From IMG/VR virus record IMGVR_UViG_3300033113_000110, positions 797-64,796 of that record: a stretch of DNA of 64,000 nucleotides; one strand, given 5' to 3'. This stretch comes from a virus. A program made the translations under genes and the position numbers. How positions within the stretch are numbered: position 1 is the first letter of the stretch; every line of letters starts with the position of its first letter. The notes beneath the pieces were generated by a model, which ran no database searches, had not been told where the DNA came from, and saw only the letters and a list, made by a program, of their open reading frames with translations. Positions 1 through 64,000 of this stretch are shown piece by piece.

Positions 1-1007
1 GCGTAATAATCTATGACTGTTTCAGCGTCCAACTCCAGATCGGAGGAGAATAATAAAACGTGTGCTATCTCTTGCGTCTTTGCGTCGATTTTTAGCAAAC
101 AGACGACATTCAAGGGGTCCGGGAAACGTTTGTGTCGACATACTATTTGATAGACTTGCGAAGTAATGTTTCCTTTCGTCTGTGTAGAGACGCGATATTT
201 GCTGTCAATCTTTTTCGGGTTGAACTTTTCACCATAGATAGCCGGTCGCCCACGCCCCTGATAAGGTGTTGTCGGTGGCAGATACAAGGCAGCATCTTTA
301 CGAAGTTTTGAAATCAGATGGAGTCGGAGACCTCTGACCATTTGTAGCGTCTGATTGTTTCCGAAGTATCCATCAAGGAGCAAATAACCGATCTTTACGC
401 CTCCTGTAATCATTGCTAAAACCTTCTTCAGCATAGATTGGAGGTGTTTCAAAGTGTCGTTGAGGACGACTTCGGACTTGTTTCGGTTCTTGCTTCCTTT
501 CGGACGTCCCGGCTTCCCCTTGGGTTCCGAAGGTTTTGAAGGCTCCGCGGCTTTTTTCGGAGGTGTTGCTGCTGCCTCCCGGACGACCTGCTCCATAAGC
601 ATCGGGTAGGAACGCCGCTGCTTGACACTGATGACCGACAGGGCGAAAAATGCCAGTCCCGGTATCGCTTTACCTATTGTTGATGAGAAAAAACGTGATA
701 AACCATACGTTTCATCGCCTGATTTCGGCAGAACCGTCTCATCACCAGCGAGCAAATACACATCATCGGGATCAAACAGATGTGCCTGAAAGAACACCCA
801 ACAAAGTCTGCCCCAAGGCAGGAGTGTGTTATAGAACCTTTGGATCGTGCGATAACTCCCCCCTTTTGAAGTCCAGCGTGAGATATTTCGCATCGTCACG
901 CTCCCTGTCATCGCAAGTATGGCGAACACGATTTGACGAAACTGACGGAGCGTTGCAACCGATAAATTTAGACTGAAAACTGTAAATAATGATATAATCT
1001 CTGACAT
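1..1007 (-). CDS. IS701/IS4-type DDE transposase, truncated by the window edge (missing from the ORF track because no stop lies in the window)
   Basis: Manual translation from ATG at 1007: MSEIISLF...YLLAGDETVLPKSG...KGKPGRPKGSKN...YLLLDGYFGNN...LISKLRKDAALY...LLFSSD, open to base 1; AGGA RBS upstream. Confidence 0.88.
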   Translation of the reverse strand, partial: MSEIISLFTVFSLNLSVATLRQFRQIVFAILAMTGSVTMRNISRWTSKGGSYRTIQRFYNTLLPWGRLCWVFFQAHLFDPDDVYLLAGDETVLPKSGDETYGLSRFFSSTIGKAIPGLAFFALSVISVKQRRSYPMLMEQVVREAAATPPKKAAEPSKPSEPKGKPGRPKGSKNRNKSEVVLNDTLKHLQSMLKKVLAMITGGVKIGYLLLDGYFGNNQTLQMVRGLRLHLISKLRKDAALYLPPTTPYQGRGRPAIYGEKFNPKKIDSKYRVSTQTKGNITSQVYQIVCRHKRFPDPLNVVCLLKIDAKTQEIAHVLLFSSDLELDAETVIDYY

Positions 1008-1093
1008 GGGTAAACATCCTTTTAGTTGTGGTTTTTGTTTACCCATAACTTTACAATATTTACCATATTTAATCAATTTTGGCGAAGGTATTG
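1..1093 (-). mobile_element. Insertion sequence; putative left end at 1093
   Basis: Minus strand starts CAATACCTTCGCCAAAA at 1093, resembling IS4/IS701-type termini; phage-like coding sequence resumes directly after. Other end and target duplication lie outside the window. Confidence 0.65.
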
Positions 1094-1721
1094 TTCAGCG
1101 GGACCGTCTAATAATCCTGCGAATTTAGATGATCAGATTGTTGTTGTCTCGCCAGCAACGCAGAATGGGCAAACAGCGGGATTGCTTCGACGTTTTACGA
1201 TAACAAGGACTTCTCATTACTATAGCCATGATTTGGACGATATTTTCTATCATAATGGGAAATTGTATATTTTAACTTCGTATAGTTCAGGCACTACGTA
1301 TCAATGCTTTTCTGTGCTTTATGACATTGATGGGTCGGATCTATCTTATATCATTAGTTTATTTGAGCGGGGTGGTGGTATCTCGTTGACAGGTGGCTAT
1401 CTAACAGCTGTTTTATATTCACGTGCAAATCCGAATCAGGGGAACTATTTTAGGATCTATCCGCCGAGTTGGGCGACAGGTATTCCCAGAAGTGATGGTA
1501 CTTCTTATACGACGCACGCTGTGATACGATCGAATAATCAGAACAATACGAGTGATGTGAGCATGACAAGCATCAATAATTTTGCTTATATTTTATCAAG
1601 TACACTGCTGGATGTTCTTAGCGTCGTGGAGGTGCCGACACCTGTGGGTACGCCTATTAGACGTGGTGAAATTGGATTGAGTCCTACTTTAACGCAACCG
1701 CGGGGAATAACGCATTTGTAG
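1094..1721 (+). pseudogene. 3' remnant of a structural (beta-propeller-like) gene interrupted by the IS
   Basis: The track ORF 1026..1721 starts inside the IS; sequence after 1093 reads as a real protein (DIFYHNGKLYILTS, MTSINNFAYILSS) and is coupled to the next gene. Confidence 0.6.
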
Positions 1722-1730
1722 GTGATCGAA

Positions 1731-3926
1731 ATGGCAACGGCAACAGCAGCATGGAGTAGAGATACGACGGTACGTGGTGCTGTAAGTACTGCTATAGTCA
1801 CTTTCTCTGAAGAAGTCTCAGGATTATCTATATCAACAGTAAATACCATACCTTCTGAATGGACTATTACAGGGGATCTTATTACTGATGATGGTAGGAA
1901 TCGCTTTCGTTATAGTTCAAATGAGAACCCTATCTGGCATTATTTATTACAAATACCTTTGGCGTGGGGTCCTGATGGTGGTTCGTTTCGGATGCGTTTG
2001 GCACATGATGCTGTTACGCCGAACCTTGATGAAGATTTTGATTGGACGTTAAGTTGGAATGCTCGTGGTGAAACGATAGCGGAGAGAACCGTTGATAGAG
2101 TGTTTCCTGAGTTGGCAATTACGTTATCGGAAACGTATGTTGCGATTGGTACAGTTGTCACTGCGACATTTACATTTACAGAAGTAGGTGCTGCGACACT
2201 TACTAATTTTACTGCCGATGATGTTGTTGTAACAGAAGGTGTTACGAAAGGAGTATTGACGAAGGTTAGTAATACTGTCTATACGATGCTGATTACAGCC
2301 CCTGCGAGTGGTAATGGAGAGGCGGTTATTTCTGTGGCAGCAGATGTGGTTCGTCCTCGGAATACTGCAGCTGCGGCAAGGTTGACTTATATTGATTCTA
2401 TTAATGCGGATATAAGTTTGTCCGCGGCAAGCGTAGAAAGTGGAGGGTTGGTTATTGCCCAGTTTGATTTTGATTATGATGTTCCAGATTTTGATTCGGA
2501 TTTTGTAGCGGTGAACGATGCAGGTGCGGTTGTTGGGAACGCAACTGCCTTAGATGATCAGAATCGGCGATGGGCGGTGCCAGTTACGGTGCCTGAGACA
2601 GGTGAAGGCGAAGTAGAAATATCGTTACCGGAAGATGCGATCGGTTTCGCACAACCGGAAGTCAGGGCACCTGTTCAATTTGCGGAGACGATTCCACTCT
2701 CGATTGGATCATTTATGACACCGATCGAGGCTGTGATTGATCATAATCTTAATTTTCCAATTAATATTCGAGGAAATAATGTTAATTTTGTAGATATTCA
2801 AGGTAAATTGCGACCGTTTTATCCGCATTGGGATCAGACAAAAGGAGTATTGTATATTCGCGGTCGCTCTGAATCGTATTATGAGGAATTAGGTTTTACA
2901 ATTATTGCTCGGGATGATAATGCTGAAGCACAGGCTGAAGGTAGTATTAATGTTGTGGATTTGGTGCCTGTTATTCGGCCACCCGATAAAATTCAATTTG
3001 TGAAGGGATTGAAGAATTCTATCTTGATTCCTATAGATAATCGTCCGTCTGAGGGTGCAGTGGAAGGCTCTTGGATGGGTATAGATCATGAAATTTCGGA
3101 AATAGGTGTCCGTATATTTGGAGATATTCCTGCGGATGCTGAGGCGGCTTTTGGTATGGGGAGCAGCGGTAATTTTTTAATAACAGCGTTAAACAGAGGT
3201 GGTGATGCTATACCAAAGATGGTACCTTGGGAGTTTACGACTCCTACGCCACCTAATTTAGATGTGACGTTGGGTGGTTTTCTTACCGGTTTTCGAGAGA
3301 TTTATTTGGAGACAGGTACACATTACAGTTTGCGACTTTTAGATTTTGTTTCTGGGGTTCCAGGACCTACATTGGCTTTAGAGATGGGTGAATTTGGTGA
3401 ATTTTCAAAGGGTTTATCCTTTGATGAGGAAACGACTGTTATTAGTGGTACGCTAACAAGCTTGGGGAGAACGCCATATTTTACTTTTAAGGTAGAGAAT
3501 CCTGCAGGGGCAACGACCAGTCGTTTTAGATTTACGGTGTTAGCTGCAGGAAGTATCCCAGTGCCAGTGTATCGGGGGCCTTCAAATCCGGGAACGATAA
3601 CGGCACGCGCCATTCGTTCAAGTGTTCTTAATTTCTTTCAAACTTGGTTTAATACAAATCGTTACACATCTGTATCAGCAAATGCACAGGATTGGGAGTT
3701 AATAGGTATTGATGATCCGAAGTTATATGCGCGTCAGTATCGGCATCAACTGCGGAATACGACACCGTTATTGCGATTCACTAAAGGGATTTCTCCTCGA
3801 CTTCAGTTTAATCAAAACAATAGAGAGGCTTTAAAATATAGAGGGACTTCCCACAGGGTTCAAATCAAACTTTCAAATTATAGGGGCTCTGTAACTTCAC
3901 CAGAATTTACTTTGAATTTTACATAA
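1731..3926 (+). CDS. Virion-associated protein with several Ig-like domains (Big_13-like and He_PIG-like)
   Basis: AIVTFSEEVSGLS; VVTATFTFTE...NFTADDVVVT...VYTMLITAP; GLSFDEETTVISGT; ATG at 1731 follows AGGTGA. Confidence 0.7.
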   Translation: MATATAAWSRDTTVRGAVSTAIVTFSEEVSGLSISTVNTIPSEWTITGDLITDDGRNRFRYSSNENPIWHYLLQIPLAWGPDGGSFRMRLAHDAVTPNLDEDFDWTLSWNARGETIAERTVDRVFPELAITLSETYVAIGTVVTATFTFTEVGAATLTNFTADDVVVTEGVTKGVLTKVSNTVYTMLITAPASGNGEAVISVAADVVRPRNTAAAARLTYIDSINADISLSAASVESGGLVIAQFDFDYDVPDFDSDFVAVNDAGAVVGNATALDDQNRRWAVPVTVPETGEGEVEISLPEDAIGFAQPEVRAPVQFAETIPLSIGSFMTPIEAVIDHNLNFPINIRGNNVNFVDIQGKLRPFYPHWDQTKGVLYIRGRSESYYEELGFTIIARDDNAEAQAEGSINVVDLVPVIRPPDKIQFVKGLKNSILIPIDNRPSEGAVEGSWMGIDHEISEIGVRIFGDIPADAEAAFGMGSSGNFLITALNRGGDAIPKMVPWEFTTPTPPNLDVTLGGFLTGFREIYLETGTHYSLRLLDFVSGVPGPTLALEMGEFGEFSKGLSFDEETTVISGTLTSLGRTPYFTFKVENPAGATTSRFRFTVLAAGSIPVPVYRGPSNPGTITARAIRSSVLNFFQTWFNTNRYTSVSANAQDWELIGIDDPKLYARQYRHQLRNTTPLLRFTKGISPRLQFNQNNREALKYRGTSHRVQIKLSNYRGSVTSPEFTLNFT

Positions 3927-5035
3927 TGCCACGAGCGAACATAGCACCGAATATCAATGTAACGCAGACAGGGAGTTTCCAGTTTACTATTGTGCTTGAG
4001 AATACCCGCCCGTCTGATCTTCCGGTAGGTGAACCGACTCCTTCTATCATACTGGATCCGGATAGTTTTTCGCTTGCGAATGTTCAGTTGAATATGCAGG
4101 ATGGGACGGTTGTTCAGAATACGGATCCTGATAACCAAATAGAAGTGCGGAACTATACGATAGAGTCTGGTGTAATCGTTCAGTTTGTTTTGGTCAGTGT
4201 TACTGCGGGTGGTTTGATAACAATACGAGTGGAGGATTTTCCGAGTGATAAGTCTGGTAGTTTTAATGTTGATGTTACCGGGAGTGTGACAGTAGAACTG
4301 TCAGGTGTTAGTACGTCAGAGGGTTTTACCGGTAGTCCCACGAAATCAATAGATTATGATACTTTCACGAGTCTTGGTGCTTCTTTTGGTAAGCCGGAAT
4401 ATCGGGGAGGTGGTGTCCTTGCGATACCGGTAATATTTGCTTCTCCTGTGATTGTACCGTCACGCACGATTTTTACTCTTACACATCTTTCGGGAGGAGA
4501 GATAAAAGAATTTGATTCATATATTGTTGGTAGTGGTCGAGAGTATAAGTTGATCTTGATTTTATTGCGTGATGCTTCAGGTACCTTCCTTGTTGCAGCA
4601 TCGGGGACAGTTTTTAAAACTTTTTCAGGGACGTATGACACTGTAAACATAAAACCGATGTTTGTTGCGTGGTCCTATTTTCTTGCGGAAATATCGGTGT
4701 TAGGTGAACCGCAAGAAGTCGCGGATCATATTTTTGAGGTAGAGATTGAAACGGATCTGCCGACGAAAAGTCTTGATATTAATTCGTTCAGCTACAAGAT
4801 CCCGACAGAATCACGTGTACTGTTTCGTTCTCAAGATTTAGCGGAACGTCCTGATAACCCGCCGTTGGTTTCTGAAAGTGATATTGCGTTACCGGTGTGT
4901 TTTGAGTCATGGGAACGGGTTGTGGATAATACAGTTGAATCTTCAGGTCGGTTTTTCTTATTACGTTTTAAACGTGAATACGAAGATGATACACATATTC
5001 CTGAAGTGCTGTTTATTGGTGGGGATTTGGAATAA
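3926..5035 (+). CDS. Beta-rich/Ig-like putative structural protein
   Basis: 369 aa, beta-strand and Ser/Thr/Val rich, overlaps the stop of the previous gene. Confidence 0.5.
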   Translation: MPRANIAPNINVTQTGSFQFTIVLENTRPSDLPVGEPTPSIILDPDSFSLANVQLNMQDGTVVQNTDPDNQIEVRNYTIESGVIVQFVLVSVTAGGLITIRVEDFPSDKSGSFNVDVTGSVTVELSGVSTSEGFTGSPTKSIDYDTFTSLGASFGKPEYRGGGVLAIPVIFASPVIVPSRTIFTLTHLSGGEIKEFDSYIVGSGREYKLILILLRDASGTFLVAASGTVFKTFSGTYDTVNIKPMFVAWSYFLAEISVLGEPQEVADHIFEVEIETDLPTKSLDINSFSYKIPTESRVLFRSQDLAERPDNPPLVSESDIALPVCFESWERVVDNTVESSGRFFLLRFKREYEDDTHIPEVLFIGGDLE

Positions 5036-5616
5036 TGCTTCAAAACCTTGATCCAAATCAGCGTTTTGAGATGTTGATGAGTGAGGTTTCTCGTCAGATA
5101 TTGAGTACTGATTTATCGGATGGGAAGATTGCCGAGATATGTAATACGTCTTCAGAATTTGTTCGTCGGCAACGGATGTTTTTATTATTTGAAGAAAGGT
5201 TAAACTTATCTGTTTTACTTGAGGAGGATCAAATGCCAGCAAAAAAAATAGAGATTTCCTATGAAGATCTGTATAGAGAGTATATCGAAAATCAGAAAAC
5301 AATTGCGGAATGTGCAGAATTTTTTGGTTGTTCGAGTGGTGTTGTTCTGCGAAATATGGAAGAACATGGTATAGAAACGCGTCCTCGGGGATCCTCGAAA
5401 AAAGAAGGGGTATCGGAGGATTCGGAAGAAATGGTGACATCGGAATCTGAAATGGGGGAATCGAAGGAATCTCTTGAAACTGTTAAGAAAAGGGAGAGGC
5501 TTCTGGAAAGGCTTGTATTGCTTTCAGCTGTGAAAGAGGCAAGTATTCAGGAACTTTTAGAAGAAGCTCTTGAACTGCTTTTTGAGAGGTACTTTCGGAA
5601 TATTGAAGAAGTCTGA
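5035..5616 (+). CDS. DNA-binding regulator (HTH plus C-terminal RHH-like segment)
   Basis: KTIAECAEFFGCSSGVVLRNMEEHGIETR (HTH); LLERLVLLSAVKEASIQELLEEALELL (RHH-like). Confidence 0.6.
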   Translation: MLQNLDPNQRFEMLMSEVSRQILSTDLSDGKIAEICNTSSEFVRRQRMFLLFEERLNLSVLLEEDQMPAKKIEISYEDLYREYIENQKTIAECAEFFGCSSGVVLRNMEEHGIETRPRGSSKKEGVSEDSEEMVTSESEMGESKESLETVKKRERLLERLVLLSAVKEASIQELLEEALELLFERYFRNIEEV

Positions 5617-5653
5617 TTATCGATTCTTTTTATTGAGAAATTTAATAGATCTG

Positions 5654-5662
5654 TGGTAAAAT
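5654..5662 (+). promoter_or_regulatory. Extended -10 promoter for the lipoprotein gene
   Basis: TG-G-TAAAAT in an AT-rich gap; AAGGAG RBS before ATG 5731. Confidence 0.45.
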
Positions 5663-5730
5663 ATGGATAAGAAATGGAGGGTAGAAATACTACGAGAGAT
5701 TTAGTGACTTCATGCTAAAAAGGAGAAAAA

Positions 5731-6708
5731 ATGCGTAATTTGTTTTCTTTTATGGCGGCTATAACTATATTAGTGGTCGGGGGTATATTAGGATGCTCTC
5801 CAGATATTGAGGAGGATGGGCCTGATGTGTCCCTCACCTCAGCATGGACAGATATTTATGAGGGTTACGATACAGCACCTGCGGCACCTCGATTTTATAG
5901 AAACGCGGCCGCTATGAAATGTATGACGTTTGAATTACCAGATATACAAACAAGTACACATGGAAATAGAGAAAATCTTAGACAAGCAGGCTTAAAACCG
6001 GGTATGGTTCAAGATCCTATGAAGTTTGTAACTGAATATCCGGAAAATTATTTTAAGGGGAAAAGGCGAACCCAATTTGTTGTTTCTTACAGTACGCCAG
6101 AAAGACGGTTTCACTATCGCGTTCATTATGGATGGGAAAGTCGAAGTGAGGCAACAGTGGGGCAACATCAGGGTGAGACATGGACGGCTATTCTTTACTT
6201 AAACTCTACACCAGGCGAAGAAGGACACGAAGTATTCATATATCCTGAATGCATTTATCATTCTCAAGATGATTACACTACTAAATGTAAGTATGGTAAC
6301 ACGAGTACATTTACTAATGGAAAGTGGGTGCGAAACAATCCTTTGAATATCAATAAACTCAAAAGGGATATTGATGCGCTACATGCGAAAAGTGCGAAAG
6401 ACCCTAAAAACCCGATAAACGATGAGGTGTTAATATTAGGTTACCTGAATGCACCTTTTCTTGGTCTCTACAATAGGCTGCATGATATGTTTATAAATGG
6501 TAGCGATCCCAGACTTAAGACAAAGCGGAAAGACGATGGGAAAGCATACGATAAAAACGACCTTTTTGACAGTAATGGCAACTCTATCAAGTTTACAGAT
6601 CGTTGGTCTGGAGGTGATTACATTGTCAAGAAGATTACTGGTATGAATATTATGTGCTTCAATACAGAGTTACCTATAGATTGGCAGCCAGATCCACGTA
6701 ATAAGTGA
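5731..6708 (+). CDS. Lipoprotein of unknown function (moron-like)
   Basis: Signal peptide MRNLFSFMAAITILVVGGILG-C with lipobox. Confidence 0.75.
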   Translation: MRNLFSFMAAITILVVGGILGCSPDIEEDGPDVSLTSAWTDIYEGYDTAPAAPRFYRNAAAMKCMTFELPDIQTSTHGNRENLRQAGLKPGMVQDPMKFVTEYPENYFKGKRRTQFVVSYSTPERRFHYRVHYGWESRSEATVGQHQGETWTAILYLNSTPGEEGHEVFIYPECIYHSQDDYTTKCKYGNTSTFTNGKWVRNNPLNINKLKRDIDALHAKSAKDPKNPINDEVLILGYLNAPFLGLYNRLHDMFINGSDPRLKTKRKDDGKAYDKNDLFDSNGNSIKFTDRWSGGDYIVKKITGMNIMCFNTELPIDWQPDPRNK

Positions 6709-6733
6709 AAAGGTGTATCTTATCTAATAGGTG

Positions 6734-6846
6734 GTGTTCTCTTACTCAAGGGGAGGGGTTGTAGCCCTCCCCTGGCAACTACCAATTGTTGAGTAGGGGA
6801 ATATGAGTAGGAGAATGTGTTTCGGCGCGTTCTCTTTTCTGTTTAA
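6734..6846 (+). ncRNA. Structured leader/attenuator, copy A (enclosing stem, hairpin, pseudoknot, terminator)
   Basis: TTCTCTTACTCAA/TTGAGTAGGGGAA, GGGGAGGG/CCCTCCCC, terminator GGAGAATGTGT-TTCG-GCGCGTTCTCT-TTTCT; homologous to 41048-41160. Confidence 0.8.
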
Positions 6847-6872
6847 GGGACTTTAGCTGATAGGATATATTT

Positions 6873-7226
6873 ATGAGCAATCAAAATTTTCAATTCACGG
6901 ATGCTGTTGAGGTGCTTTATCCGCCGACAGAGGATCGGCCGTTTAATCGTGGGACGTTTATGTTTCAGGGTATCTCAATGACTTGGGAGGATGCGCCGAC
7001 GACGGCTGAAGATGTTCGGGTACTTATTTCTGTGCCTGAGTTTGGTGGGCATGATTTTCTTGTTCGTGATTTAGATCCTTCAGAAAATTCTCTTGAGGAG
7101 TGGTATCATGGAATCGCTGGTGGACCTATTGCGATCCCTTCGGATGAACAAGTAAAAGTGACTTATCCGAATACGGATGCTACAATAGTAACGCTGAAAA
7201 TTGTAGGTTATTTCACGAATGGCTGA
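6873..7226 (+). CDS. Hypothetical structural protein
   Basis: 117 aa, first gene after leader A. Confidence 0.55.
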   Translation: MSNQNFQFTDAVEVLYPPTEDRPFNRGTFMFQGISMTWEDAPTTAEDVRVLISVPEFGGHDFLVRDLDPSENSLEEWYHGIAGGPIAIPSDEQVKVTYPNTDATIVTLKIVGYFTNG

Positions 7227-7983
7227 TTACTATAATGGCGACCCCTCAGAAGAAATTGTGTATCCAGATTACTTTAATGGTGATTTGGTGGAAGGGATTG
7301 TTGGAGATTATTTCAACGGTGATCTTGTTGGCGGTGCGTCGCCGGTGCCGGTACCTGAAAATGTTGCTGTTGCTGTTACTGCTTTTTTTGATTTAGCGAC
7401 GGATTTGTATACAGTGCGTACATCATGGACAGCACTGGAAGAATCTGTAGACAGTTATCAGTGGCGGTCTTTTGATCCTCGGCGCGGTGGCAGTATCAGT
7501 GCTTGGCGTGCAGAGCATTCTGGGAGTAGTCGGGATGTCTTCAGAGATGCCTGGATAGAAGTTAGGTCTGTTAAAGAGGGCAGATATTCTCAGCCGGTCA
7601 GGGTCGCTTTCAGTGAATTTACCTATCCTGCTGTAAATACACCGAGAGATTTAACAGTTGAGGTTACAGAGGATACCAGTTCTGTATTTGGATTAACATT
7701 GGATTGGTTGCCGCCTGCTAATTTGTTTGGTAGGACTGTTAGGTACTATGTAGACAGAGGTGGGATTAGCTTTGATTATCATACCGCTCCTGCAAATTTA
7801 AGGTTCTCTGGTGCAAGGTCTAATTTCCCCTATTTCGCTGTGCGCGCGGAAGCATCGGACGGGAGTGTATCGGGTTATATCAGAGTCAATGATGCAGATT
7901 ATGTAGAACCGGAAACAGGCAATATTCTTGTATTGAACAATAAAATCTTGGTGATAGGCGATAAAATTCTACATATCGCATAG
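7219..7983 (+). CDS. Fibronectin type III-like protein
   Basis: TPRDLTVEVTEDTSSVFGLTLDWLPP; three N-terminal DY(Y/F)NGD repeats. Confidence 0.55.
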   Translation: MADYYNGDPSEEIVYPDYFNGDLVEGIVGDYFNGDLVGGASPVPVPENVAVAVTAFFDLATDLYTVRTSWTALEESVDSYQWRSFDPRRGGSISAWRAEHSGSSRDVFRDAWIEVRSVKEGRYSQPVRVAFSEFTYPAVNTPRDLTVEVTEDTSSVFGLTLDWLPPANLFGRTVRYYVDRGGISFDYHTAPANLRFSGARSNFPYFAVRAEASDGSVSGYIRVNDADYVEPETGNILVLNNKILVIGDKILHIA

Positions 7984-7995
7984 GGGTAAAGACGA

Positions 7996-9330
7996 ATGTC
8001 ATATACAGAAGTTGATGCTCTTAATTTAGATGATGTCTCGGATGCTGACTTGTGGGATGCGAAAGTTGTTTTGGTTACAGACAACTACAAGGATAGAACG
8101 CTCGGCGAGATAAGAGATGCTATTAAGAAGGCCATTATTCGTAATCCTGATTTAGTGTTTGATCAATGGACAAAGATAGGGGAATTTACGTATCAGAGTT
8201 CTTTTACAACGGCTGTAGGGGCATCTAATTTTGCTTTTTCTGCAACGACGGCGAATCCTGTGAAAGCAAATATTTATATTTCAGATGAAGATGAGGGGGC
8301 TACTGATCAGCAGACGGCTTATGGAGAATTAGAAGATGGTGATCTGTTATTGATAGATGGGAAAAATGTGATTCAGATTATGCGTACTATAGAAGATGAT
8401 ATAAATCTTCAATGGCAAATTATAGGACGCTGGTTGAATCCTCATGATGTGGCAGATTATACGGCTGATGATAATTATGATATTTATTCTATAAAAAAAG
8501 GTGGGTTCTTGCCCCCGACAATAAATGATCTTTCTATAAGTAAAACCCGGAGACCACAGGAATCAGATAAAATTGAAAATGAGACTGTCCATTTCTACGA
8601 TATTGTAAATGGGAATTTCTATGTTTCATATAAAGGTGGGGATTGGTATTTCTTGGGTTCGACGGGAAATGTTGCGAAGAATGTTTTTATTGGTGATTTT
8701 GATAGGACAACTGTTGTTGCAACCGTAGACATTCGGGAAGGTGAATATAAAGAGCTGAATAATGCTGTTATTTTTGGGGTAGGTTTAGATCTGAACTCGC
8801 CTCAAGCGAAGTTGATAGCTCAATTGCAGGATGGAGATTCTATTTTTCTTGGATCGAAAGAGGGTGTTGTTGGTACGGTTTCGCGAAGACAGGCGGCGGG
8901 AATAGCAGGTACTTATTATTGGTATACTGTTTCTGTAAGTTGGGTGTCTTTATTTACAGGGCTTACATTTGATGCTGAGGAATCTGTTTACTTTACAGAG
9001 TATACACCTTTTACATCTGAGACGATTTGGGAAGGCACACTAACCGGGAATGACACAGATGATGATGATATAGTACAGTTGAATGCTGGTAAGAAGTTTT
9101 CGGATTATTTTATGCTTCAATTTGATATAAATACGAACTGGCCCATTACTGTGTTAGCAGATACTTTTGTGAATTCACGTGACTTTAATCTTCATGCCTT
9201 TAACGGAACGAATGTCTGCTATATGTATCTTCGTCGTGTGTCTGATACGCAAGTTAGGAGTGTTGGGGGGCAAAGTGCAAATAGGATTCGGCTTAACAAG
9301 ATTTTGGGGATTAAATCAAGGAGAGGGTAG
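7996..9330 (+). CDS. Putative tail fibre/receptor-binding protein
   Basis: 444 aa beta-rich; C-terminal IWEGTLT...LNAGKKFSDYFML...ILGI resembles tail-fibre tip modules. Confidence 0.5.
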   Translation: MSYTEVDALNLDDVSDADLWDAKVVLVTDNYKDRTLGEIRDAIKKAIIRNPDLVFDQWTKIGEFTYQSSFTTAVGASNFAFSATTANPVKANIYISDEDEGATDQQTAYGELEDGDLLLIDGKNVIQIMRTIEDDINLQWQIIGRWLNPHDVADYTADDNYDIYSIKKGGFLPPTINDLSISKTRRPQESDKIENETVHFYDIVNGNFYVSYKGGDWYFLGSTGNVAKNVFIGDFDRTTVVATVDIREGEYKELNNAVIFGVGLDLNSPQAKLIAQLQDGDSIFLGSKEGVVGTVSRRQAAGIAGTYYWYTVSVSWVSLFTGLTFDAEESVYFTEYTPFTSETIWEGTLTGNDTDDDDIVQLNAGKKFSDYFMLQFDINTNWPITVLADTFVNSRDFNLHAFNGTNVCYMYLRRVSDTQVRSVGGQSANRIRLNKILGIKSRRG

Positions 9331-9333
9331 TCT

Positions 9334-18168: not shown

Positions 18169-18426
18169 CTATGCCAGTGGGGGGATGTTGTTTTGTTCAA
18201 ACAGCAAATTGAGCGCGTCCCCGATTACGCGCTCCATGGATACATCTCGATCTGCGGCAATTAGCCGAACTTGGCGATGCACCTCTGCTGGATACCAACC
18301 TTGAAGAATCTTTTTGCCTTTCCGAGACTCCGGTCTGTTTTCAGGTTCACTGTCTGGTGTCTCGATCTCGGTATTTCCTTCTTGCTTTTCCTGTAAAATT
18401 GCTTTGAGACTTTTCTTGTTGTTCAT
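18169..18426 (-). CDS. Ribbon-helix-helix partition/centromere-binding protein (ParG-like)
   Basis: KILQGWYPAEVHRQVRLIAADRDVSMERVIGDALNLLF; abuts parA. Confidence 0.75.
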   Translation of the reverse strand: MNNKKSLKAILQEKQEGNTEIETPDSEPENRPESRKGKKILQGWYPAEVHRQVRLIAADRDVSMERVIGDALNLLFEQNNIPPLA

Positions 18427-18427
18427 G

Positions 18428-19048
18428 TTAGCTCTCCAGTTGTTTTTCGACGTATTCATATAAAATTTGTGCTTCGATAGATGCCTTACTTTTCGGCAGA
18501 TATTCTTGTGCGGATAGTCCGTGGTTGAGGGCATGCACAAAAGCAACACGGTGACCGAGTTCACAAGGGGCGCACTGTCCTGGATAGTTTCTCAGGGCGT
18601 CGCGTGCTTGTTCTCCGAGTGTTGTACTTGCGGGAACGGAATTGAGAATGATGTGTGCTTCGGTTTTTGCGATTTCGCATATCGAGAGTGTTGAGGCGAT
18701 AGCGTCTAAGTCCATGATCGAGGGCTTGCATGGGATCAAGGCAAGGTTCGCTCTATATGCCACGTCCAAGGCATCGTGTCCGGCGTTGGGGGGTGTGTCG
18801 AGTATTGCGAGGGTCGCTCCGTTTTCTTCAGCGGTTTCAAGCCATTGTAGGAGACGGGATGTCGGTGTCGCGATAATAGCGGGTGAGTCGGCATCTCGGT
18901 AGTCTCCCCATTTCGCTGCGGAGGTTTGGGGGTCGAGGTCGATGAGCACAGGGCTGTGTCCGGCGTTTTTTGCGGCAACTGAGATATGTGTTGCGAGTGT
19001 CGTTTTCCCGGTGCCACCTTTACGGCTCATGATTGCTACTGTTTTCAT
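18428..19048 (-). CDS. parA: ParA-family partition ATPase (short type Ib)
   Basis: MKTVAIMSRKGGTGKTT, LIDLDPQTSA, ILDTPP, ALIPCKPS; start at 19048 after GGAAGGA. Confidence 0.93.
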   Translation of the reverse strand: MKTVAIMSRKGGTGKTTLATHISVAAKNAGHSPVLIDLDPQTSAAKWGDYRDADSPAIIATPTSRLLQWLETAEENGATLAILDTPPNAGHDALDVAYRANLALIPCKPSIMDLDAIASTLSICEIAKTEAHIILNSVPASTTLGEQARDALRNYPGQCAPCELGHRVAFVHALNHGLSAQEYLPKSKASIEAQILYEYVEKQLES

Positions 19049-19534
19049 GTTGTCTATCCTTCCTTGTTTGAGATTCAGCAGCGTTGGTTTGTTTACAATG
19101 CAACATAACAACAATCAAACATACCAACGTTGTTGTAGTGTAAACGTTGAAAAGGATATTTGGGTTACGGTCTTTGTTGATCTTTCTCTTTTATGTAGAA
19201 TCACAGGAACAGTTTGGTGTTTGGAAATGTCTCATAAAATATTTATATTCGGGGTCTTCTTTCATAAAGGAATGATTTGGTTGATTTGCGTGGCATTTTA
19301 TACAAAGTGCTTTGAAAAAGTTAGGTGTGTTAAATCGTCTTCCTTCAATATGATGCGTATGTAGAAATAATCGGCGATGTTGTAAATTTATTTGGCAACA
19401 TTCGCAGGTCCAGTTTTTTTCTTTACGATACCATGCTGAAAGTGCTATCCAATATTCGTTTCTGTGAGAAATTGCTGGTGGTGGATTCTCGTAATTTGAG
19501 AAAAAACTATCTCTGATAGTTATGCTTAATGTTG

Positions 19535-19763
19535 TGATTTGCTCAATATTGGTTCGATTAAAAGTTTCGCGTTACGTTTTTTTTATCATGAAGAAAGGTG
19601 CGTTTCAATTCCAAACTGGTTCGATTAGAAGAAAAATAAAGAAAAACGTATTCTCTTACTCGCTGCCGTTTCAATTCCAAACTGGTTCGATTAGAAGTCT
19701 ATGGAAGGACTTTCGCCCCCGTGTGTTCCGTATGTTTCAATTCCAAACTGGTTCGATTAGAAG
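19535..19763 (-). CRISPR. Cas-less CRISPR mini-array: three perfect 30-bp repeats, one degenerate trailer repeat, three spacers
   Basis: GTTTCAATTCCAAACTGGTTCGATTAGAAG at 19602, 19668, 19734; two 36-nt spacers; degenerate copy ending TGGTTCGATTAAAAG at 19564 gives a 37-nt spacer; an ATTGAAAC 3' end implies minus-strand transcription (type I-B/III-like). Confidence 0.95.
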
Positions 19764-19767
19764 CTTA

Positions 19768-19797
19768 AATGTAACGTTTTTAGGAAAACGTTACATT
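19768..19797. repeat. Perfect 13-bp inverted repeat next to the leader-side CRISPR repeat
   Basis: AATGTAACGTTTT-TAGG-AAAACGTTACATT. Confidence 0.85.
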
Positions 19798-19895
19798 CAT
19801 CCTCTGCCTGGATCTTTATAATCTATATTCCAGCGAAGAATTTTGCATAGAATTGTTATAAGGATCCAAACAGAAACACCTAAAATAAAATCCAT
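19797..19895 (-). CDS. 32-aa single-TM peptide (not in ORF track)
   Basis: MDFILGVSVWILITILCKILRWNIDYKDPGRG; AAGGA RBS 9 nt upstream. Confidence 0.6.
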   Translation of the reverse strand: MDFILGVSVWILITILCKILRWNIDYKDPGRG

Positions 19896-20049
19896 TTAGA
19901 TTGTTCCTTTTATATTTGGCGGTTTATCCGCCTGGCTTAAGCCTTTGCCTTGGGGCTGGCTTGACTATTATAGTTATATACGGCTTTTTGTTCTGCTTTT
20001 ATACGACTCAAAGATTATCCTTAATAAACTTCTTCATGTTTTAGTATAA

Positions 20050-20186
20050 AGTGGGGAATTTCCCCGGCCCCTCGGTACAAAATCCTTGTCAGGGGACTTG
20101 GATAGGACCGACACGGTGGTGTGTCGGCTGACAACCCTATCCGACCGAAGTAATTTAATTCTACAATTTTTTGTCAGAAAAGTCAA
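20050..20186 (-). ncRNA. Sigma70 promoter plus pseudoknotted RNA, copy X1
   Basis: TTGACT-17-TAGAAT; CTTCGGT/ACCGAGG, GGATAGG/CCTATCC, TTGTCAG/CTGACAA, CCGACAC/GTGTCGG; then GGGGAAATTCCCC-ACTTT. Confidence 0.75.
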
Positions 20187-20248
20187 TTTTTTTTTATTTT
20201 CTGAACTTAACGTTTGGAGACTTTTGTTAAGTTCGGGCTTTTTTGGCT

Positions 20249-21070
20249 CTAAAATATGGTGAGTTGGTTCGGGTGTATCTTAGGTTCTTTTTTAGGCTCA
20301 GGTTCTGTCTCGATTCCGAAGTTTTTGATCGGGTACTGGTTTTCTACAGGGTCTTGCTCACCTGGTAGACAGAATTTACCTTGTCCTGGACGTTTGTGGC
20401 TCCATTGTTTGAAGAAGAATGGGACTTCCCTGATTTTGCATTCTTTGTAGATGTTGTGAACCCATTTGTACTTGCAAGGGCGGTGATTGGGGCCGCTTTC
20501 GCCGCCGACGATGACCCAGTGGACATATCCGAGATCTTTTTTCAGTCCTTCGGCGATGTCTTCGAGTAGAGGTTCACATGAGAGAAACCGGATGTCGGCT
20601 TTGATTTCACGTAGTTGTTTGACTCGATGGAGAACTTTGTTATTTTCGACGCTTGTGCCGATCCAGACGTGAGGCGGAATGTCGAGCCACTTCTGTGCCT
20701 CTATGAATCGCTCGGGGCGTTTTGTTAGGACTTGGTATTGGTGTTGGCTTGCTTCTCGCATGACATCAAAAATTGCGGTAAGTTCTTCGTCTGATACGTC
20801 GGGATGGCAAATATCTGACATGGAGCAAGTAAAGACCATCCGAGGATTTTTCCAGCCTTTCGGCTGTTTGAGCCGCTCTTTGATGAATTTGGCGTTGCCT
20901 TTCCATTTGGTTTTGTCCGAATTGATGATTTCTTCATAGTGTTTGATTCCTCGTTTTGCGAAGTCTGTTGCTATGGCTTCTGCGTAGCAGTTGCGGCATC
21001 CTTCGGATACAGGTTTACATCCGATTACGGGATTCCAGGTCTCGTCTGTCCAACCGATGTTTGATGGCAT
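20249..21070 (-). CDS. Phage Gp37/Gp68 (DUF5131) radical-SAM-like protein
   Basis: IGWTDETWNPVIGCKPVSEGCRNCYAE, VFTCSMSD, LTKRPER, FLSCEPLL, WVIVGGESG, PFFFKQW. Confidence 0.92.
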   Translation of the reverse strand: MPSNIGWTDETWNPVIGCKPVSEGCRNCYAEAIATDFAKRGIKHYEEIINSDKTKWKGNAKFIKERLKQPKGWKNPRMVFTCSMSDICHPDVSDEELTAIFDVMREASQHQYQVLTKRPERFIEAQKWLDIPPHVWIGTSVENNKVLHRVKQLREIKADIRFLSCEPLLEDIAEGLKKDLGYVHWVIVGGESGPNHRPCKYKWVHNIYKECKIREVPFFFKQWSHKRPGQGKFCLPGEQDPVENQYPIKNFGIETEPEPKKEPKIHPNQLTIF

Positions 21071-21252
21071 GTTTTCTCCTATAGAATTTTGAGAGTGCTA
21101 TGTTCGATTGTACTCTCTGGTGTCGGGTTATAGAGCGGTAAACTCATTTGGTATGGAAGGTTTAGGTATTCGATGGCGAAACGCTCGGTGAATTCACGAA
21201 CAGACATTTGGATTGTTTCCAGCATGATGTAGAAGCTTCCGTCCTCGTAGAT

Positions 21253-24075
21253 TCAACTGCCTTTGGTGCAGTGGAGTATCTTGGATGCTGAAATCTTGTA
21301 GGGCTTTTTGCGTTTGCCGTCTATTTTGATTGTGAGTTCGTAGAAATGCCCGCCGTCTTTGAAATAGCCTCGGACTTTGTGTCCTTGGAGTTTGAATGTA
21401 GCAAAGACTGACCATGGCGTGGCATCGAAGTACTGATCCTTTTTTTCGTCTTTATAGAGTGCTATGATCCGGGGGCGGTTTGGGTTTGGCGGCTCAAGCC
21501 TTCCGGGCGGAATACTGAGTAGGAAGAATTGTCCGCTTTTCTCGATGTAGTATTTGTTCTGGTTGTCTCGATAGATGTCAACTCCGTGCAGTTGGTGTGC
21601 GAGTGTCTTCGGTGTGTTTTTCATTATGGGGTTTTCTTTCTATGGTGATTGTTCTATCTTCTGGTGGTTTTATGACGAAGTACCAGACGGGGAGTAGAAA
21701 TTCCCATATAGTTCTTTCAGTTTTAGTATCATCATACTCTCGTGTTGAGACTTTTAGAAGTGATTTTTTCATTTTGTTTTTTCTCGTGCGATGAAGAAGT
21801 ATCCGACACCGCGTCCGTGTGCTTGGGTGCATTCTATTTTACCGGAGCCGGTGAGAACACCGATGGCGAGTAAGAATGTCTGGTTGTCGATGTATAGCTT
21901 TGTCTCTTTTCGGGTTTTGTGGATGTGTTTTTCGAGGTTGTCGAGCGGTATCCAGTTCCCGATATTTTCGGAAAACTTTTCGCTTCGAGGGATGGTTCGC
22001 ATTGCCTCTAAAACGGCATTTGCTGTTTTGTGAAGGTCTTTCATTTTAGCTCCTTTTTTTCTTTTGCCTAAACTTTTTCAAGATTCGTTGGATGAACGTT
22101 TTTGGGGGTTGGTTTGGTATTATCTGGTCTGTAGGATTTTCCACTTTGGGTAGTGGTAGTTGAGCGACATTGGAGTTATCTTCCTGCATAATGTAGCATC
22201 TGATGCCTTGATTTCTGAGGTCTTTGCAACGACGGATGGCTGCTTGTGCTTTTATGTCTATGGCAATTATTGTCCAACAGTCGAAAGCAGTGCTGTACAT
22301 ATAGATTTTGTATTTCATTTAGTAGACTCCTGGTGGTCCTGTTTCCTTTGTTTCCGGGAATATTCGTATGCGGATGATCCACTTGGTGGTTGTTTTACGT
22401 CCGATGAAGGGTTTGGAGTCGCATCGGTAAAATGGTACGTCGGAATTTGGATCTTCTACATGGATTTTGTCCCACTGGAGACTGGCGTATGGAACGGCGT
22501 TTTTGAATAGGACAGTTTCCCATGCTTCGTTAGTTGGATTCCGAATATCGTCCTTGGCGTATTTGAATGCTTCGTTGATGTCTGGCATTCTGAAGTAGAT
22601 GTCGTGTAGGCGTTTATAGTTTTCTGATTCAGGATCAGGTGGTTCTACACGGAGGATATAGAAGCTGGCTTCGTATTTTTTCATCGTAGCACCTCTATGA
22701 GCCTGAATTCTATGAAGTAATGGGTTCGTTTTGGATCGTAGGGATCGAGGTGCTTGTTCAGATCGTGGTAGGCTTTAGAGAATTCTTGGAAGTCTTTATA
22801 GCCTTCTTTCTCGGCAATGTATTGCTGTGTGTAGCCGGTCTTTGCAAAGAAAGTCTGTTCATCAGTGTGTTCGGGGTTCCATGTAATGACGTTGAGGACT
22901 TTTAGCTTTGCGAAGCGGGTTTCTTTCTTTCTTCCTGTGCTGGCGGTTATGATCTCACCGGGCATGGGGGGGCGTTTCCGCCAGTATCTTGCGGTGAAAA
23001 TCTTGATTTTTTGAAGTATCCAGTTGTCCGCTGGTGGTGTGAATTGCATGTTCTGCATTATTTTCTTCCCTCTGTTTGTATGATAGGACTCGGTGCCAGT
23101 CGTCTGCCCGGAATATAGATTTTGTGTTCATTTTTGAAGTGTTCGTCACTGAATTCTGGTAGTGAAGTAAGCAGCGTATAGAGCCAATGAGGGACGTATT
23201 CTATAGGTTGATGTTCTTCAATGAAGTCTTCTCCTTCTTTTTTGATGAGGACTTTATGAAGTTTGTGGCGTTTCTCTGACTTGACGTGTTCAAAGATGTA
23301 GTATGAGGCGGGGAAAAGGTGCCACCATTCTTCGAGCAGGCTGTTTTCGTGTCGCTTCTGCCTGAAGTGGAACTTTGACCCGTGTGCGGGGATCACTTTT
23401 TCTTTTCTGATAGAGATCAGATAGACTCTCTGATTTTCTGATAGTCGTGAGAAACGATAGCTTTCTTGGGTTGTCACTGGGTTATTTTCCTTTCTTGTGT
23501 TCGGTGTTTAGATCAGTGAGGACATCTTGAATTTCTTTCAGACATTCGTTATTGAAAACTGTTGATGGATATGGGTTGAAGGTATACTGTCGCCATGCTC
23601 CGTACCAAGCAATTTGACCTAAAATCGTGCTGCTTCCGTTATTGATAACGTTGATAACGACGGTCTTAGGCTTTCTGTGTGCGATTACGAATTGGATGTA
23701 CTTGGTCTTTCTATAGATTGTCATGGTCTAATTTCCCCTTAGTGGTTCCACAAGATCGGCGAGCATTCTTGGGTCTCTGTATGCGGCATTTAGCCGGGCA
23801 GAGATGACTGCCCACTCTTTGGCGGTTAGTTCAGTTCGTGATTCAACTTTGTAAATTTCTTTGATGTGTTCCCATATATCTTTGTCGGAGACTCCGTGGT
23901 GTTTGAGTTTTGGCTTGAGTCTTGACATACAGGCGAAGCTTGCTTTGCGGTGTATGTCTGCTGCGGGATCGGTGTTCTTTTCGTTATCAGGTTGGGGGTG
24001 CCCGTTTGTTGCTACGGGTTCTGCCTCGAGCGTGAGGTCGTGTTTCCCGTTGGGCCCGTATAGATTGACGCGCAT
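21253..24075 (-). other. Operon of small hypothetical genes (21253..21624, about 21578..21772, 21769..22044, 22046..22318, 22319..22684, 23058..23477, 23482..23724, 23728..24075)
   Basis: Tightly packed or overlapping minus-strand ORFs with GGAG/AGGA RBSs. Confidence 0.6.
22681..23058 (-). CDS. ASCH/PUA-like domain protein
   Basis: KIFTAR...PGEII...AKLKVLNV...AEKEGYKDFQEF...YFIEF. Confidence 0.7.
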   Translation of the reverse strand: MQNMQFTPPADNWILQKIKIFTARYWRKRPPMPGEIITASTGRKKETRFAKLKVLNVITWNPEHTDEQTFFAKTGYTQQYIAEKEGYKDFQEFSKAYHDLNKHLDPYDPKRTHYFIEFRLIEVLR

Positions 24076-24267
24076 GGTTATTCTCCATTGCAATGGGGCA
24101 AAGCTTGACTTGCTTTTCAGCGAATTCCCGTTTTTTCTCGGATATTTCGGTGTCTCTGCAAAGCCTCGTTAGTTTGTTGATGAGGGTTTGTGTCTCATAA
24201 ATTTCTGTTGGCATAAAGAGATTCATCTTAAGCTGTTCTATTGGGATCCCCTTGATAAATAGGATTT

Positions 24268-24287
24268 AGGGGGCCCGAAAGCCCCCT
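24268..24287. terminator. GC-rich hairpin, possible terminator
   Basis: AGGGGGC-CCGAAA-GCCCCCT; weak U-tract. Confidence 0.4.
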
Positions 24288-24295
24288 TCTGATAT

Positions 24296-25264
24296 TTAGA
24301 TGGTTGTGGTAAGGGAGGCCATGAGTTTTGGAACATCGCGCATCATGTTCATCCGGGTTTGCACAGTTTCTTGTCTACTTGCTACCGAGGATAGTGAATG
24401 TGCAACATCGAGTGCGTTTTCTACTGGATCGGAGCCGGGAACATCAACTTGAGGTAAGACACTGACACGGGTTGTCCTTCTGTCCCTTTCGTTTGCCTCA
24501 CCGATATTTGGGTAGCCGTCCCAACCGGATTTCATGATATGGTAGGATCTTGCCGCGGTACGTTTTCCCCATGTTCTTGTTAGGACTTCATCGACCCAAA
24601 TTTCGAGAGATATGCCATCGAGTTGATCGATGGGTACTCCGACTGATACTTTCTTTTCTCTCTATTGCCTGTAGATTTCTCGCTCTGAAAGTGTTTCTTG
24701 GATATGTTCTTCCAACTGTTCAGAGAGGAATTCGGGTGTTAGAGATGCTGTGTGTCTTCGGTTCATTCGTTTGCCTCGGTCGAGTTGTGTCATACCGTTC
24801 GCGCAGACTAGTCGATACCATCCAGCTTTAAAACCGAAAGTCATGCTTCCGTCAACGGAGTTGAATAGGGAAAGTTCAAGGTTCATGATCTTCCCGTCGC
24901 CGGGGTCAAACGTGAATTGTGGGAACCGAATCCTTAGCCACATTCGCTCGCCGAGATTTGTTTGGGTGAGCTCGCATGCTGCGTTATGATGGGAATATCC
25001 CATAGATGCTAAGGTTTCAAGCGTTACGTCGATAGCAGTTTGGTGCTGGATGAGTGAATAAGTTTTTGATACTGTTGCCACTGGGATGCCGTTGGTTTCG
25101 TTTACGATGGCATCGAGATGTGGGTTGGCGATGTGTGGTGGAAAGCCCGCGGGGTTTGTGAACGGTTCTCGACTGAATTTAGGGAGTATTGAGGAATTGA
25201 TGTCCTGGTAGTTGATTTTGGTTTCTTCAACGGGACGACCTGTCCAAGTTTGTTCGTTAGACAT
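24296..25264 (-). pseudogene. DUF932-family gene with a single in-frame TAG at 24662-24664
   Basis: VATVSKTYSLIQH, LFNSVDGS, GWYRLVCANG; reading through TAG continues in frame (EIWVDEVLTRTWGKRTAARSYHIMKSGWDG) into ORF 24296..24535. Confidence 0.8.
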
Positions 25265-25275
25265 GTGTGAGTCTC

Positions 25276-25306
25276 CTGTAAAATTGTCTGTAAAATTGTC
25301 TGTAAA
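25276..25306. repeat. 12-bp tandem repeat in the DUF932 5' leader
   Basis: CTGTAAAATTGT x2 plus CTGTAAA, between an extended -10 (TGGTATAAT, minus) and the RBS. Confidence 0.7.
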
Positions 25307-25631
25307 TAACACTATAATTATACCATAAAAAAACTTAAAAGGCAATAAAAAATGATAAAATTATAGGGTTTTGGTTTCGTACAGGTTTGATAAAAAGGGT
25401 TATTTGGAGATAGTGATCCAGTCGATGTGCATGTTTTCGTTGATTTCTGCATCATCTTGGGTGAGTTCTCGGTCTTCGTATTCACCTTTCCCATCTTGAA
25501 ACGATGTGTATGCCTTCCATTTTGACGGATAGGATTCGCATTTGGCACTGAAGTTTTTCAAAGAAGCCGAAGTTCTTTGTGAGTTCTGCGACTTTCGCTT
25601 GGAATTCGGTCAAGTTGATTTCGTACATGGG

Positions 25632-26500
25632 TTAAGCCTCCTGTTTGAGTTCTCTGAGTTGTTTATCGATCTCCGATATTTTCTCGCGTATACTTCGCAT
25701 GATTACGGGATGGCATTGTGCTTGGGGTTTCCGTAGATCGAATTTTAGGCGAGTCCTGGAATGTTGGAGCCGCTCTATTTTCTGTTCGCGTGTCCCGACG
25801 AACATGAAGTCTTCGTTTCCTTTGAAGATTTCGGATTTCTGGATGGCGATGCCGTCTATACCGGTGGGAAATGAGAATAGTAATTTGCGTAGATTTTCTT
25901 TTGAGATGTTGCCTAAACGTGCAGCTGCGGTGTTTATGCTCCACCATTTTCCGATGCCGAGCAAGTTTTCGAGCTGTGCTTGTGTGTAGTTTGGCATGGT
26001 TTCTCCTTGGGTGGTTGGAAGTATTCTCGCACGTGGCGAGGTAAGTTATCGTATTCTTCTCGGAACTGCTCATTTGACCAATCTTCGACTTCGGATATAC
26101 AGGAACACGCGGGTTCAAACATATCCTCGGTATCGATGACAAGATCGCAGCGAGAACAGTAATTCCAATAGTCTTCTCTGATGACCATAATTTACCTTGG
26201 TGCTTCGAGACATTCTTTTGATTCTTTTGATTCTTTAATGATGCAGATGATAGATTGGCTGTTTTTGAAGACGATAAAAGCGCGTCGGATCTTTCCGAAC
26301 TCGCATTGGAAATCTCTGTAGCAGATGCCGTCTTTTTTAATCCATTCACTTGTAGGGTTAAGTCCGAAGGATTTTGCTCGTTTTGTGGTGCGTGCCTTGG
26401 CTGATCCTATGGGTCCACTCATAGCGATAGGGAGGCAGGTATCTTGCCACTTTTGGGTCTCGTCATTCCAAAAAGCTATCCCTGAAATGTACATTTCCAT
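25632..26500 (-). other. Three small genes (25632..25997 HTH-like, 25934..26188 Cys-containing, 26192..26500)
   Basis: ORF track; WSINTAAARLGNISKENLRKLL is HTH-like; AAGGAG RBS at the head. Confidence 0.55.
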
Positions 26501-26526
26501 AAAAAAATACTCCTTTCTAAAAAAAA

Positions 26527-26581
26527 TAGCGAAGCGTTCTGTCCGCTTTCGTACATCGAAGCGGACAGGTTGCTGAAGCGA
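26527..26581. repeat. Dispersed palindromic element R, copy 1
   Basis: AGCGTTCTGTCCGCTT...AAGCGGACAGGTTGCTGAAG; homologues at 53231 and 62549. Confidence 0.85.
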
Positions 26582-26615
26582 ATATACGTCTTTGCGTGTA
26601 GCGTCTCTATAGTTA

Positions 26616-26648
26616 TTGACTTTATGCCTGTTTATATGCTACTATAAT
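26616..26648 (+). promoter_or_regulatory. Sigma70-like promoter for the chaperone/giant-protein operon
   Basis: TTGACT at 26616; TG-C-TACTAT/TATAAT at 26637-26648; AAGGAGG RBS. Confidence 0.6.
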
Positions 26649-26673
26649 CAGTAAAATAAAAGGAGGATTTTAG

Positions 26674-27162
26674 ATGTCAGAAGAAAGAAAATTGACGACG
26701 GTTGAAGACTTGCTTGGTGGTTACAAGGAGAAAGACCTTGAACTTTCTACAGGTAAAGTCTTTACAATTCAGTCATTCGCACCCGGAAATTTGATGATAG
26801 ATATTGGATCACCGCTTGTTCAGATGCTTATCGAGGCAAGTGAGGAAGATTTGCGTAGGACGACATTGGATATGCCGATGACGAATGCGGGTCGAGCTTG
26901 GACTCGGATCGAGCAACTTGTCTGTGATAATGTTACCTCTGTCCGATTTTCACCGGAGCCTCAGAATTATTTACCGACTGGGCTGGTTTCTTTACGAAGG
27001 CTTTCACTTGTTGAAATCCAAGAGCTCTATGTGGGGATTCAGGAATTGTCTATCTCACCGGAGGAACTTGAAAACTTTCGTAAAGTTCACAGAGAAAGTG
27101 AGGACGAATCAGAACAGTCGGAATTGGCTTCTGAGGACAGTGAGGATAGCGGAGAGGAGTAA
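26674..27162 (+). CDS. Tail assembly chaperone (G-like)
   Basis: KVFTIQSF..., acidic tail, ENFR motif; followed by an overlapping +1 frame ORF and a giant gene. Confidence 0.6.
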   Translation: MSEERKLTTVEDLLGGYKEKDLELSTGKVFTIQSFAPGNLMIDIGSPLVQMLIEASEEDLRRTTLDMPMTNAGRAWTRIEQLVCDNVTSVRFSPEPQNYLPTGLVSLRRLSLVEIQELYVGIQELSISPEELENFRKVHRESEDESEQSELASEDSEDSGEE

Positions 27163-27367
27163 AAGATCAGTCTACTCGTATCTGTTTTATCCTTGGCAGT
27201 ACTCAAAGTTTTTTGAGTTAGCGATTGAAGAATTTATTTCGGTCATTCTGGATGAGGAAGCAGAAGGTGTGGTTGAGAATGAACCGCTCCCGGAAATGCC
27301 ACGAGTGGATCTTAGTGGAGATAACTTCGATCCGTTTAATGTTGGTCTTAATTCTATGGGAGGATGA
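27077..27367 (+). CDS. T-like extension reached by a predicted +1 frameshift at TTT-CGT (27076-27081), giving an about 230-aa G-T fusion
   Basis: The +1 frame reads FVKFTEKVR...WLLRTVRIAERSKRSVYSYLF...LAIEEFISVILDEE; no RBS/ATG seen at its 5' end. Confidence 0.6.
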   Translation, partial: FVKFTEKVRTNQNSRNWLLRTVRIAERSKRSVYSYLFYPWQYSKFFELAIEEFISVILDEEAEGVVENEPLPEMPRVDLSGDNFDPFNVGLNSMGG

Positions 27368-27425
27368 AGGTTTAGTATGTATACCGTTTTTTCGGTATTC
27401 ATGCTTTTCCTTTATCTGATTTATT

Positions 27426-30400
27426 ATGCGTCATCAGCGAAGCCTTACAGACGAAGAATTGGCGTTGCTTTCTGAACCTGTTGATCGTCCGACTGCAGAG
27501 TGGGACACATTTCAGGAGACGGGGCAATTGCGTCCAGTAGAGTCATCTCGACCGGAAGGACGAGTGATCGGTGGCCCTTGGGCTGCTTTTCATGGTGTTG
27601 AGGAACTTCCTGCTGATACCTCGCGGGAGGCTGATGATAATCCTTGGTATCCACGTTGGGGTGAGATAAGAAAGCATTTTTGGCCTTCTGCCGGTCGGTT
27701 GTATGATGAGGTGTTGGGGTATGTTTCACCTCAAATTTTATTTGATCGGTATGCTGGCTTTACAGAACAACAACGTGAAATAGGTTCTCTTGTTTCTGAT
27801 GCTGCTCGGTCTCTTTTTTCTTTTGATGTTTCACCACATTTTTTGACAGGTTCAGAGATTGGTACCCTTCCTACGACTCCCGAAGAAGACCTTTCATTTT
27901 ATCGTTCCCGCTTGGAAAGTCAATTTCCCCACACTGCTCCGTCTATGCCAGGTTATGATGATCCTAAAGTGGCGGAAGAATTGGAACTTCGGGAATTGAA
28001 GCGTAAGTACCCTTCACTTACTCAAATGAGTGAAGGGCTTCAGGCTCTAACACCGGTGCATCCTGAACGTGGATGGCAAGGCACACAGGCTCTTTCTCGT
28101 ATGGTTGAGCAAGAACCTTTTGAGTTTGCATTGGATATTGGGCTGTCGGCTACAGGTATCGGTGTGGGTGCTGCGGGTGTCCGTGGAACTGTTCGTGGTT
28201 TTCGCGTAGCTCGGCGTGCTGTGAGTCCATTAGAGGATATAGGAGATGCTCTTAGTGATATTGATGTGTTGACGGGTGAGTTATCGCCTGTAGGACGTTT
28301 ACGCCGTTCTACTGTGGATATAGAAGTTCAAGGGACTCGTTCTTGGGATCTTCAGAATTTATCGAGATTTGGTAGACGTAGAAGGGAATTGGGGACGGGT
28401 GTTCTTGTTTCGCCGACAGAGATCGTTACAGCTTCTCATACGCTTACTGGAAAAACGGATGCGGCTTTTCCGAATATAGAACGAATTACTGCGACAATAG
28501 CTGGTGGTCAACGTATCGATGTTGGAACAATTTCAGGGCTTTCGCCTGAAGCAGATATTGCGGTTTTGGATTTACCGGACTCTGTGGACGCTCCTTTATT
28601 GGATATTGCTGGCGATATTGATGACTTTGATGTGCTTTATGGTAAGTCTCGGATTGGCGAAGGTTATGATTCAGGGACTATTGGTAGGGAGATTGCTCGT
28701 GATCCGATAACGGGTGCGGCATTAAGAGAAACGAGCTATGTCGGTCGAGGTGGGTTGTCAGGGGCAGGTTTGGCTACTGAACGTGGTCAGCTGGCTGGTA
28801 TTTATTTAGGCACTTATGACGATGTGGGTATGTTTGCTGATGCTTCTACGGTTCAGCGTTTTCTGGAGGAAGATCGTCCTACGTTTGACGTTCAAGATTT
28901 TGATAGATCGTGGCATCGGCAACGCTTAATGGATCGTGCTTTGTATAATAGAGAGGGTGCTGAGATTGGATTAGGTGTTCGATCTTTGGATGCTCTTTCA
29001 ACTTTTGGTAGTCAATATGAACTTCAGTCTCGTGATCCTGATGATGATTGGCGTGGTTCGCTTTTGGGTATGCTCGAGGAGATGGAGCAATATAGACGTG
29101 TTGATGAGAGGCGATTGGCCTTAGATGATATACAATCGGCTATGTACGAGGGTTTAGGCTTCTCTCAAGATGCTACGCTTGCTGAAATGTTCCGTGCAGT
29201 TGAAAAAGACCCGGAATTGTTTTTCTATGTCGGTCGCCGCGGTGTTGATGTTGAGGATAGAGCCTATGTTGATCGTGGAGAGACGAAGCGGTATCGCCGT
29301 TGGGAAGAAGCTGGCTCTCCAGTAGATGAATTTGATTTTGAGAAAAGTAGTCGTCTGGTTCCGGCTGGTCAATTTCTTTCGGCTGAAGGTGTGGCTTCGC
29401 AGCACCCGCATGTTGTGAAGCATGGGGTATTCGGGTATGGAAACATTGAGGCTTTGGGGCAGCACTTGAGACAAGTTTTTGAAAAGGCTGGAGATGTTCC
29501 GCTCGATGATTATTCTTTACAGTTGGTGAGAGGTAGACCTTCTGAGATAGATGCTACAAAAATCGGCTATGGGGATGTAACGCGGAGATCGTCTGCTGAT
29601 TTTCTGCCTGGAGCTCAAGGGTTACTGGAATTTGATTTGCCTTCGTTGGATGTTTTACGGGATGTTTATTCTGAAGTGAGAGGGATGCGTTCACATCCGC
29701 GAATCGCTGAAGGACTTTCATGGATACCGGATCCGACGGTTACGAAAGATAGAGAAGGTCAATATATCCCTGTAGGTGAGAGACCGTCAACGGTAGTTGT
29801 TACGGAGCAGCTCTCTGATGAGATGGCGTTGTCTCGTATTCAGATTGCTCGGGGAACACCAGAAGGAATGGTTGTTGAACCGATGCTATTTCATGCCGAG
29901 GGACGGGCAAAGGCTGTTAAACGGAAGCCTATGCATGAGTGGACACATGAGGAATTAAGTAGGGAGACGCTTGTTGGGGAATCTTACTGGGTTCGGCAAG
30001 CTCGTGCTGAGATGTTTAGGAGACGTTTTGAATCTGCTAAGCAGCTCAGTGAACGCTTGGCAAATGCTCCGCCTGGTCAACGGATACCGGTGAGTTATGG
30101 GCGTGCTTTGCAGTCAGAAATTGCGCGAGACTTTGCTGCGGCTAAAAAACAGTCGGAGACTTGGGATTCAGAATACTCTTTTGAAACTGATATTGCCGCT
30201 GCTCATGCGGCTGAGGGGGCGCGGGATCATACGGAGGCTTTTAATCCACAGGACTATAAATCAGAATCTTGGGAGCCGGTAGGCGGTTATGTGGCTGACG
30301 ATGATAAAACAGGACAGTTTTATGAAGGTTGGGTCGATGAGCATGGTGATTTTCAGGATGTTTGGAAAGAAGGCGAGGAAATTGAGAAACAGGAATTGGA

Positions 30401-33400
30401 TGTCTTTTTGGAAGTGGAGGGTGATGATTATACTGAACCGGTGGCGGTCGGTTGGATTGATGAGTATGGAACCCATGATCCTGGTATGGATACTCCCGCG
30501 GGGATTGATGCAAATAAGTTGGCAGTTGATGTCGCTCGTGATGAACAGCGGCGTTTGTCGCCGGAGTCTCAATTGAAGATTTGGGACATGTTTTCGGGGT
30601 ATATTGAGAGACGGGAATATGAGCAGAAATTATTGACTGAGGGGGATCCTGAGTTAGAAGCAGAAATTATTGCTCGTATGGATGTCCGTGATCCTGATTG
30701 GCGTAGAAAGATGCGTGTTGCCTCGCGAGCGGATCGTTCTGTTCAGTCTCCTGGATTGCGTCCTTATTGGGAGCAGGCTGTTGCGGAACAACCGTCTTAT
30801 GGTGTTAGTGATGAGACGCTTTTTCACATGGATATTCCGCGTGAAGAATACTATCGATCTCAACGAAAGCATTGGCAAGTACGTGCCGATGAGCTTTGGT
30901 ATGGTGGGCAATTTGAGGAGTATTATCACCATGTAGAGCCGGTTCGGGAGCGGGCGTATCAATTGCATCGGCAGGCTCGTGATGCTGAATCTGCTGATCG
31001 TATTCAGATTACGGTAGGTGAAAAGGATACTTCGGCAGTGTATCCTGAGAGTGATGTTGATGCACAGAAATATCATTCGGCAGCTGCTATGGGAGTCTAT
31101 TTGCCTGATCCACCAGCAGCGCAATTGGCACAGACGGGAGTTGTTGATATTTCTATCCCGAGGCATGATCGAAGATTTCGTGATGAGACAAGTTTTGAAC
31201 GGGCACCGGATGATTTAGTGCTACGTGGGCAGAGACAGCAGCGTTATGGTGCTGAGCCGATGGATATTTTCATGGAGAATATCCTTTGGAAAGAAGCGGG
31301 TATCGAGGAAACGAAAAGAATCCCGGAAGTGAGTGGGGTAGTAGATGAATTTGTCTATGCATCGGAATTGGATGAAGATGTTGTTCGCTATAAGAAACCA
31401 TCGGGGGCGGTTGAGAGTTTTAATGTACCTGAAGCGGAGGCGTGGCATCGGAGTGATATAGAGGAAGGGCGGCTGGCACGTCCCCAGTATTCTTTTCGAG
31501 ATTCAGACACTGCTCCGCCTGTAGATGTTTTTGATGTTTATGGGTTAACAGAAGGAACGGAGTCTCTCACTTCTTTAGACTTGGCTACCTTGGGTTCGGT
31601 TCGACGGAATGTTTTGGAGAGATATACACCTCGGAGAGTTTGGGAAGCGGCACAGACGGCGGAGTATCGTCAAGCAGCGCGTAGACCTATCGGACAGGGT
31701 ATTGAGGAAGGCTTAACGGCTGATGAATTAAGGGACATCCGTTTGAGAGGTGAACAGATACGGGCTGAAAGGGCGTTTAATGAAGCAACGGCTGAAGGTG
31801 TTGCTTATGAGGCTGAAGCGCGTCGGACTGCTCAGGCTGGTGCTTATCGGATGCAAGAGGATCCGGCTGCAGCAGGAGCGCGTGAAGCGGTAGCAGAAGA
31901 ATTTAGACAGGAAAGGGAACGGGCGGATAAAGCTTTTCGTAAAGTGTGGGATGAAAGTAAGCGGGTTATTCGGGAATCTCCTGGAGAACTTCCCGAGGAA
32001 ATTGCTGATCCGCCGAGTAAGATCAAAAGACGCTATAATTTACACTCGTTGCCTTGGGAAGATGTTGAACCGCTTGACTTGGATACGCCTCGCGCGCGGT
32101 TGGCTGGCTTTGGCGGTATTGAGAGTGAACGGACTTATGGGCTTGAAATTGAACTTATTACAGATTTGACACGTGCGGATATGGAGCGTGAACTTGAGTG
32201 GCAGATGGCACAAGGGTTATCACTGAAGTATGATTTATCGTTGAGGACGGCACGTTCTGAAGTTGCTCTTGAACATCATCCCCCTGCTCATGTTCAGTTT
32301 TCTCGGATGCATCTGCCTGGTGAAATTCAACGTGCAGAAGCGGCGGATTATGAGAGGTACAGATCGCAGTTTACGGGGATGCCCGGTGAGGAAAGAATTC
32401 GTCCGGAAGATTTTGAGACTCGGTACGCACATGAATTGGTTTTCCCGGTAATGCAAGGTGAGGAAGGCTTAGAATTAATCGGTCAAACAGTCCGAAGGCT
32501 TCAGGAATTTGAGACTGAATTGAATACCTCGATGGGTATGCACGTTCATGTGGGTGCCCAGGATCTATCGAACTATGATTTGGTTGGGATTTGGGGAGCG
32601 TTTGCGGCACGTGAAGATGTGATTGATCTTATGCATGAACCGTCTCGGAGAGGTCAAGGTTCTGCTTATGCGGAGACTTTGGTGAGGGAGCGTGGTGAGG
32701 GTTCGTTTACTTCATTGGGTGAATTGCTACGTGCGGAGATGCGAGGTGGCGATCTTTCTCAAGCACAACCTGTCTCGGAATTGGAACGGATGCGTTCTCG
32801 ACTTGAAACTGCGCGTCGGCGGTCTTTGCTTTCATCGGAACGGCGAGAAGGTTTTTTGGATCAGGTAGGCTATGGGCATCGGTATCAGAAATTGAATCTT
32901 AGGGGATTTGAGCACCAGACGATCGAATATCGGCAACCGGCACCGACACTTGATGTTAGCGAGATTGAACACCATATCGGGTTTATCACGAACTTTGTGG
33001 ATGAGTTTTCAGGGAAGCCTTTAGAGTGGGCGATGAGACAGGATCCGAGATTACAACAGGAATATGCTGGTCTCGATTTGGTATTTGAAAGACCTGATGA
33101 AACTGGACAGTTGCTTCTATTCCCGGAAACTCGGACTGAACTTCATTCGGCAGATGAATTGACACCTTCGCAACGACAGGCAATGGAGCATACCTACGGT
33201 GCGGCGGCTGTGATTGCGGGTCCGGGTTCAGGTAAATCCAGAACATTGTTGGAGCGGTTGCGCTACTTGACTGAAACAATTGATGAGCAGTCTGGTAAGC
33301 CTATCGCAAGACCTGAAGATATTCTTACGCTCGTTTTTGGAAAAGAAGCAGAGAAGGATTTGATTGGACGGGGTGGAGAGTTTGGCGGCCCCTGGAACAT

Positions 33401-36400
33401 CTTTACGGTTGACGCTTTTGCGCGTGGCGTTGTTCGTGAGAATTTCGGGGAGCTTGGGTATGCACGGGCACCGGATATTTCTACGAGTACTTTTGAGGAT
33501 TGGCTCTCAGGGAAGCAGATACCAGAATTGGGGCTTTCGGGAGTTGGTGGTGACGGTGTTGAGGCATGGGCAAAACTTTATGAGGAAACTCGGCGTGGTT
33601 TTACTACCGGTAGAGAAGATTATTCGGCTTTACCTGAAGGGTTGCAAGGAGCGATCCGTGATTATCGACTTGAGAGATTTCATGCTGCGGAGATGGATTT
33701 TACTGATGCTATTTCGCAAGCCGGGTATCTTTTAGAGACGAATGAAGCGTTGCGTCAACGGTATCAAGATCGTTTTGAGTTTCTCCAGGTAGATGAATTT
33801 CAGGATATATCGCCGATCCAGTGGCGGTTTCTTCAGAATCTTTCTCCGAATCCTTGGGTTGTTGGTGATCTTGACCAAGGTATTATGTCCTTCCGTGGTG
33901 GCACTGGCACGGTGATGCGTGAGATGATTGAGTCTGGTGTCTCGTTGTATAATATCGAGGAAAATTTCCGCTCGACACCAGAGATTGTTACCGCGGCACA
34001 AGGGTTTATTCGATCGAATCTTGATAGACTTGATGTATCGCAATCAGCAGTGAAACCTTCGGGTGAACCGGTTATGATGGTTGGTGTTTCGCCTTTGACG
34101 ACTGAGCAGCAGGCGATTGCGCGTATTGCTGAACATGTAAGAGAAGGTGAAGAAACAGCGATTTTAACTGCAACGAATCGTGAAAAAGATGTTTTTGAAC
34201 ATGAGTTGGCTGCTGAGCTTCGGGGTCGCGGTTGGGAAGATCAGCAGATAAAAGACCATTTGACCTTTTCTACTATGCATTCTGCGAAGGGGCGGGAATG
34301 GCAGAATGTTTTCCTTCCGATTAATCTCCTTGAATCTGATTTTGGGAATACGCAGAGGCTTTTTACATTGCCTTCGCCTTATGCTCGGACTCCGTTTGAT
34401 TTTGCTGAACAGGAACGGGTCTTTTATGTCGCGATGACACGAGCACAGGAACGGCTTACAATTTTTGGGGATCCGCAGCATCCGTACTATGAACAGGTAA
34501 CTCGTGCGATAAGTGGTGTGGAGGAAGGTGCTGTGCCGTCTTATCTTGAACCACCGGATGATGTCCCGGAAGCTGCTGCGGCTTCAACACGAGGTGGTTT
34601 AGGCGGGTTCTTTGAACGTTTTGGTTCTGGACTTGATAGGTTTTTGCATGGCGATCCGACGCAGCGTACTCCGAGACGGGAAGGACGGCGGCGAGCTCGC
34701 ACTAAAACGGAATTGCATTCAGTGGATGAGCCTTATCGTGAAGGGTCTGATATTCCCGGTTTGGATCAGTTTCTCGATGTAGCAGATAGACATCCGGGTA
34801 TTTTTTATCGGTTTGAGAGTGATGATCCGTCAGGGTATGTTTCACAAGATTTAGCACAGACACATGCTATTTTGAGAGAACATGAAGGACAAGCAAATTT
34901 ACTTCCAGATTCTTTCATGGTGCCGGAGTTCGGGAAATATGATACGCTTATTCGTCCTGCTGGACAGGATCGCTGGAGTTTGTATGATCAGCAGCATGAG
35001 CAGGTAAATCGGGGAGAGAGGGAAGGAACTTTTGATCTTTATAGGGAAGAATATGATAGGGAAACGGATGATTTTGAATTTGTTTATTCGGGACCGGTGG
35101 AGATTGGTTATGTTGGGAGGCGTGGACTTTATGGGCATGTGGATCGTAGCTCTTTTGTAGAGGTGAGTCTAGAAGTGTTAGGGTTTCGGGCATCTCAAAC
35201 GCCTTTGCAACTTTCTGAAACTGACCGACATTTTTCTGTTCATTATGGAACATCGACTCCGTTTCGGCAGTACATAGGTGATCTGTCGGAGGGTGAAGAT
35301 GTTTTTATGTCGCATGGGGTACTGGCTCGGTTGCCAGTGAATTTGGATACTTCTGGAAGTTATGGTCAGCAACGTTATGCTGTTAATCCCAATTTAGGAG
35401 AGTTCATTGAAGCGGGTAACGTAAATTTGAATTGGTTGGCTCAGTCGATAGAGGCTCTCCCGCAGAATGTGAATGCTGATCGGATATGGGGTGATTATCT
35501 CGCGGGGCAACAAGGTTCGGAATTGCTTGGACTTGAGCGGGCTGTTGAGGGGAGTCGGCAATGGTTGGAAGGTAGACATCGTGGAGCGGTTCGTAGGGCG
35601 AGAAGTCGTCGAGTGCGCACTGATTTGCATAGCTTGGATGATTCAGATGATATTAATGCAAAGCTAAACGATATATGGGAAGATGAGCAAAACTTTTATG
35701 ATGCGAATTTTGCTTTAGATCCTCCGACTCCGGTTGAAGCTAACCCGGATATTTTGTTTGGGACTGATCCTACGCCTGAATCCGCTCCTGAATCTGTTCC
35801 TGATATTTTATTTGAATCTGAACTTGAGTCTTTTGCCTCTGATATTTCCGCTGCTCATAAGAGCGTGATGTCGGTAGAACTTGGACGTGGTTTAGGATTG
35901 GGGCAACGGCTTTCTCGGTGGTTCTCTGAAGCAGTGGAGGAGCGTGCTTGGGGTGGACTGACGCATTCAGCGGCGAATATTCTACAGGATGCTGCGACGA
36001 TTAATGTAGCGGCTTCGCTTGCAGTTGAAGGTGTTCGGACGGCGGTCGGGCATGATCTGAATATCGGTAGTCTGATCCATGCGGGTGCATCTACGATGGC
36101 GGCAATGGGGGCAAAGGCTGTTGATGCTCGTTTTGGGTCTCGTGGTGTGCTCCCGGAAGCTCGTGCTGATCTTGGTGCTTTGGCTGATGTTATTCAGGAT
36201 GTCCCGGAAGATGCCGCGGTGCATTTACAACGGATTTTCGAGGAAGCGGGTGCTGGTACTTCACGTTGGCGGCGAGGGAGTCTTGCTGATCAGTTAGAGC
36301 GTTATGACTGGAGTGGTCTTGAGTCGATGTTTGGTGAGTCAGGAGCGGCTTACCTCGATGAATTTGCTTACCAGACACGGCGGTTTGGACAACGAAGCTA

Positions 36401-39400
36401 TGGGACACAACGGAATTGGCAGGAATCATTACTTGATATTTATGCTGGTGGTATTCCACGCGCAACTCGGTATACTTATGATCCGAAATCTGGTGAAGTT
36501 GATTTTGAGATGAAGCGGCGGTGGACGCTCGATAGATTGCTCGAGGCGGGTTCGGATCGGTATCCACATTCACCGATAGGGGCGTGGCATGCTCGTCGTG
36601 AGCAGTTGAGAGAAGACCCGCGTCAAGATATGCTGCGGCATGTCTTTGGACCACTTCAAGGTGAAGATGTTAGACCACACGAGTTGTACATGTTGCTTCC
36701 CGAAGCACGCGGAATTGGACGCTTATTTGGGCGTTTCCATAGACGGCCAGATAATGATTGGGTCATGGAAGATATTGTTCGTGGTGTTGGGGCAACTCGA
36801 TGGGTGGATCGAATTGCTGAACGGAAGGAATTTAGGCGTGAACATCAGAGTATCCTTGAAGAACGGAGACGCTCGCCTGAGCTTTATCAGTGGCAAGACC
36901 CGGCACATTTCTATGGTAAGATTGCCGAGTCGCTCGGTATAGATACCTCGGATTTTGAAGGTTTTGGAGAACGTTTGGGGAGTCCATATTCTGAGTATGG
37001 TCGCTTTTTCTCACGATTGCCTAAAGCTGCGAAGTATCCGGTGATTGGTGGGGGTGCCGCCGTCGGTGGGAAACTTGGTTATGAGTTATTCTTCGGTGGA
37101 GACGATGATGAAGAATTAGTTCTTGATGATCCTGCTGGCTATTCGTTGTCTGCTCGGTATCCGATACTTGGTGCTGTTCAGCGGACACTTCCATATCGAC
37201 GGTTGCGAGCGAGAGCTGAAAATCTTCTCGATGATGTTTATGGTGAGGATTCTTTCCACAGTGAGATGTTGAAATCGATTGGTCTCGGAAAGAAAGGGAA
37301 TTTGCCGTGGGAAGTTAAGCAGACTTTTGTTCAGACTGGACAGATTCATGCTCTGGTTCAGTCGGGGATGCACGTATCGACTTTCTCGAATATCTTGTCT
37401 CGGTATCCGCTGCTTGCAGCACCAGCGGCTTTCTCGGCTGCGCGGGATGTGATCTCGCCGCCGGATGAAAGGGTGGTTGAACCTTCACAGTCTTTTTGGT
37501 CTAAATATCAATTGTCGCCTGATCCGTGGATACCGCGTTGGAATCCCGAACCTCCGACTTCTGGACAGATAAGTGCATTACAGTCGCAAGGGCTATTGGC
37601 TGATGATTATGAACTTGAGATTCCTGAACCGCCGTCGTGGGCTTGGTGGGATCCGGTTGAGAATTATCGTCGTGATGAGGAGGTTCGTGGACAGAAGTTG
37701 GCTACGGAAGGACAGGTGGATCTGCTTGGGTCTTTAGGGTTGTTGCCTGAAGGTTATGACCCTTCTGTTCATGAGCCTTCAGAGATTTCTTTGAATCGTG
37801 GACAACCTGGAATTCAGGATGTTTTGCCATGGTCGGTTTATGGGATGTTTGGTGTTCTGCCGGAGACAGGGTTTTCCTATTTTCGTTCGCGTGGTGATAT
37901 TCAGCGGAAGGATGAGGAAGGGAATTATAGGATTGATGGCTTTGAATTTGATGTTCAAGAGTCTCCGTTCCCTGGTTTCAATCCGTGGCTTGACCCACAT
38001 CCAGAGGGGATTTTGGGTGAAAGTCCCCCTGCTGAGGGGAGTTTTGATTGGGATTTTGGGCATGGATTGTTGGGTATTGGTGTCAATCAGTTTGCTGGAG
38101 TTGGATACGGTATTGGTGGTGGGATTCCTGATCCCGATGCGGAACTATTGGAACTCTATAAGGAACTTGGTATAGATCCGAAGCGGATTACAAGGGAAGA
38201 TGCAAGTAAGCTGATTGAGTATCAGAAGAAACAGCGGGAGGCTCAAGGGAATAAGGCGACGGAGAAACAGATTGTAGCATTGACGAAGATGTATCCGGGT
38301 AAAGATTTGTCTAAATTGACAAAAGAGCAAGCCTCGGAACTCTTTGATGCTTACGAACCGCCGCCTAAAATGGCATCGGATGCACAGCTCACGGCGTTGA
38401 AACGGATGTATCCTGATAAGGATTTGTCCGGGCTGACAATGGCACAAGCTTCAGAACTTTTTGATGCTTATGAACCGCCACCGAAGATGGCAACGGAAGT
38501 GCAGAAAGCGGCGTTGACTCGGATGTATCCCGATAAAGATTTGTCCGGACTGACGATGGTACAGGCTTCGGAACTTTTTGATACTTATGAACGTCCGGCA
38601 CGGAGTCAAGATGCAACGCAAGCTCAATTGGATTACTTAGATCGGCTGCGCGGTGGTGGTTTCGGTGATGTGATGCCTATTGAGGATGTTGATGAATCTG
38701 ATGGGCTAACACGTCAGGAAGTTTCAGCTTTGATAGATTTTGAGAAAGCGAAACGGCGTTCTGCTGAGATTTCTCGTGAGTCGGCTGGACCGACGATGGC
38801 TACTGAATCGCAACTTCGGTATCTTGGACAGTTGAACCCGGAACGATATGGCGGACTTTCTGGTGCTACTGAAGATGTGATGGGTATAGAAGATGTTACT
38901 TTCGATGATGGGATCACGGCTCTTGAAGCGAGAACGCTTTTTGATTATGAGGACGCGGTTCGGAAGTCGCGTGAGTCGGCTGGACCGGCAATGGCTTCGG
39001 ATGCACAATTACAGGTACTGCAACGGATGTTCCCGGATCAGTTCGGGGCATCGAGTGGTGTAGAAGTAGAAGAACCACCGATGATGGGAATCGAGGAGAT
39101 AACTTTCGATGATGGGATTACTCGGCGTGAAGCGGCAGCTCTGTTTGATTATGGTGAGGCTGTACAGAAATCTGCCGGGCCCCCAATGGCATCGGAAGCA
39201 CAAATTGCCGCACTTCAGCGTTATTTCCCGCAGATGTTTGAACCGACTGAACAGGCTGAGGAAGAACCGCTTGTACCGTTGGGGCAGATAGATTTTACAG
39301 ACGGGGTTACGCGTGAGGAAGCACGGCAAGCTTTTCGGCATGTGCCTGAAATGCCGCCGCCGATGGCAACACAGAGACAGATTGATCGTTTAGAAATGGA

Positions 39401-40577
39401 GTTTCCGCATGCTTTCAGGCATGTCGGACGGGTGGATCAGTATCTTCAGACGGGTCAATCCTATGGTGTTGTGAAGTCTTTGGAAGACATCTATGATGCG
39501 GATACTTTTACCGGTATGCTTTTTGATGCACCTACGGGGCAACTTTTCAAGGAGGATACGGTTCGACTTGGAGATTTCAACGCACCAGAGATTAAGCCGG
39601 ACCCGAGTAAGCCGCTCGAATATCAGGAACGTGAAGCGGCACGGGCACGCGAGGCACGAGATGTTTTTCGGTCTATGGTTCAGCGTTTTAATATCGGTCG
39701 AGATGTCGATCAGGAAGGCTATGTGATTCCGATTCAGTATAGGCATGATGCTCAGATGCTTGGTGGATTGGCTCGTGGGAAATATGGTCGGGTCTTAGGT
39801 GATGTTGATTTTGAAGGGGTTGATTATGAGCAGTTTATGATTCAACAGGGGATGGGGTCTGTCTATGGGGCGAGTGTCGAATGGGGTGCACGAGAGATTG
39901 ATCCACTTGAATTGTGGCGGCGGTCTCCGACTTTCTTAGAACAGTTCGGTGAGGGGACGACGGGTCTCCTATGGCAAATTCCTGAAGTGGCTATTGGCGG
40001 TGTTTTTCAAGGTATGGATCCGTTTGATGCTCTTACTGAGACTGTGGCACAGGTGCCGGGTGCTTTGAAGGATATGGCGATAGGACAGGCAAAGCAGACA
40101 TTGACTCAGGCAACGAAGGACTTTTTCAAGGAACGTTTCACGGATGAATTTACGCCGAATAATCTTTCATTCGCTCAGCGGTATATTGGGGATTTCGGTG
40201 GTGTCGGTGAGAAAGTAGGTGTCTTCAAAGATAAAGCGGCTGGCTTCCTTCAAAGTGGATGGGGCGCAGCTATCGCTCCGGCAGCTCTTGCGGCTGGCAC
40301 TGCTATCATTGGAGAACGTAGCTTGGATATGAACTATGCTGAGGTTATACCGACCCGGGAAGATCGGGTGAAGGCGTTTGATCATTATGTTTCGCAGCGG
40401 CAAGAATCTACTACGGGGGGGGCGATGAGTTCTGATGATGCTGCTTTGCGGGTGATAAAGAAGGCGTTGCGTGAAGTGCTTTCTGAATCAGGGCTTGGGT
40501 CTATGGATGATCTATCGACGAAACTGGATCGGAAATTACGGGAATCGGATAGGCGGGGGATTACGCGTCCGAGATAA
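27426..40577 (+). CDS. 4383-aa polyvalent protein in the tape-measure position: trypsin-like protease, amidoligase, UvrD helicase, helical repeats, SNase nuclease
   Basis: Protease about 28290-28870 (VTASH/DIAVL/GLSG); amidoligase about 32120-33010 (YGLEIE/GMHVHVG/RYQKLN/TIEYR); SF1A helicase about 33150-34500 (GPGSGKS/VDEFQD/GDLDQ/NFRS/TMHSAKGREW/ERVFYVAMTRA); SNase about 39460-39880 (IYDADT/VRLGDFNAPE/GKYGRVLG). Confidence 0.9.
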   Translation: MRHQRSLTDEELALLSEPVDRPTAEWDTFQETGQLRPVESSRPEGRVIGGPWAAFHGVEELPADTSREADDNPWYPRWGEIRKHFWPSAGRLYDEVLGYVSPQILFDRYAGFTEQQREIGSLVSDAARSLFSFDVSPHFLTGSEIGTLPTTPEEDLSFYRSRLESQFPHTAPSMPGYDDPKVAEELELRELKRKYPSLTQMSEGLQALTPVHPERGWQGTQALSRMVEQEPFEFALDIGLSATGIGVGAAGVRGTVRGFRVARRAVSPLEDIGDALSDIDVLTGELSPVGRLRRSTVDIEVQGTRSWDLQNLSRFGRRRRELGTGVLVSPTEIVTASHTLTGKTDAAFPNIERITATIAGGQRIDVGTISGLSPEADIAVLDLPDSVDAPLLDIAGDIDDFDVLYGKSRIGEGYDSGTIGREIARDPITGAALRETSYVGRGGLSGAGLATERGQLAGIYLGTYDDVGMFADASTVQRFLEEDRPTFDVQDFDRSWHRQRLMDRALYNREGAEIGLGVRSLDALSTFGSQYELQSRDPDDDWRGSLLGMLEEMEQYRRVDERRLALDDIQSAMYEGLGFSQDATLAEMFRAVEKDPELFFYVGRRGVDVEDRAYVDRGETKRYRRWEEAGSPVDEFDFEKSSRLVPAGQFLSAEGVASQHPHVVKHGVFGYGNIEALGQHLRQVFEKAGDVPLDDYSLQLVRGRPSEIDATKIGYGDVTRRSSADFLPGAQGLLEFDLPSLDVLRDVYSEVRGMRSHPRIAEGLSWIPDPTVTKDREGQYIPVGERPSTVVVTEQLSDEMALSRIQIARGTPEGMVVEPMLFHAEGRAKAVKRKPMHEWTHEELSRETLVGESYWVRQARAEMFRRRFESAKQLSERLANAPPGQRIPVSYGRALQSEIARDFAAAKKQSETWDSEYSFETDIAAAHAAEGARDHTEAFNPQDYKSESWEPVGGYVADDDKTGQFYEGWVDEHGDFQDVWKEGEEIEKQELDVFLEVEGDDYTEPVAVGWIDEYGTHDPGMDTPAGIDANKLAVDVARDEQRRLSPESQLKIWDMFSGYIERREYEQKLLTEGDPELEAEIIARMDVRDPDWRRKMRVASRADRSVQSPGLRPYWEQAVAEQPSYGVSDETLFHMDIPREEYYRSQRKHWQVRADELWYGGQFEEYYHHVEPVRERAYQLHRQARDAESADRIQITVGEKDTSAVYPESDVDAQKYHSAAAMGVYLPDPPAAQLAQTGVVDISIPRHDRRFRDETSFERAPDDLVLRGQRQQRYGAEPMDIFMENILWKEAGIEETKRIPEVSGVVDEFVYASELDEDVVRYKKPSGAVESFNVPEAEAWHRSDIEEGRLARPQYSFRDSDTAPPVDVFDVYGLTEGTESLTSLDLATLGSVRRNVLERYTPRRVWEAAQTAEYRQAARRPIGQGIEEGLTADELRDIRLRGEQIRAERAFNEATAEGVAYEAEARRTAQAGAYRMQEDPAAAGAREAVAEEFRQERERADKAFRKVWDESKRVIRESPGELPEEIADPPSKIKRRYNLHSLPWEDVEPLDLDTPRARLAGFGGIESERTYGLEIELITDLTRADMERELEWQMAQGLSLKYDLSLRTARSEVALEHHPPAHVQFSRMHLPGEIQRAEAADYERYRSQFTGMPGEERIRPEDFETRYAHELVFPVMQGEEGLELIGQTVRRLQEFETELNTSMGMHVHVGAQDLSNYDLVGIWGAFAAREDVIDLMHEPSRRGQGSAYAETLVRERGEGSFTSLGELLRAEMRGGDLSQAQPVSELERMRSRLETARRRSLLSSERREGFLDQVGYGHRYQKLNLRGFEHQTIEYRQPAPTLDVSEIEHHIGFITNFVDEFSGKPLEWAMRQDPRLQQEYAGLDLVFERPDETGQLLLFPETRTELHSADELTPSQRQAMEHTYGAAAVIAGPGSGKSRTLLERLRYLTETIDEQSGKPIARPEDILTLVFGKEAEKDLIGRGGEFGGPWNIFTVDAFARGVVRENFGELGYARAPDISTSTFEDWLSGKQIPELGLSGVGGDGVEAWAKLYEETRRGFTTGREDYSALPEGLQGAIRDYRLERFHAAEMDFTDAISQAGYLLETNEALRQRYQDRFEFLQVDEFQDISPIQWRFLQNLSPNPWVVGDLDQGIMSFRGGTGTVMREMIESGVSLYNIEENFRSTPEIVTAAQGFIRSNLDRLDVSQSAVKPSGEPVMMVGVSPLTTEQQAIARIAEHVREGEETAILTATNREKDVFEHELAAELRGRGWEDQQIKDHLTFSTMHSAKGREWQNVFLPINLLESDFGNTQRLFTLPSPYARTPFDFAEQERVFYVAMTRAQERLTIFGDPQHPYYEQVTRAISGVEEGAVPSYLEPPDDVPEAAAASTRGGLGGFFERFGSGLDRFLHGDPTQRTPRREGRRRARTKTELHSVDEPYREGSDIPGLDQFLDVADRHPGIFYRFESDDPSGYVSQDLAQTHAILREHEGQANLLPDSFMVPEFGKYDTLIRPAGQDRWSLYDQQHEQVNRGEREGTFDLYREEYDRETDDFEFVYSGPVEIGYVGRRGLYGHVDRSSFVEVSLEVLGFRASQTPLQLSETDRHFSVHYGTSTPFRQYIGDLSEGEDVFMSHGVLARLPVNLDTSGSYGQQRYAVNPNLGEFIEAGNVNLNWLAQSIEALPQNVNADRIWGDYLAGQQGSELLGLERAVEGSRQWLEGRHRGAVRRARSRRVRTDLHSLDDSDDINAKLNDIWEDEQNFYDANFALDPPTPVEANPDILFGTDPTPESAPESVPDILFESELESFASDISAAHKSVMSVELGRGLGLGQRLSRWFSEAVEERAWGGLTHSAANILQDAATINVAASLAVEGVRTAVGHDLNIGSLIHAGASTMAAMGAKAVDARFGSRGVLPEARADLGALADVIQDVPEDAAVHLQRIFEEAGAGTSRWRRGSLADQLERYDWSGLESMFGESGAAYLDEFAYQTRRFGQRSYGTQRNWQESLLDIYAGGIPRATRYTYDPKSGEVDFEMKRRWTLDRLLEAGSDRYPHSPIGAWHARREQLREDPRQDMLRHVFGPLQGEDVRPHELYMLLPEARGIGRLFGRFHRRPDNDWVMEDIVRGVGATRWVDRIAERKEFRREHQSILEERRRSPELYQWQDPAHFYGKIAESLGIDTSDFEGFGERLGSPYSEYGRFFSRLPKAAKYPVIGGGAAVGGKLGYELFFGGDDDEELVLDDPAGYSLSARYPILGAVQRTLPYRRLRARAENLLDDVYGEDSFHSEMLKSIGLGKKGNLPWEVKQTFVQTGQIHALVQSGMHVSTFSNILSRYPLLAAPAAFSAARDVISPPDERVVEPSQSFWSKYQLSPDPWIPRWNPEPPTSGQISALQSQGLLADDYELEIPEPPSWAWWDPVENYRRDEEVRGQKLATEGQVDLLGSLGLLPEGYDPSVHEPSEISLNRGQPGIQDVLPWSVYGMFGVLPETGFSYFRSRGDIQRKDEEGNYRIDGFEFDVQESPFPGFNPWLDPHPEGILGESPPAEGSFDWDFGHGLLGIGVNQFAGVGYGIGGGIPDPDAELLELYKELGIDPKRITREDASKLIEYQKKQREAQGNKATEKQIVALTKMYPGKDLSKLTKEQASELFDAYEPPPKMASDAQLTALKRMYPDKDLSGLTMAQASELFDAYEPPPKMATEVQKAALTRMYPDKDLSGLTMVQASELFDTYERPARSQDATQAQLDYLDRLRGGGFGDVMPIEDVDESDGLTRQEVSALIDFEKAKRRSAEISRESAGPTMATESQLRYLGQLNPERYGGLSGATEDVMGIEDVTFDDGITALEARTLFDYEDAVRKSRESAGPAMASDAQLQVLQRMFPDQFGASSGVEVEEPPMMGIEEITFDDGITRREAAALFDYGEAVQKSAGPPMASEAQIAALQRYFPQMFEPTEQAEEEPLVPLGQIDFTDGVTREEARQAFRHVPEMPPPMATQRQIDRLEMEFPHAFRHVGRVDQYLQTGQSYGVVKSLEDIYDADTFTGMLFDAPTGQLFKEDTVRLGDFNAPEIKPDPSKPLEYQEREAARAREARDVFRSMVQRFNIGRDVDQEGYVIPIQYRHDAQMLGGLARGKYGRVLGDVDFEGVDYEQFMIQQGMGSVYGASVEWGAREIDPLELWRRSPTFLEQFGEGTTGLLWQIPEVAIGGVFQGMDPFDALTETVAQVPGALKDMAIGQAKQTLTQATKDFFKERFTDEFTPNNLSFAQRYIGDFGGVGEKVGVFKDKAAGFLQSGWGAAIAPAALAAGTAIIGERSLDMNYAEVIPTREDRVKAFDHYVSQRQESTTGGAMSSDDAALRVIKKALREVLSESGLGSMDDLSTKLDRKLRESDRRGITRPR
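38250..38600 (+). repeat. Three tandem 117-bp (39-aa) repeats in the giant gene, with degenerate copies to about 39400
   Basis: MASDAQLTALKRMYPDKDLSGLTMAQASELFDAYEPPPK. Confidence 0.9.
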
Positions 40578-40709
40578 AGTGAAAAAACTGCACAGGAACG
40601 CTTTTAACGCTTTTCATTATTTTTTGTCTATGATACCCTTACTCATACTCGAAACTCGTTAAATTGACGTATAGGCGTTAGTAGAGTGAAATGAATTTGG
40701 GAGGTTGTT

Positions 40710-40829
40710 ATGATCTGGCGAAATAAATATCGTATTCCTCATCGATGGCGAAAACGATGGTATGATTTTTTTACTCGGATCGCTTGGTGGGGTTTTAATT
40801 TCGGAATCGAGGTGAAACATGAAGATTGA
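40710..40829 (+). CDS. 39-aa Trp/Arg-rich peptide (not in ORF track)
   Basis: MIWRNKYRIPHRWRKRWYDFFTRIAWWGFNFGIEVKHED; GGAGG RBS. Confidence 0.55.
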   Translation: MIWRNKYRIPHRWRKRWYDFFTRIAWWGFNFGIEVKHED

Positions 40830-41025
40830 TACGGATGATCCGAGAATCCTTTTAGAGAATGGTTTCTGTGAGATGATCCGGCATATTCAGGATGTTGTTG
40901 AGAATCATAGAGTCTTCCCGGCTGAGATCACTTTGCCTGTGGTCGAGGGGAATTCTCAGAACTTGCAGCTTACTTTGAAGATGCAATGGTCTCCAAAAGT
41001 GGTTTCTATTGAGGAAAGTTCGTGA
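40819..41025 (+). CDS. Hypothetical protein
   Basis: 68 aa, GAGG RBS. Confidence 0.5.
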   Translation: MKIDTDDPRILLENGFCEMIRHIQDVVENHRVFPAEITLPVVEGNSQNLQLTLKMQWSPKVVSIEESS

Positions 41026-41047
41026 AGAATTAGCATATTAATAAGTA

Positions 41048-41160
41048 GTATTCTTTTACTCAGGGGTGGGACTGGTAGTTCTACCTTAGCATCTACCAAG
41101 TGTTGAGTAAGGGAATTATGAGTAAGAGAACGTGCTTTGGCGCGTTCTCTTTTCTGTTTA
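41048..41160 (+). ncRNA. Structured leader/attenuator, copy B
   Basis: Homologue of 6734-6846 with compensatory and G-U changes; loop TGGTAG pairs with CTACCA; terminator AGAGAACGTGC-TTTG-GCGCGTTCTCT-TTTCT. Confidence 0.85.
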
Positions 41161-41173
41161 AGGAGGTTTTATT

Positions 41174-41725
41174 TTGAATGGTAATAAACGGAAGGGTCGA
41201 AAAGGGAAGAAATTTACGAAGCAAATCGCAAATCAGATTGCTCATTTTCTTCATGATGGGAAAACGGAAGACGAGATCCGTGCGGAATTAGAGCTTAATA
41301 ATAATGATTTCTGGAAGTGGACCGCGCTTGCTGTCTTTGGGTTGCCGGATACGCGGACACCTGAAGAAGAAATACTTCGGGATGCTATCTTTGATGTGAT
41401 GCTTGGTGAAACATTGCTGAAAAGGGTACTTGAAGTTTCAACTGATACAACAGAGAAGCGGATCATGAAGGTTACGACGCTTTTGAATCTTACGGGTCCC
41501 GAGGCTGCGGCTTTGGAACGGAAAGGTAATAAAAGGTTTGTCGAGGAATTTGAAGGCTCTGCTGTCAATTTGAAAGTGGAGGAAACGATTGAGACGATTC
41601 CGCCAGCTATATCGCTTTTAGAGAAACTTCTGAAATTGGCTGAAGGGAATGTCTCGGTTCAGAATGCTTTGAAACAACTGACACCGTTTAATCCTATTGA
41701 TCCTGAACTCGAGGATGAGGTGTAG
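41174..41725 (+). CDS. terS: Terminase small subunit (probable)
   Basis: N-terminal basic/HTH segment (KKFTKQIANQIAHFLHDGKTEDEIRAEL), upstream of terL; TTG start after AGGAGG. Confidence 0.6.
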   Translation: MNGNKRKGRKGKKFTKQIANQIAHFLHDGKTEDEIRAELELNNNDFWKWTALAVFGLPDTRTPEEEILRDAIFDVMLGETLLKRVLEVSTDTTEKRIMKVTTLLNLTGPEAAALERKGNKRFVEEFEGSAVNLKVEETIETIPPAISLLEKLLKLAEGNVSVQNALKQLTPFNPIDPELEDEV

Positions 41726-42383
41726 TTTTTTTTCTTTTTGCTTTTGATATTTTGCGTTTATGTTCGGCTGATTTGGGTTTTCCTTTTAGTGCTTTGGATA
41801 GTTTTTCGCGTGTTTCTTTGCTGAGTTTCTTTCCATAATTTGGTGCTTTCTCACCTTTTAAGGAATTGGATATTTTTTCGCGTTGTTCTTTGGGCATAGT
41901 TTTTCCATAGTTTGGATTGTCTTTGCCTGTGAGTTTTCCTTTTCTGTTTTTGGACATTTTTTGGATGCGTTCTTTGCTGTGTTTTCTGCCCTTTAGAGAT
42001 TGTGCTATTTTTGCTCTATGTTCGGGGCTGTGTGGACCTCGTTTTTTACCTGTATTTCCTTTGGATATGTTTTTGGAAGCTTCAGGAGAGTATTTAGTAT
42101 GTGTTTCTCCGCCAATTGTTAAGTTGTATCCATTAGGAGCGAGTGTTCTTAGCTTAGCAATATACCATTGTTCTACTGCATCTAATGCTTGAGGTGAAAT
42201 GTGAGGGTATTTGATTATTTGGACATTAAAGTTCTTTTTTCCATGTTTTTTTATGGCTTTGGCTATGTATGTTGAACCACTGTATCCAGCTAAATGATTG
42301 GCAATTCGTTTTTTTAGTTTGATACTTTGTCCAACATATTGTTTATTGTTTATACGGTTTGTTAGAATATAAATACCTCTCAT
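41694..42383 (-). CDS. Free-standing GIY-YIG homing endonuclease with NUMOD3 repeats
   Basis: GIYILTNRINNKQYVGQS...R...E; HSPEHRAKIAQSLKG, LSKETREKLSKALKG; own TATAAT and AAGGAG. Confidence 0.92.
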   Translation of the reverse strand: MRGIYILTNRINNKQYVGQSIKLKKRIANHLAGYSGSTYIAKAIKKHGKKNFNVQIIKYPHISPQALDAVEQWYIAKLRTLAPNGYNLTIGGETHTKYSPEASKNISKGNTGKKRGPHSPEHRAKIAQSLKGRKHSKERIQKMSKNRKGKLTGKDNPNYGKTMPKEQREKISNSLKGEKAPNYGKKLSKETREKLSKALKGKPKSAEHKRKISKAKRKKTTPHPRVQDQ

Positions 42384-42441
42384 TTGTAACTCCTTTTTGC
42401 TTTTATTATATCGGAAATGGGTGTTTTTGTAAAGGATTTTT

Positions 42442-43965
42442 ATGGCACGGATATCTGATTATAAACTTTATGGAAATGGACGGAAAGCGTGGCGGTGTCG
42501 TGACCTTGAGCTTATGCTTGTCGGTGGGGCGAACACAGGTAAAACGCTTTGTAATATGATGTTTGCGCATGTTTTTGCCCAGAAATATCCTGGAAGCCGG
42601 ATACTTTTTGTTCGGAAATCTTTGGCGGATCTTGTCAGAAATGCTGTTGCGACTTATGAAAAAGTGATTCTTCCTTGTCCACTTGATGATCCGTCTTGTC
42701 CAGTTATATTAAAAACTACGAAAGAAGGTTCTTCGTATTATTTATATAAGGAGACAGGATCGGAAATTCATCGAGGTGGGATCAAAGATTCAGGCTCGAT
42801 ACTTTCTGGTGAGTATGATTTGATCATTGTTATTCAGGCGGAGCAGATAGATGAAGATGATTGGGAAGTTTTCTTGACGCGTCTCGGACGGGGTGCGGGT
42901 GCGAATGCTCCTTATGCTCAGATCAGAGGGGACGCAAACCCGCATATCCTTGGTATGATGCACTGGATTATGAGACGGAAGGGGATGACGCTTTACAAAT
43001 TCTTTAGGGAGGATAATCCGGCTCTTTACAATCAAGAAACGGGTGAAATTACGAAGCTCGGTATTCAGACAGAGGATTTTCTGGATAGGCTTACGGGAAC
43101 GAGGCGGAAGCATCTTCGGGAAGGGGAATGGACAGGATCGGATCGGATGGTCTTTCCTGAATACAACGATGATATTCATGTGATTGATTTGGAGTTTCTC
43201 CAACGTCTTGATGTGAAATTTGAAAAGTGGTACCTCGGTATGGATTGGGGGTATTCTATTGATCCTGGCTCTTTGACGCTTTATGGGCTGACAGAACCTT
43301 CAACACCTGACTTTTTTGATGAGAAGGCTTTGAGTCAGGAATTTAGTATTCAGCCTGAAGATTTGGATGAGATATTGGGGAGTTTGTTTGAGTTGCCATG
43401 CTTGGTTGCGATGCGGCAGACTTATAGGCTTGGGGAGTTGACACCTTTTTGGCGGAGACGGGCAATTGCGTATGATCGTTGGGTTCGGAGATATTTTGGC
43501 GGGTATGTTCACAAAATGATTTGTGATAAGTCTCGGCCGGATAATATTGAGGAGATGCGGTTAGGGGAATTGCCTGCTGTGAAGACGGACGGAGCACAGG
43601 GGAGTATTCGGGAAAACATTAATGCGATACAGACTCGGTTAGAGCGGAATACGCTTTTTTTCCTTCGGAATAATCTTGATGGTCGTGATGAAATTTTGGA
43701 ATCGCAGTATAAACCGCTTTGTACGGCTGATGAGATGCCTCATTATGAGAATCCTAAGCCGAAAAAACTCGCTCGGAAGTTGCCGGATCCGGTCGGTGCT
43801 AATCATGGAATTGATGAGCTTGGTTATATTTGTCGTGATCTTCATAATTTCTTGGATAATACTGCTGTGGAAGTTGATGTTTTTTCTGGACAACAGGTTT
43901 TGGATACTCGGTTGTCGATTGAAAAGCCGCCGCCACCAGCGCGATGGCGAGGGTATATTAATTAG
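42442..43965 (+). CDS. terL: Terminase large subunit (PBSX-like)
   Basis: Walker A VGGANTGKT; RKS...L; GDANP coupling motif; nuclease GMDWG...DP, CDKSRP, NHGIDELGY. Confidence 0.88.
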   Translation: MARISDYKLYGNGRKAWRCRDLELMLVGGANTGKTLCNMMFAHVFAQKYPGSRILFVRKSLADLVRNAVATYEKVILPCPLDDPSCPVILKTTKEGSSYYLYKETGSEIHRGGIKDSGSILSGEYDLIIVIQAEQIDEDDWEVFLTRLGRGAGANAPYAQIRGDANPHILGMMHWIMRRKGMTLYKFFREDNPALYNQETGEITKLGIQTEDFLDRLTGTRRKHLREGEWTGSDRMVFPEYNDDIHVIDLEFLQRLDVKFEKWYLGMDWGYSIDPGSLTLYGLTEPSTPDFFDEKALSQEFSIQPEDLDEILGSLFELPCLVAMRQTYRLGELTPFWRRRAIAYDRWVRRYFGGYVHKMICDKSRPDNIEEMRLGELPAVKTDGAQGSIRENINAIQTRLERNTLFFLRNNLDGRDEILESQYKPLCTADEMPHYENPKPKKLARKLPDPVGANHGIDELGYICRDLHNFLDNTAVEVDVFSGQQVLDTRLSIEKPPPPARWRGYIN

Positions 43966-44086
43966 AGTAGTTCTAATTGTCCGATATATTTCATTCTGCG
44001 GTTTTCATAGGCTGTCTTGTAGGATTCTGCTATCTCGTAACCTATTCCGTTTCTTTACCTTTGCTTGGCAAAGATTAGTGCATAGC

Positions 44087-44269
44087 ATCCGTATTGGCGT
44101 GTGCTATGCACAGCCAAACATCTATTTATGATACGCAAACGAGTATCGTTCGTAGGTTCGTTTATCACTCTGTCAGGAGTGTAGGTAGGGTGCAACACGA
44201 GGCGTATTGCACTGACAGCCCTACCAACGAACTTAGGAATATTATACGATATTTAGTGTAAAATATCAA
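44087..44269 (-). ncRNA. Sigma70 promoter plus pseudoknotted RNA, copy X2, converging on terL
   Basis: TTGATA-17-TATAAT; GTTCGTT/AACGAAC, GGTAGGG/CCCTACC, CTGTCAG/CTGACAG, TGCAA/TTGCA; later a 10-bp hairpin GTGCATAGCA/TGCTATGCAC. Confidence 0.75.
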
Positions 44270-45861
44270 GAGAAAATTAACAGACAGGTTTTTAGAAGAA
44301 AAAGAGTATCTGAATCCAATAACTACAAGGAATTTACAATCCTCCTATTTTCTTACCTATATCATATAAGATAAACTCTTTATTTACAAGGGTTTAAGGC
44401 ACTTTCTACAACTTATTGCAAGTCCAAAACGACTAATTCCGTTTTCTTTTGCTTTGAGATACTCGGATGCGGATGTAACTTGGATGCCATATCCGTATGA
44501 ATGGCAATCAGGAAGCCGTTGTAAGTTGGGATCATTGATGTCTCGTATTTCGTCGAGATTGGGTATTGGGTTGTTCATGGGAGTTCTCCTTTTTGGATTT
44601 ATGAGAGAGATTGGCTGGCTCGGAACCATCCGATCCGTGGAAGTCCGTTAGGGAAGCTATGGTATGTTCCGAACCAAAGTAATACTTGGTGTGAATAACT
44701 TGTGCCGTAGGGTTTAACCTCGAATCGTTTGCCCCACCCTTGATTTTTCATCTTTTTCTCCTATTTACCAGATGCTGGTGATGTCGATGAGTTCGTTGTT
44801 CTTGAATATGCCCATGTATCGTTTGTCTTCGGTGAAAGTTTCGCAACTGAATTGGGATTTTACACTTACGGAGTTTGTTCCGGCGATTGTAACGTCACTT
44901 TTGTTATAGAACAGATGGGCGACGCACTTCTCGGAATTGTTGAAGATTAGTTCTACTCCATTCTCATCGTAGTCCGCGATTACGATGGCGGTGAGTTTCA
45001 TGGGCACTCGGGTTTCGGTATTTTTAGACATTGCTGGTTTTCCCCTCAGTCATTGTGTTGTAATTTTCAAAGGCATATTTTAGGTATTCGGGAACAATGT
45101 ATGTCCGAAGGGTATCACCTTCATAGTTTCGGAAGATTTTGACTTCTTTGTGACGAAGAACCCAATTGGGGTTGTCCCTTACCCAATGCCATTTGCCTTT
45201 TAGATCAGCAAAAAGTTGTGAGGGGTTGAATCCTCTCTTTTTCATGATGCGGGTGATAGCTGCTTTTATGCCTGAGACGGACTTTTTTGAGTTGATGCTG
45301 ATGACTTCTTGGATCTCGGAGCCGTCTCCAGAAGTTATTACGCAAAAAGTTTGGAGGTTTTCTGGTCTGCTCATGGTCTCTCCTATCCTGTAGGTGGGTG
45401 GTAAATTTCAGCTGTCTTGGTGAAGAATTCTTTATCTTCGTCGCTGATGTCTTCCCATTTGGTTCTTGCGCGATAGAGGTGTGCCCGACCGAACTTAACG
45501 AAAATGTCTTGTGTTGCGAGGAAAAGAGCTTCGCCGAGTTTTTCGGATGTGCTGAGGTTCTTCGGTGATCTTGGTGTGGAATTGACAACCCAGTAGAGTC
45601 CATTCCATTGTACGACGGTGCCGGGAATGAGGGTTGTGTGTAAACCTTCGGCAGTTTCAACGTCTATGCGTCCTGGGATTGTATAGGGATCACCTGTTTT
45701 TAGGCATTCAGGGAGTTTGTCGGTTTTGATGAGCGTGCTCATAGGTCTCCTTTATCGTTGATATAGGGAGACATGCGGTCCCCCTATATTGACTATTAGT
45801 TTTTGTGCCCGGCGGCGTTATTAGACAGGCACCGGGCGGTATTGCCTAAAATCCTGTCTAA

Positions 45862-46527
45862 TTAGAAGGGGCCGTCTCCGTTTTTCGTTTGGGTTGCCCC
45901 GTTATTTTTTTGGGTTTCTTCGTTCTCTGTACTGGGCTTGAGTTTGTCGTAGAGAACACCCTTGCGTTGTTGGAAATCAGCGAGTCCTATGAGATAGGTT
46001 TCCCAACCTTTGATGTCCCATGTGTTGGATTTGCCCCAAATATCCTGTGCTGTATTATACACGGTGAGTGTTGTGATACCAAGCTCGGTGGAGATGGTCT
46101 TGGTTTGTTGATGTTTGAACACTTCACGTGCTTTTTCTTTTGCTTCTTCTAAGGCTTTTGGGTCTTTGGTTTGCTCACTGGGTTGCTCTGAAGGTTGTTC
46201 AGATTGTTGCTCGCCTTCTTGTTCTGTGGGTTGTTCGGTTGTTTCTGGTTCGACGATTCCGGTTCCTGGCTGGAGTGTCGCAACATCGTACATACCAGCG
46301 AGGATGTCTTGTGCAACTTCGAGTCCTTCGGCTTTGGTTTTGAATTTGCCTAAGTCTACGCCAGCACCGTAGTTAGTTTCGTTTGTGATCCCGTGTGAGT
46401 AATCAAGTTCAGCAACGAGGCTGAATTCTTTATCTTCACCTTGGTGTGGGACGTGTTTTTGAAAACAGTGAAAGTTAGTTACGTGTGCGAGGTTCACAAC
46501 TTGTTCGTTGTACATGAAGAATCTCAT
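45862..46527 (-). CDS. Hypothetical protein with SEQP repeats and a C-terminal GDGPF tail
   Basis: EQQSEQPSEQPSEQ; acidic-PF terminus loosely like SSB tails. Confidence 0.5.
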   Translation of the reverse strand: MRFFMYNEQVVNLAHVTNFHCFQKHVPHQGEDKEFSLVAELDYSHGITNETNYGAGVDLGKFKTKAEGLEVAQDILAGMYDVATLQPGTGIVEPETTEQPTEQEGEQQSEQPSEQPSEQTKDPKALEEAKEKAREVFKHQQTKTISTELGITTLTVYNTAQDIWGKSNTWDIKGWETYLIGLADFQQRKGVLYDKLKPSTENEETQKNNGATQTKNGDGPF

Positions 46528-49500
46528 TTCGTTCTCCTTTTGGGCTATTGTATATTTCTGAAAAGTCCAACACGGGACTTAGGTATGGGGGTCATAAGCT
46601 ATGTCGAATACCGATGACTCTTGCTAATTCCCAATCCCGTGTCTTTGGGTTGTATGCTACAATTAGCATCGTTAGAGTCCTATTGTAAGTTGGACAGGTT
46701 CAGGTGGGGGCGGCGGCTTCCAATCTTTTCCGAGTATCTCGGTTGCTTTTTCTCGTGAGATACCGAAGAAACGGGAGATGTGTCTGATACACATTTCCCG
46801 CTTTTTGTGTTTGGTAAAGAGGTGGCATTCTCTGCCGTACTCTGCCCATACCTGTTGTTTGTATATTTTTCCGGTTCGGAGTTTTCTAATCTCGGCACCG
46901 GATAGTTTTAGGTTTTCGGCTATTACGTGGAAAGGAATGTGGAGGTACCGGCTTTCGATGATCTGACGGGCAATATCATGCTGCTGTTTCAATTCCGCAC
47001 TGAGCATCGCTTTCTTCTCCTATGCAGAGTATCCAGTCGTTCATTCCATATTGGCTTTTGTAAATGATGAGTGGAATAGGCTCTACGGGCTTTTTGTTGT
47101 CAAATGCGTCTATCCACTCTAAGAGTTGATCAGTGATTGCCATGTCGAGGACGGTCTCGCCTTTCATATCGTTGATTGCGATGTAGTCATCGACAAAGAT
47201 TGTGTGTCCGGGAAACATCCTTTCGACAGCACGGGCGAGTGCACATTGTTCATGGTTGCATTTGACACCGTGATCAATGTCCTCTTGGGTGACTTGCCCG
47301 GCCATACAGTTTAGATCAAGTTTGGGATCAGTAAGGTCTATGTATGTCATGCTGCTTTTCTCCTGTTTTGTTGTAGTGTTCTTCGTAAGCTTTGAGGAAC
47401 GGTTCGCGGTTTTTCTCTTGGATGGTAAGAATGAATAGTAGCCATTTCGTTTCCCTATACAGGTTTATTTTCGTCACTTTATTTGAAACTCTCTATCAGT
47501 TTAAGTATTTTCGCGATCTCCGTGATGCTCGGATCTCGATGGAGAATGGTACGGAGAATTAAAATCAATGTGTTCATATCTTTACTGCTAATTGTCAACT
47601 CTTTATCAGTCTCGTTCATTTTTAACATTCCATTTTCTCCTTATGTGATCTGTCCGTGGGTTGCTCCTTAATTTAGAGACCAGAGTGTTTTGCCACTTGA
47701 TCTTGCGGTTACACGGATTATACCATGTTCGGCAAGTTTTGTATGCCATAAAATGTATCTTTCACCGTTGTACTCGAATTCGATGCATTGTAAGCCGCCT
47801 TTGTACATTCTGGCGTTGACATGCGCTGTATCGCCATTGTCGTAATGGATTGTTGCTTTCATGGATGGATTCCTCCGTTTCTGTCGATTTCTCGGACGTT
47901 GTGTGAGAATACAGCGTGCTCCTCCCAACCTTGGACTTTTGTGATGAGGCAGTCGTGGTAAAAAATAGCGAGATACCTTTCGGCTGGATGAGCATCTTTG
48001 CCGAGGTATTTCAGGATTTTTACTCTGCGTAGTCCGTCGGTCGGATGTCTTGCCATTTCGATATCAACTAACTGGGCACCGATGTAGGCAATTTGTACTT
48101 TGGCGTGGGTGGGAAGCGGTTCTTGGGGTTCATGTTGGAGCGTGATTTCGATAGGATCGGTTATGTCTTTGAGATTGGTGAGGATGTCGTCGTCGTTCAT
48201 ATTGATTGGGACATATTTTTCGCCGTTAATGTAGACCCAACTTAATAGTGCTTCAACGTCGCGTGATCCTGTGGCATCTTTTACTGCCAGCGCGAATGTG
48301 TTATGGGTTCGTCCGGTATGGTAACCTTCGAGCATAGAGGCAAACATTTCGTGATACCGTGTTACGGTGACTATGATCTGATCCATTGTATTTCCTTTAG
48401 GGGAGGATACGGGCGCGATTGGGGGCACCCGTATCTGATGGGAGGTTTTACTCTGTTCTGTTATCCAGCTCATCGACTTTTTCTTGGAGTCGTTTGTCCG
48501 CAGCATCTACGAGTTCAATGAGAGTTTCGTAGTGTCTCGGTAGGTCGGCGTTGACGATGTTTGCGATTTCAGGATCGATTACAGAGATGTCCGGGTTGAA
48601 AGCATAACTCGTGTCGGTTATATCCTCGTATGCTTTTTTGAGGTTGAATCGGGATTTGGATAACTTTTCCCGGGCGGTTTTGAATTTGTTTGAAGTCTGG
48701 CTGATGGAGATGTTGTAGGTGCAATCATTGTCTGTCCACTTTTCGCCGAAGGGGTAATTCGGAGTGTAGGGTGTCCATCGCTTGCCGAAACTTGAAGCAT
48801 TGTGATAGCCGTAGTTTTCCCAACTGATGGGGCATTCTTTTTGGAGCTTATCGAATGGTTCAATTGTTTTTGAGAGTTTGGTTACTTCACGTTTAAGTTT
48901 AGTTTCGTCGTCCTCGCACATCGTGGTTTGATGGATGATTGTGCGTCCAGCATTTACGCTGGATTTGTAGAACTCGATTGTGTATTCCATTAGTCTCCTT
49001 TAAAGTAAAAGGGTGCTGATTGTTGGGTTAAGGGCCTTCTGCCGCTCGTATTGTTCCGGTGTCATCCAGCGGCGGTGAATAGGCTTTTTTTTTTTGCTTT
49101 TCGGGTTTCGGAGTGGAGCCGAGGAACTTCAGCATTTTTTCGGTATTGACTTCGACGGAGTGTTGTCCTTCAGCTGTAACGCCTTCAGGGTATTCCTCGG
49201 TGTGGTTCTGATAGTTGATATTGCCGAAAAATAGGGATCGTCTGCCTGTGGTGTACTCGATCCCGTTAGGTGTCAGGGTTAGACTTTCAACACCTTTTTC
49301 GATGAGATCTCGGATTACGTTTCCGAGTGCCTTGGGTTCAGTGAAAGTGATGACAAGGCTTTGGTATGTGAGGGTGCGCCATTTTTGCATCTATATGTCT
49401 CCTTTATTGAGTTTTGTGTGTCGTTTTTCGTTCTGCTTCTTGATGAACTCGTCGAGGATTTCTCGGTCAGTGGGGTGTTTCTCGCCTCGTAGATCGGAAT

Positions 49501-52500
49501 CTATGGCGGCGATGCAGAGTCGTCCTTGAAGTTCTTCGAGTAGAGATTTGTGGTCAGCGTCAAGACTATGATCATTGTTTTCGGACCAGTCGTTGTAAAT
49601 TTCAATGGACTCGTCTTTGGGAAGCCGTAGATGGATTTCGAGGTCTGTCATTCTTCCAGTGTCAGCATACGGACGAATCCAAATTTCGCTGAATCTGCCG
49701 AATGGTTCATTGTTATCGAGATATTCTCGGAAGGAATAGATAGTAACACCGCCGAATCCACTTACTTCACCATAATAACGTTTAGTGATGGATGTGTAGT
49801 GGAGTTCTTTGCGTTTGATCATCTCTTTTACACCGACCATGAGCGAAGTTCGGCTGAATGTGTGTGCCGTTGATGTGTTGGGTGACTCGTTCATTTTTTT
49901 CTCCTTGGGAATCTTTTTGTCATGAGTATCCGTCTGTTTCTTACTCTTTGGTTTTTATGATCCAATTCGGTTTCTGGTGGGTAATTATCGGCATAAAACC
50001 TGTCGAATCCGTCCGGATAATCGAAACTAAATGAGCATAGGGCTTCAGACTCGGCTTGTGTTCTGATGCGTGATAGTTGTTCGAGGAACCATTCAATCTT
50101 TGAAAATGGGATGAAGATGTACTCGGTTTCACCTTCGATCCCGTAGATGTAACAGGTGGGAGTTTGCCGGAGTGGTTTGATAGTTTTTACTTGTTGAGTC
50201 GGTTTCGGACTTCCCATCTGGTTCTCCTTACGAATTCTTCTTGGGTCTCGTCTTTATCAGGCTCGGTGTATCTCAGCTCGTTATAGAGACATTCGATTGA
50301 AGTAAGCCAACGTGGGAGGTGTTGTCTGACATCCTCGTTTATTTGATCGTCGATTATCATGATGGATTCGTAATCAGGTTCGTATGATTCGTATTGAACC
50401 TTTGTTCCTGGATAGAGGAATGTCGGATCGGCTGTTAAAATAGGTTCATTGATCTTATATTGGTAGATGCCATTTTCGACGGATACTTTCGGATATTCCG
50501 GGTCGATCCATTTCATTGAAACAGGGTCTATTAGGTTGATGTACTTTGGAAGTATTTTGTCGAGGGTTATCCGGTCGGGTAAGTACCAGAAATGGTGGTA
50601 ATCTTCTGGCATTTCCGGGTTGAATTCCTCGCGGTATTCTTTCCAGGCATCTTCATAGCAATGGAGTGTCGATTCACAGATCTCACGGAAGTTGTTGATC
50701 ATTCCGCCGAGTTGATAATCTCGGAGTCGAATGATGTTTGCATTGTATCGTTCCGGGAGCGGTTTGTTTTCCTTGATACAATCTTCGATGTAGCCGAATT
50801 TTGGATCGTTGTTTAGATCGAAGAAGTAAATGGGATTGCCGATGTCGGTATAACCGAGTGCTTTGAACATGTCGGCACCCGACGTTATCGGTACGCCGGG
50901 GTGTCGGAGAGTTTCTTCGTAATCGTTCATGTTGTTACCTCTGGTGGATGTAGGTAGAAGGGACCTTTACGGGTTATGAATGTCCGTTTGGGTTTCTTGC
51001 CGACGATGGCGATACTTTTCTTGATTTCGATACATCTGCCGCGGAAAGGTTTATTTACTTCGACGTGTTCTTCTTTAACTTCGTAGACGAGGTTCTCGTT
51101 ATAATCCGCTTGCTCTGGATTGTTTATGTCGTGGTGCGCGTAGAATAGGCACTCACGGCAGAGCATTGCAGGCATGAGCATCCCTTCCTGGATGAGACGG
51201 ATCAGTTTCTGATGAGCCTCATCGGTGAGGTGCATGTGATCTGAGTCGAAGTTTTCACCGCATTTTGTGCATATTTCTTGCTCGCAGCAGGCACAAAGGT
51301 CGAAATCGTCGCATGGATCGCAATGTTTGTAACTCATTCATGGTCTCCATAAATGATACCGAATTCGATGAAAAAATCGATGCTACCATAGTCTGTTTTT
51401 ATATTTGCTACAGTCAAACCTTTATCCTCGATGGTGGGGTAGTCGTAGTCGAATCGGTTTACGGTTCTGAGTAGAGCGTATTGTGTGTTCAGCCAATCTT
51501 CAAGATCGGGGATGTTTACTTGGATACGGTAGCTTGGATCGTAGGCTTTTATGTGTGCATTGAGTAGTGAGTAAAGCATCGCAGCGGATATTTCTCGGTT
51601 AACATCAATGTCATCGTCATCGGATCTGTAGCTACTGCCGTCCTTATCACAGAAACTGGTGGTGATATGGATGTATCGCTGAGGTGGAACCGTTTGGAAT
51701 GGGTTTTCAAGGGCATCCTGTGCGGCGGATAGGTCGTCTACCCATTCGTGTGCTAAATCGGAATTGCTTTCGTTGACACGTCCGATAGCGGTGATGAGAA
51801 GTTCGAGACCGGGTGCTATTTTTCGCTGGTAGTTTGACATGGATTTTTCTCCTTATGCTTCCCGCACCATTGGTTGCGTGCAACTTTAGGGAAAACGGTT
51901 ACTTCGTGGAGGCTAAATAACTTTCGCTCGAATACGATTACCGGTGGTTTTTGGCGGCACTCGCCGATGTTGTTGTCGAGAGTGTGATAGTGGGCGCAGA
52001 ATTGGCAGACTGGTTGCATTAAAGCCATCCTTCTGTGATGTGCATATACTCGTAGTAGTTTTTATATGCTATGTTAGGGAGTTTACTGGTGAGATGTTCG
52101 CCGATCCCGATTCTAACGGCGGTATCTGTGAGTCCAAGTATCGGTGAGATTTCATGGCTGTCTCTGACGGTCTTGAATTTCGTAACGAGTCTGTTGAAAG
52201 TTTCAATATCTTCGTCTGTGTAGTTGAATTTGATGAGTTCTTCCATCTCGTTGACGACGTTCATGCAATCTGTTACGGCAATGAATATCTCTTTGATAGC
52301 GATGCTCTTTATCCACGCGGGAACGATTTGGAAAATCTTGAGACCGATCGCAAAGTTGTAGAGTTGATCGAGACTGATTTTCATGATTGATCCTTTATAC
52401 GGTGATTGGATGCTCATAATTTCTCTCGAACATGTCGAGTGCTTCTTCCTCTATTTGGCTGAGGCATTCTTGGGCAACGTGGTCTTCGGTCGTGTCGATT

Positions 52501-53230
52501 ATGTGTACCGGTGACCACCAGTGGTATTGAAACTCTGATTTTTTGAATTCAGGTTCGGGGATGTCAACGCCGTGATTGAATTCTGAGCGTGTTGGGTATT
52601 TCAGATCATAGAAGAAGATGAGGTGTATGTTAGGCCCGCCGGTGCCAATTTCATAAACGAGTTGGGCTTTTCCGGGTCCGAGGGGTGTGTATCCTTCATC
52701 TTTTCTGACATCCCAACTGAAGGCTGCTGTCTCGTCTTTCCAGTAGTTGAGTCCCATATCGGTTACTTCGTCGTCAATGTAGCCATCTGTCCAGTTGATG
52801 TATTGGAAAACGTCTTCCGGGCTGATGTTTTCAAAGTCGATGTGTTTTAGGAATGCTTCTTTTGAAAAGTCGATGGGATTTGTTGTGCAATACTGGGATG
52901 TTGCCTCTTTTATTTCGTTGAGAAGGCTGCCGATTGTGGCTGCTTTTTCATAGTCGGCTTTGATCTGATTCCATGATTCGATAGCAGTGCCTTTTGTTGC
53001 TACTAACATGTTATTCTCCTTTCAATTGTGATAGGAATCTTCGGACGGTGTATGGGAATTTGCGGAGCTGTTGTTTTACGAAGCTGGCATCTGTTTTGTT
53101 CCATTCATCTTCGTTTTCTATAATGCTGATGATGTCTTCTGTAACAGCGAGAAGATCGTCTTCCTCAATACGAAGGTTGTTAGCATCAGAACTGGATATT
53201 GCCATTTCAATTTCACCTCCAAAATAAAAA

Positions 53231-53284
53231 TAGCGAAGCGTTCTGCCCGCTTTCGTAACCGAAGCGGGCAGGTTGCTGAAGCGA
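53231..53284. repeat. Dispersed palindromic element R, copy 2
   Basis: TAGCGAAGCGTTCTGCCCGCTTTCGTAACCGAAGCGGGCAGGTTGCTGAAGCGA. Confidence 0.85.
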
Positions 53285-53296
53285 GAATCGTCCCAT

Positions 53297-53863
53297 TTAC
53301 TTTTTGGGGACGATTCTTATATGTTCTCCTTTGATGAGGGTTACACCGTCAACTTCCTCGCCGCCGTCGATTGCGAATCGCAGCTCGTCAGTATCGGCTA
53401 TGATCTTGTGGAAGCGTTCTGGCAGTTCCTCGGCTGGTATGTGGACGGTAAGTGTCGCAATGGAGTTTCGCTGCTTTCGGATAGTGAAGATACCCGCATC
53501 GAGTTTGCTTACGCCGTGTATTCGCATATCTTCGTCCAAGCGTTCTTTGAGCCTTTTGGCAAGGTTATTGTGCGCAGTGGCAATGGCTTGGAATTGGTCG
53601 GCAATGCCTTTGTTGTACTCGGCAGCAGCGAGGGAATTTTTGATCACGAACACAGTAGCCTCATGCTTATCTTCGAGTAAGTCGAGAGCATCAAGTAATT
53701 CATCGGTGAGTTCGCTGACTAATTCGGCGTTTTTTTCCTCTTGTGCTTCGGTGATCTCTCTGATGATTTCCTTGAGTTGTTCTCTGATGTCGAATAGTGT
53801 GTATGGGTCTTTGCCCGTGATTCTACGTTCTCGGACAGGGGTTGTGAGATTGCTTTTGGACAT
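53297..53863 (-). CDS. Siphovirus Gp157-family protein
   Basis: LFDIREQL...EDKHEATVFVIKN...RLKERL...FTIRKQRN...ELPERF...IDGGEEVDGVTL. Confidence 0.85.
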   Translation of the reverse strand: MSKSNLTTPVRERRITGKDPYTLFDIREQLKEIIREITEAQEEKNAELVSELTDELLDALDLLEDKHEATVFVIKNSLAAAEYNKGIADQFQAIATAHNNLAKRLKERLDEDMRIHGVSKLDAGIFTIRKQRNSIATLTVHIPAEELPERFHKIIADTDELRFAIDGGEEVDGVTLIKGEHIRIVPKK

Positions 53864-56070
53864 TCGGAAATGCTCCTTTCGGGTTAGGCGGCTTCTTCGA
53901 GATACTTCGATATATCGCCGCCGTCTTGTAGCGTTTGGATTTTCTGGTTATGAACCTGGATGTAGGTGTTGATTCGCTCGATGTGCTCGGGTTCCCTTAT
54001 TACCATGAGGTTTTCGGGGAGTTTTTCGAGCGTTTCTTTGATACTTTTGGTTTTCTTGTAAGTTATGAGGGAACCGGTGTAAGGTTCGCAGACGATGTAT
54101 TCGTTAGCTGAGTATTCGTTTTCTACGATTGTTCCTTTGAACTGGCTACCTTTGACGATTACAAGTTCTGTGAGTTCGGTGAGTCCTTCAACCTCGATAG
54201 GGAATACGATACCTTCAACTTCAAGAGCGGAGTTGTAATTCTTTTGGAAGCAGAAGAACTTGGTTTTGTTGCGATTATCAATCTTTTCTGGTATCCGAAT
54301 CCAATCTCGTTGAATCATTTTTGTGCGTTTGGCTTTGGATTTGTGGATGCGGACTTTCCCGTATTGGGCAATGAAGTTTCGTTCTTTTCGGATTGCTTCA
54401 TTGAGTAAGTTGACCTTTCTGATTTCCTCGCTGTATTCTGCTTCAAGTTTTTCTTGTTCAGGGGTCTTGATGTACTCGATTTGGATACCGCTGAGATCGT
54501 AGTTGAGTTGTTTCTGGATGTTGATCCATTGCTCATCGGTGAAAGTTTTGACGTGATCTTCAGCGATTTGGGTTGCCTGTTCTCGTGTTTTTCCGGTGAT
54601 GATTACTTCGGTCGGAATCAACGATATTTGCGCGGAGGTTTCGATGGGCATTAGATTGATACCGCTGTTTCTTTCGACGACGAGCCATCCGTCTTCGGTT
54701 TTGATGATTCCAAGCTGCATGGATCTGAAGTGTAGGTTTGAGTATCCGGGAACATAACTTGAGACTGTCTGTGTTTGACCGTTGATGATCTGTTTTATTT
54801 CATCGGATTTGTGCATACGGCAGATGGTGTATCCGCGGATGCTGTTTTGGTACATGTCGTCTCTGATTTTTTCTTGGGTGAAGGTACTGACTGAGTATTT
54901 TTTCGGGTAGTCTTCCTCGTCAGGTAACCCTTCGGGTCTTGGTGGGTATACATAGTACCCGTGTTCATCTTTTGGCATTGAGTTTTTCTCCTTTTAGGGT
55001 TATGCCTTTTTCATTTAGTTCTCGTTCAAATTCGTCTTTGTTGAATCCACGAGTGGTTAAACCTTTGATGAAGTAATCGGGATTGTCGTGAATTCGTTCT
55101 TGGAATTCTTTCTCGATAGCATCTCGTAAATCTTTGTCGAAAAGTGTCGGTCGATCTGGATCGTATCCGTGTTTCTTCTCGATTCTACCTCGGAGAAGCC
55201 GTTGCCGGTTGCGGATTTTTGCGCGTCTGCTCCACTTGTACTTTTTCCGAGGTTTTTTTGGCGGTGCGTAGGGTGTTGATTCCCATTGCTCCATGGCTTC
55301 TGCTTCCCAACGTGCGAGTCGTTCAGCCCATATCTTCTTTTCTCGGTCGGGTGCCCCGCTTGTGCTGCTTTTGAGTTCACCTTCGGGGGTCTTGTCGTCT
55401 TTCCAGAAGGAGACATTCAATACATGGGGCGAGAAATAGCCGTGGTTGACTTCCTTATTGTTGATCTCGGATTGCCAGTAATAGTAGCGTCCAGCGTGTG
55501 AGCATTTCCAGTCGATCCATCCTTCTTGAGTTTGAAAGGGGAAGGTTGGTTTTCCCCTTTCGTCTACGAATCTGATAGGTTGACGTGGTGTTTGGAACAT
55601 TGTGAGCTGAACAGCCTCTACCGCTTCTTTGTCTAACTGGATGAGTTTCATCGTTCACCTCGCATTGTTCCGGGTTAGAATAATTCCAGTTGCTCGGTTT
55701 TCGGTTCGGTGGGTTTTTGAGATTCGAGTTTCTCTTTGGATTTCTCTATATTGTACTGTATCCAAAGCTGAATTTGGACGACACCTTTGAATTCATCACC
55801 AGGATTGTCTCGTTCATAGTCGTTGGTTCTCAAAGTTAACTCTTGGTCAATGCGGGGGTCTTCTCGTGCTTTTTCCCAAAGCGCATCAACCTCATGGTCT
55901 TCGATGGTGAGTGGCTCGGTATCGCCTTGCTCGGATAGGAATTCTCTTATTTCTTTCAGGATGGCTTGGGTATCACCGAACTTGGCTTTTAGGGCTACGG
56001 GATGTCCCATACCGCACCATATACCTTCGGTATCGTAGTAAGCTTGAACGAGGTTTGTTTCCCACATGGT

Positions 56071-56865
56071 TTATTCCTCTCTGTTTGTGCGGATAGGGAC
56101 GGTTTCGGGGATGGGTCTACCGCTTTCTATTTCCCACACAGTTTTGTTTTCATGCTCGATTTTTACGAGTTCTTTGTTTAGCCATAGATAGAGCTCAAGG
56201 TCGTATGGGTCGTTTGCGATTACGCCTTGGGCAAGTTGACCACTCACACGTTCTGTAAAGGTTTTTCCGTTTTTTAACGTCAGTTTGAATTCAACTCTTT
56301 CGAGGAGCCGGAACGGTTCGAGTGTGAATGTTGTTGGCTCTACTATTTTACCACAATCGAAAGATTTCATAAATGCTTGGGCATCTTTACAGAGTTTGGC
56401 TAAGCGGAAACCGCCGGGTCTCGGTGCGAGGTGGACACTACAGATCATTTCATCGTACTGGGTATCTCCAGTTTGGCGTTTGTATGCGGTTACAATTGGT
56501 CCTCCGAGCCATCCTTTGTCGGAGGTGTCGGTGTACTTATACGAGTTAAGTTGGTAGCCGTAGCAATCTTTTCGATTTTCACGTCCAATATCGATGTCCA
56601 TTTGGGTGACGTGCAGTTCAAGGGGGTCTTCGATGAGTGATAGTAAGCCGAGGTATTGGAGAACCATTCTGCCGTCCTCGTCTTCTTCGTTATATCTTTC
56701 TGTGCCTGTCCAGGATTTATAGTGGGACGGTAGTTCTTTGATTCGCTCGTCGGATAAGATAATACCGCCGTGTCCGGCAGTGGATACTGACCAGACACCT
56801 TCAGCTATTTTGTGATGAGTTTGGACTGGCCCCCAAGGAGTGGAGGTGCCTCTTTGAATTTTCAT
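56071..56865 (-). CDS. DUF7007-like protein
   Basis: TPWGPVQ...AEGVWSVSTAGHGGIILS...YNEEDED. Confidence 0.6.
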   Translation of the reverse strand: MKIQRGTSTPWGPVQTHHKIAEGVWSVSTAGHGGIILSDERIKELPSHYKSWTGTERYNEEDEDGRMVLQYLGLLSLIEDPLELHVTQMDIDIGRENRKDCYGYQLNSYKYTDTSDKGWLGGPIVTAYKRQTGDTQYDEMICSVHLAPRPGGFRLAKLCKDAQAFMKSFDCGKIVEPTTFTLEPFRLLERVEFKLTLKNGKTFTERVSGQLAQGVIANDPYDLELYLWLNKELVKIEHENKTVWEIESGRPIPETVPIRTNREE

Positions 56866-56874
56866 TTTTTCTCC

Positions 56875-56986
56875 TTGTTTTAATAGAAAATTTGTGATAT
56901 AATAATGTTCTCACTCTGGTGGGGCTTTGGCGAGCCTCACCGTCTACGCCAATAGGGAGTGAGAATCTTTTCTGAGTGAGGATACC
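56875..56986 (+). ncRNA. Promoter plus pseudoknotted leader, copy C, upstream of the second GIY-YIG gene
   Basis: TTGTTT-17-TATAAT with TGn; GTTCTCACTCT/GGAGTGAGAAT, GGTGGGGCT/AGCCTCACC, loop TTGGCG pairs with CGCCAA; a second GAGTGAGGA overlaps the SD. Confidence 0.8.
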
Positions 56987-57751
56987 ATGAAACAAAAAGG
57001 AATTTATATTTTTACTTTCCCTAATGGGAAGCAATATGTTGGTAAATCTGTTGATATAAAGAGACGGATTCAGCGGCATTTTAGATGTGAAGATGGTCAA
57101 GTTGTTAGTGACGCTATCATGAAATATGGGAAAGAGAATGTAAAAATTGATGTGATTCTTTATCCAGGTATTTTAAGTGTAGCTTTGTGTGCTATTGAAG
57201 AATGGAAGATTAGACAGATTGGGAGCAAATCTCCTAATGGGTATAATCTTACCAGTGGTGGTGATGGTTTTGATTCTAATTTTGCACGTGATCTTGCTCT
57301 TGATCGGTTAAGTAATGGAACGCATCATTTTCTTACTTTTGAAAATGAGGTTAAACGTAGAAAAGCAATTGATGAAGTGAATAGTCGTAAATTGATGGAT
57401 GGAACGCATCCTTTTTTAGGGGGGAAACTTGCTGGTGAAAGTAGTCGTCAGCGTGTAAAGGATGGAACTCATCATTTTTTAGGTGGTGATCTTCAACGAA
57501 AAGTAAATGCTCAACGTGTGAAAGATGGAACTCATAACTTTTTTGATCCCCAGGTTGGTGTTAGAGGGCGTTATATGCAGCGCATGAAGCGGAAGCAGCA
57601 GCGTGGTGATTTTTATCGTATTTATGCTGTGCTTCTTACTTCAAAAGCTGTTTTTAATAGGTATTGTCGTAGACAACTTGAGCGTGAAGGTTTTTTTGAT
57701 AAGCAAATACCTGATACTTCAGAATCTAAGCAATTAGAACTTTGGGATTAA
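56987..57751 (+). CDS. GIY-YIG homing endonuclease, antisense to its neighbours, with four (D/N)GTH(H/P/N)F repeats
   Basis: GIYIFTFPNGKQYVGKS...R...E; SPNGYNLTSGG. Confidence 0.9.
   Translation: MKQKGIYIFTFPNGKQYVGKSVDIKRRIQRHFRCEDGQVVSDAIMKYGKENVKIDVILYPGILSVALCAIEEWKIRQIGSKSPNGYNLTSGGDGFDSNFARDLALDRLSNGTHHFLTFENEVKRRKAIDEVNSRKLMDGTHPFLGGKLAGESSRQRVKDGTHHFLGGDLQRKVNAQRVKDGTHNFFDPQVGVRGRYMQRMKRKQQRGDFYRIYAVLLTSKAVFNRYCRRQLEREGFFDKQIPDTSESKQLELWD

Positions 57752-64000: not shown

Follow-up and report, generated by a model that had tools for sequence, protein, structure and literature searches.

Introduction

The timing of late gene expression in phages is usually credited to proteins, that is, sigma factors, activators and the Q and N antiterminators. 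In lambda, Q is loaded at a DNA site of the promoter, and a conserved RNA fold is not required in the leader. To our knowledge, very few systems of late control are RNA-only or RNA-centred, the put RNAs of HK022 being one example. Transcriptional riboswitches and protein-dependent attenuators, such as the RAT-terminator systems of the Bgl/Sac type, use terminator/antiterminator expression platforms. The purine riboswitch is a three-way junction in which loops L2 and L3 kiss and conserved junction strands of 3-8 nt form the purine pocket.

The closest described phage systems are of several kinds. The putL and putR sequences of HK022 are cis-acting phage RNAs of ~70 nt with two stem-loops, located just downstream of the early promoters; put RNA binds the polymerase and acts processively on terminators up to 10 kb away without a dedicated protein (PMC9378689). 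The lambda PR' promoter is reported to be constantly active, with its transcripts terminated just downstream (PMC7547250). In T4-type phages, PeSLs are ~100-bp repeated intergenic cassettes with a stem-loop terminator and an early promoter, which adjoin orphan genes and mark insertion/deletion borders between related phages (PMC2839356).

In phages of uncultured sponge symbionts, gene regulation is almost uncharted. The window analysed here is a stretch of 64,000 nt, bases 797-64796 of a 68,448-nt IMG/VR virus record that is estimated to be 64% complete. The sequencing runs listed as carrying the DNA of the window comprised one sponge metagenome DNA run, which may be from the source sample, and no RNA run. 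We describe element A, a 113-base stretch of this window, which is one copy among seven of a folded leader RNA.

Element A and Its Surroundings

Element A is flanked 5' by an orphan gene of 325 aa (5731-6708) and 3' by a run of plus-strand genes. This run continues to an SNase-like nuclease (12562-13152), a phage lysozyme (14217-14825) and a terminator at 15762-15789. The genes directly 3' of A gave no matches in the Pfam/family search, and two of the genes 3' of A gave weak tail-fibre/baseplate structural leads only, with TM <0.5, in the protein-atlas look-up. The proposal, made from the letters alone, that A governs a tail/toxin/lysis operon is therefore kept for lysis; the tail part has weak structural leads only and the toxin part was not borne out. 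The protein search found no homologues of the 444-aa and 325-aa neighbours of A, which leaves no route from them to orthologous sites. A promoter-like site at 5633-5662 (TTGAGA-18-TAAAAT, with TG upstream) lies 5' of the orphan 325-aa gene, which ends just before A. Together with A, this gene and its promoter-like site could make up a unit that is complete in itself, with a terminator at its end.

The features of the element and the first gene behind it are as follows.

6737-6748, plus strand: S1, the 5' strand of closing helix P1, TTCTCTTACTCA; complementary to S2 and S3 and paired in all copies
6749-6773, plus strand: P2 hairpin of 9 bp (6749-6757 with 6765-6773) with a 7-nt loop, L2 (6758-6764); 100% of cells paired
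6759-6764 with 6779-6784, plus strand: kissing contact between L2 and L3, with one U-C mismatch (U6760/C6783)
6775-6789, plus strand: P3 hairpin of 4 bp (6775-6778 with 6786-6789) with a 7-nt loop, L3, CTACCAA (6779-6785); 100% paired
6790-6801, plus strand: S2, which closes P1 on the 3' side and is the first of the two copies of the repeated strand, TGAGTAGGGGAA; duplex with S1 of -14.7 kcal/mol
6804-6815, plus strand: S3, second copy of the repeated strand and alternative partner of S1, TGAGTAGGAGAA; duplex with S1 of -15.6 kcal/mol
6809-6846, plus strand: intrinsic terminator, with stem 6809-6836, loop 6821-6824 and U-rich tract TTCTGTTTAA to 6846
6873-7226, plus strand: first gene 3' of A, 117 aa, syntenic with the genes after copy C

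From its letters, element A is a predicted three-way junction, made of P1 (S1:S2), P2 and P3, in which the loops of P2 and P3 are able to kiss. The sequence-only reading had already proposed that S1 pairs alternatively with S2 or S3, and all the strands were located where it had placed them: S1:S2 and S1:S3 are each paired at 12/12 positions, the former with three G-U pairs and the latter with one. The span of 6734-6846 that it gave to the element does hold these strands, but S1 begins at 6737 and a start at 6734 only adds GTG. Its helix between 6759-6764 and 6779-6784 is present, with the single mismatch it had noted (U6760 opposite C6783). This helix had been called a pseudoknot; since its 3' strand is itself the loop of hairpin P3, the contact is better described as a loop-loop kiss within a three-way junction.

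S3 starts 2 nt after the junction. The earlier view that this copy forms the 5' arm of the terminator agrees with the coordinates, as that arm has its base in the 3' half of S3 (6810-6815), within stem 6809-6836, and the same overlap is seen in all six terminator copies. At 6809-6846, a G+C-containing hairpin directly precedes a U-rich tract on the transcribed strand, as expected of an intrinsic terminator. In the terminator scan, the stem of A had 12 pairs (4 G-C) and a loop of 4, and 6809-6836 was among the two best plus-strand sites of the first 16.5 kb. The fold of 6709-6872 has an energy of -67.7 kcal/mol, compared to -42.9 +/- 3.8 in shuffles (z = -6.48). With <=1 mismatch allowed, 5 occurrences of the S2/S3 motif were counted in the window, where 0.6 would be expected, and no shuffle reached this count.

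Seven Copies from Three Related Phages

Copies A, B and G are in the window, and C, D, E and F are on phage contigs binned into two sponge Poribacteria genomes. Pattern scans of metagenomes and genomes gave 150 loci, with an S1 partner and a terminator together only in L270; the species-genome pattern scan yielded one true homologue, whose 7.7-kb contig is binned as 'Candidatus Poribacteria bacterium SB0668_bin_37'. With A and B as the basis of a covariance model, C, D and E were retrieved in the SB0668_bin_37 genome bin (E 1e-24 to 1e-30), and the refined model retrieved F (E 1e-23) in a second genome bin of the same family. With a domain-only model and filters off, G ranked third in the window (E = 7.7e-4). 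The other copies in the window are laid out as follows.

41044-41167, plus strand: copy B, 89% identical to A; S1 41051-41062, S2 41104-41115, S3 41119-41130, then the terminator
56908-56982, plus strand: copy G, divergent; S1' 56908-56916, S2' 56957-56965, S3' 56974-82, no terminator
56918-56926 with 56933-56941, plus strand: P2' of copy G, whose loop L2' (56927-56932) kisses 56947-56952
56943-56946 with 56953-56956, plus strand: P3', hairpin of copy G

All seven copies lie on the coding strand of the adjoining genes. Only three phages, related to one another, are represented, and with six of the copies closely related the set holds few independent events. D and E can be assigned to one phage, since both contigs are collinear with the contig carrying F.

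The genes behind the copies are diverse. The terminator of B is followed by AAGGAGG and then by a conserved 183-aa gene with a TTG start, and this gene precedes a GIY-YIG gene and the large terminase subunit; upstream, the neighbours of B are small orphan ORFs after a giant gene (27426-40577). Copy C is 5' of orthologues of the genes downstream of A (38-93% amino-acid identity). Behind copy D are a gene of 87 aa, a head-morphogenesis (portal-like) gene and a protease fusion, in this order, and copies E and F are each 5' of a glycosyltransferase-like gene.

Two contigs of the Poribacteria bin (L285 1-145 and L283 7614-7823) begin or end 20-85 nt from a copy, and the repeat probably breaks the assembly of this phage. 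The phage contigs may have been binned with the host by chance or through co-abundance.

No further copy was found in ~400 other genomes of the phylum, order and family to which the two bins belong. Searches of IMG/VR with five patterns gave chance matches only, which, as inspection of L001, L286 and L287 showed, fell in coding sequence or in simple tandem repeats, and blastn against the phage collection gave no match to the element. Rfam 15 gave no match at the gathering score for the whole window and none at E up to 10 for 6500-7000. No description of such an element was found in titles and abstracts of the literature on sponges, bacteriophages and riboswitches. As judged from these searches, the element is outside every described RNA family.

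Two weak matches of the covariance models were set aside. A chromosomal match in genome G037 (L282 1501-1594, E about 0.006 genome-wide) has no P2, U-tract or S-strand pairing, and the absence of P2 and of the U-tract makes it probably a chance match; it shares a 17-nt stretch identical to the top of the terminator of B. The other, L288 12824-12933, was rejected for lack of S-strand pairing.

Conservation and Covariation of the Fold

Covariation was evaluated on the six-copy alignment (A-F), to which G was added by hand afterwards. In the six copies, 97% of the P1 (S1:S2) cells are paired, with one compensatory position. P2 is fully paired and has compensatory changes at 5/9 positions, or 7/9 with G, and P3, also fully paired, has one compensatory position, or 3/4 with G. 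The terminator stem is paired in 100% of cells in the six copies, with one compensatory pair (G-C to A-U) and hairpin energies of -14.3 to -19.0 kcal/mol. The covariation score was 0.345, compared to 0.241 +/- 0.019 in shuffles (0/500 as high) and <=0.17 in slid controls, and RNAalifold independently predicted P1, P2, P3 and the terminator.

The kissing helix is more variable. It is complete (6/6) in B, C and G, each of which has its own sequence there, 5/6 in A, and degenerate in D, E and F (4/6, 2/6 and 3/6, respectively); with G included, compensatory changes are seen at 3/6 positions.

G-U pairs occupy 13/72 cells of P1 and 10/54 cells of P2. As these 23 pairs would be A-C mismatches on the opposite strand, the fold is a feature of the RNA of the coding strand. 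On this comparative basis, we consider it solid that the element is a real RNA family with a conserved fold, and that a conserved, covarying domain (P1, P2 and P3) that could serve as a sensor lies upstream of the terminator.

The fold resembles the purine riboswitch in its P1-closed junction and in its two hairpins with 7-nt loops that pair with each other. It differs in its junction strands, which are 0-2 nt, and gave no Rfam match, purine family included, at E up to 10. The unpaired junction nucleotides of G have nothing in common with those of A-F, so no conserved ligand pocket is visible. Comparison of A-G and a scan of 66 ORFs revealed neither a known effector nor conserved unpaired pocket nucleotides of the riboswitch kind.

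The Alternative Pairings of S1

S1 is able to pair with both S2 and S3 in every copy. In the six terminator copies, the S1:S3 cells are 98.6% paired and S3 overlaps the 5' arm of the terminator, so that S1:S3 is an alternative pairing that excludes the terminator hairpin. The attenuator-like architecture that had been recognized in A alone is therefore conserved, with S1:S2 and S1:S3 almost fully paired and a sensor domain that covaries. The 5' half of S3 (TGAGTA) is mostly outside the terminator stem and is nevertheless conserved, and in G an identical 2-nt deletion is found in all three S strands. Compensatory evidence for S1:S3 itself is limited to copy F, where an A-U to U-A change at position 19/79 is the sole event; 78/500 shuffles do as well.

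S1:S3 equals S1:S2 in stability or exceeds it, by up to 1.6 kcal/mol, in each of the six terminator copies. When successive prefixes of A, B, C, D and F were folded, S1 moved from S2 to S3 once S3 had emerged and returned to S2 with the 3' arm of the terminator; in copy E, no switch of S1 was seen at any stage. Once the 3' arm has been made, equilibrium favours S1:S2 together with the terminator over S1:S3, by roughly 10 kcal/mol. Because the terminator state is so much more stable, read-through needs a stabilising factor or a kinetic effect such as slow strand exchange.

Our best reading, to which we give a probability of about 0.52, is that the terminator of element A is conditional, with S1 toggling between its partners S2 and S3. 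When S1 pairs with S2, S3 would be left free, the terminator hairpin would form and RNA polymerase would stop before the gene at 6873. When S1 pairs with S3, the 5' arm of the terminator would be occupied and S2 looped out, and the polymerase would read into the downstream genes, which after A end with the lysis genes. The read-through state would be brought about by a factor that holds S1:S3 (or holds S2), or by slow strand exchange. The operation of the toggle, its trigger and its polarity, for which the sequence-only reading had put late expression OFF with the pseudoknot domain folded, are the parts of this reading that we infer. The trigger is probably a protein or RNA specific to the phage cycle that recognizes the nearly invariant S strands; a small-molecule ligand is a less likely trigger, and purely kinetic co-transcriptional folding the least likely of all. 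Pfam scans of the 66 ORFs of the window detected no known RNA-binding, antiterminator or late-transcription-regulator family.

As in riboswitches and attenuators, the intrinsic terminator comes after a structured 5' domain and has an alternative partner for one of its arms. Unlike in the usual 2:3 antiterminator, the choice lies with the 5' strand of the closing helix, whose complement is present twice in tandem. At ~110 nt, the element lends itself to direct in vitro testing.

Since the module precedes terminase genes (B), head genes (D), genes like those after A (C) and glycosyltransferase-like genes (E and F), one signal could co-ordinate several late gene blocks. If the element does switch, it would be a multi-copy RNA module capable of such co-ordination, with an unusual wiring in which a single strand picks between tandem partner copies and with a sensor reused for translational control. 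The most far-reaching form of this proposal is a new class of phage riboregulator, in which a kissing-loop sensor and a duplicated 'decoy' strand would control terminators before the head, packaging and lysis blocks and, with opposite polarity, the ribosome-binding site of an endonuclease gene, one phage-made signal flipping the whole late programme at the RNA level. We regard it as tentative and, in this complete form, rather doubtful.

Copy G, a Putative Sensor with Another Platform

In G, which has no terminator, S3' holds the Shine-Dalgarno sequence GAGGA of a GIY-YIG homing-endonuclease gene (56987-57751, plus strand), and an extended -10 promoter, TGaTATAAT, is located upstream (window 56895-56990). 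The element thus resembles riboswitches and attenuators also in the reuse of its sensor domain with a ribosome-binding-site platform. From the alignment, the putative sensor is common to two output platforms, the terminator in A-F and the Shine-Dalgarno sequence in G. Since S1:S2 pairing in G would free the ribosome-binding site, the polarity of G would be opposite to that of A-F.

The likely transcription start of G is 1-3 nt inside S1', which would cut P1' to about 7 bp. The GIY-YIG gene at 56987-57751 runs opposite to the surrounding minus-strand genes. Paralogous GIY-YIG genes are found in the window at 41694-42383 (minus strand) and 56987-57751 (plus strand), with 40-43% identity to a gene on a related phage contig (L292 5511-6470, minus strand); among them, only the copy at 56987 has the leader fold.

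Promoters and Probably Passable Terminators

Copy D is preceded by TTGACA-18-TATACT and 11 nt, and followed by AAGGAG, 8 nt and the ATG of the 87-aa gene. This promoter (L283 7739-7785, minus strand) has 11/12 consensus positions and is the sole clear promoter beside any terminator copy. It is the only one seen ahead of the head genes on its contig, and the terminator is located ~100 nt past the likely start site. These head genes can be made only if the polymerase gets past the terminator of D, which stands between them and this promoter. Copy C has the same TATACT -10 box at the same distance, the -35 region being past the contig end. Between the U-tract and the start codon there is no space for a promoter in B and D. 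Promoter scores are <=8/12 in A, B, E and F; these copies follow ORFs and, without convincing promoters, could equally be the 3' ends of the genes before them. A promoter-proximal position is thus seen in D and G only, and probably in C.

The layout of D is like that of lambda PR'-tR', with a strong promoter, a short leader, an immediate terminator and late structural genes behind it; in contrast to lambda, the fold recurs inside operons, away from promoters. The element has in common with put that it is a cis-acting phage RNA with similar copies within a genome (two in the case of put). It differs in being a three-way junction interlocked with its own terminator, most copies of which are not promoter-proximal, and it is not a two-stem-loop RNA of ~70 nt by early promoters.

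Other Explanations of the Element

The alternative that survives best, which we nevertheless hold to be unlikely, is that the element is an unconditional, mobile terminator or insulator cassette and that the late polymerase is made termination-resistant elsewhere, in the manner of Q, N or put. It would stop stray transcription at module borders and stabilise the 3' end of the upstream mRNA, the likeness of S3 to S2 having no switching role. The copies have sharp borders and adjoin genes without homologues, and the terminator state is strongly favoured at equilibrium, as this explanation expects. The site of B fits it as well. Compared to relatives, B belongs to a ~600-nt insertion (window 40578-41173) consisting of unrelated small ORFs and the copy itself. 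In five relatives (L127, L128, L288, L289 and L290, with 58-75% identity in the large terminase subunit) the site is closed, the flanking genes being <=11 nt apart or overlapping, and no element was found in the ~20 kb around the terminase gene of each. Between the giant gene and the 183-aa gene, three relatives have a 77-78-aa gene and two have nothing.

Such behaviour is like that of the PeSLs (PMC2839356): the element, too, is a repeated intergenic cassette beside orphan genes (the flanks of A) that is present or absent between relatives (the site of B), and its mobility is presumed from this. As for a consensus promoter inside the cassette, D scores 11/12, G has TGaTATAAT, C has a TATACT -10 box with the -35 past the contig end, and A, B, E and F reach <=8/12. 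The promoter, short leader and terminator of D also resemble lambda PR'-tR', with its constantly active promoter and the stop just downstream (PMC7547250). However, a PeSL combines an early promoter with a simple stem-loop, and the element comprises an RNA domain of several covarying helices as well as a switch strand in duplicate. A fixed terminator leaves unexplained the 70-nt covarying three-way junction beside every terminator, the complementarity of S1 to two strands, including the coordinated 2-nt deletion in G, and the presence of the same domain with a ribosome-binding site and without a terminator in G. Moreover, Pfam recognized no antiterminator gene among the 66 ORFs of the window. 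If the element proves to be a fixed terminator cassette, it would still be of use for recognizing module borders and recombination among these phages.

A ribosome could instead do the switching, through a short ORF that runs from an AUG at the start of S3 through the terminator with S2 as its Shine-Dalgarno sequence. An initiating ribosome would cover the 5' arm of the terminator and cause read-through, and P1 would hide the ribosome-binding site. ORFs of 17-20 codons do start with AUG in A, B and D; the stop codon overlaps the TTG of the next gene in B and is located just past the ATG in D, and in E and F the frame is open into the next gene. S2 is also purine-rich (GGGG, AGGGA, GAGG) and 3-5 nt upstream of the AUG, a short spacing for this purpose. 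The start codon is, however, AUG in four copies only, being GUG in C and AAG in F, and G has no such ORF, so that a conserved translatable ORF of the trp or pyrBI leader-peptide type is not present. Conservation of the peptide follows automatically from that of the RNA strands, and the complementarity of S3 to S1 is left unexplained. We consider coupling to a ribosome very unlikely.

A slightly smaller chance still is given to a trans-acting small RNA gene, of which the terminated RNA of ~115 nt would be the product, either transcribed from a promoter of its own or released by cleavage of the upstream mRNA. Small RNAs are commonly present in several similar copies per genome, and the number of copies found here fits with that. 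The -10 box of the consensus promoter of D recurs in C, and both copies end with a terminator, which is the classic layout of a small-RNA gene. On the other hand, B and D are followed, 7-8 nt past a Shine-Dalgarno sequence, by genes without another visible promoter, G has no terminator, and A, B, E and F have no good promoters. DNA-level sites for a regulator, terminase or recombinase (one inverted and two direct 12-mers) have a negligible probability, for even if the 12-mer sequences are conserved across copies and B adjoins terminase genes, the complementarity is restricted to one strand by the 23 G-U pairs of P1 and P2, pairing is kept in P2, P3 and the loop contact while their sequences vary, and the several copies per genome are always on the coding strand.

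A CRISPR Spacer Similar to S1

The window also has a cas-less CRISPR mini-array, the first spacer of which (19632-19667) resembles S1 and its 5' flank, with 15/15 matches to copy C, 18/20 to D and 13/14 to A. The match ends at the end of S1, and the crRNA would be complementary to the leader RNA. The simplest reading of these alignments is that the spacer was taken from the equivalent element of a related phage. A phage-borne spacer similar to S1 suggests that related phages may target or mimic the element.

Follow-up and report, generated by a model that had tools for sequence, protein, structure and literature searches.

A cas-less CRISPR mini-array with Poribacteria-type repeats in a tailed phage from a sponge metagenome

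Why would a phage carry a short CRISPR array and no cas genes? The window analysed here, a stretch of 64,000 nucleotides from a viral record (IMG/VR IMGVR_UViG_3300033113_000110, positions 797 to 64,796), holds such a locus at 19535-19763. The original prediction had described it as a Cas-less mini-array carried by the phage, which could borrow host Cas6 and Cascade to attack competing elements or could act as a decoy.

Array anatomy and phage context

The locus is built on a 30-nt repeat, GTTTCAATTCCAAACTGGTTCGATTAGAAG on the plus strand, whose chance expectation is nil, with 0 matches in 100 shuffles when up to three mismatches were allowed. Numbered on the minus strand, which is the direction of reading discussed below, it consists of repeat 1 (19734-19763, promoter-proximal), spacer 1 (36 nt, 19698-19733), repeat 2 (19668-19697), spacer 2 (36 nt, 19632-19667), repeat 3 (19602-19631) and spacer 3 (37 nt, 19565-19601), followed by a fourth, decayed repeat copy at 19535-19564. 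Repeat starts are spaced by 66, 66 and 67 nt. The three complete repeats are exact copies of one another, the three spacers are mutually unrelated, and the decayed copy has kept 19 of 30 consensus positions, all of them in the half facing the last spacer. The three identical repeats and three spacers originally described were therefore confirmed at exact coordinates, and the locus is a CRISPR array by definition (at least two near-identical direct repeats of 23-47 nt with unique spacers of similar length). An Rfam search returned zero matches reaching the gathering threshold, each repeat giving a sub-threshold match to CRISPR-DR2 (25.7 bits). A 99-codon open reading frame that spans the array on the plus strand (19522-19821) was discarded as a by-product of the repeats (FQFQTGSIR occurs three times in it), though gene finders would call it a hypothetical protein.

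The carrier is a linear tailed-phage record of 68,448 bp, ~64% complete according to CheckV, with a large terminase (phrog_2, E 1e-15), a DUF5131/phrog_2045 protein (E 1e-81) and a gene of 4,383 residues; most of its remaining proteins match nothing. The claim that 64 kb of this phage contain no cas gene was borne out over the whole 68,448-bp record, where tblastn with 13 host Cas proteins gave only matches with E > 0.1 and the Pfam Cas6, Cas1 and RAMP profiles gave nothing at E <= 1. Cas genes elsewhere on the same replicon would have spoken against the original prediction, and none was present in the record; this absence holds for the sequenced part of the genome alone, ~36% of which is unseen.

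When the large terminase was used as query, IMG/VR yielded no close relative, and in Poribacteria genomes identity reached at most 39%. The phage is a singleton: none of the collections searched contains a relative with the array. A ParA search yielded one contig, IMGVR_UViG_2740892559_000001 (G177), which has in common with our phage only a ParA/ribbon-helix-helix cassette and lacks the repeat. This pair of a ParA ATPase and a ribbon-helix-helix protein is located just downstream of the array (18172-19114, minus strand) and is 78-82% identical to ~31037-31960 of that otherwise unrelated 78.7-kb viral contig. Such identity points to a partition cassette that can be exchanged and, possibly, to a prophage state resembling that of a plasmid.

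The stretch is present in a single public run, a sponge metagenome that is probably the source sample. Independent assembly of this run was available as Logan unitigs (k = 31), which break at repeats. One unitig runs from a phage flank through the decayed repeat and spacer 3 into repeat 3, and another joins repeat 2, spacer 1 and repeat 1 to 47 kb of phage. Depth was 30.5 in both flanking unitigs and 29.4 in the middle unitig (repeat 3, spacer 2 and repeat 2), and the shared repeat 31-mer, which occurs twice, had a depth of 55, ~2x that of the flanks. Equal depth, together with array-phage junctions in independent unitigs, makes a host-array chimera very unlikely, and we regard the array as encoded in the phage genome.

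Host match, reading direction and origin

The original prediction had proposed that matching the repeat to host arrays would reveal host and subtype, and this comparison led to Candidatus Poribacteria and type I-B. Among 185,579 species genomes (one per prokaryotic species), the exact repeat was confined to Candidatus Poribacteria, where it was found in 7 stretches of 5 metagenome-assembled genomes (MAGs), and related repeats occurred in 103 of 176 Poribacteria genomes. One MAG (G001, JAGFCB01; contig JAGFCB010000144.1) has a 41-repeat and an 11-repeat array in which all repeats are identical to those of the phage. The arrays of three others (G002, G003 and G004) contain one- or two-base variants of the repeat and reach more than 70 repeats. 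Poribacteria spacers are 32-43 nt long, and the phage spacers, with 36-37 nt, fall inside this range.

The complete chromosome G002 allowed the cas genes to be placed. Its array (OZ244616.1, ~5.192-5.198 Mb), with a repeat that differs from that of the phage by one mismatch, ends ~250 bp from cas2, which is followed by cas1b, cas4, cas3, cas5 and cas7; Cas1b scored 457 bits against TIGR03641 (cut-off 304). Farther along are a second cas3, a Cas5t-Cas7/Cst2-Cas8b1/Cst1 module, all above cut-off, and cas6. G003 and G004 share this layout, cas6 and cas1 being followed by the array, with cas upstream and the array co-directional. Since Poribacteria arrays with phage-type repeats lie downstream of these cas operons, the host system is type I-B, and repeat identity assigns the phage to Candidatus Poribacteria as its host.

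Two further features of the host loci were observed. The region G002:C1:5198000-5217500 contains two tandem type I-B effector modules, each with its own cas3 and with a REP-associated tyrosine transposase gene between them, served by a single cas6 and a single cas4-cas1-cas2 set. In addition, host arrays are interrupted by non-repeat stretches of 0.4-2 kb (L008:162-1006 and 1706-2065; L005:1978-2918; L006:4787-6787), beyond which come short additional arrays (2-6 repeats) led by an exact copy of the phage-type repeat. They probably stand in tandem, with a separate leader for each array; tRNA genes were sought in the three interrupted loci and none was found.

In three host genomes the arrays lie downstream of the cas operon in the same direction, and the repeat then reads CTTCTAATCGAACCAGTTTGGAATTGAAAC. 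The three host leaders are on the cas side and can be aligned with one another, and variant and decayed repeats sit at the far end of the arrays. The positions of leaders and decayed repeats in the host indicate that the phage array is read on the minus strand, which is also the strand of the surrounding phage gene block (15794-26349). It follows that the decayed copy, real as originally noted but labelled a degenerate trailer, closes the array at its 3' end as the terminal repeat. Alignment of the sequence beside phage repeat 1 with the three host leaders showed no likeness, so a leader of the host type is absent there.

In the reading sense, the repeat ends in ATTGAAAC, 8 nt that correspond to the 5' handle left by Cas6. 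The type I-B system of Haloferax has a 30-nt repeat, an 8-nt 5' handle, a 22-nt 3' handle and spacers of 34-39 nt (PMC4326828), and the phage array is alike in repeat length, handle and spacer length. The terminal repeat begins with CTTTTAATCGAACCAATAT (19 nt); its 3' half is gone, and the handle with it. In Haloferax I-B the 3' handle can be dispensed with (PMC4326828), so spacer 3 may work even though the last repeat is decayed.

The terminal repeat also bears on the origin of the array. Over its first 19 bases it agrees exactly with the repeat that closes a six-repeat array in G004, an array whose first repeat is identical to the intact repeats of the phage. This fits capture of the trailer end of a host array by recombination rather than Cas1-Cas2 adaptation, and the array was most likely derived in this way from a host type I-B array. 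Recombination capture is the route that has been proposed for leaderless phage mini-arrays (PMC6858448).

The insertion seems to have taken place inside a gene. Downstream of the array, a frame of ~100 codons with no ATG, GTG or TTG start (19191-19496, minus strand) codes for an HNH-like C-terminal domain. A word-based homologue search with this frame gave no match, and an exhaustive search gave 1,043 relatives (best E 4.8e-29, 50-59% identity). Most relatives have 170-300 residues and the frame aligns to their C-terminal 90 residues; homologues with 80-130 extra N-terminal residues, comprising a membrane helix and a coiled coil, have what is missing in the phage frame. In 41 of 133 long relatives the protein starts with the membrane helix ME.IIIAL.LTILILLF, followed by the coiled coil. 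On the other side of the array, a 32-codon frame with an AAGGA ribosome-binding site (19797-19895, minus strand) codes for a hydrophobic peptide. An HMM built from the homologue N-termini ranked this peptide third among 1,049 phage ORFs at an E value of 1.4, which is not significant, and the view that it is what remains of the membrane anchor at the N-terminus of the split HNH-like gene is suggestive only. In a membrane-anchored HNH-like gene, the linker seems to have given way to ~300 bp of hairpin, array and terminator.

Transcription signals, targets and possible functions

The sole good promoter-like site on the minus strand of the gap is a sigma-70-like sequence, TTGACT-17-TAGAAT (10/12), at 20158-20186, ~400 nt upstream of the array. 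It is followed by a structured leader RNA, X1 (20070-20150; fold -43.3 kcal/mol, z -3.2), by a small G+C hairpin resembling a terminator (20053-20065) and by the 32-codon ORF. Then comes a perfect 15-bp hairpin (19766-19799; dG -15.2 kcal/mol, z -5.2, 0/200 shuffles as stable) that ends 2 nt before repeat 1 and is a candidate terminator or attenuator, processing site or operator. After the array, an A+T-rich 7-bp hairpin with a run of six T (19500-19521), identified by folding, resembles a terminator and could end the array transcript; the HNH-like frame lies beyond it. All these elements are on the minus strand. The motif AAAACGTWAC, present in spacer 3 and in both hairpin arms, was considered as a repeated phage element and dropped, since it is confined to the array region.

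X1 has a copy elsewhere in the phage. The region 20040-20160 and X2, at ~44148-44232 (44130-44240, minus strand) near the terminase gene, have nested helices in a common order, and the base changes between them preserve pairs (GGATAGG/CCTATCC versus GGTAGGG/CCCTACC, with CTGTCAG/CTGACAG unchanged). Copies at 6734, 41040 and 56898 show a weaker likeness to X1.

The reading that we favour is that of a leaderless, cas-less mini-array owned by a tailed phage of Poribacteria, which would guide the host I-B Cascade against competitors. A phage promoter would drive a minus-strand transcript of leader RNA X1, small ORF, hairpin, array and terminator. Cleavage by host Cas6, 8 nt short of the end of each repeat, would yield three crRNAs with the 5' handle ATTGAAAC; these processed crRNAs are expected to have ~66-67 nt and to start with AUUGAAAC. 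Loaded into the host I-B Cascade, they would direct Cas3 to matching DNA, most likely that of competing phages or other mobile elements of the same sponge community, which would amount to superinfection exclusion. A by-product would be dilution of the host's own guides by plentiful phage crRNAs. We give this reading slightly better than an even chance, because we infer all of it (transcription, Cas6 processing, Cascade loading and the nature of the targets) beyond the presence of the array and its compatibility with the host. As for the original prediction, then, its structural part stands and is strengthened by the host-identical repeats, while borrowing of Cas6 and Cascade or action as a decoy stays conjectural, no protospacer having been found in any collection searched and a host leader being absent.

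The locus itself provides arguments against borrowing. The 15-bp hairpin could halt transcription ahead of the array, and the nearest promoter-like site is 400 nt off, with a structured RNA and a terminator-like hairpin in between. The flanking gene fragments resemble a fresh recombination scar, which fits an unselected passenger equally well, and the lack of a close phage relative leaves no view of array conservation or spacer turnover.

The blank target searches also count against borrowing and exclusion. The original observation, made by eye, that the window contains no full protospacer was upheld, no self-target being present in the phage genome at up to 10 mismatches, and no protospacer was found in the G177 contig at up to 11 mismatches. 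The proposed search of the spacers in IMG/VR and host contigs was carried out and gave no spacer match: exact 36-mers and 22-mers of the spacers were absent from IMG/VR, spacer 1 was absent from the 176 Poribacteria genomes at up to three mismatches, and BLAST of the array against these genomes returned repeat-periodic matches only, with no spacer occurring as protospacer or host spacer. Exact 22-mers likewise gave no match in JGI metagenomes (spacers 1 and 2) or in GTDB genomes (all three spacers), and GenBank phages and PLSDB plasmids gave chance matches only. The collection scans needed exact words of 22 to 36 nt, which diverged targets would escape. In the reverse direction, 231 host spacers from four MAGs did not match the phage, the best having a 20-nt run and 22/39 identities over the full spacer. 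Since no close relative of this phage is present in the collections, the usual targets, sister viruses, may be unsequenced.

Blank searches would be expected if the array acted as an anti-CRISPR RNA, its non-targeting guides tying up host Cas6, Cas7 or Cascade or steering Cascade to host cas promoters; the consequence would be weaker host I-B immunity to this phage, rather than attack on other elements. We consider this mode of action and its consequence unlikely, though there are precedents: a canonical non-targeting crRNA lowered I-F interference in Pectobacterium, as did a Racr (PMC10651486), viral 'Cracr arrays' of 2-3 spacer-like units include I-B candidates (10.1101/2024.10.29.618823), and the occurrence of Poribacteria-type repeat mimics on another IMG/VR contig means that mimicry may occur among these phages. 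Against it, the three repeats are complete and host-identical and the spacers are unrelated and of full length, whereas a Racr consists of one solitary repeat unit and the pseudo-spacers of the Cracr that was tested are shortened to 21-24 nt. Moreover, comparison of the spacers with 12 cas-locus stretches of four host genomes found complementarity no better than that of shuffled spacers (one 9-nt seed match, 17/34 overall, with the best ungapped match at the shuffled level). The G002 cas locus contains no CreA/CreR-like solitary repeat, and no promoter lies directly before the phage repeats.

About as doubtful, in our view, is that the array is an inert passenger, a piece of host trailer acquired through illegitimate recombination or packaging that destroyed a dispensable gene and has had no function so far. 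The absent host leader, the position of the array between N-terminal and C-terminal fragments of one gene family, the resemblance of its terminal repeat to host terminal repeats, and the singleton status of a phage with no relative carrying the array and no known targets are all consistent with such an accident. On the other hand, all three repeats are perfect, their orientation matches the surrounding transcription and a terminator-like hairpin follows directly, which argues weakly for use, as a recent insertion would be equally clean. Published leaderless mini-arrays of phages recur and look functional (PMC6858448, PMC11656645).

A more elaborate reading, which we regard as quite improbable, is a riboregulated guide-RNA operon. 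In it, the X1 leader, acting as a switch of the phage's own, would gate the output of the array and time a takeover of the host I-B Cascade, flooding host guides and at the same time destroying rivals, and insertion into a phage gene would have created this dual-purpose use of a captured array. Finally, arrays do break de Bruijn graphs and this sequence comes from one run only, but a host array misjoined into the viral contig is hardly credible when independent unitigs contain phage DNA and repeat-spacer junctions on both sides at depths of 29.4-30.5, no spacer occurs in any host array searched and phage genes flank the array on either side in a contig of 68 kb.

Significance and comparison with known systems

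The strategy of a cas-less viral mini-array was already known; as far as we found, Poribacteria, which are uncultured sponge symbionts, are a new host phylum for it, and our literature search found no report of viral mini-arrays for Poribacteria. Repeat identity gives an orphan 68-kb sponge phage a firm sequence-based host assignment (Candidatus Poribacteria, I-B) and extends cas-less viral mini-arrays to an uncultured, CRISPR-rich phylum of animal symbionts. If targets were found, phage-against-phage warfare inside the sponge holobiont would be shown.

The closest sequences are the type I-B arrays of Poribacteria themselves, which share with the phage array the repeat (identical in G001, one base different in G002), the spacer lengths and the type of terminal-repeat variant. 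They differ from it in size, from 11 to more than 70 repeats against 3.5 in the phage, and in possessing conserved leaders and adjoining cas1-cas2, the phage array having neither a leader nor cas genes.

The viral contig that carries the repeat mimics, IMGVR_UViG_3300045996_001835 (51.5 kb, G+C-rich), has a different organization. At 7530-7690 it contains a 27-nt unit ending in ATTGAAAC, a 48-nt unit with repeat head and tail around an insert, and a head-only unit; the two 'spacers' of ~30 nt between them are 74% alike. The mimics lie antisense between two minus-strand genes, beside a small HTH-like gene, and by their sequence they look like a solitary-repeat or RNA anti-CRISPR element, not a mini-array.

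Racr (PMC10651486) and Cracr (10.1101/2024.10.29.618823) elements resemble our array as phage repeat RNAs that would compete for Cas6 and Cas7, and multiplexed units are known. In our array, by comparison, the repeats are complete and host-identical, the spacers have full length and no cas-promoter complementarity was detected. A Racr is a single unit directly behind a promoter, while the phage locus has a regular repeat-spacer structure and its promoter-like site 400 nt upstream. [quoted passage not shown]

The arrays of the Saccharolobus portogloboviruses SPV1 and SPV2 (PMC6858448) are, like ours, cas-less, intergenic and made of host-type repeats, and the use of host effectors for superinfection exclusion has been proposed for them. 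They have a host-like leader with a promoter and target each other reciprocally, in contrast to the phage array, whose flank is unlike host leaders and for which no target was found.

The nearest counterparts are the leaderless mini-arrays of phages and prophages, known from a survey cited by Medvedeva et al. 2019 (PMC6858448) and reviewed in PMC11656645, which are defined by one or two spacers, lack leaders and have host-identical repeats. In published cases most mini-array spacers match related viruses. Our array has in common with them that it is viral, cas-less and leaderless, has host-identical repeats and few spacers, and does not target itself. Where the described arrays have one or two spacers, it has three, of which two are enclosed by perfect repeats and the third precedes the decayed repeat. 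None of them matches a related virus, perhaps because such relatives have yet to be sequenced. It also differs from the mini-arrays so described in its setting, lying inside a split gene and behind a structured leader RNA specific to the phage.

Follow-up and report, generated by a model that had tools for sequence, protein, structure and literature searches.

Tape-measure proteins of tailed phages, such as lambda gpH with its gpG/gpGT, T5 Pb2, and the mycobacteriophage tape measures with embedded muralytic motifs, are proteolytically trimmed and can carry enzymatic inserts. Positive-strand RNA viruses encode polyproteins that are cut by chymotrypsin-fold 3C/3CL proteases, and the coronavirus Mpro prefers L-Q↓S/A/G (the arrow marks the cut; in the phage sites below, the predicted one). 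Polyvalent proteins, among them P1 DarB/DdrB, N4 vRNAP, and phi24B gp47 (2811 aa, found in virions by proteomics), are very large and join enzymatic and DNA-binding domains in variable combinations; their delivery with the DNA, and the freeing of parts by a peptidase domain, have been proposed (Iyer et al. 2017, PMC5512222). In prohead-protease systems, such as T4 gp21 and gp245 of the phiKZ-like SPN3US (PMC10052503), short consensus sites set the trimming of virion-internal proteins before delivery. SplE of S. aureus, a secreted stand-alone bacterial enzyme, has the measured consensus (L/V)-(W/Y/F)-L-(H/Q)↓(S/G), and its use of His at P1 is reported to be unique within family S1 (PMC7926377).

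In this study, we found in an uncultivated tailed phage a giant protein that can be compared with all of these. Within the window, that is, the whole 64,000-nucleotide stretch analysed, its gene is part of an operon in the order G-like gene, T-like +1 extension, giant gene, TerS-like gene, and TerL. The protein is divided into modules A to F, and a short junction motif, x-[E/D/N]-L-[H/Q]-S, recurs at five sites between them; this recurrence is new in the present analysis. The features are as follows.

26674..27162, + strand: G-like gene, tail-assembly-chaperone-like (ESM Atlas), 162 aa, first gene of the operon
27140..27367, + strand: T-like +1-frame ORF overlapping the G-like 3' end, GTG at 27140 as possible own start
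27426..40577, + strand: giant gene, 4383 aa, ATG start
27426..29027, + strand: module A, residues 1-534, with conserved N-terminal peptide, weakly hydrophobic Gly/Ala segment (232-256), and S1 protease (BLAST and phmmer module maps, hydropathy)
28392..28802, + strand: Trypsin_2 serine protease (S1B, Spl/V8/HtrA-like), triad H338/D377/S445
29016..29030, + strand: junction 1, Y-E-L-Q↓S, residues 531-535, directly after the protease, aligned in relatives
29028..32045, + strand: module B, residues 535-1540, 1006 aa, acidic, partly conserved in relatives (phmmer)
32034..32048, + strand: junction 2, Y-N-L-H↓S, residues 1537-1541; BLAST HSP to P0002 begins at residue 1538
32046..33146, + strand: module C, residues 1541-1907, Amidoligase_2 (Pfam span 1568-1855)
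33135..33149, + strand: junction 3, T-E-L-H↓S, residues 1904-1908; HSPs of seven relatives end or start at 1909-1914
33147..34718, + strand: module D, residues 1908-2431, compact UvrD/SF1A helicase
34707..34721, + strand: junction 4, T-E-L-H↓S, residues 2428-2432; HSP ends at 2432-2439
34719..35630, + strand: module E, residues 2432-2735, 304-aa cassette without known family
35619..35633, + strand: junction 5, T-D-L-H↓S, residues 2732-2736
35631..40574, + strand: module F, residues 2736-4383, 1648 aa, with conserved core, DNA-binding-type repeats, SNase-like domain, and conserved C-terminus
35886..38015, + strand: family-defining conserved core, residues 2821-3530 (710), mostly helical
38256..39455, + strand: eight consecutive A[TS]xxQ...[LI]TxxEA two-helix modules (regex), a ninth being at residue 3426
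39432..39920, + strand: SNase-like (OB-fold nuclease) domain, about residues 4003-4165, fold-level match
40224..40574, + strand: conserved C-terminus, Gly/Ala-rich hydrophobic helix (4271-4300), end ...LRESDxRGITR
41174..41725, + strand: TerS-like gene, 183 aa, named by position only
42442..43965, + strand: terminase large subunit (TerL), phrog_2 E=9.6e-16

The initial annotation had described a single 4383-aa ORF at 27426-40577, and its coordinates and length proved exactly right; the start codon is also right, since the N-terminus is kept in relatives. At least 16 such multi-thousand-residue relatives (3320-4750 aa) were found on ENA/JGI contigs from independent metagenomes, mainly marine and some sponge-associated, those with a named source coming from sponge and TARA samples. 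As in polyvalent proteins, many unrelated domains occur in shifting combinations, cassettes being variably present or absent in at least nine relatives; for example, the amidoligase cassette is missing in P0004 and P0006, and the helicase cassette in P0005 and P0007. The cassettes across the family (UvrD, DprA, ComEA-like HhH repeats of the HhH_3 type, SNase, and GIY-YIG) act on DNA. Megablast gave no near-identical phage DNA for this genome, tblastn gave no match of module F among 50,697 phage records, and a scan of IMG/VR with the core alignment gave zero relatives. The GTDB genome scan returned a single contig, in the bin of a sponge Gammaproteobacteria MAG, and, because this contig is only 4.6 kb long, the host cannot be named from it. 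The idea of a halophilic virus, which rested on the acidic composition and on TerL matches to haloviruses, was dropped in view of the bacterial SSB and lysozyme in the genome and of the sponge and TARA sources of named relatives. The literature searched held no example of this domain combination, in line with the earlier remark that it was not known from described proteins.

The trypsin-like H-D-S protease, the COOH-NH2 ligase type 2/amidoligase, and the compact SF1A helicase proposed in the initial annotation were all recovered by profile searches. Pfam Trypsin_2 matches residues 323-459 with 34.2 bits (cut-off 27.6). The triad is in the order His-Asp-Ser, with Asp and Ser invariant in a 9-sequence alignment and His present in all 8 sequences whose segment was included. 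In a search of the PDB with the protease profile, the best match was SplE (5mm8, E=3.8e-7); V8-type glutamyl endopeptidases and HtrA came next. Amidoligase_2 scores 70.7 bits (cut-off 22) and covers 2-242 of 245 profile positions at residues 1568-1855, and module C also matches phrog_2443. The helicase region (residues 1912-2346) matches Pfam UvrD-helicase (PF00580, 96.5 bits) and UvrD_C (PF13361, 70.7 bits) as well as phrog_1967 (4e-53), and GPGSGKS, VDEFQD, TMHSAKG, and FYVAMTRA can be read directly as Walker A and motifs II, V, and VI; as the module has only 524 aa, its accessory subdomains are reduced. No Pfam match was obtained for module B. Module E, for which a PDB profile search gave chance-level matches only and the ESM Atlas no usable match, recurs in P0010, P0018, and P0022, where the junction motif flanks it too. 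About 2300-2500 aa of the protein have no recognised domain, much as first estimated (about 2500 aa); counted by fold, the 710-residue conserved core and some 2300 residues besides it resemble nothing known.

The junction motif is far commoner than chance. [EDN]LHS occurs 4 times in the giant protein (0.08 expected), ELHS 6 times in P0008 (0.05 expected), where it is the top-enriched 4-mer, and FEQHS 3 times in P0006 (0.003 expected); in each case 0/1000 shuffles were as high. With a pattern fixed beforehand, members of an independent set contained 3 (P0011), 6 (P0012), 3 (P0015), 3 (P0018), and 6 (P0022) sites, each with 0/500 shuffles as high, and P0016 contained zero. The sites also lie where a polyprotein would have them, at module borders, coinciding with BLAST HSP ends at 1538, 1909-1914, and 2432-2439. 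Right behind the protease, relatives have ELH↓S, QVH↓S, GLH↓S, QLH↓S, EQH↓S, or DLQ↓S at the place of junction 1, and elsewhere in relatives the motif brackets swapped cassettes (DprA, helicase, amidoligase), including the DprA domains of both P0018 and P0022. Its flavour differs by lineage (T-E-L-H-S, [VI]-E-L-H-S, F-E-Q-H-S, or L-H-S-G), as would be expected if the motif had co-evolved with a protease encoded in cis.

The phage junctions match SplE specificity at P2, P1, and P1', whereas at P3 the phage sites have an acidic residue and the SplE consensus an aromatic one. By analogy with SplE, and from the junction motif itself, the phage protease is predicted to be specific for His/Gln at P1. 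However, the His of the SplE S1 pocket (GVHFG) is replaced by Tyr (GIYLG) in the aligned phage enzymes, and therefore a specificity identical to that of SplE is not guaranteed. Since the junctions agree with the cleavage preference measured for SplE, the nearest solved protease, the giant protein is, judging from its sequence, most likely a self-processing polyprotein; the self-processing suggested at first is now a well supported prediction. Cis-autoproteolysis of the GPS/Nup98 type was rejected, since unrelated linkers, and not a single folded domain, flank the sites.

Like RNA-virus polyproteins, the giant protein is encoded by a single ORF, contains a chymotrypsin-fold protease, and has short conserved sites between functional modules; the sites themselves are alike at P2 (Leu), P1 (Gln/His), and P1' (a small residue). 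Unlike them, it belongs to a dsDNA tailed phage, has Ser rather than Cys as nucleophile, and carries DNA-enzyme modules, and there is no sign of common descent. Prohead proteases share with it the use of short consensus sites, but they are separate assemblin-fold enzymes with many substrates, whereas the protease described here, which also differs from SplE in being embedded, lies in its own substrate. It further differs from polyvalent proteins in that its peptidase is an S1 serine protease and in that repeated cut-site motifs are explicitly readable in its sequence. The hallmark polyvalent domains (MuF, LPDs, zincin MPTase, ArdC-N, and the methylase-SNF2 dyad) were not detected in Pfam matches of the protein or its segments or in the precomputed Pfam lists of relatives. 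Conversely, the text of the polyvalent-protein study (PMC5512222) mentions no amidoligase, trypsin-like peptidase, or SNase, and UvrD just for one actinomycete plasmid giant.

Module F is built around the conserved core, which is matched by just 20 clusters of 1.84 billion representative proteins, nearly all of them long family proteins or fragments. The AF2 model of the core has a pLDDT of 52.7; no significant match to it was found in the PDB (Foldseek) or in BFVD, and a wide VIA-align search gave just a generic long-helix match (Z ~8). BFVD rows naming tail or tape-measure proteins had E values of at least 0.05, and those naming TMPs had E 0.3-0.4 and probability of at most 0.06 with this low-confidence model. 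The ESM Atlas gave no usable match and no tape-measure-like features for module F, and no TMP family was matched by the giant protein in Pfam/PHROG. The helical ATxxQ modules, earlier counted as about nine, were found by regex (A[TS]xxQxxxL) at residues 3426, 3611, 3650, 3689, 3730, 3792, 3857, 3922, and 3981. TRF places three of them in a tandem repeat with a period of 117 nt, and AF2 models the modules as helix-loop-helix units, the first three of which reach pLDDT 70-78. Their copy number in relatives is 0-11, and HhH repeats take their place in P0007 to P0009. The eight tandem two-helix modules probably bind DNA.

The C-terminal SNase of the initial annotation held up at the level of fold but not at that of sequence profiles, since neither a Pfam SNase match (E<=1) nor a PDB sequence match was obtained for this region. 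It matches phrog_452 (E=0.0025) and the stand-alone SNase of the same genome (hhalign E=0.0047), and R-L-G-D-F-N-A-P-E and G-R-V-L-G-D align with SNase motifs. With its AF2 model, which is of moderate confidence (pLDDT 60-79), the top 50/50 Foldseek PDB matches were staphylococcal nuclease (probability 0.93-1.00, mostly ~0.99; E ~1e-2; TM ~0.5). In a by-eye alignment, the equivalent of the Ca-ligand Asp40 is Asn in the giant protein, P0002, P0005, and P0006, and Asp in P0003 and P0004. The Ala/Gly-rich hydrophobic segments, which had been likened to those of tape measures, are indeed present at three places (232-256, 2849-2874, and 4271-4300) but are weak, with a Kyte-Doolittle maximum of 1.47, under the usual transmembrane thresholds. 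By reading, the C-terminus that includes the last of them is conserved in 9/9 full-length members first retrieved; BLAST confirms this for P0002-P0008 but not for P0009.

The G/GT chaperone genes and the tape-measure slot of the initial annotation were each borne out in part. In the ESM Atlas, the G-like protein has a feature score of 0.93 to DUF7391 / 'tail assembly chaperone' clusters and of 0.91-0.92 to Phage_TAC_1 / Phage_TAC_5 clusters, with structure TM values of 0.53 and 0.49, but it was without match in Pfam (to E<=10), PHROG, and PDB sequence searches. The DUF7391 HMM was silent on this genome, and a PDB profile search gave only spurious designed armadillo repeats. Thus, by language-model features and a TM of ~0.5, the protein resembles a tail assembly chaperone. 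The gene also lies upstream of the giant gene in loci L001, L004, and L005 (68-74% identity), and L010 has a homologue. The +1 frame is open across the G stop in the window, L001, L004, L005, and L006, and an extension overlapping the G end is conserved in six loci. Past the stop, this frame shows synonymous third-position changes (Leu CTG/CTC/CTT/CTA, Ser TCG/TCT/TCC), and, where G ends, GATAGYGGAGAGGART is kept in four genomes. In some genomes, the T-like ORF may be initiated independently, at a GTG/ATG; this start codon is not conserved, being GTG in the window and ATG in L010, with none there in L001/L004. A complex prediction for the G-like protein and the conserved C-terminal 234 residues scored 0.00, which has no bearing on binding either way.

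The giant gene thus resembles tape-measure genes in its position: right before it comes a chaperone-like gene whose end is overlapped by an extension in another frame, although this is the +1 frame and not the usual -1 frame of G/GT. Likewise, its product is long and largely helical, with variable tandem repeats and Gly/Ala-rich hydrophobic segments. In contrast to tape measures, it is 3-5x the usual length, carries cytoplasmic DNA enzymes instead of cell-wall enzymes, and is followed by terminase genes, not by tail-tip genes. TerL has 30% identity (tblastn, E=1e-38) to an annotated Streptomyces phage TerL. The TerS-like gene is without family match; it has 36-49% identity to its counterparts in L001 and L004, and L010 has a homologue too, TerL following closely in every case. 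In L005/L006, TerL does not follow the giant gene, and in some loci the strand switches after it. No distal-tail or baseplate-hub gene follows the giant gene, the fibre block being elsewhere, and the tape-measure slot is therefore no more than half borne out. As the contig is ~64% complete, a conventional tape measure may lie elsewhere. In the fibre blocks of relatives, to which the search for a separate tape measure extended, no gene of >900 aa except the giant one was found; the fibre-block proteins of 733 aa and 613 aa are collagen-like fibre proteins.

On balance, we think it probable that the giant protein is a self-processing polyprotein which is escorted by a chaperone into the virion and leaves it with the DNA. 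The embedded S1B protease would cut after His/Gln in the x-[E/D/N]-L-[H/Q]↓S junctions, and six products would result: residues 1-534 with the protease, the 1006-aa acidic module, the amidoligase (1541-1907), the helicase (1908-2431), the 304-aa cassette, and a 1648-aa C-terminal fragment with the conserved core, the eight two-helix modules, the SNase-like domain, and the weakly hydrophobic tail. The operon order suggests that the tail-assembly-chaperone-type protein escorts the giant protein into the virion, where it may be lodged either in the head or, in the manner of a tape measure, in the tail lumen, before exiting with the DNA. Thereafter, the products may act on the incoming genome, by binding, unwinding, trimming, or protecting it, and may modify host targets. 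A role on the phage genome, as suggested before, fits the family cassettes UvrD, DprA, ComEA-like HhH, SNase, and GIY-YIG. More tentatively, the self-cleaving polyprotein may occupy the position of the tape measure, so that a chaperone-escorted C-terminal scaffold would bring a train of enzymes (helicase, amidoligase, and nuclease; DprA and ComEA-like modules in relatives) through the tail ahead of the DNA and the SplE-like, His/Gln-specific protease would free them at L-H↓S.

Rather unlikely, in our view, is a polyvalent protein that is packaged in the head, whole or as its products, in the way of P1 DarB, N4 vRNAP, or phi24B gp47, and ejected with the DNA without being a tape measure, the upstream protein being a dedicated folding/targeting chaperone. 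This would suit the operon that the gene shares with the TerS-like gene and TerL, away from the fibre/baseplate block, and the lack of tape-measure-like features of module F in the Atlas; the conserved N-terminal peptide could be a capsid-targeting signal, and multi-thousand-residue virion proteins have precedent. However, a chaperone-like gene with an overlapping +1 ORF is the classic signature upstream of tape measures, and no hallmark polyvalent domain was detected. It is improbable that the protein is an intracellular polyprotein, never packaged, from which enzymes for replication, repair, and anti-defence are released in the manner of RNA-virus polyproteins. Minus-strand early/replication-type blocks (SSB, DUF932, Sipho_Gp157, methylases) do flank the operon on both sides, and helicase, DprA, and nuclease would also be useful for replication, but the gene shares its strand and operon with the terminase genes and the chaperone-like gene, it is hard to see what a 1648-aa non-enzymatic conserved fragment bearing repeats and a hydrophobic tail would do inside the cell, and the ComEA-like HhH and DprA modules of the family point to DNA entry.

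Still less probable is a giant multidomain protein that stays uncleaved, with L-H-S as a linker, a docking element, or a site for another (prohead or host) protease. N4 vRNAP and some plasmid polyvalent proteins do go in uncut despite a peptidase domain (PMC5512222), and the S1-pocket residue is unlike that of SplE; nevertheless, the motif fits the P2-P1-P1' preference of the closest characterised protease and varies by lineage alongside the embedded protease, exactly at cassette borders. An assembly chimera, which the initial annotation had named as a possible refutation, or a spurious ORF can be dismissed, as no point in support was found, the relatives show the same architecture and synteny on independent ENA, JGI, and TARA-type contigs, the ORF runs for 13 kb without internal stops, and P0002 shares 60-63% identity in modules C, D, and F and ~28% in A and B.

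In summary, if the reading as a virion-delivered, self-processing polyprotein is true, this would be the first phage "delivered giant protein" with a processing map legible in sequence, one that names the protease, 5-6 explicit predicted cut sites, and a solved homologue, SplE, with rare His-at-P1 specificity. Two old proposals, the cutting of polyvalent proteins into effectors and the handling of multi-thousand-residue virion proteins, become testable, and tape-measure/ejection proteins are linked with anti-defence and genome-establishment enzymes, which are usually treated apart. The family is rare, and new biochemistry is probably hidden in its 710-residue core, which is without recognisable fold; a protease highly specific for His/Gln, together with its natural sites, could also serve as a tool enzyme. 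The cassettes resemble natural-competence proteins (DprA, ComEA-type HhH, helicase, and nuclease), and the virion of a dsDNA phage would thus hold an RNA-virus-style polyprotein strategy together with a competence-like DNA-uptake kit.

P0001, the giant protein of the window, is best read on sequence grounds as a self-processing polyprotein. It is encoded on a linear IMG/VR virus contig of 68,448 bp (64% complete by CheckV), with the following domains and junctions.

27426-40577, +: P0001, uninterrupted ORF of 4383 aa
Residues 323-459: Trypsin_2 protease (Pfam, scan by segments; 34.2 bits, cut-off 27.6)
Residues 534/535: junction 1, Y-E-L-Q-S
Residues 1540/1541: junction 2, Y-N-L-H-S
Residues 1568-1855: Amidoligase_2 (Pfam on the full protein, 70.7 bits)
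Residues 1907/1908: junction 3, T-E-L-H-S
Residues 1912-2167: UvrD-helicase (Pfam on the full protein, 96.5 bits); UvrD_C was also matched (70.7 bits)
Residues 2431/2432: junction 4, T-E-L-H-S
Residues 2735/2736: junction 5, T-D-L-H-S

What the initial annotation had seen is confirmed as a whole: the ORF coordinates, Pfam, the catalytic triad and the module count recovered the ORF, the protease, the amidoligase, the UvrD helicase and the nine ATxxQ modules. The triad is H338/D377/S445, with Asp and Ser invariant among nine aligned sequences. Eight of the nine A[TS]xxQxxxL modules are consecutive (residues 3611-3981), and three are formed by a 117-nt tandem repeat. The Ala/Gly-rich hydrophobic stretches, likened earlier to those of tape-measure proteins, are present but weak (Kyte-Doolittle maximum 1.47). 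The weakest of the domain calls is the SNase, for which Pfam and PDB sequence searches gave no match. Nevertheless, three weak lines agree: the region matches phrog_452 "endonuclease" (E=0.0025); hhalign aligns it with the stand-alone SNase of the same phage (12562-13152; E=0.0047), and this alignment keeps the R-x-x-G-I-D-x-P-E and G-R-x-x-x-D-V motifs in register; and for an AF2 model of the stretch (pLDDT 60-79) all of the top 50 Foldseek PDB matches were staphylococcal nuclease.

Every module border of P0001 carries one short recurring motif. [EDN]LHS occurs four times in P0001 against 0.08 expected, a count that none of 1000 shuffles reached. Among its relatives, P0008 contains six ELHS (0.05 expected), its most enriched 4-mer, and P0006 three FEQHS (0.003 expected), again with 0 of 1000 shuffles in each case. 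The flavour of the motif is lineage-specific, being T-E-L-H-S, [V/I]-E-L-H-S, F-E-Q-H-S, or L-H-S-G. In an independent test, the pattern fixed on the first nine proteins was applied to representatives retrieved afterwards, and sites were found in P0011 (3), P0012 (6), P0015 (3), P0018 (3), and P0022 (6), each with 0 of 500 shuffles. Furthermore, BLAST HSP ends at 1538, 1909-1914, and 2432-2439 coincide with junction sites of P0001. Module E (residues 2432-2735), also found in P0010, P0018, and P0022, is flanked by the motif wherever it occurs, and the DprA domains present in P0018 and P0022 are bracketed by motif sites. The site following the protease can be aligned family-wide, with H or Q preceding S or A.

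The best solved relative of the protease module in profile searches is S. aureus SplE (5mm8, E=3.8e-7), followed by V8-type glutamyl endopeptidases and HtrA. The experimental SplE consensus is (L/V)-(W/Y/F)-L-(H/Q)↓(S/G), and His at P1 has been called unique in family S1 (Stach et al. 2018, as quoted in PMC7926377). The phage junctions agree with this consensus at P2 (Leu), P1 (His/Gln), and P1' (Ser); therefore, the scissile bond was placed between H/Q and S, and the cutting was assigned to the embedded protease. Unlike SplE, whose pocket has a His (GVHFG), the phage enzymes have a Tyr (GIYLG) at the aligned position, which is a caveat on specificity. In the proposed model, the SplE-like serine protease would cut P0001 at five L-(H/Q)↓S junctions to yield six products.

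A word-indexed search yielded eight relatives of P0001 (3320-4750 aa), and an exhaustive HMMER search of the core profile (residues 2821-3530) against 1.84 billion representatives gave 20 clusters, nearly all of them long family proteins or fragments. The relatives sit on independent ENA and JGI contigs, one sponge metagenome among them, with synteny shared between them. An assembly chimera, the objection raised in the initial annotation, is ruled out by these long syntenic relatives. On a TARA scaffold, the homologue present is that of the neighbouring 734-aa fibre-like protein rather than of the giant protein. BLAST maps indicate that the family is modular, with the N-terminal protease module, the core, and the last ~115 residues being near-universal; P0004 and P0006 lack the amidoligase, P0005 and P0007 lack the helicase, and P0007-P0009 have ComEA-type HhH repeats and a GIY-YIG domain in place of the ATxxQ repeats and SNase. 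The P0008 locus has a separate Amidoligase_2 gene (1008 aa) that shares 20 nt with the start of the giant gene; either the polyprotein is naturally split here, or a frameshift has set off its N-terminal part. A 4.6-kb family-member fragment (L007, VXNY01000005.1) was binned in a sponge Gammaproteobacteria MAG, and P0031, which is homologous to the 734-aa protein, bears the label Candidatus Poribacteria. These are hints of sponge symbionts as hosts.

The giant gene is the third of an operon, which is flanked by minus-strand blocks of early/replication genes.

26674-27162, +: 162-aa G-like gene, first in the operon
27100-27367: +1-frame ORF region; conserved ORF overlapping the end of the 162-aa gene
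27426-40577, +: giant gene, followed by a small ORF, fourth in the operon
41174-41725, +: 183-aa TerS-like gene
42442-43965, +: TerL (phrog_2, E ~1e-15; 30% identity to an annotated Streptomyces phage TerL)

The gene order is the same in the relatives' loci L001, L004, and L010, and in L005 and L006 only a 77-aa ORF lies between the giant gene and a strand switch. This conserved, Cys/His-rich ORF (CHSFMWCCPDSKSWHGH), possibly zinc-binding, lies directly 3' of the giant gene in L001 (21882-22115), L004 (13898-14131), and L005 (18368-18601); the 68-aa ORF of the window (40819-41025) is not homologous to it.

No match to the 162-aa protein was found in Pfam, PHROG, or PDB sequence searches. By ESM Atlas features, its nearest clusters (0.91-0.93) carry DUF7391, Phage_TAC_1, and Phage_TAC_5, one DUF7391 cluster being named "tail assembly chaperone", and the ESM Atlas structure gave TM values of 0.53 and 0.49. 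The +1 frame is open across the G stop in the window, L001, L004, L005, and L006, and the overlapping ORF is also present in L010 (9735-9995; L001 9740-9982, L004 2085-2335, L005 7690-7948). Past the stop, this frame varies at synonymous third positions (Leu CTG/CTC/CTT/CTA; Ser TCG/TCT/TCC), and does so upstream of an ATG found in some genomes only. The G 3' end reads GATAGCGGAGAGGAGTAA, and a GGAGAG stretch (GATAGYGGAGAGGART), in which GAG can be read in either frame, is conserved there in four genomes. This pattern fits a candidate programmed G/GT-type frameshift at the G end, net +1 or perhaps -2. G/GT pairs mostly use a -1 frameshift, and a net +1 is unusual. Alternatively, the ORF may start independently in some genomes, at GTG in the window or ATG in L010; the start is not conserved, and L001 and L004 have none at that position.

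The 1648-residue C-terminal fragment could be a tape measure proper or else an ejection protein stored in the head. The tape-measure slot proposed in the initial annotation fits on the upstream side of the giant gene, where the chaperone-like gene and the +1 ORF lie, but not on the downstream side, where the TerS-like gene and TerL follow. In the fibre blocks of the relatives, where it was looked for, no second tape-measure candidate was found. Neither Pfam nor PHROGs recognised portal, capsid, or tail-tube families in the whole genome; the structural genes are therefore either highly diverged or missing from the contig.

Elsewhere, a plus-strand block (1026-15607) encodes Ig-domain fibre-like proteins and ends in a lysis-type cassette (12562-15607). 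The cassette contains an SNase homologue of 196 aa (Pfam SNase 2e-5, phrog_452 3.5e-11) that has a hydrophobic helix at its N-terminus. Three small proteins of the cassette also have hydrophobic helices, and its other members are Phage_lysozyme (14217-14825) and a 236-aa protein whose N-terminus resembles a signal peptide. It is unusual to find a membrane-anchored nuclease beside holin-like genes. In relatives, collagen-like fibre genes and glycosyltransferases precede this block: L008 (2809-6914) encodes two collagen-like fibre proteins with GDTGD repeats (613 and 733 aa) upstream of the 734-aa Ig-protein homologue, and the glycosyltransferase genes lie further upstream. The contig start (L002, genome 1-1872) has 39-nt tandem repeats and, directly upstream of the fibre-like block, a 470-aa minus-strand ORF (window 3-1076), which by elimination is probably the DDE transposase that Pfam detects; the assembly may end there because of an IS insertion or a repeat. 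Just outside the window, a minus-strand homologue of NADAR, the antitoxin of DarT1 (L003 1278-1757, genome 65777-66256; 150.8 bits, E=1e-45), is likely a counter-defence gene against DarT-type DNA ADP-ribosylation. The whole genome also encodes two GIY-YIG/NUMOD homing endonucleases, a ParA-like ATPase, a Mu Gam-like protein, SSB, DUF5131, DUF932, Sipho_Gp157, and several DNA methylases.

P0001 would work similarly to polyvalent proteins (Iyer et al. 2017), yet lacks all of their hallmark domains, and the text of that study (PMC5512222) makes no mention of its kinds of protease, amidoligase, and SNase. The initial annotation knew of no described protein with this domain combination, and literature searches likewise found no description of the architecture. 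Two features are unusual, namely a processing map that appears legible from the sequence and a 710-residue conserved core without detectable fold. For presence in virions, the closest case with experimental support is phi24B gp47. We infer that a tail-assembly-type chaperone would escort the giant protein into the virion, and that the protein would leave it with the DNA. The cassettes of the family, UvrD, DprA, ComEA-like HhH, SNase, GIY-YIG, and two-helix repeats, would suit incoming DNA, and the amidoligase may modify a host or phage target.

Follow-up and report, generated by a model that had tools for sequence, protein, structure and literature searches.

We analysed a window of 64,000 bases (positions 797 to 64,796) of the IMG/VR virus record IMGVR_UViG_3300033113_000110, a viral contig of 68,448 bases that CheckV estimates to be ~64% complete. 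One giant open reading frame on the + strand (27426..40577; 13,152 bases, 4383 aa, 480 kDa) encodes all of the modules described below, several others without an assignment, and not a single cysteine. The modules described are a Trypsin_2/HtrA-like serine protease, an amidoligase, a UvrD-type SF1 helicase, a 304-aa cassette (aa 2430-2733) that found no family match in Pfam (E<=1) or in a protein atlas, and, near the C-terminus, an SNase-like nuclease region (aa 4039-4147; 39540..39866, + strand; phrog_452, E 0.0025) that shares 66-79% identity with its relatives. Protease, amidoligase, UvrD and SNase thus stand in a single ORF and cassettes are swapped among relatives, which is the architecture of polyvalent proteins, and we refer to the product as a polyvalent polyprotein. 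The gene belongs to a + strand block in which a strong terminator (41124-41151) is followed by the terminase gene, and none of the ORFs in the window could be recognised as encoding a capsid, portal or tail protein. Among public phage records, megablast returned no close relatives and tblastn only short matches of 35-38% to Porphyromonas phage amidoligases.

The presence of an amidoligase had been proposed in an earlier note from five short motifs, all of which were found where that note had placed them, in frame +1 of the giant ORF: GLEIE at aa 1572 (nt 32139), ELVFP at aa 1670 (nt 32433), GMHVHVG at aa 1704 (nt 32535), RYQKLN at aa 1819 (nt 32880) and TIEYR at aa 1832 (nt 32919). Residues 1568-1855 (32127..32990, + strand) match the Pfam family Amidoligase_2 (PF12224; E 2.2e-19; 70.7 bits, cut-off 22), and the match spans model positions 2-242 of 245; a six-frame search gave 76.9 bits. 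PHROGs concurs, assigning phrog_2443 (amidoligase) here and phrog_1967 (helicase) to the neighbouring module. At the level of sequence, this match is far above chance. Measured from junction to junction, as defined below, the amidoligase cassette comprises aa 1540-1906 (32043..33143, + strand), with a mass of ~42 kDa and a pI of 4.9.

The cassette was modelled with AlphaFold2 (AF2) from an alignment of its own segment, 10 giant relatives and 61 free-standing homologues, giving a mean pLDDT of 85.4 and a pTM of 0.85, with pLDDT below 50 at the cassette ends. A fold search independent of Foldseek against 48,161 representative PDB chains placed carboxylate-amine ligases in all of the top 19 ranks (glutamine synthetases, YbdK, Glu-Cys ligases, Dop and PafA; Z 10.9-6.2, ~205 residues aligned), followed by guanidino kinases at Z 5 and then by unrelated folds, well below the Z of 10.9-8.1 reached by GS, YbdK, Glu-Cys ligase, Dop and PafA. 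Foldseek likewise ranked YbdK first in the PDB (E 7e-3), and among predicted viral structures (BFVD) it returned phage amidoligases with an E-value of 3e-10. A sequence-profile search of the PDB detected no solved structure, and hhalign to E. coli YbdK yielded a probability of 3%, with the HVHVG stretch alone aligned.

Every polar residue found to be invariant, or close to it, among 77 free-standing enzymes is retained in the query and in 13/13 giant relatives. In the query these are R1569, E1574, E1576, D1603, S1605, E1670, H1706, H1708, E1730, D1734, R1741, R1742, R1819, K1822, N1824, E1834 and R1836, so that the family motifs ExE, DxS, HE, HxH, RR, RxxKxN and ExR are all present, and in the AF2 model these residues sit on predicted beta-strands. 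In glutamine synthetase (GS)-type enzymes, ExE, HxH and ExR on neighbouring strands form the metal/phosphate site, an arrangement that the cassette would share. Three other positions set the giant proteins apart. Every giant copy has M1703, A1749 and P1838 where the free-standing enzymes typically have a Cys before GxHVH (73/77), a Cys after SRRxxxxxY (61/77) and a His after ExRQ (73/77), replacements by which some function could be altered or lost. The two groups are also separated by a sharp drop in similarity, from E 1e-82 or better within the giant-protein clade to E 1e-16 or worse for the free-standing enzymes. The earlier identification as an amidoligase is thus borne out by the full-length Pfam match, PHROGs, the predicted GS/gamma-glutamylcysteine synthetase (GCS) fold and the retained polar residues; the model lacks neither the GCS-like fold nor the polar residues predicted for its site. 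The cassette (aa 1540-1906) is predicted to be a complete ligase of the GS/GCS fold that joins carboxylates to amines in an ATP-dependent manner, and it is probably active.

The same note had described this domain as fused in cis to a helicase. The two do share one ORF, and a UvrD-type SF1 helicase (aa 1912-2350; 33159..34475, + strand; PF00580, E 2.8e-27; PF13361, E 1.9e-19; phrog_1967, E 4e-53) follows directly, beginning 56 residues past the amidoligase Pfam match. The relatives do not bear out a dedicated two-domain fusion and point instead to cassettes of a polyprotein. A search seeded with the amidoligase returned 12 giant proteins of 3107-4787 aa, which are 49-65% identical to the query within the amidoligase, and one fragment of 1753 aa. 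The giant relatives are encoded on contigs of 80-150 kb, and scans of viral, metagenome and genome contigs found no close locus for their DNA. Because such a search is blind to loss of the cassette itself, a second search was seeded with residues 2800-3400. Its 13 relatives carried both cassettes in 5 cases, the amidoligase only in 3, UvrD only in 3 and neither in 2. The amidoligase precedes UvrD in every relative that has both, and the two are directly adjacent in only two relatives, inserts of 70-600 residues lying between them in eight. This independent assortment rules out a dedicated amidoligase-helicase fusion; since the cassettes assort independently, the helicase is best regarded as neighbouring cargo and not as an obligate partner. 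Another, more distant fragment also carries an amidoligase and a UvrD domain, each 39% identical to the query and with no His-Ser motif between them, a pairing that, from sequence comparison, is consistent with common descent.

Phage amidoligases had been said to occur usually with glutamine amidotransferase (GATase) or gamma-glutamyl cyclotransferase (GGCT) partners. The literature agrees, and we found a distant metagenomic fusion of Amidoligase_2 with GATase_6. The accompanying observation that the window holds no such partner extends to the whole 68,448-base record: a six-frame HMM search with PF06094, PF13522, PF13230 and phrog_2520 (the profiles for GGACT, GATase_6, GATase_4 and the phage GGCT PHROG) gave no match at E<=1, although control genomes gave matches with these profiles. 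Pfam and PHROG scans of the 74 other ORFs recovered neither GATase nor GGCT, and nine segments of the polyprotein scanned with Pfam at E<=1 yielded no hidden partner, the sole match in them being Trypsin_2. With a record of this completeness, a partner may be encoded on the part of the genome that the contig does not cover. In viral contigs, amidoligase genes co-occur with thymidine-hypermodification clusters (PMC8989533). A role in DNA hypermodification was considered here and left as a minor possibility, as the 74 ORFs include no thymidylate-synthase-like, kinase, aGPT-Pplase or TET/JBP family, and no hydroxymethylase or other hypermodification gene was found among them. That the enzyme may tag a host protein or a modified base during entry, as the earlier note put forward, is a conjecture. 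Distant members of the family are fused with a RadC-type JAB domain or with a La domain; these fusions show that the family is combined with protein- and RNA-directed modules, and they do not decide the substrate.

The protease occupies aa 323-459 (28392..28802, + strand) and matches Trypsin_2 in Pfam with an E-value of 3.1e-8 (34.9 bits, cut-off 27.6). Its triad H338, D377 and S445 is invariant in 12 family members, and its AF2 model, of moderate quality (pLDDT 68), has AlgW, DegS, HtrA and Rv3671c as the best Foldseek matches (E 1e-5). Pfam and PHROG scans of the other ORFs recognised no second protease in the window.

A short motif recurs at the borders of the modules. The giant protein contains four exact copies of LHS where 0.44 would be expected, and every copy follows a basic stretch at a module border: at L1539 (32040..32048), 29 aa before the amidoligase Pfam match; at L1906 (33141..33149), on the border of amidoligase and helicase; at L2430 (34713..34721), after the helicase cassette; and at L2734 (35625..35633), after the 304-aa cassette, all on the + strand. 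The copies at 1539 and 1906 flank the amidoligase (1540-1906), and those at 1906 and 2430 flank the helicase (1907-2430). The pattern hydrophobic-His-Ser-x-Asp/Glu brackets the amidoligase in 14/14 family members, and other module borders carry it too. The upstream copy lies ~30 residues before the GxExE strand, with Asp replacing His in two relatives, and the downstream copy ~70 residues after the ExR strand; in one relative (P0004) this site lies after a 70-residue insert. A looser form of the pattern was counted 51 times in 14 proteins compared with ~9 in shuffles, and a logo of 61 unique sites reads basic residues, Asp/Lys/Arg, Thr/Val/Ile, Glu, Leu, His, Ser, x, Asp and an acidic tail. 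In its junction context the motif is absent from the phage's other 74 ORFs. Self-cleaving motifs of the HFS/GPS type need a folded domain around the site; this type was set aside, as the junction sites sit in low-confidence linkers of the AF2 model. The simplest reading is that the in-cis protease would cut these junctions and so free the cassettes, and the motif could instead be a docking or targeting signal.

The absence of cysteine is a property of the whole family. None occurs in the 4383 residues of the polyprotein and three in ~70,000 residues of nineteen relatives, whereas cysteine makes up 1.24% of the residues in the other ORFs of the phage and 1.99% in the free-standing amidoligases. 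The two cysteine replacements in the ligase are explained by this family-wide avoidance. Avoidance of cysteine typifies proteins that are exported from the cytoplasm or threaded unfolded through a narrow channel, and in this family it lends indirect support to packaging and ejection of the polyprotein. With no recognisable portal, capsid or tail gene near the ORF, association of the polyprotein with the virion is otherwise suggested by the neighbouring terminase operon and by analogy.

Taken as a whole, these observations lead us to favour, with moderate confidence, a reading in which the amidoligase is an active ligase cassette excised from a delivered, cysteine-free polyprotein, with the helicase as mere neighbouring cargo. 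The HtrA-like protease would cut in cis at the disordered hydrophobic-His-Ser-x-Asp/Glu junctions and release a free 42-kDa ligase, and the polyprotein, whole or in pieces, would be packaged in virions and reach the next host together with the DNA. Once in the cytoplasm, where ATP is available, the ligase would phosphorylate a carboxylate to an acyl-phosphate and join it to a ready-made amine; candidates are the lysines of proteins, peptides, polyamines and amino acids. Because no GATase partner was found, the amine is not expected to be GATase-supplied ammonia. As a rough ranking of substrate classes, a protein or peptide is the leading candidate without reaching an even chance, a small metabolite comes close behind, a nucleic-acid adduct is doubtful, and a cell-wall precursor and any other class are each less probable still. 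A more specific version, which we regard as a long shot, would make the ligase and the protease a working pair that tags host lysines in a Pup-like manner with fragments made by the phage. Cuts at the His-Ser motifs would expose conserved acidic C-termini of the Glu-Leu-His type on the cargo pieces, and the amidoligase would activate the exposed carboxylate and couple the fragment to lysines of host proteins. If so, this would be a phage-delivered tagging system that needs neither a separate tag gene nor a GATase partner.

The same features can be read differently. The amidoligase might stay joined to the helicase and the rest of the protein and work with them as one machine, the helicase for example carrying the amidoligase along DNA to amidate a DNA-bound protein or base, in which case the His-Ser motif would serve for docking or as a flexible linker. 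The constant order of amidoligase and UvrD, kept even in the 39%-identical fragment that has no His-Ser between them, fits such a machine, and some polyvalent proteins are described in the main text of their survey as transferred at full length (Iyer 2017, PMC5512222). We nevertheless consider an uncut protein unlikely, given that all four combinations of the cassettes occur, that eight relatives have 70-600 aa parting the amidoligase from UvrD, and that the motif, found in disordered linkers of a protein with an intact protease of its own, has a sharply conserved core. Alternatively, the polyprotein might be cut in the producing cell in the manner of an RNA-virus polyprotein, with no injection, and the ligase would act before lysis on phage DNA, virion proteins or host metabolism. 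A protein that brings its own protease and cut-site-like motifs could be processed there as well, the producing cell has the ATP that the ligase needs, and the hypermodification clusters with which amidoligase genes co-occur elsewhere (PMC8989533) offer a role of this kind. However, ~75,000 residues that are nearly free of cysteine, including enzymes whose cytoplasmic relatives conserve it, are hard to explain if the protein never leaves the cell, and no gene for hypermodification, whether a hydroxymethylase, a kinase, TET/JBP or another, was found in the window. This alternative, too, seems improbable to us.

It might also be argued that the ligase domain is dead or repurposed and now has a purely structural or binding role in a tape-measure-like or ejection protein. 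The loss of the family-typical Cys, Cys and His would agree with this, as would the five relatives that have no amidoligase cassette. The acidic, basic and His residues typical of the GS-type metal/ATP site are, however, invariant at 49-65% identity and the fold is predicted with confidence by AF2, so that an inert domain appears very improbable. The favoured reading remains that of an active ligase cut out of a delivered polyprotein.

Biochemical work would be made easier by an amidoligase that comes without its usual partners and whose defined borders allow it to be cut out as a 42-kDa unit. If delivered as proposed, it would also extend to amide ligation the range of activities that phages may introduce into cells along with their DNA. 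The cut-and-deliver model can be tested directly through the conserved His-Ser junctions, the HtrA-like protease and the near-total lack of cysteine, and these features also serve as sequence signatures for finding cargo polyproteins in metagenomes.

Phage amidoligases are widespread, and to our knowledge none has a known substrate or an experimentally known function. They were reportedly predicted by Iyer et al. in 2009, and Amidoligase_2 is related to the phiEco32-type COOH-NH2 ligases (PF14395). The cassette shares its Pfam family, predicted fold and polar active-site residues with the free-standing phage enzymes. Those are proteins of 250-400 aa that lie beside or are fused to a class-II GATase, often with a GGCT, and have the Cys/Cys/His set, whereas the cassette has neither partner, carries Met/Ala/Pro and is embedded in a polyprotein of 4383 aa. 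PafA and Dop share the GS-like fold (Z 8.3 and 9.8), and PafA is a precedent for such a fold ligating a protein carboxylate to lysine. The resemblance is no closer than that to glutamine synthetase or YbdK; the sole Pfam match of the cassette is PF12224, and no Pup-like tag gene was seen.

The ejection or internal proteins of the T4, phiKZ and SPN3US type are likewise motif-bounded cargo enzymes that are thought to be packed, cut and injected. Their processing relies on a prohead protease and on sites that end in Glu, whereas the polyprotein has a hydrophobic-His-Ser motif, the only recognisable protease lies inside the polyprotein itself, and the lineage is unrelated. The polyvalent proteins known from phages and conjugative elements share the design, being giant multi-enzyme proteins of mobile elements whose domain set varies and for which a peptidase has been proposed to free the domains, as set out in the main text of the survey (PMC5512222). 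UvrD-type helicases are noted there in a few of them, and the protein-modifying domains that this main text names are peptidases, ARTs, kinases, GNATs and Pol-beta NTases, with neither an amidoligase nor a trypsin-like protease among them (PMC5512222). The protease here is HtrA-like and not a zincin, and the junctions are marked by a clear, conserved motif. What is distinct in the present protein is its lineage, the self-encoded HtrA-like protease, the His-Ser junction, the avoidance of cysteine together with the loss of Cys-Cys-His from the ligase, and the pairing with UvrD.

The giant polyprotein encoded at window 27426-40577, in which an HtrA-like protease, an amidoligase, a UvrD helicase and an SNase-like region are joined, contains not a single cysteine in its 4383 aa, compared with a cysteine content of 1.24% in the remaining ORFs of the same phage. 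Its relatives (P0002-P0014 and P0159-P0163) have 3 cysteines altogether in about 70,000 aa, and the family taken whole is nearly cysteine-free. P0019, an unrelated protein of 5358 aa with two amidoligase domains, likewise lacks cysteine. The giant ORF also stands out in base composition, with a G+C content of 0.47-0.50 (window 28000-40000) versus a lower 0.41-0.47 elsewhere in the window, a difference that may stem from the abundance of Arg, Glu and Gly in the encoded protein or from a separate origin.

Between two of the junction motifs that mark module borders in the giant protein lies a cassette of 304 aa (aa 2430-2733, window 34713-35624), for which searches of Pfam and the protein atlas detected no family; a single relative, P0008, carries a copy, at 69% identity. 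Towards the C-terminus, the SNase-like region is directly preceded by helical repeats (aa 3640-4010, window 38343-39455), about nine in number and each 40-60 aa long. They are of the type Ala-Thr-x-x-Gln ... Leu-Thr-x-x-x-Ala-Ser-Glu-Leu-Phe and matched no Pfam family; relatives contain helix-hairpin-helix DNA-binding domains in the corresponding part. The phage additionally encodes a separate SNase-type endonuclease of 196 aa (window 12562-13149; phrog_452, E 3.5e-11), besides the SNase-like region in which the giant protein ends.

Across the whole window, Pfam and PHROGs identified a terminase, an endolysin, ParA, DNA methylases, DUF5131 and several GIY-YIG/HNH homing endonucleases, and matched almost no ORF beyond these families. 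Neither database recognised a family of capsid, portal or tail proteins or of prohead proteases.

Among the relatives, P0159 (3693 aa) and P0161 (2455 aa) are different giant proteins of the same family. Because the longest contig is 152,186 bases for both, one genome is suggested to encode two such polyproteins. More distant amidoligase members are fused to other partners: a class-II GATase in an 839-aa Amidoligase_2 protein from a metagenomic locus (L003:6948-9467), a RadC-type JAB domain in P0020 and a La domain in P0040.

Follow-up and report, generated by a model that had tools for sequence, protein, structure and literature searches.

The window analyzed here, a stretch of 64,000 nt of phage DNA, carries at its terminase locus the large terminase gene terL on the plus strand and, convergent on it from the minus strand, a compact structured RNA element designated X2. 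The terL stop codon lies 190 nt beyond the X2 fold. The features of the locus are as follows, in window coordinates:

42442-43965, plus strand: terL, 507 aa, matched to phrog_2 with E=1e-15
43918-43941, minus strand: terminator-like site inside the last terL codons, the sole one on this strand
44059-44111, minus strand: 10-bp hairpin (arms 44111-02/44087-78) and a small hairpin (44073-59)
44130-44153, minus strand: conserved 3′ extension, the second ACGAAC and then GAUAC-UCGUUUGC-GUAUC
44154-44234, minus strand: X2 core fold, 81 nt, three-way junction plus pseudoknot, MFE z = -5.65
44156-44162, minus strand: 3′ strand of helix P0, AACGAAC, with family covariation
44166-44181, minus strand: hairpin PD, CACU 44181-78 with AGUG 44169-66
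44184-44225, minus strand: arm 1 (PA, a 7-nt bulge and PC), with family covariation
44226-44232, minus strand: 5′ strand of P0, GUUCGUU, pairing with AACGAAC 44162-44156
44241-44269, minus strand: X2 promoter of sigma-70 type, 11 of 12 consensus matches

Directly upstream of terL, a GIY-YIG/NUMOD3 homing endonuclease gene occupies 41694-42383 on the minus strand; the two closest terL relatives have no such gene at the corresponding position. Upstream of the terminase genes, a giant ORF of 4383 aa with amidoligase and UvrD-helicase Pfam matches (27426-40577; L124 1-8136) is kept in relatives.

The promoter of X2, originally predicted as TTGATA-17-TATAAT, is present on the minus strand (-35 hexamer 44269-44264, 17-nt spacer, -10 hexamer 44246-44241), and the fold starts 7 nt past it, with the predicted transcription start at an A at ~44234. 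The minimum free energy fold of X2 is a three-way junction closed by P0, before which only 2 nucleotides are free at the 5′ end. One arm consists of PA (GGUAGGG 44225-19/CCCUACC 44190-84), the 7-nt bulge and the PC hairpin (44211-44191, 9 bp with a CCU loop), and the other is PD. The bulge CUGUCAG (44218-12) pairs with the PD loop CUGACAG (44176-70) to form PB, a 7-bp bulge-loop pseudoknot, by which the helices are interleaved in the order PA-PB-PC-PA′-PB′. The PA and PB helices listed in the original prediction and the duplicated ACGAAC strand (44161-44156 and 44153-44148) are all found as described, whereas P0 and PD had been missed and the conserved unit (~44277-44059) exceeds the span that had been marked.

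X1, at 20150-20070, had been proposed as a second element with the same helix order, and it proved to be a true paralogue: GGATAGG/CCTATCC and TTGTCAG/CTGACAA replace the corresponding X2 helices by compensatory changes, order and spacing are kept, and its minimum free energy fold is likewise a three-way junction (z = -3.27). Model R1, a covariance model derived solely from X2 and without the pseudoknot, found X1 in a search of the window at 27.2 bits (E=5e-6). A third promoter-driven copy, X3 (17186-17283, minus strand), is followed by minus-strand ORFs and displays by eye a TATAAT, then a GAAGUUU...AAACUUC closing helix, a CUUAUAG bulge and a GC-rich hairpin; on the family model R2, for which X2 was in the training set, X3 scored 11.7 bits only. 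Three shorter elements without PC, by eye enclosed H-type pseudoknots, occur on the plus strand at 6742-6796, 41057-41109 and 56909-56964, each following promoter-like sequence, with a strong shared terminator after two of them. R2 gave none of the three a significant score, and we do not claim them for the family. A descriptor scan additionally returned an enclosed pseudoknot candidate, TCCGTTC...GAGCGGA, at genome positions 66497-66552 (plus strand), outside the window and near the right end of the 68.4-kb genome. A motif scan of IMG/VR for further phage copies yielded chance matches only, none of them matched by the model.

The host of the phage is indicated by a CRISPR mini-array whose repeat is identical to those of arrays in two Candidatus Poribacteria MAGs, linking the phage to a host in this uncultivated phylum of sponge symbionts. 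The mini-array (19596-19763, 30-nt repeat, 66-nt period) is without cas and, on the minus strand, follows X1 at a distance of ~300 nt. When 151 genomes of this one phylum were searched with R1, 58 matches at E<=0.01 were obtained in 21 of them, the best scoring 85.3 bits and E values reaching down to 6.5e-23. Since host matches reach 85 bits against 27 bits for X1, X2 is much closer to the host copies than to X1; it is ~75-83% identical to the nearest of those sampled. X2 itself scored 113 bits with R1 and 94.7 bits with R2, among whose training sequences it is. Host loci for inspection of context were picked from the best matches.

The family alignment comprises 32 matches (30 distinct), in which 94.9% of the cells are standard pairs as compared with 34-44% when the partners are slid; both sides change in 31 of the 34 pairs, and 0 of 500 shuffles reached the observed values. 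P0 is paired in 94.7% of cells with both-side changes in 7/7 pairs, PA in 95.7% with 7/7 pairs covarying, PC in 92.2% with 8/9 and PD in 96.6% with 3/4, these nested helices being counted on a model-fitted alignment, so that the counts lean towards the model structure. PB is paired in 97.1% of cells with 6/7 pairs covarying, though it is absent from the search model. X2 carries the five helices in register, with standard pairs at 34/34 family base pairs, and shares with the Poribacteria leaders the fold, the promoter spacing, the duplicated closing strand and the GAUAC extension. We regard it as established almost beyond doubt that X2 is a member of this host-wide RNA family. The family is a well supported, structured RNA that is uncatalogued: Rfam 15 covariance models gave no match at gathering score in the window, none to 43900-44450 at E up to 10 and none to the element in 15 host loci, and a literature search for Poribacteria RNA motifs and IS1595 antisense RNA returned nothing relevant.

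Coupling of the fold to its promoter is likewise a family property. Of 31 distinct upstream regions, 26 have a promoter with at least 9/12 consensus matches, and in 24 of these 26 (24/31 in total), compared with 2 of 128 control windows, exactly 6 nt separate the end of the -10 hexamer from model position 1, as in X2. This fixed distance indicates that the family RNA begins at the transcription start. The strand transcribed from this promoter is also favored by the alignment itself, in which G-U cells outnumber A-C cells by 67 to 21.

The core is followed across the family by a 3′ extension, ACGARC-NN-ACGARCGAUAC...GUAUC (44161-44130 in X2), whose sequence is conserved family-wide and which permits two mutually exclusive hairpins, H1 (44152-46/44142-36) and H2 (44147-43/44134-30). 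In X2, pairing of P0 with the first ACGAAC together with H1 has a computed energy of -39.0 kcal/mol, and pairing of the 5′ strand with the second ACGAAC together with H2 has one of -36.5 kcal/mol, a gap of 2.5 kcal/mol. H1 pairing is possible at 92.6% and H2 pairing at 73.1% across the family, neither with significant covariation, and a conformational switch between the two hairpins is possible. Such an arrangement would suit an orphan small-molecule riboswitch aptamer in which the duplicated closing strand serves as the expression platform controlling read-through. The three-way junction, the long-range loop contact, the P1-like closing helix, the duplicated 3′ strand with its two closely spaced folds and the position of the module at the 5′ end of host mRNAs all fit this reading, and purine and THF riboswitch aptamers similarly combine a P1-like closing helix, two arms in long-range contact and alternative 3′-strand pairing. 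However, the junction nucleotides of the family vary in sequence and length, with the top residue at no more than 53%, and the downstream genes share no pathway, which together make a small-molecule aptamer unlikely. H1 and H2 moreover lack significant covariation, and X2 differs from the purine and THF aptamers in that its junction has no conserved pocket, the gene set is not coherent and no Rfam family matches; we consider the riboswitch reading highly improbable.

Blastn similarity of X2 to the host copies extends from ~44277, in the -35 region, to ~44059. Near its distal end, the hairpin GUGCAUA...UAUGCAC is common to X2 and a subset of the host copies, in which it is followed by a ribosome site, GAGG, and an ATG start codon, both missing from X2. 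The UAAUCUUU tail after the 10-bp hairpin bears only a weak resemblance to a terminator, and the terminator scan did not call it; hairpin and tail may stop some X2 transcripts. The sole downstream minus-strand ORF of at least 30 aa has its GTG start within the fold and is 47 aa long (44198-44055), in line with the original statement that no convincing ORF follows, and tblastn searches of the phage with the IS1595 transposases and host small ORFs returned no match under E=0.1. A decayed cargo after 44059, considered from a by-eye likeness to the host small ORF MAKK..., was rejected, as tblastn was empty and the blastn similarity ends at ~44059. No convincing terminal inverted repeats flank X2. 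With its own promoter, no ORF and a course towards terL, X2 is the stand-alone convergent RNA that had been envisaged, and we are confident that it represents an orphan, cargo-less copy of the family.

In lacking a downstream gene X2 is unlike the Poribacteria leaders. At most host loci a same-strand ORF starts 40-80 nt, sometimes up to ~500 nt, downstream. A Pfam scan of 32 downstream proteins identified Schlafen/AlbA_2, RmuC, an N6/N4 DNA methylase fused to HNH, a type III modification subunit, a MotA/ExbB-like protein, DUF805 and an IS1595 transposase; many others had no Pfam match, no TnpB was seen among the 32, and no common pathway emerged.

Three host genomes contain multiple copies, with 17 matches in G029, 8 in G047 and 4 in G037. 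Eleven copies were fetched from them, nine of which belong to multi-copy repeats (four from G029, two from G047 and three from G037), and all nine reside in IS1595 elements (loci L133 1426-2755, L153 1419-3037 and L180-L184). In each, the leader is placed just inside one terminal inverted repeat and aimed at the 3′ end of a convergent DDE transposase gene, with 66-353 nt between the leader and the transposase stop codon downstream on the opposite strand. The two other G047 copies, which score unlike the G047 repeat, have no convergent transposase frame. In the G029 element the terminal-repeat core recurs as a direct copy between leader and transposase stop, and the leader there looks like a ~200-nt cassette bracketed by two left-end repeats. 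The nine convergent copies establish that convergent, cargo-less use of the module occurs in active host elements, and the layout of X2 has its precedent there. It is also to these IS1595-borne host copies that X2 is nearer, rather than to its phage paralogues.

In the two closest terL relatives (75% and 71% identical; L122 and L123), the 10 kb flanking terL on each side are free of copies, and in one relative terL ends with an ordinary terminator; a protein-pattern scan of IMG/VR for terL relatives found none. Since neither relative has it near terL, X2 is no conserved component in the control of terminase, and its acquisition could be recent and neutral. This absence and its likeness to the host copies mark X2 as lineage-specific and as acquired from the gene pool of the hosts. 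An acquisition of this kind might have no function at all: a host promoter-leader cassette, possibly from an IS1595 end, could have recombined beside terL and not yet decayed. Such a neutral relic would account for the lack of copies in L122 and L123 and of a cargo gene after X2; the closeness to the host (85 bits against 27 for X1) fits recent transfer, and the homing endonuclease gene inserted beside terL indicates that the region accepts mobile DNA. On the other hand, the 11/12 promoter and all 34 pairs are intact despite an identity of only ~75-83% to the nearest host copies. What has been retained corresponds to the RNA unit, from promoter to leader end, with no remnant of terminal repeat, transposase or small ORF, and the phage uses the related leaders X1 and X3 elsewhere. 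We judge a relic unlikely, though it deserves serious weight.

Action in trans was also weighed. As a decoy or sponge, X2 would titrate a host or phage factor that recognizes the leader family and so shift the host defense genes and mobilome, or the leader-bearing operons of the phage. Its consensus-like sequence (94.7 bits on R2, with X2 in the training set) and its lack of output in cis are in keeping with such a role, as is the finding that host copies precede Schlafen/AlbA_2, RmuC, DNA methylase-HNH, type III modification subunit and MotA/ExbB-like genes. But no factor is known, and the two CRISPR-linked host genomes carry only zero and one family copy. The original suggestion of a trans-acting small RNA with phage targets is not supported: X2 is no more complementary to the remainder of the genome than shuffled sequence is, leaving no excess complementarity to other phage transcripts. 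A decoy is given very little probability.

The reading we prefer, to which we give about even odds, is that X2 is a cargo-less, promoter-driven copy of the host family making a non-coding RNA in a probable antisense or convergent relation to terL. The RNA would begin at the transcription start and, after two free nucleotides, P0 would close the three-way junction, with the PA-bulge-PC arm and the PD arm locked together by the 7-bp bulge-loop pseudoknot. Such a knotted, base-paired 5′ end would make for a long-lived non-coding RNA. Read-through beyond the conserved unit would lead to antisense or convergent transcription over the 3′ end of terL, and terminase expression could be damped while the host-type promoter is active. 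If read-through ended at the terminator-like site at 43918-43941, the transcript would measure ~310 nt and overlap terL by ~40 nt; this site is weak evidence, the one minus-strand terminator-like site found, against 0.4 expected by chance, being within chance expectation. That X2 has a functional antisense or convergent role is, in our estimate, somewhat less probable than that it has none.

As to what the module itself does, a generic role in shielding the 5′ end or setting the fate of the transcript is favored as a model by the helix placed 2 nt from the 5′ end, the sequence-agnostic junctions and the use of the same module in coding, non-coding and antisense settings. Genes for RNase J and RNase E/G are present in the hosts, which makes 5′-shielding plausible. 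A simple hairpin would suffice for 5′ protection, and the elaborate knot hints at an additional partner. By analogy with the module aimed at the 3′ end of the IS1595 transposase gene, and given the two near-isoenergetic ACGAAC pairings, the originally proposed switch controlling antisense transcription into terL is plausible. More speculatively, the knot might be a bacterial counterpart of exoribonuclease-resistant RNAs, namely a portable promoter plus a cap-like knot that would shield transcripts from RNase J/E, with X2 as a long-lived antisense or decoy RNA borrowed by the phage, throttling terminase or titrating a factor that reads the leader on host defense genes; we think this improbable.

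The structured RNA family described here is common to Poribacteria chromosomes, host insertion sequences and a phage, and X2 indicates that the module can stand as a free RNA gene, beyond a role as mRNA leader. The function of the fold thereby becomes separable from downstream coding sequence, and the 81-nt core is a compact object for testing the knot. Were the convergent layout functional, it would constitute an antisense device common to insertion sequences, where it would face the transposase, and to a phage, where it would face the terminase.

Among known RNA classes, the helix order of X2 first brought to mind a theta, HDV-like ribozyme, since PA-PB-PC-PA′-PB′ matches P1-P2-P3-P1′-P2′ of the nested double pseudoknot, and a minimal self-cleaving ribozyme of this kind is found in gut phages. 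Theta ribozymes resemble X2 in interleaving P1/P2-like helices around an intervening hairpin and in their size of ~60-80 nt, and they too are carried by phages, some as isolated copies in non-coding DNA (Kienbeck et al. 2024, PMC10879173). In the published motif, P3 is 3 bp (ACC/GGT), L3 is U-CC-ACGY and carries the CC of a 2-bp P1.1 with a GG partner, at least 11 nt separate P1′ from P2′, and the catalytic C is first in a single-stranded J4/2 (PMC10879173). X2, in contrast, has a PC of 9 bp with a CCU loop and no P1.1 partner; its strands are only 7 nt apart, with 4 of the 7 nt paired in the covarying PD, there is no free J4/2 with a catalytic C, and a closing helix and PD are present in addition. 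No HDV-family Rfam match was obtained even at E up to 10. Self-cleavage, for which an assay had originally been suggested, is not supported for X2, as HDV-like features and Rfam ribozyme matches are both wanting. The theta ribozyme was rejected on the published motif together with the covariation of PD, and we retain it as extremely unlikely.

The position of X2 beside terL raised the comparison with the prohead or packaging RNA (pRNA) of phi29, in which bulge and loop would pair between molecules into a motor ring. The helix order of X2 resembles that of pRNA, an A helix, a C helix, a CE bulge, an E hairpin and a D hairpin with a complementary loop. The family, however, is chromosomal in hosts, where it heads unrelated genes and IS elements; the large terminase of the phage is ordinary, and Rfam 15 gave no match of any kind, a search that covers pRNA if that release holds such a family. 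A pRNA-like ring RNA was rejected on the chromosomal host contexts and has practically no chance of being correct.

Parallels in layout are provided by cis-antisense RNAs directed at the end or the start of a gene, namely the lambda OOP RNA, which is cis-antisense to the 3′ end of cII, and the IS10 RNA-OUT. Like X2, both are short, structured, promoter-driven and without an ORF, and converge on a neighboring gene; X2 differs in starting 190 nt outside terL, so that overlap would need read-through. For the 5′ end itself, the ompA 5′ stem-loop is a 5′-terminal stabilizer and the knotted RNAs of flaviviruses are exoribonuclease-resistant. X2, likened to these by anatomy, has no more than 2 nt ahead of its structure, which is a three-way junction with a pseudoknot.

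Follow-up and report, generated by a model that had tools for sequence, protein, structure and literature searches.

In the window (the whole 64,000-nt stretch of viral DNA that was analysed), positions 56987-57751 of the plus strand encode a free-standing protein of 254 aa with a GIY-YIG domain (Pfam score, 29.2 bits; cut-off, 22.6). When this protein was compared with its family, Y7, Y17, G19, E71 and N87 were invariant and R27 was nearly so. By its domain and its intact catalytic positions, the product is a GIY-YIG homing endonuclease, of which cleavage and homing activities are putative. Both flanking genes are located on the minus strand (56071-56865, encoding a DUF7007 protein, and 57748-58344). 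The 121-nt stretch 5' of the endonuclease gene carries a promoter and all elements of the leader that is the subject of this analysis, hereafter copy C. Note that endonuclease cassettes (56866-57751, and also L008 and L125-L132) are often opposed to both neighbour genes; transcription of the opposite-strand operon would yield antisense RNA spanning the entire cassette, through which control might be exerted in addition.

An extended -10 element was found at 56895-56903 (+), consisting of a perfect -10 hexamer (56898-56903) preceded by TG (56895-96); a -35-like hexamer (56875-56880, +; 3/6 matches), which is below the criteria of the promoter scan, lies 17 nt before the -10 hexamer. A -10 hexamer with no more than one mismatch was present at an equal distance ahead of the fold in 19 of 19 related leaders. 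The promoter scan of 56910-56986 detected no promoter-like site, the sole one being 5' of the whole fold. The transcript of copy C is predicted to start, probably, at 56909 ± 2.

Copy C (56908-56986, +) begins with the 5' strand of an enclosing helix (56908-56916, core 56910-56916), which is located at the predicted transcript start, six bases after the -10 hexamer, and would serve as an anti-Shine-Dalgarno (anti-SD) strand; in the relatives, the enclosing helix begins 5-11 nt past the -10 hexamer (5-8 nt in 17/19). It is followed by the G-rich 9-bp hairpin P2 (56918-26 with 56933-41), the loop of which (56927-32) is the 5' arm of a pseudoknot formed by 6 Watson-Crick pairs with the 3' arm at 56947-56952 (corrected position). 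The helix can be closed by either of two strands: copy 1 (56957-56965), the putative decoy, the pairing of which with 56908-16 leaves the SD unpaired by the 5' strand, and copy 2 (56974-56982), which contains the SD (56978-56982) and the pairing of which with 56908-16 would occlude the ribosome-binding site. A preliminary description of this DNA had placed the SD of the GIY-YIG gene within the duplicate strand, and this can be read directly from the sequence; the SD sits 4 nt 5' of the start codon at 56987. The two copies differ at one base (A at 56964 versus G at 56981), and the complementarity to 56908-56916 amounts to 10 pairs for copy 1 and 9 pairs for copy 2, with one wobble each. The spacer between the copies (56966-56973, 8 nt) is U-rich in copy C only; together with the long stem it resembles a terminator tail, a reading that was rejected because the spacers of the relatives are not U-rich.

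For 56898-57000, a folding energy of -36.1 kcal/mol (z = -3.5) was predicted, with the SD-bearing copy as the partner of the 5' strand in the minimum-energy form. A second complementary site of this length arose in only one of 2000 dinucleotide shuffles of the downstream part, and in none of them within 30 nt of the first. Neither MAFFT nor model-guided alignments kept the enclosing helix in register across lineages because the linker lengths differ between lineages; therefore, both closing pairings were tested by shuffles sequence by sequence. Among ten representative leaders, with copy C and its close relative L123 taken separately, the second site was matched in 0-22 of 2000 shuffles for eight, so that copy C and seven of the nine others are beyond chance. 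In the two weak cases the copies nearly abut, an arrangement that is poorly handled by the non-overlap rule used.

The copy C endonuclease has 652 relatives in a large protein collection, several of them from genome bins of Candidatus Poribacteria. The upstream DNA was compared for 21 other genes of the subfamily from Poribacteria bins and sponge or marine metagenome contigs, and the same leader design was present ahead of 20 of them: a near-consensus promoter, the 5' strand, a G-rich hairpin, a closing strand and its tandem second copy. The pseudoknot from the loop to the downstream segment is usual among the related leaders, some of which have an extra hairpin inside the loop. The exception, L124, is an endonuclease gene within an operon and has no leader. 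By their 5' strands, the endonuclease leaders form nine lineages that are unrelated in sequence, each of which has two 3' copies that both match its 5' strand. In eight of them, the end of copy 2 is 4-10 nt 5' of the start codon; the largest lineage has copy 2 at 18-21 nt upstream of the start, clear of the SD. The closest relative, L123, whose protein is 45% identical, has the enclosing helix as in copy C, with compensatory changes in the hairpin and the pseudoknot. Nucleotide similarity between copy C and L123 extends from 56892, just before the -10 hexamer, to 57134, inside the gene, and the flanks are unrelated; therefore, the promoter, the leader and the endonuclease gene move as one cassette, as judged from these sequence comparisons. 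Whether the leader travels with the endonuclease had been raised as a check in the preliminary description, and the 20 of 21 subfamily genes that carry it, together with the end of the similarity to L123 at the flanks, answer it in the affirmative. A search for empty sites in viral contigs by means of the two flanking proteins found no relatives, a search of viral contigs for the DNA pattern of copy C gave no match, and protein-alignment scans of genome and metagenome collections found nothing. A tRNA gene (L136:1272-1345) was observed approximately 150 nt upstream of another cassette of leader and GIY-YIG gene.

Membership of the fold in a wider family was assessed with a covariance model, R2, built from four foreign endonuclease leaders only (L123, L107, L008 and L097). 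When R2 was run over the window, unfiltered and on both strands, the three best matches were copy A (6737-6846; 36.5 bits), copy C (34.9 bits, E = 2.5e-6) and copy B (41051-41160; 20.4 bits), the next match having 11.6 bits; copies A and B are leaders of the same phage. Another model, R1, is circular, as its input was copies A, B and C, and was not used as evidence. A weak R1 match at 24678-24729 (+; 14.6 bits, E = 0.26) has an enclosing helix without the G-rich hairpin and is probably not a member. The alignment of the class with a hairpin in the loop was too lineage-bound for a useful third model, and X1 and X2 were placed in this class by reading, not by a model. The order of the elements is common to copies A, B and C (5' strand, G-rich hairpin, pseudoknot between the loop and a downstream segment, closing strand and duplicated closing strand); the duplicate strand overlaps the 5' half of an intrinsic terminator in copies A and B and carries the SD in copy C. 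A BLAST search for repeats of copy C within the window found none; copy C resembles copies A and B in architecture and fold, not in primary sequence.

A fourth copy of the class without the inner hairpin is present in this phage outside the window (G000:C1:66495-66555, the same as L140:116-176). It is the best R2 match (45 bits), and the SD inside its second closing strand is that of a gene for a protein of 201 aa (L140:198-803) with a weak GIY-YIG signature. In Poribacteria genomes, R2 detected leaders ahead of TnpB-like genes (OrfB_IS605), another GIY-YIG gene and a gene for a membrane protein of 62 aa; in all of these, and in the fourth phage copy, copy 2 ends 6-10 nt before the start.

In a plain MAFFT alignment of ten leaders, 89.9% of the positions expected to pair in the hairpin and the pseudoknot were paired, versus 43-60% when the partners were slid; 13 of these 16 pairs change on both sides, and none of 500 shuffles reached these values. 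For P2 alone, 95.5% were paired across the ten leaders and seven of the nine pairs change on both sides. The pseudoknot arms also vary within a large, near-identical lineage, where several compensating versions of them were seen. Copy C agrees with the family in its spacing as well, the partner segment of the pseudoknot being located 4-5 nt downstream of the hairpin and the helix beginning 5-8 nt after a near-consensus -10 hexamer. Copy C has the 5' strand at the predicted transcript start, the hairpin and pseudoknot, the tandem duplicate and a high score with an independently built model; by comparison of sequences, its leader is a real, conserved, folded RNA.

Rfam models, searched at both gathering and permissive thresholds against the window and 13 related loci, gave nothing relevant, the best matches being at chance level, and a literature search found no paper describing this leader family. 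A survey of 2017 reportedly listed a Poribacteria RNA motif; the leader family may be the same motif, though no Rfam model matches it. The new points here are that the leader belongs to a mobile endonuclease cassette, that this phage has a fourth copy and that there is evidence against a classical riboswitch (see below); it is also new that the SD-bearing duplicate is, by sequence comparison, a common platform across many independent lineages and types of gene.

The other GIY-YIG gene of the window (41694-42383, minus), which had been said to have no such leader, indeed has a short, unstructured one, without the fold, together with its own consensus promoter and a strong SD, and the covariance-model search of the window gave no match at this gene. 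Its product is 45% identical to the copy C endonuclease over the N-terminal domain and is a more distant relative. This gene with its leader (41694-42441, minus) is located antisense between the genes for the small and large terminase subunits.

The energies of the two pairing states were predicted with a model that ignores the pseudoknot. State a denotes the 5' strand paired with copy 1, and state b the 5' strand paired with copy 2. In the predicted ensembles of copy C, the difference between the two states was at most 0.7 kcal/mol for transcript starts from 56907 to 56911. When the RNA was cut at the start codon, state b was favoured by 2.4 kcal/mol, and the probability that the ribosome-binding window is unpaired was 0.57 in state a versus 0.10 in state b. 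For starts at 56910 or later, only three bases of the SD are paired in state b. In a series of growing transcripts, copy 1 was paired once it had emerged and up to 56978, the balance tipped to copy 2 at 56981, and the states were roughly even for most of the longer RNAs. When the coding sequence is taken into account, the freed SD is paired by the energy model with the wobble-rich segment 57007-57016, so that state a may not be fully open, and translation could be damped in this state as well. For the largest endonuclease lineage, no difference in SD accessibility between the states is predicted. Because this lineage keeps the duplicate at 18-21 nt without a predicted effect on the SD, the duplicate strand must have a role besides covering the SD. 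Whether copy 1 is a crippled SD, with copy 2 superior in every case, was also assessed; the result was mixed, and copy 2 was not the better one throughout.

For copy A, the state with copy 1 was predicted at -50.2 kcal/mol alongside a fully formed terminator and the state with copy 2 at -41.9 kcal/mol, pairing with copy 2 cutting the pairing of the terminator from 1.0 to 0.38. The same conformational choice would have opposite effects on expression, pairing with copy 2 raising it in copies A and B and lowering it in copy C. The R2 scores and the predicted pairings agree in this respect with the earlier proposal of one fold that is joined to terminator (A and B) and ribosome-binding-site (C) platforms of opposite logic.

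The following mechanism is proposed for copy C. The RNA would begin with a strand of 7-9 nt that is able to pair with either of two tandem, near-identical strands. Pairing with copy 1 (56957-65) would close the pseudoknotted domain and leave the SD unpaired by the 5' strand, and pairing with copy 2 (56974-82) would bury the SD, so that initiation should be blocked. The transcript's own 5' end would thus be the anti-SD, and copy 1 would be a decoy competing with the true site. Since the states are predicted to be close in energy and copy 1 would be transcribed first, the leader is most likely a two-state translational throttle, and we consider it rather probable that copy C limits the level of a potentially harmful nuclease, or the time for which it is made, in this way. 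Candidates for what shifts the balance are the order of folding, ions or temperature, and a protein recognising the fold. The two-state translational platform is well supported by comparison, and control of translation is inferred from it; where the transcript starts, how ribosome binding is affected and whether there is regulation are likewise deduced from the sequence.

The closest documented parallel in function is the group of hairpins that sequester the ribosome-binding site of endonuclease genes in T4 (I-TevI, I-TevII, I-TevIII and segB) and of mobE in Aeh1 (PMC2988022). As in these, the gene behind copy C encodes a phage endonuclease and has an SD that a stable helix can sequester (state b), which would limit translation. 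In copy C, unlike T4, the SD would be covered by the 5' end of the very same transcript, an alternative partner is available in the form of a tandem decoy strand, and the fold belongs to a conserved family that is also found ahead of non-endonuclease genes. A control of the T4 type, in which only read-through transcripts are silenced by the hairpin, an open message coming from a second promoter located inside the fold, has in its favour the documented restraint of both intron-encoded and free-standing endonucleases of T4 (PMC2988022). However, in T4 a late promoter within the hairpin lifts the block, whereas the single promoter of copy C precedes the whole fold and 56910-56986 contains none, and with both neighbour genes on the opposite strand there is no plus-strand read-through transcript to silence; we therefore regard this explanation as very improbable for copy C. 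It is harder still to credit that the similarity arose by chance, or that it is a DNA-level feature of the cassette without a role in RNA, which the shuffle tests, the covariation and the recurrence with unrelated sequences ahead of several gene families contradict.

Translational riboswitches with pseudoknot aptamers, such as preQ1 and SAM-II, have strongly conserved nucleotides in the ligand pocket and control genes tied to the ligand. Like them, copy C has a compact pseudoknot domain by the SD, the accessibility of which would be set by the helix that forms. The preliminary description had called the element riboswitch-like; of this, the mutually exclusive pairings stand, and the sensing of a ligand does not. 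A true sensor, in which the domain would bind a small molecule, an ion or a protein that locks the pairing with copy 1 (so that the endonuclease is turned on and copies A and B terminate), is suggested by the joining of a single domain to two kinds of mutually exclusive platforms, by the conservation of the fold with covariation, by states as nearly balanced as would be expected of a switch, and by the occurrence of the family many times in one genome. However, the ten aligned leaders have only one invariant column, which is inside a helix, and their junction sequences vary; the pseudoknot is absent in two lineages (L007 and L090), which have a plain hairpin instead and keep both closing copies; the genes downstream (endonucleases, TnpB-like genes, a small membrane protein and phage late operons) have no common metabolic theme; and no Rfam model matches even at permissive thresholds. 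A metabolite aptamer is argued against because there is no conserved unpaired nucleotide that could line a pocket, because lineages without the pseudoknot exist and because no metabolic link is seen downstream. Thus, a metabolite-sensing riboswitch is not supported by these sequences, and sensing of any kind seems unlikely to us. In its widest form, the leader family would be a sensor serving mobile genes both in Poribacteria and in their phages, with one signal on the pseudoknotted domain flipping late-operon terminators and nuclease translation in opposite directions; we give this only a low probability, although, if true, it would amount to a single RNA-level master switch for the mobilome. 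The leader may instead be a kinetic or thermodynamic device, may be recognised by a protein through its shape, or may use the pairing of its 5' end for stability. The last option, taken by itself, says that the 5'-terminal bases are always paired (with copy 1 while a ribosome is bound and otherwise with copy 2), which would protect the mRNA from 5'-end-dependent decay with no control of the translation yield. It accords with a helix that, in almost every leader, starts where the transcript is predicted to start, and with the retention of the duplicate both where the SD is not covered (the 18-21 nt lineage) and in the variants without the pseudoknot; however, it leaves unexplained why copy 2 lies on the SD in all but one of the nine endonuclease lineages and in every other R2 match that has a gene directly downstream, and why it overlaps the terminator stem in copies A and B, and we consider it doubtful as the sole function.

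The two-state throttle, which we prefer, also resembles type I toxin mRNAs, in which alternative RNA pairings set the translation of a harmful protein: the timP toxin mRNA has a ligand-free structural switch that depends on a pseudoknot within the mRNA's 5' untranslated region (PMC13000454), and aapA3 has metastable SD-sequestering hairpins (PMC6733600). Unlike these, copy C has no antisense antitoxin that we could see and no sequence relation to them. The tandem repeat of decoy and SD and the anchoring at the transcript start are features of copy C that do not appear in the published abstracts on timP and aapA3.

Homing endonucleases and TnpB-type nucleases are selfish genes that need to be expressed without killing their carrier. 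To our knowledge, little is known about the restraint of such nucleases outside T4. The leader family is a compact module of promoter and leader that is inherited with the nuclease gene, the helices of which have been rebuilt in many lineages and the output of which would be translational or transcriptional. If the two-state reading is true, it would be a natural, portable expression throttle built on a decoy repeat of the ribosome site, and a clean system for strand-exchange switching between identical competitors. The leader can also serve in practice as a marker of mobile cassettes in metagenomes of sponge symbionts.

Two further observations were made. The five bases directly after the SD (56982-56986) are nearly unchanged and in the same place in most platforms of the SD type; similar bases precede unrelated genes (endonucleases and TnpB-like genes), and no partner or role was found for them. 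Most of the GIY-YIG profile matches of each genome were on the contigs G001:C310, G002:C1, G003:C1, G004:C178 and G005:C1 (96-145 kb, from Poribacteria bins), which may have come from phages or plasmids and been binned along with the host.
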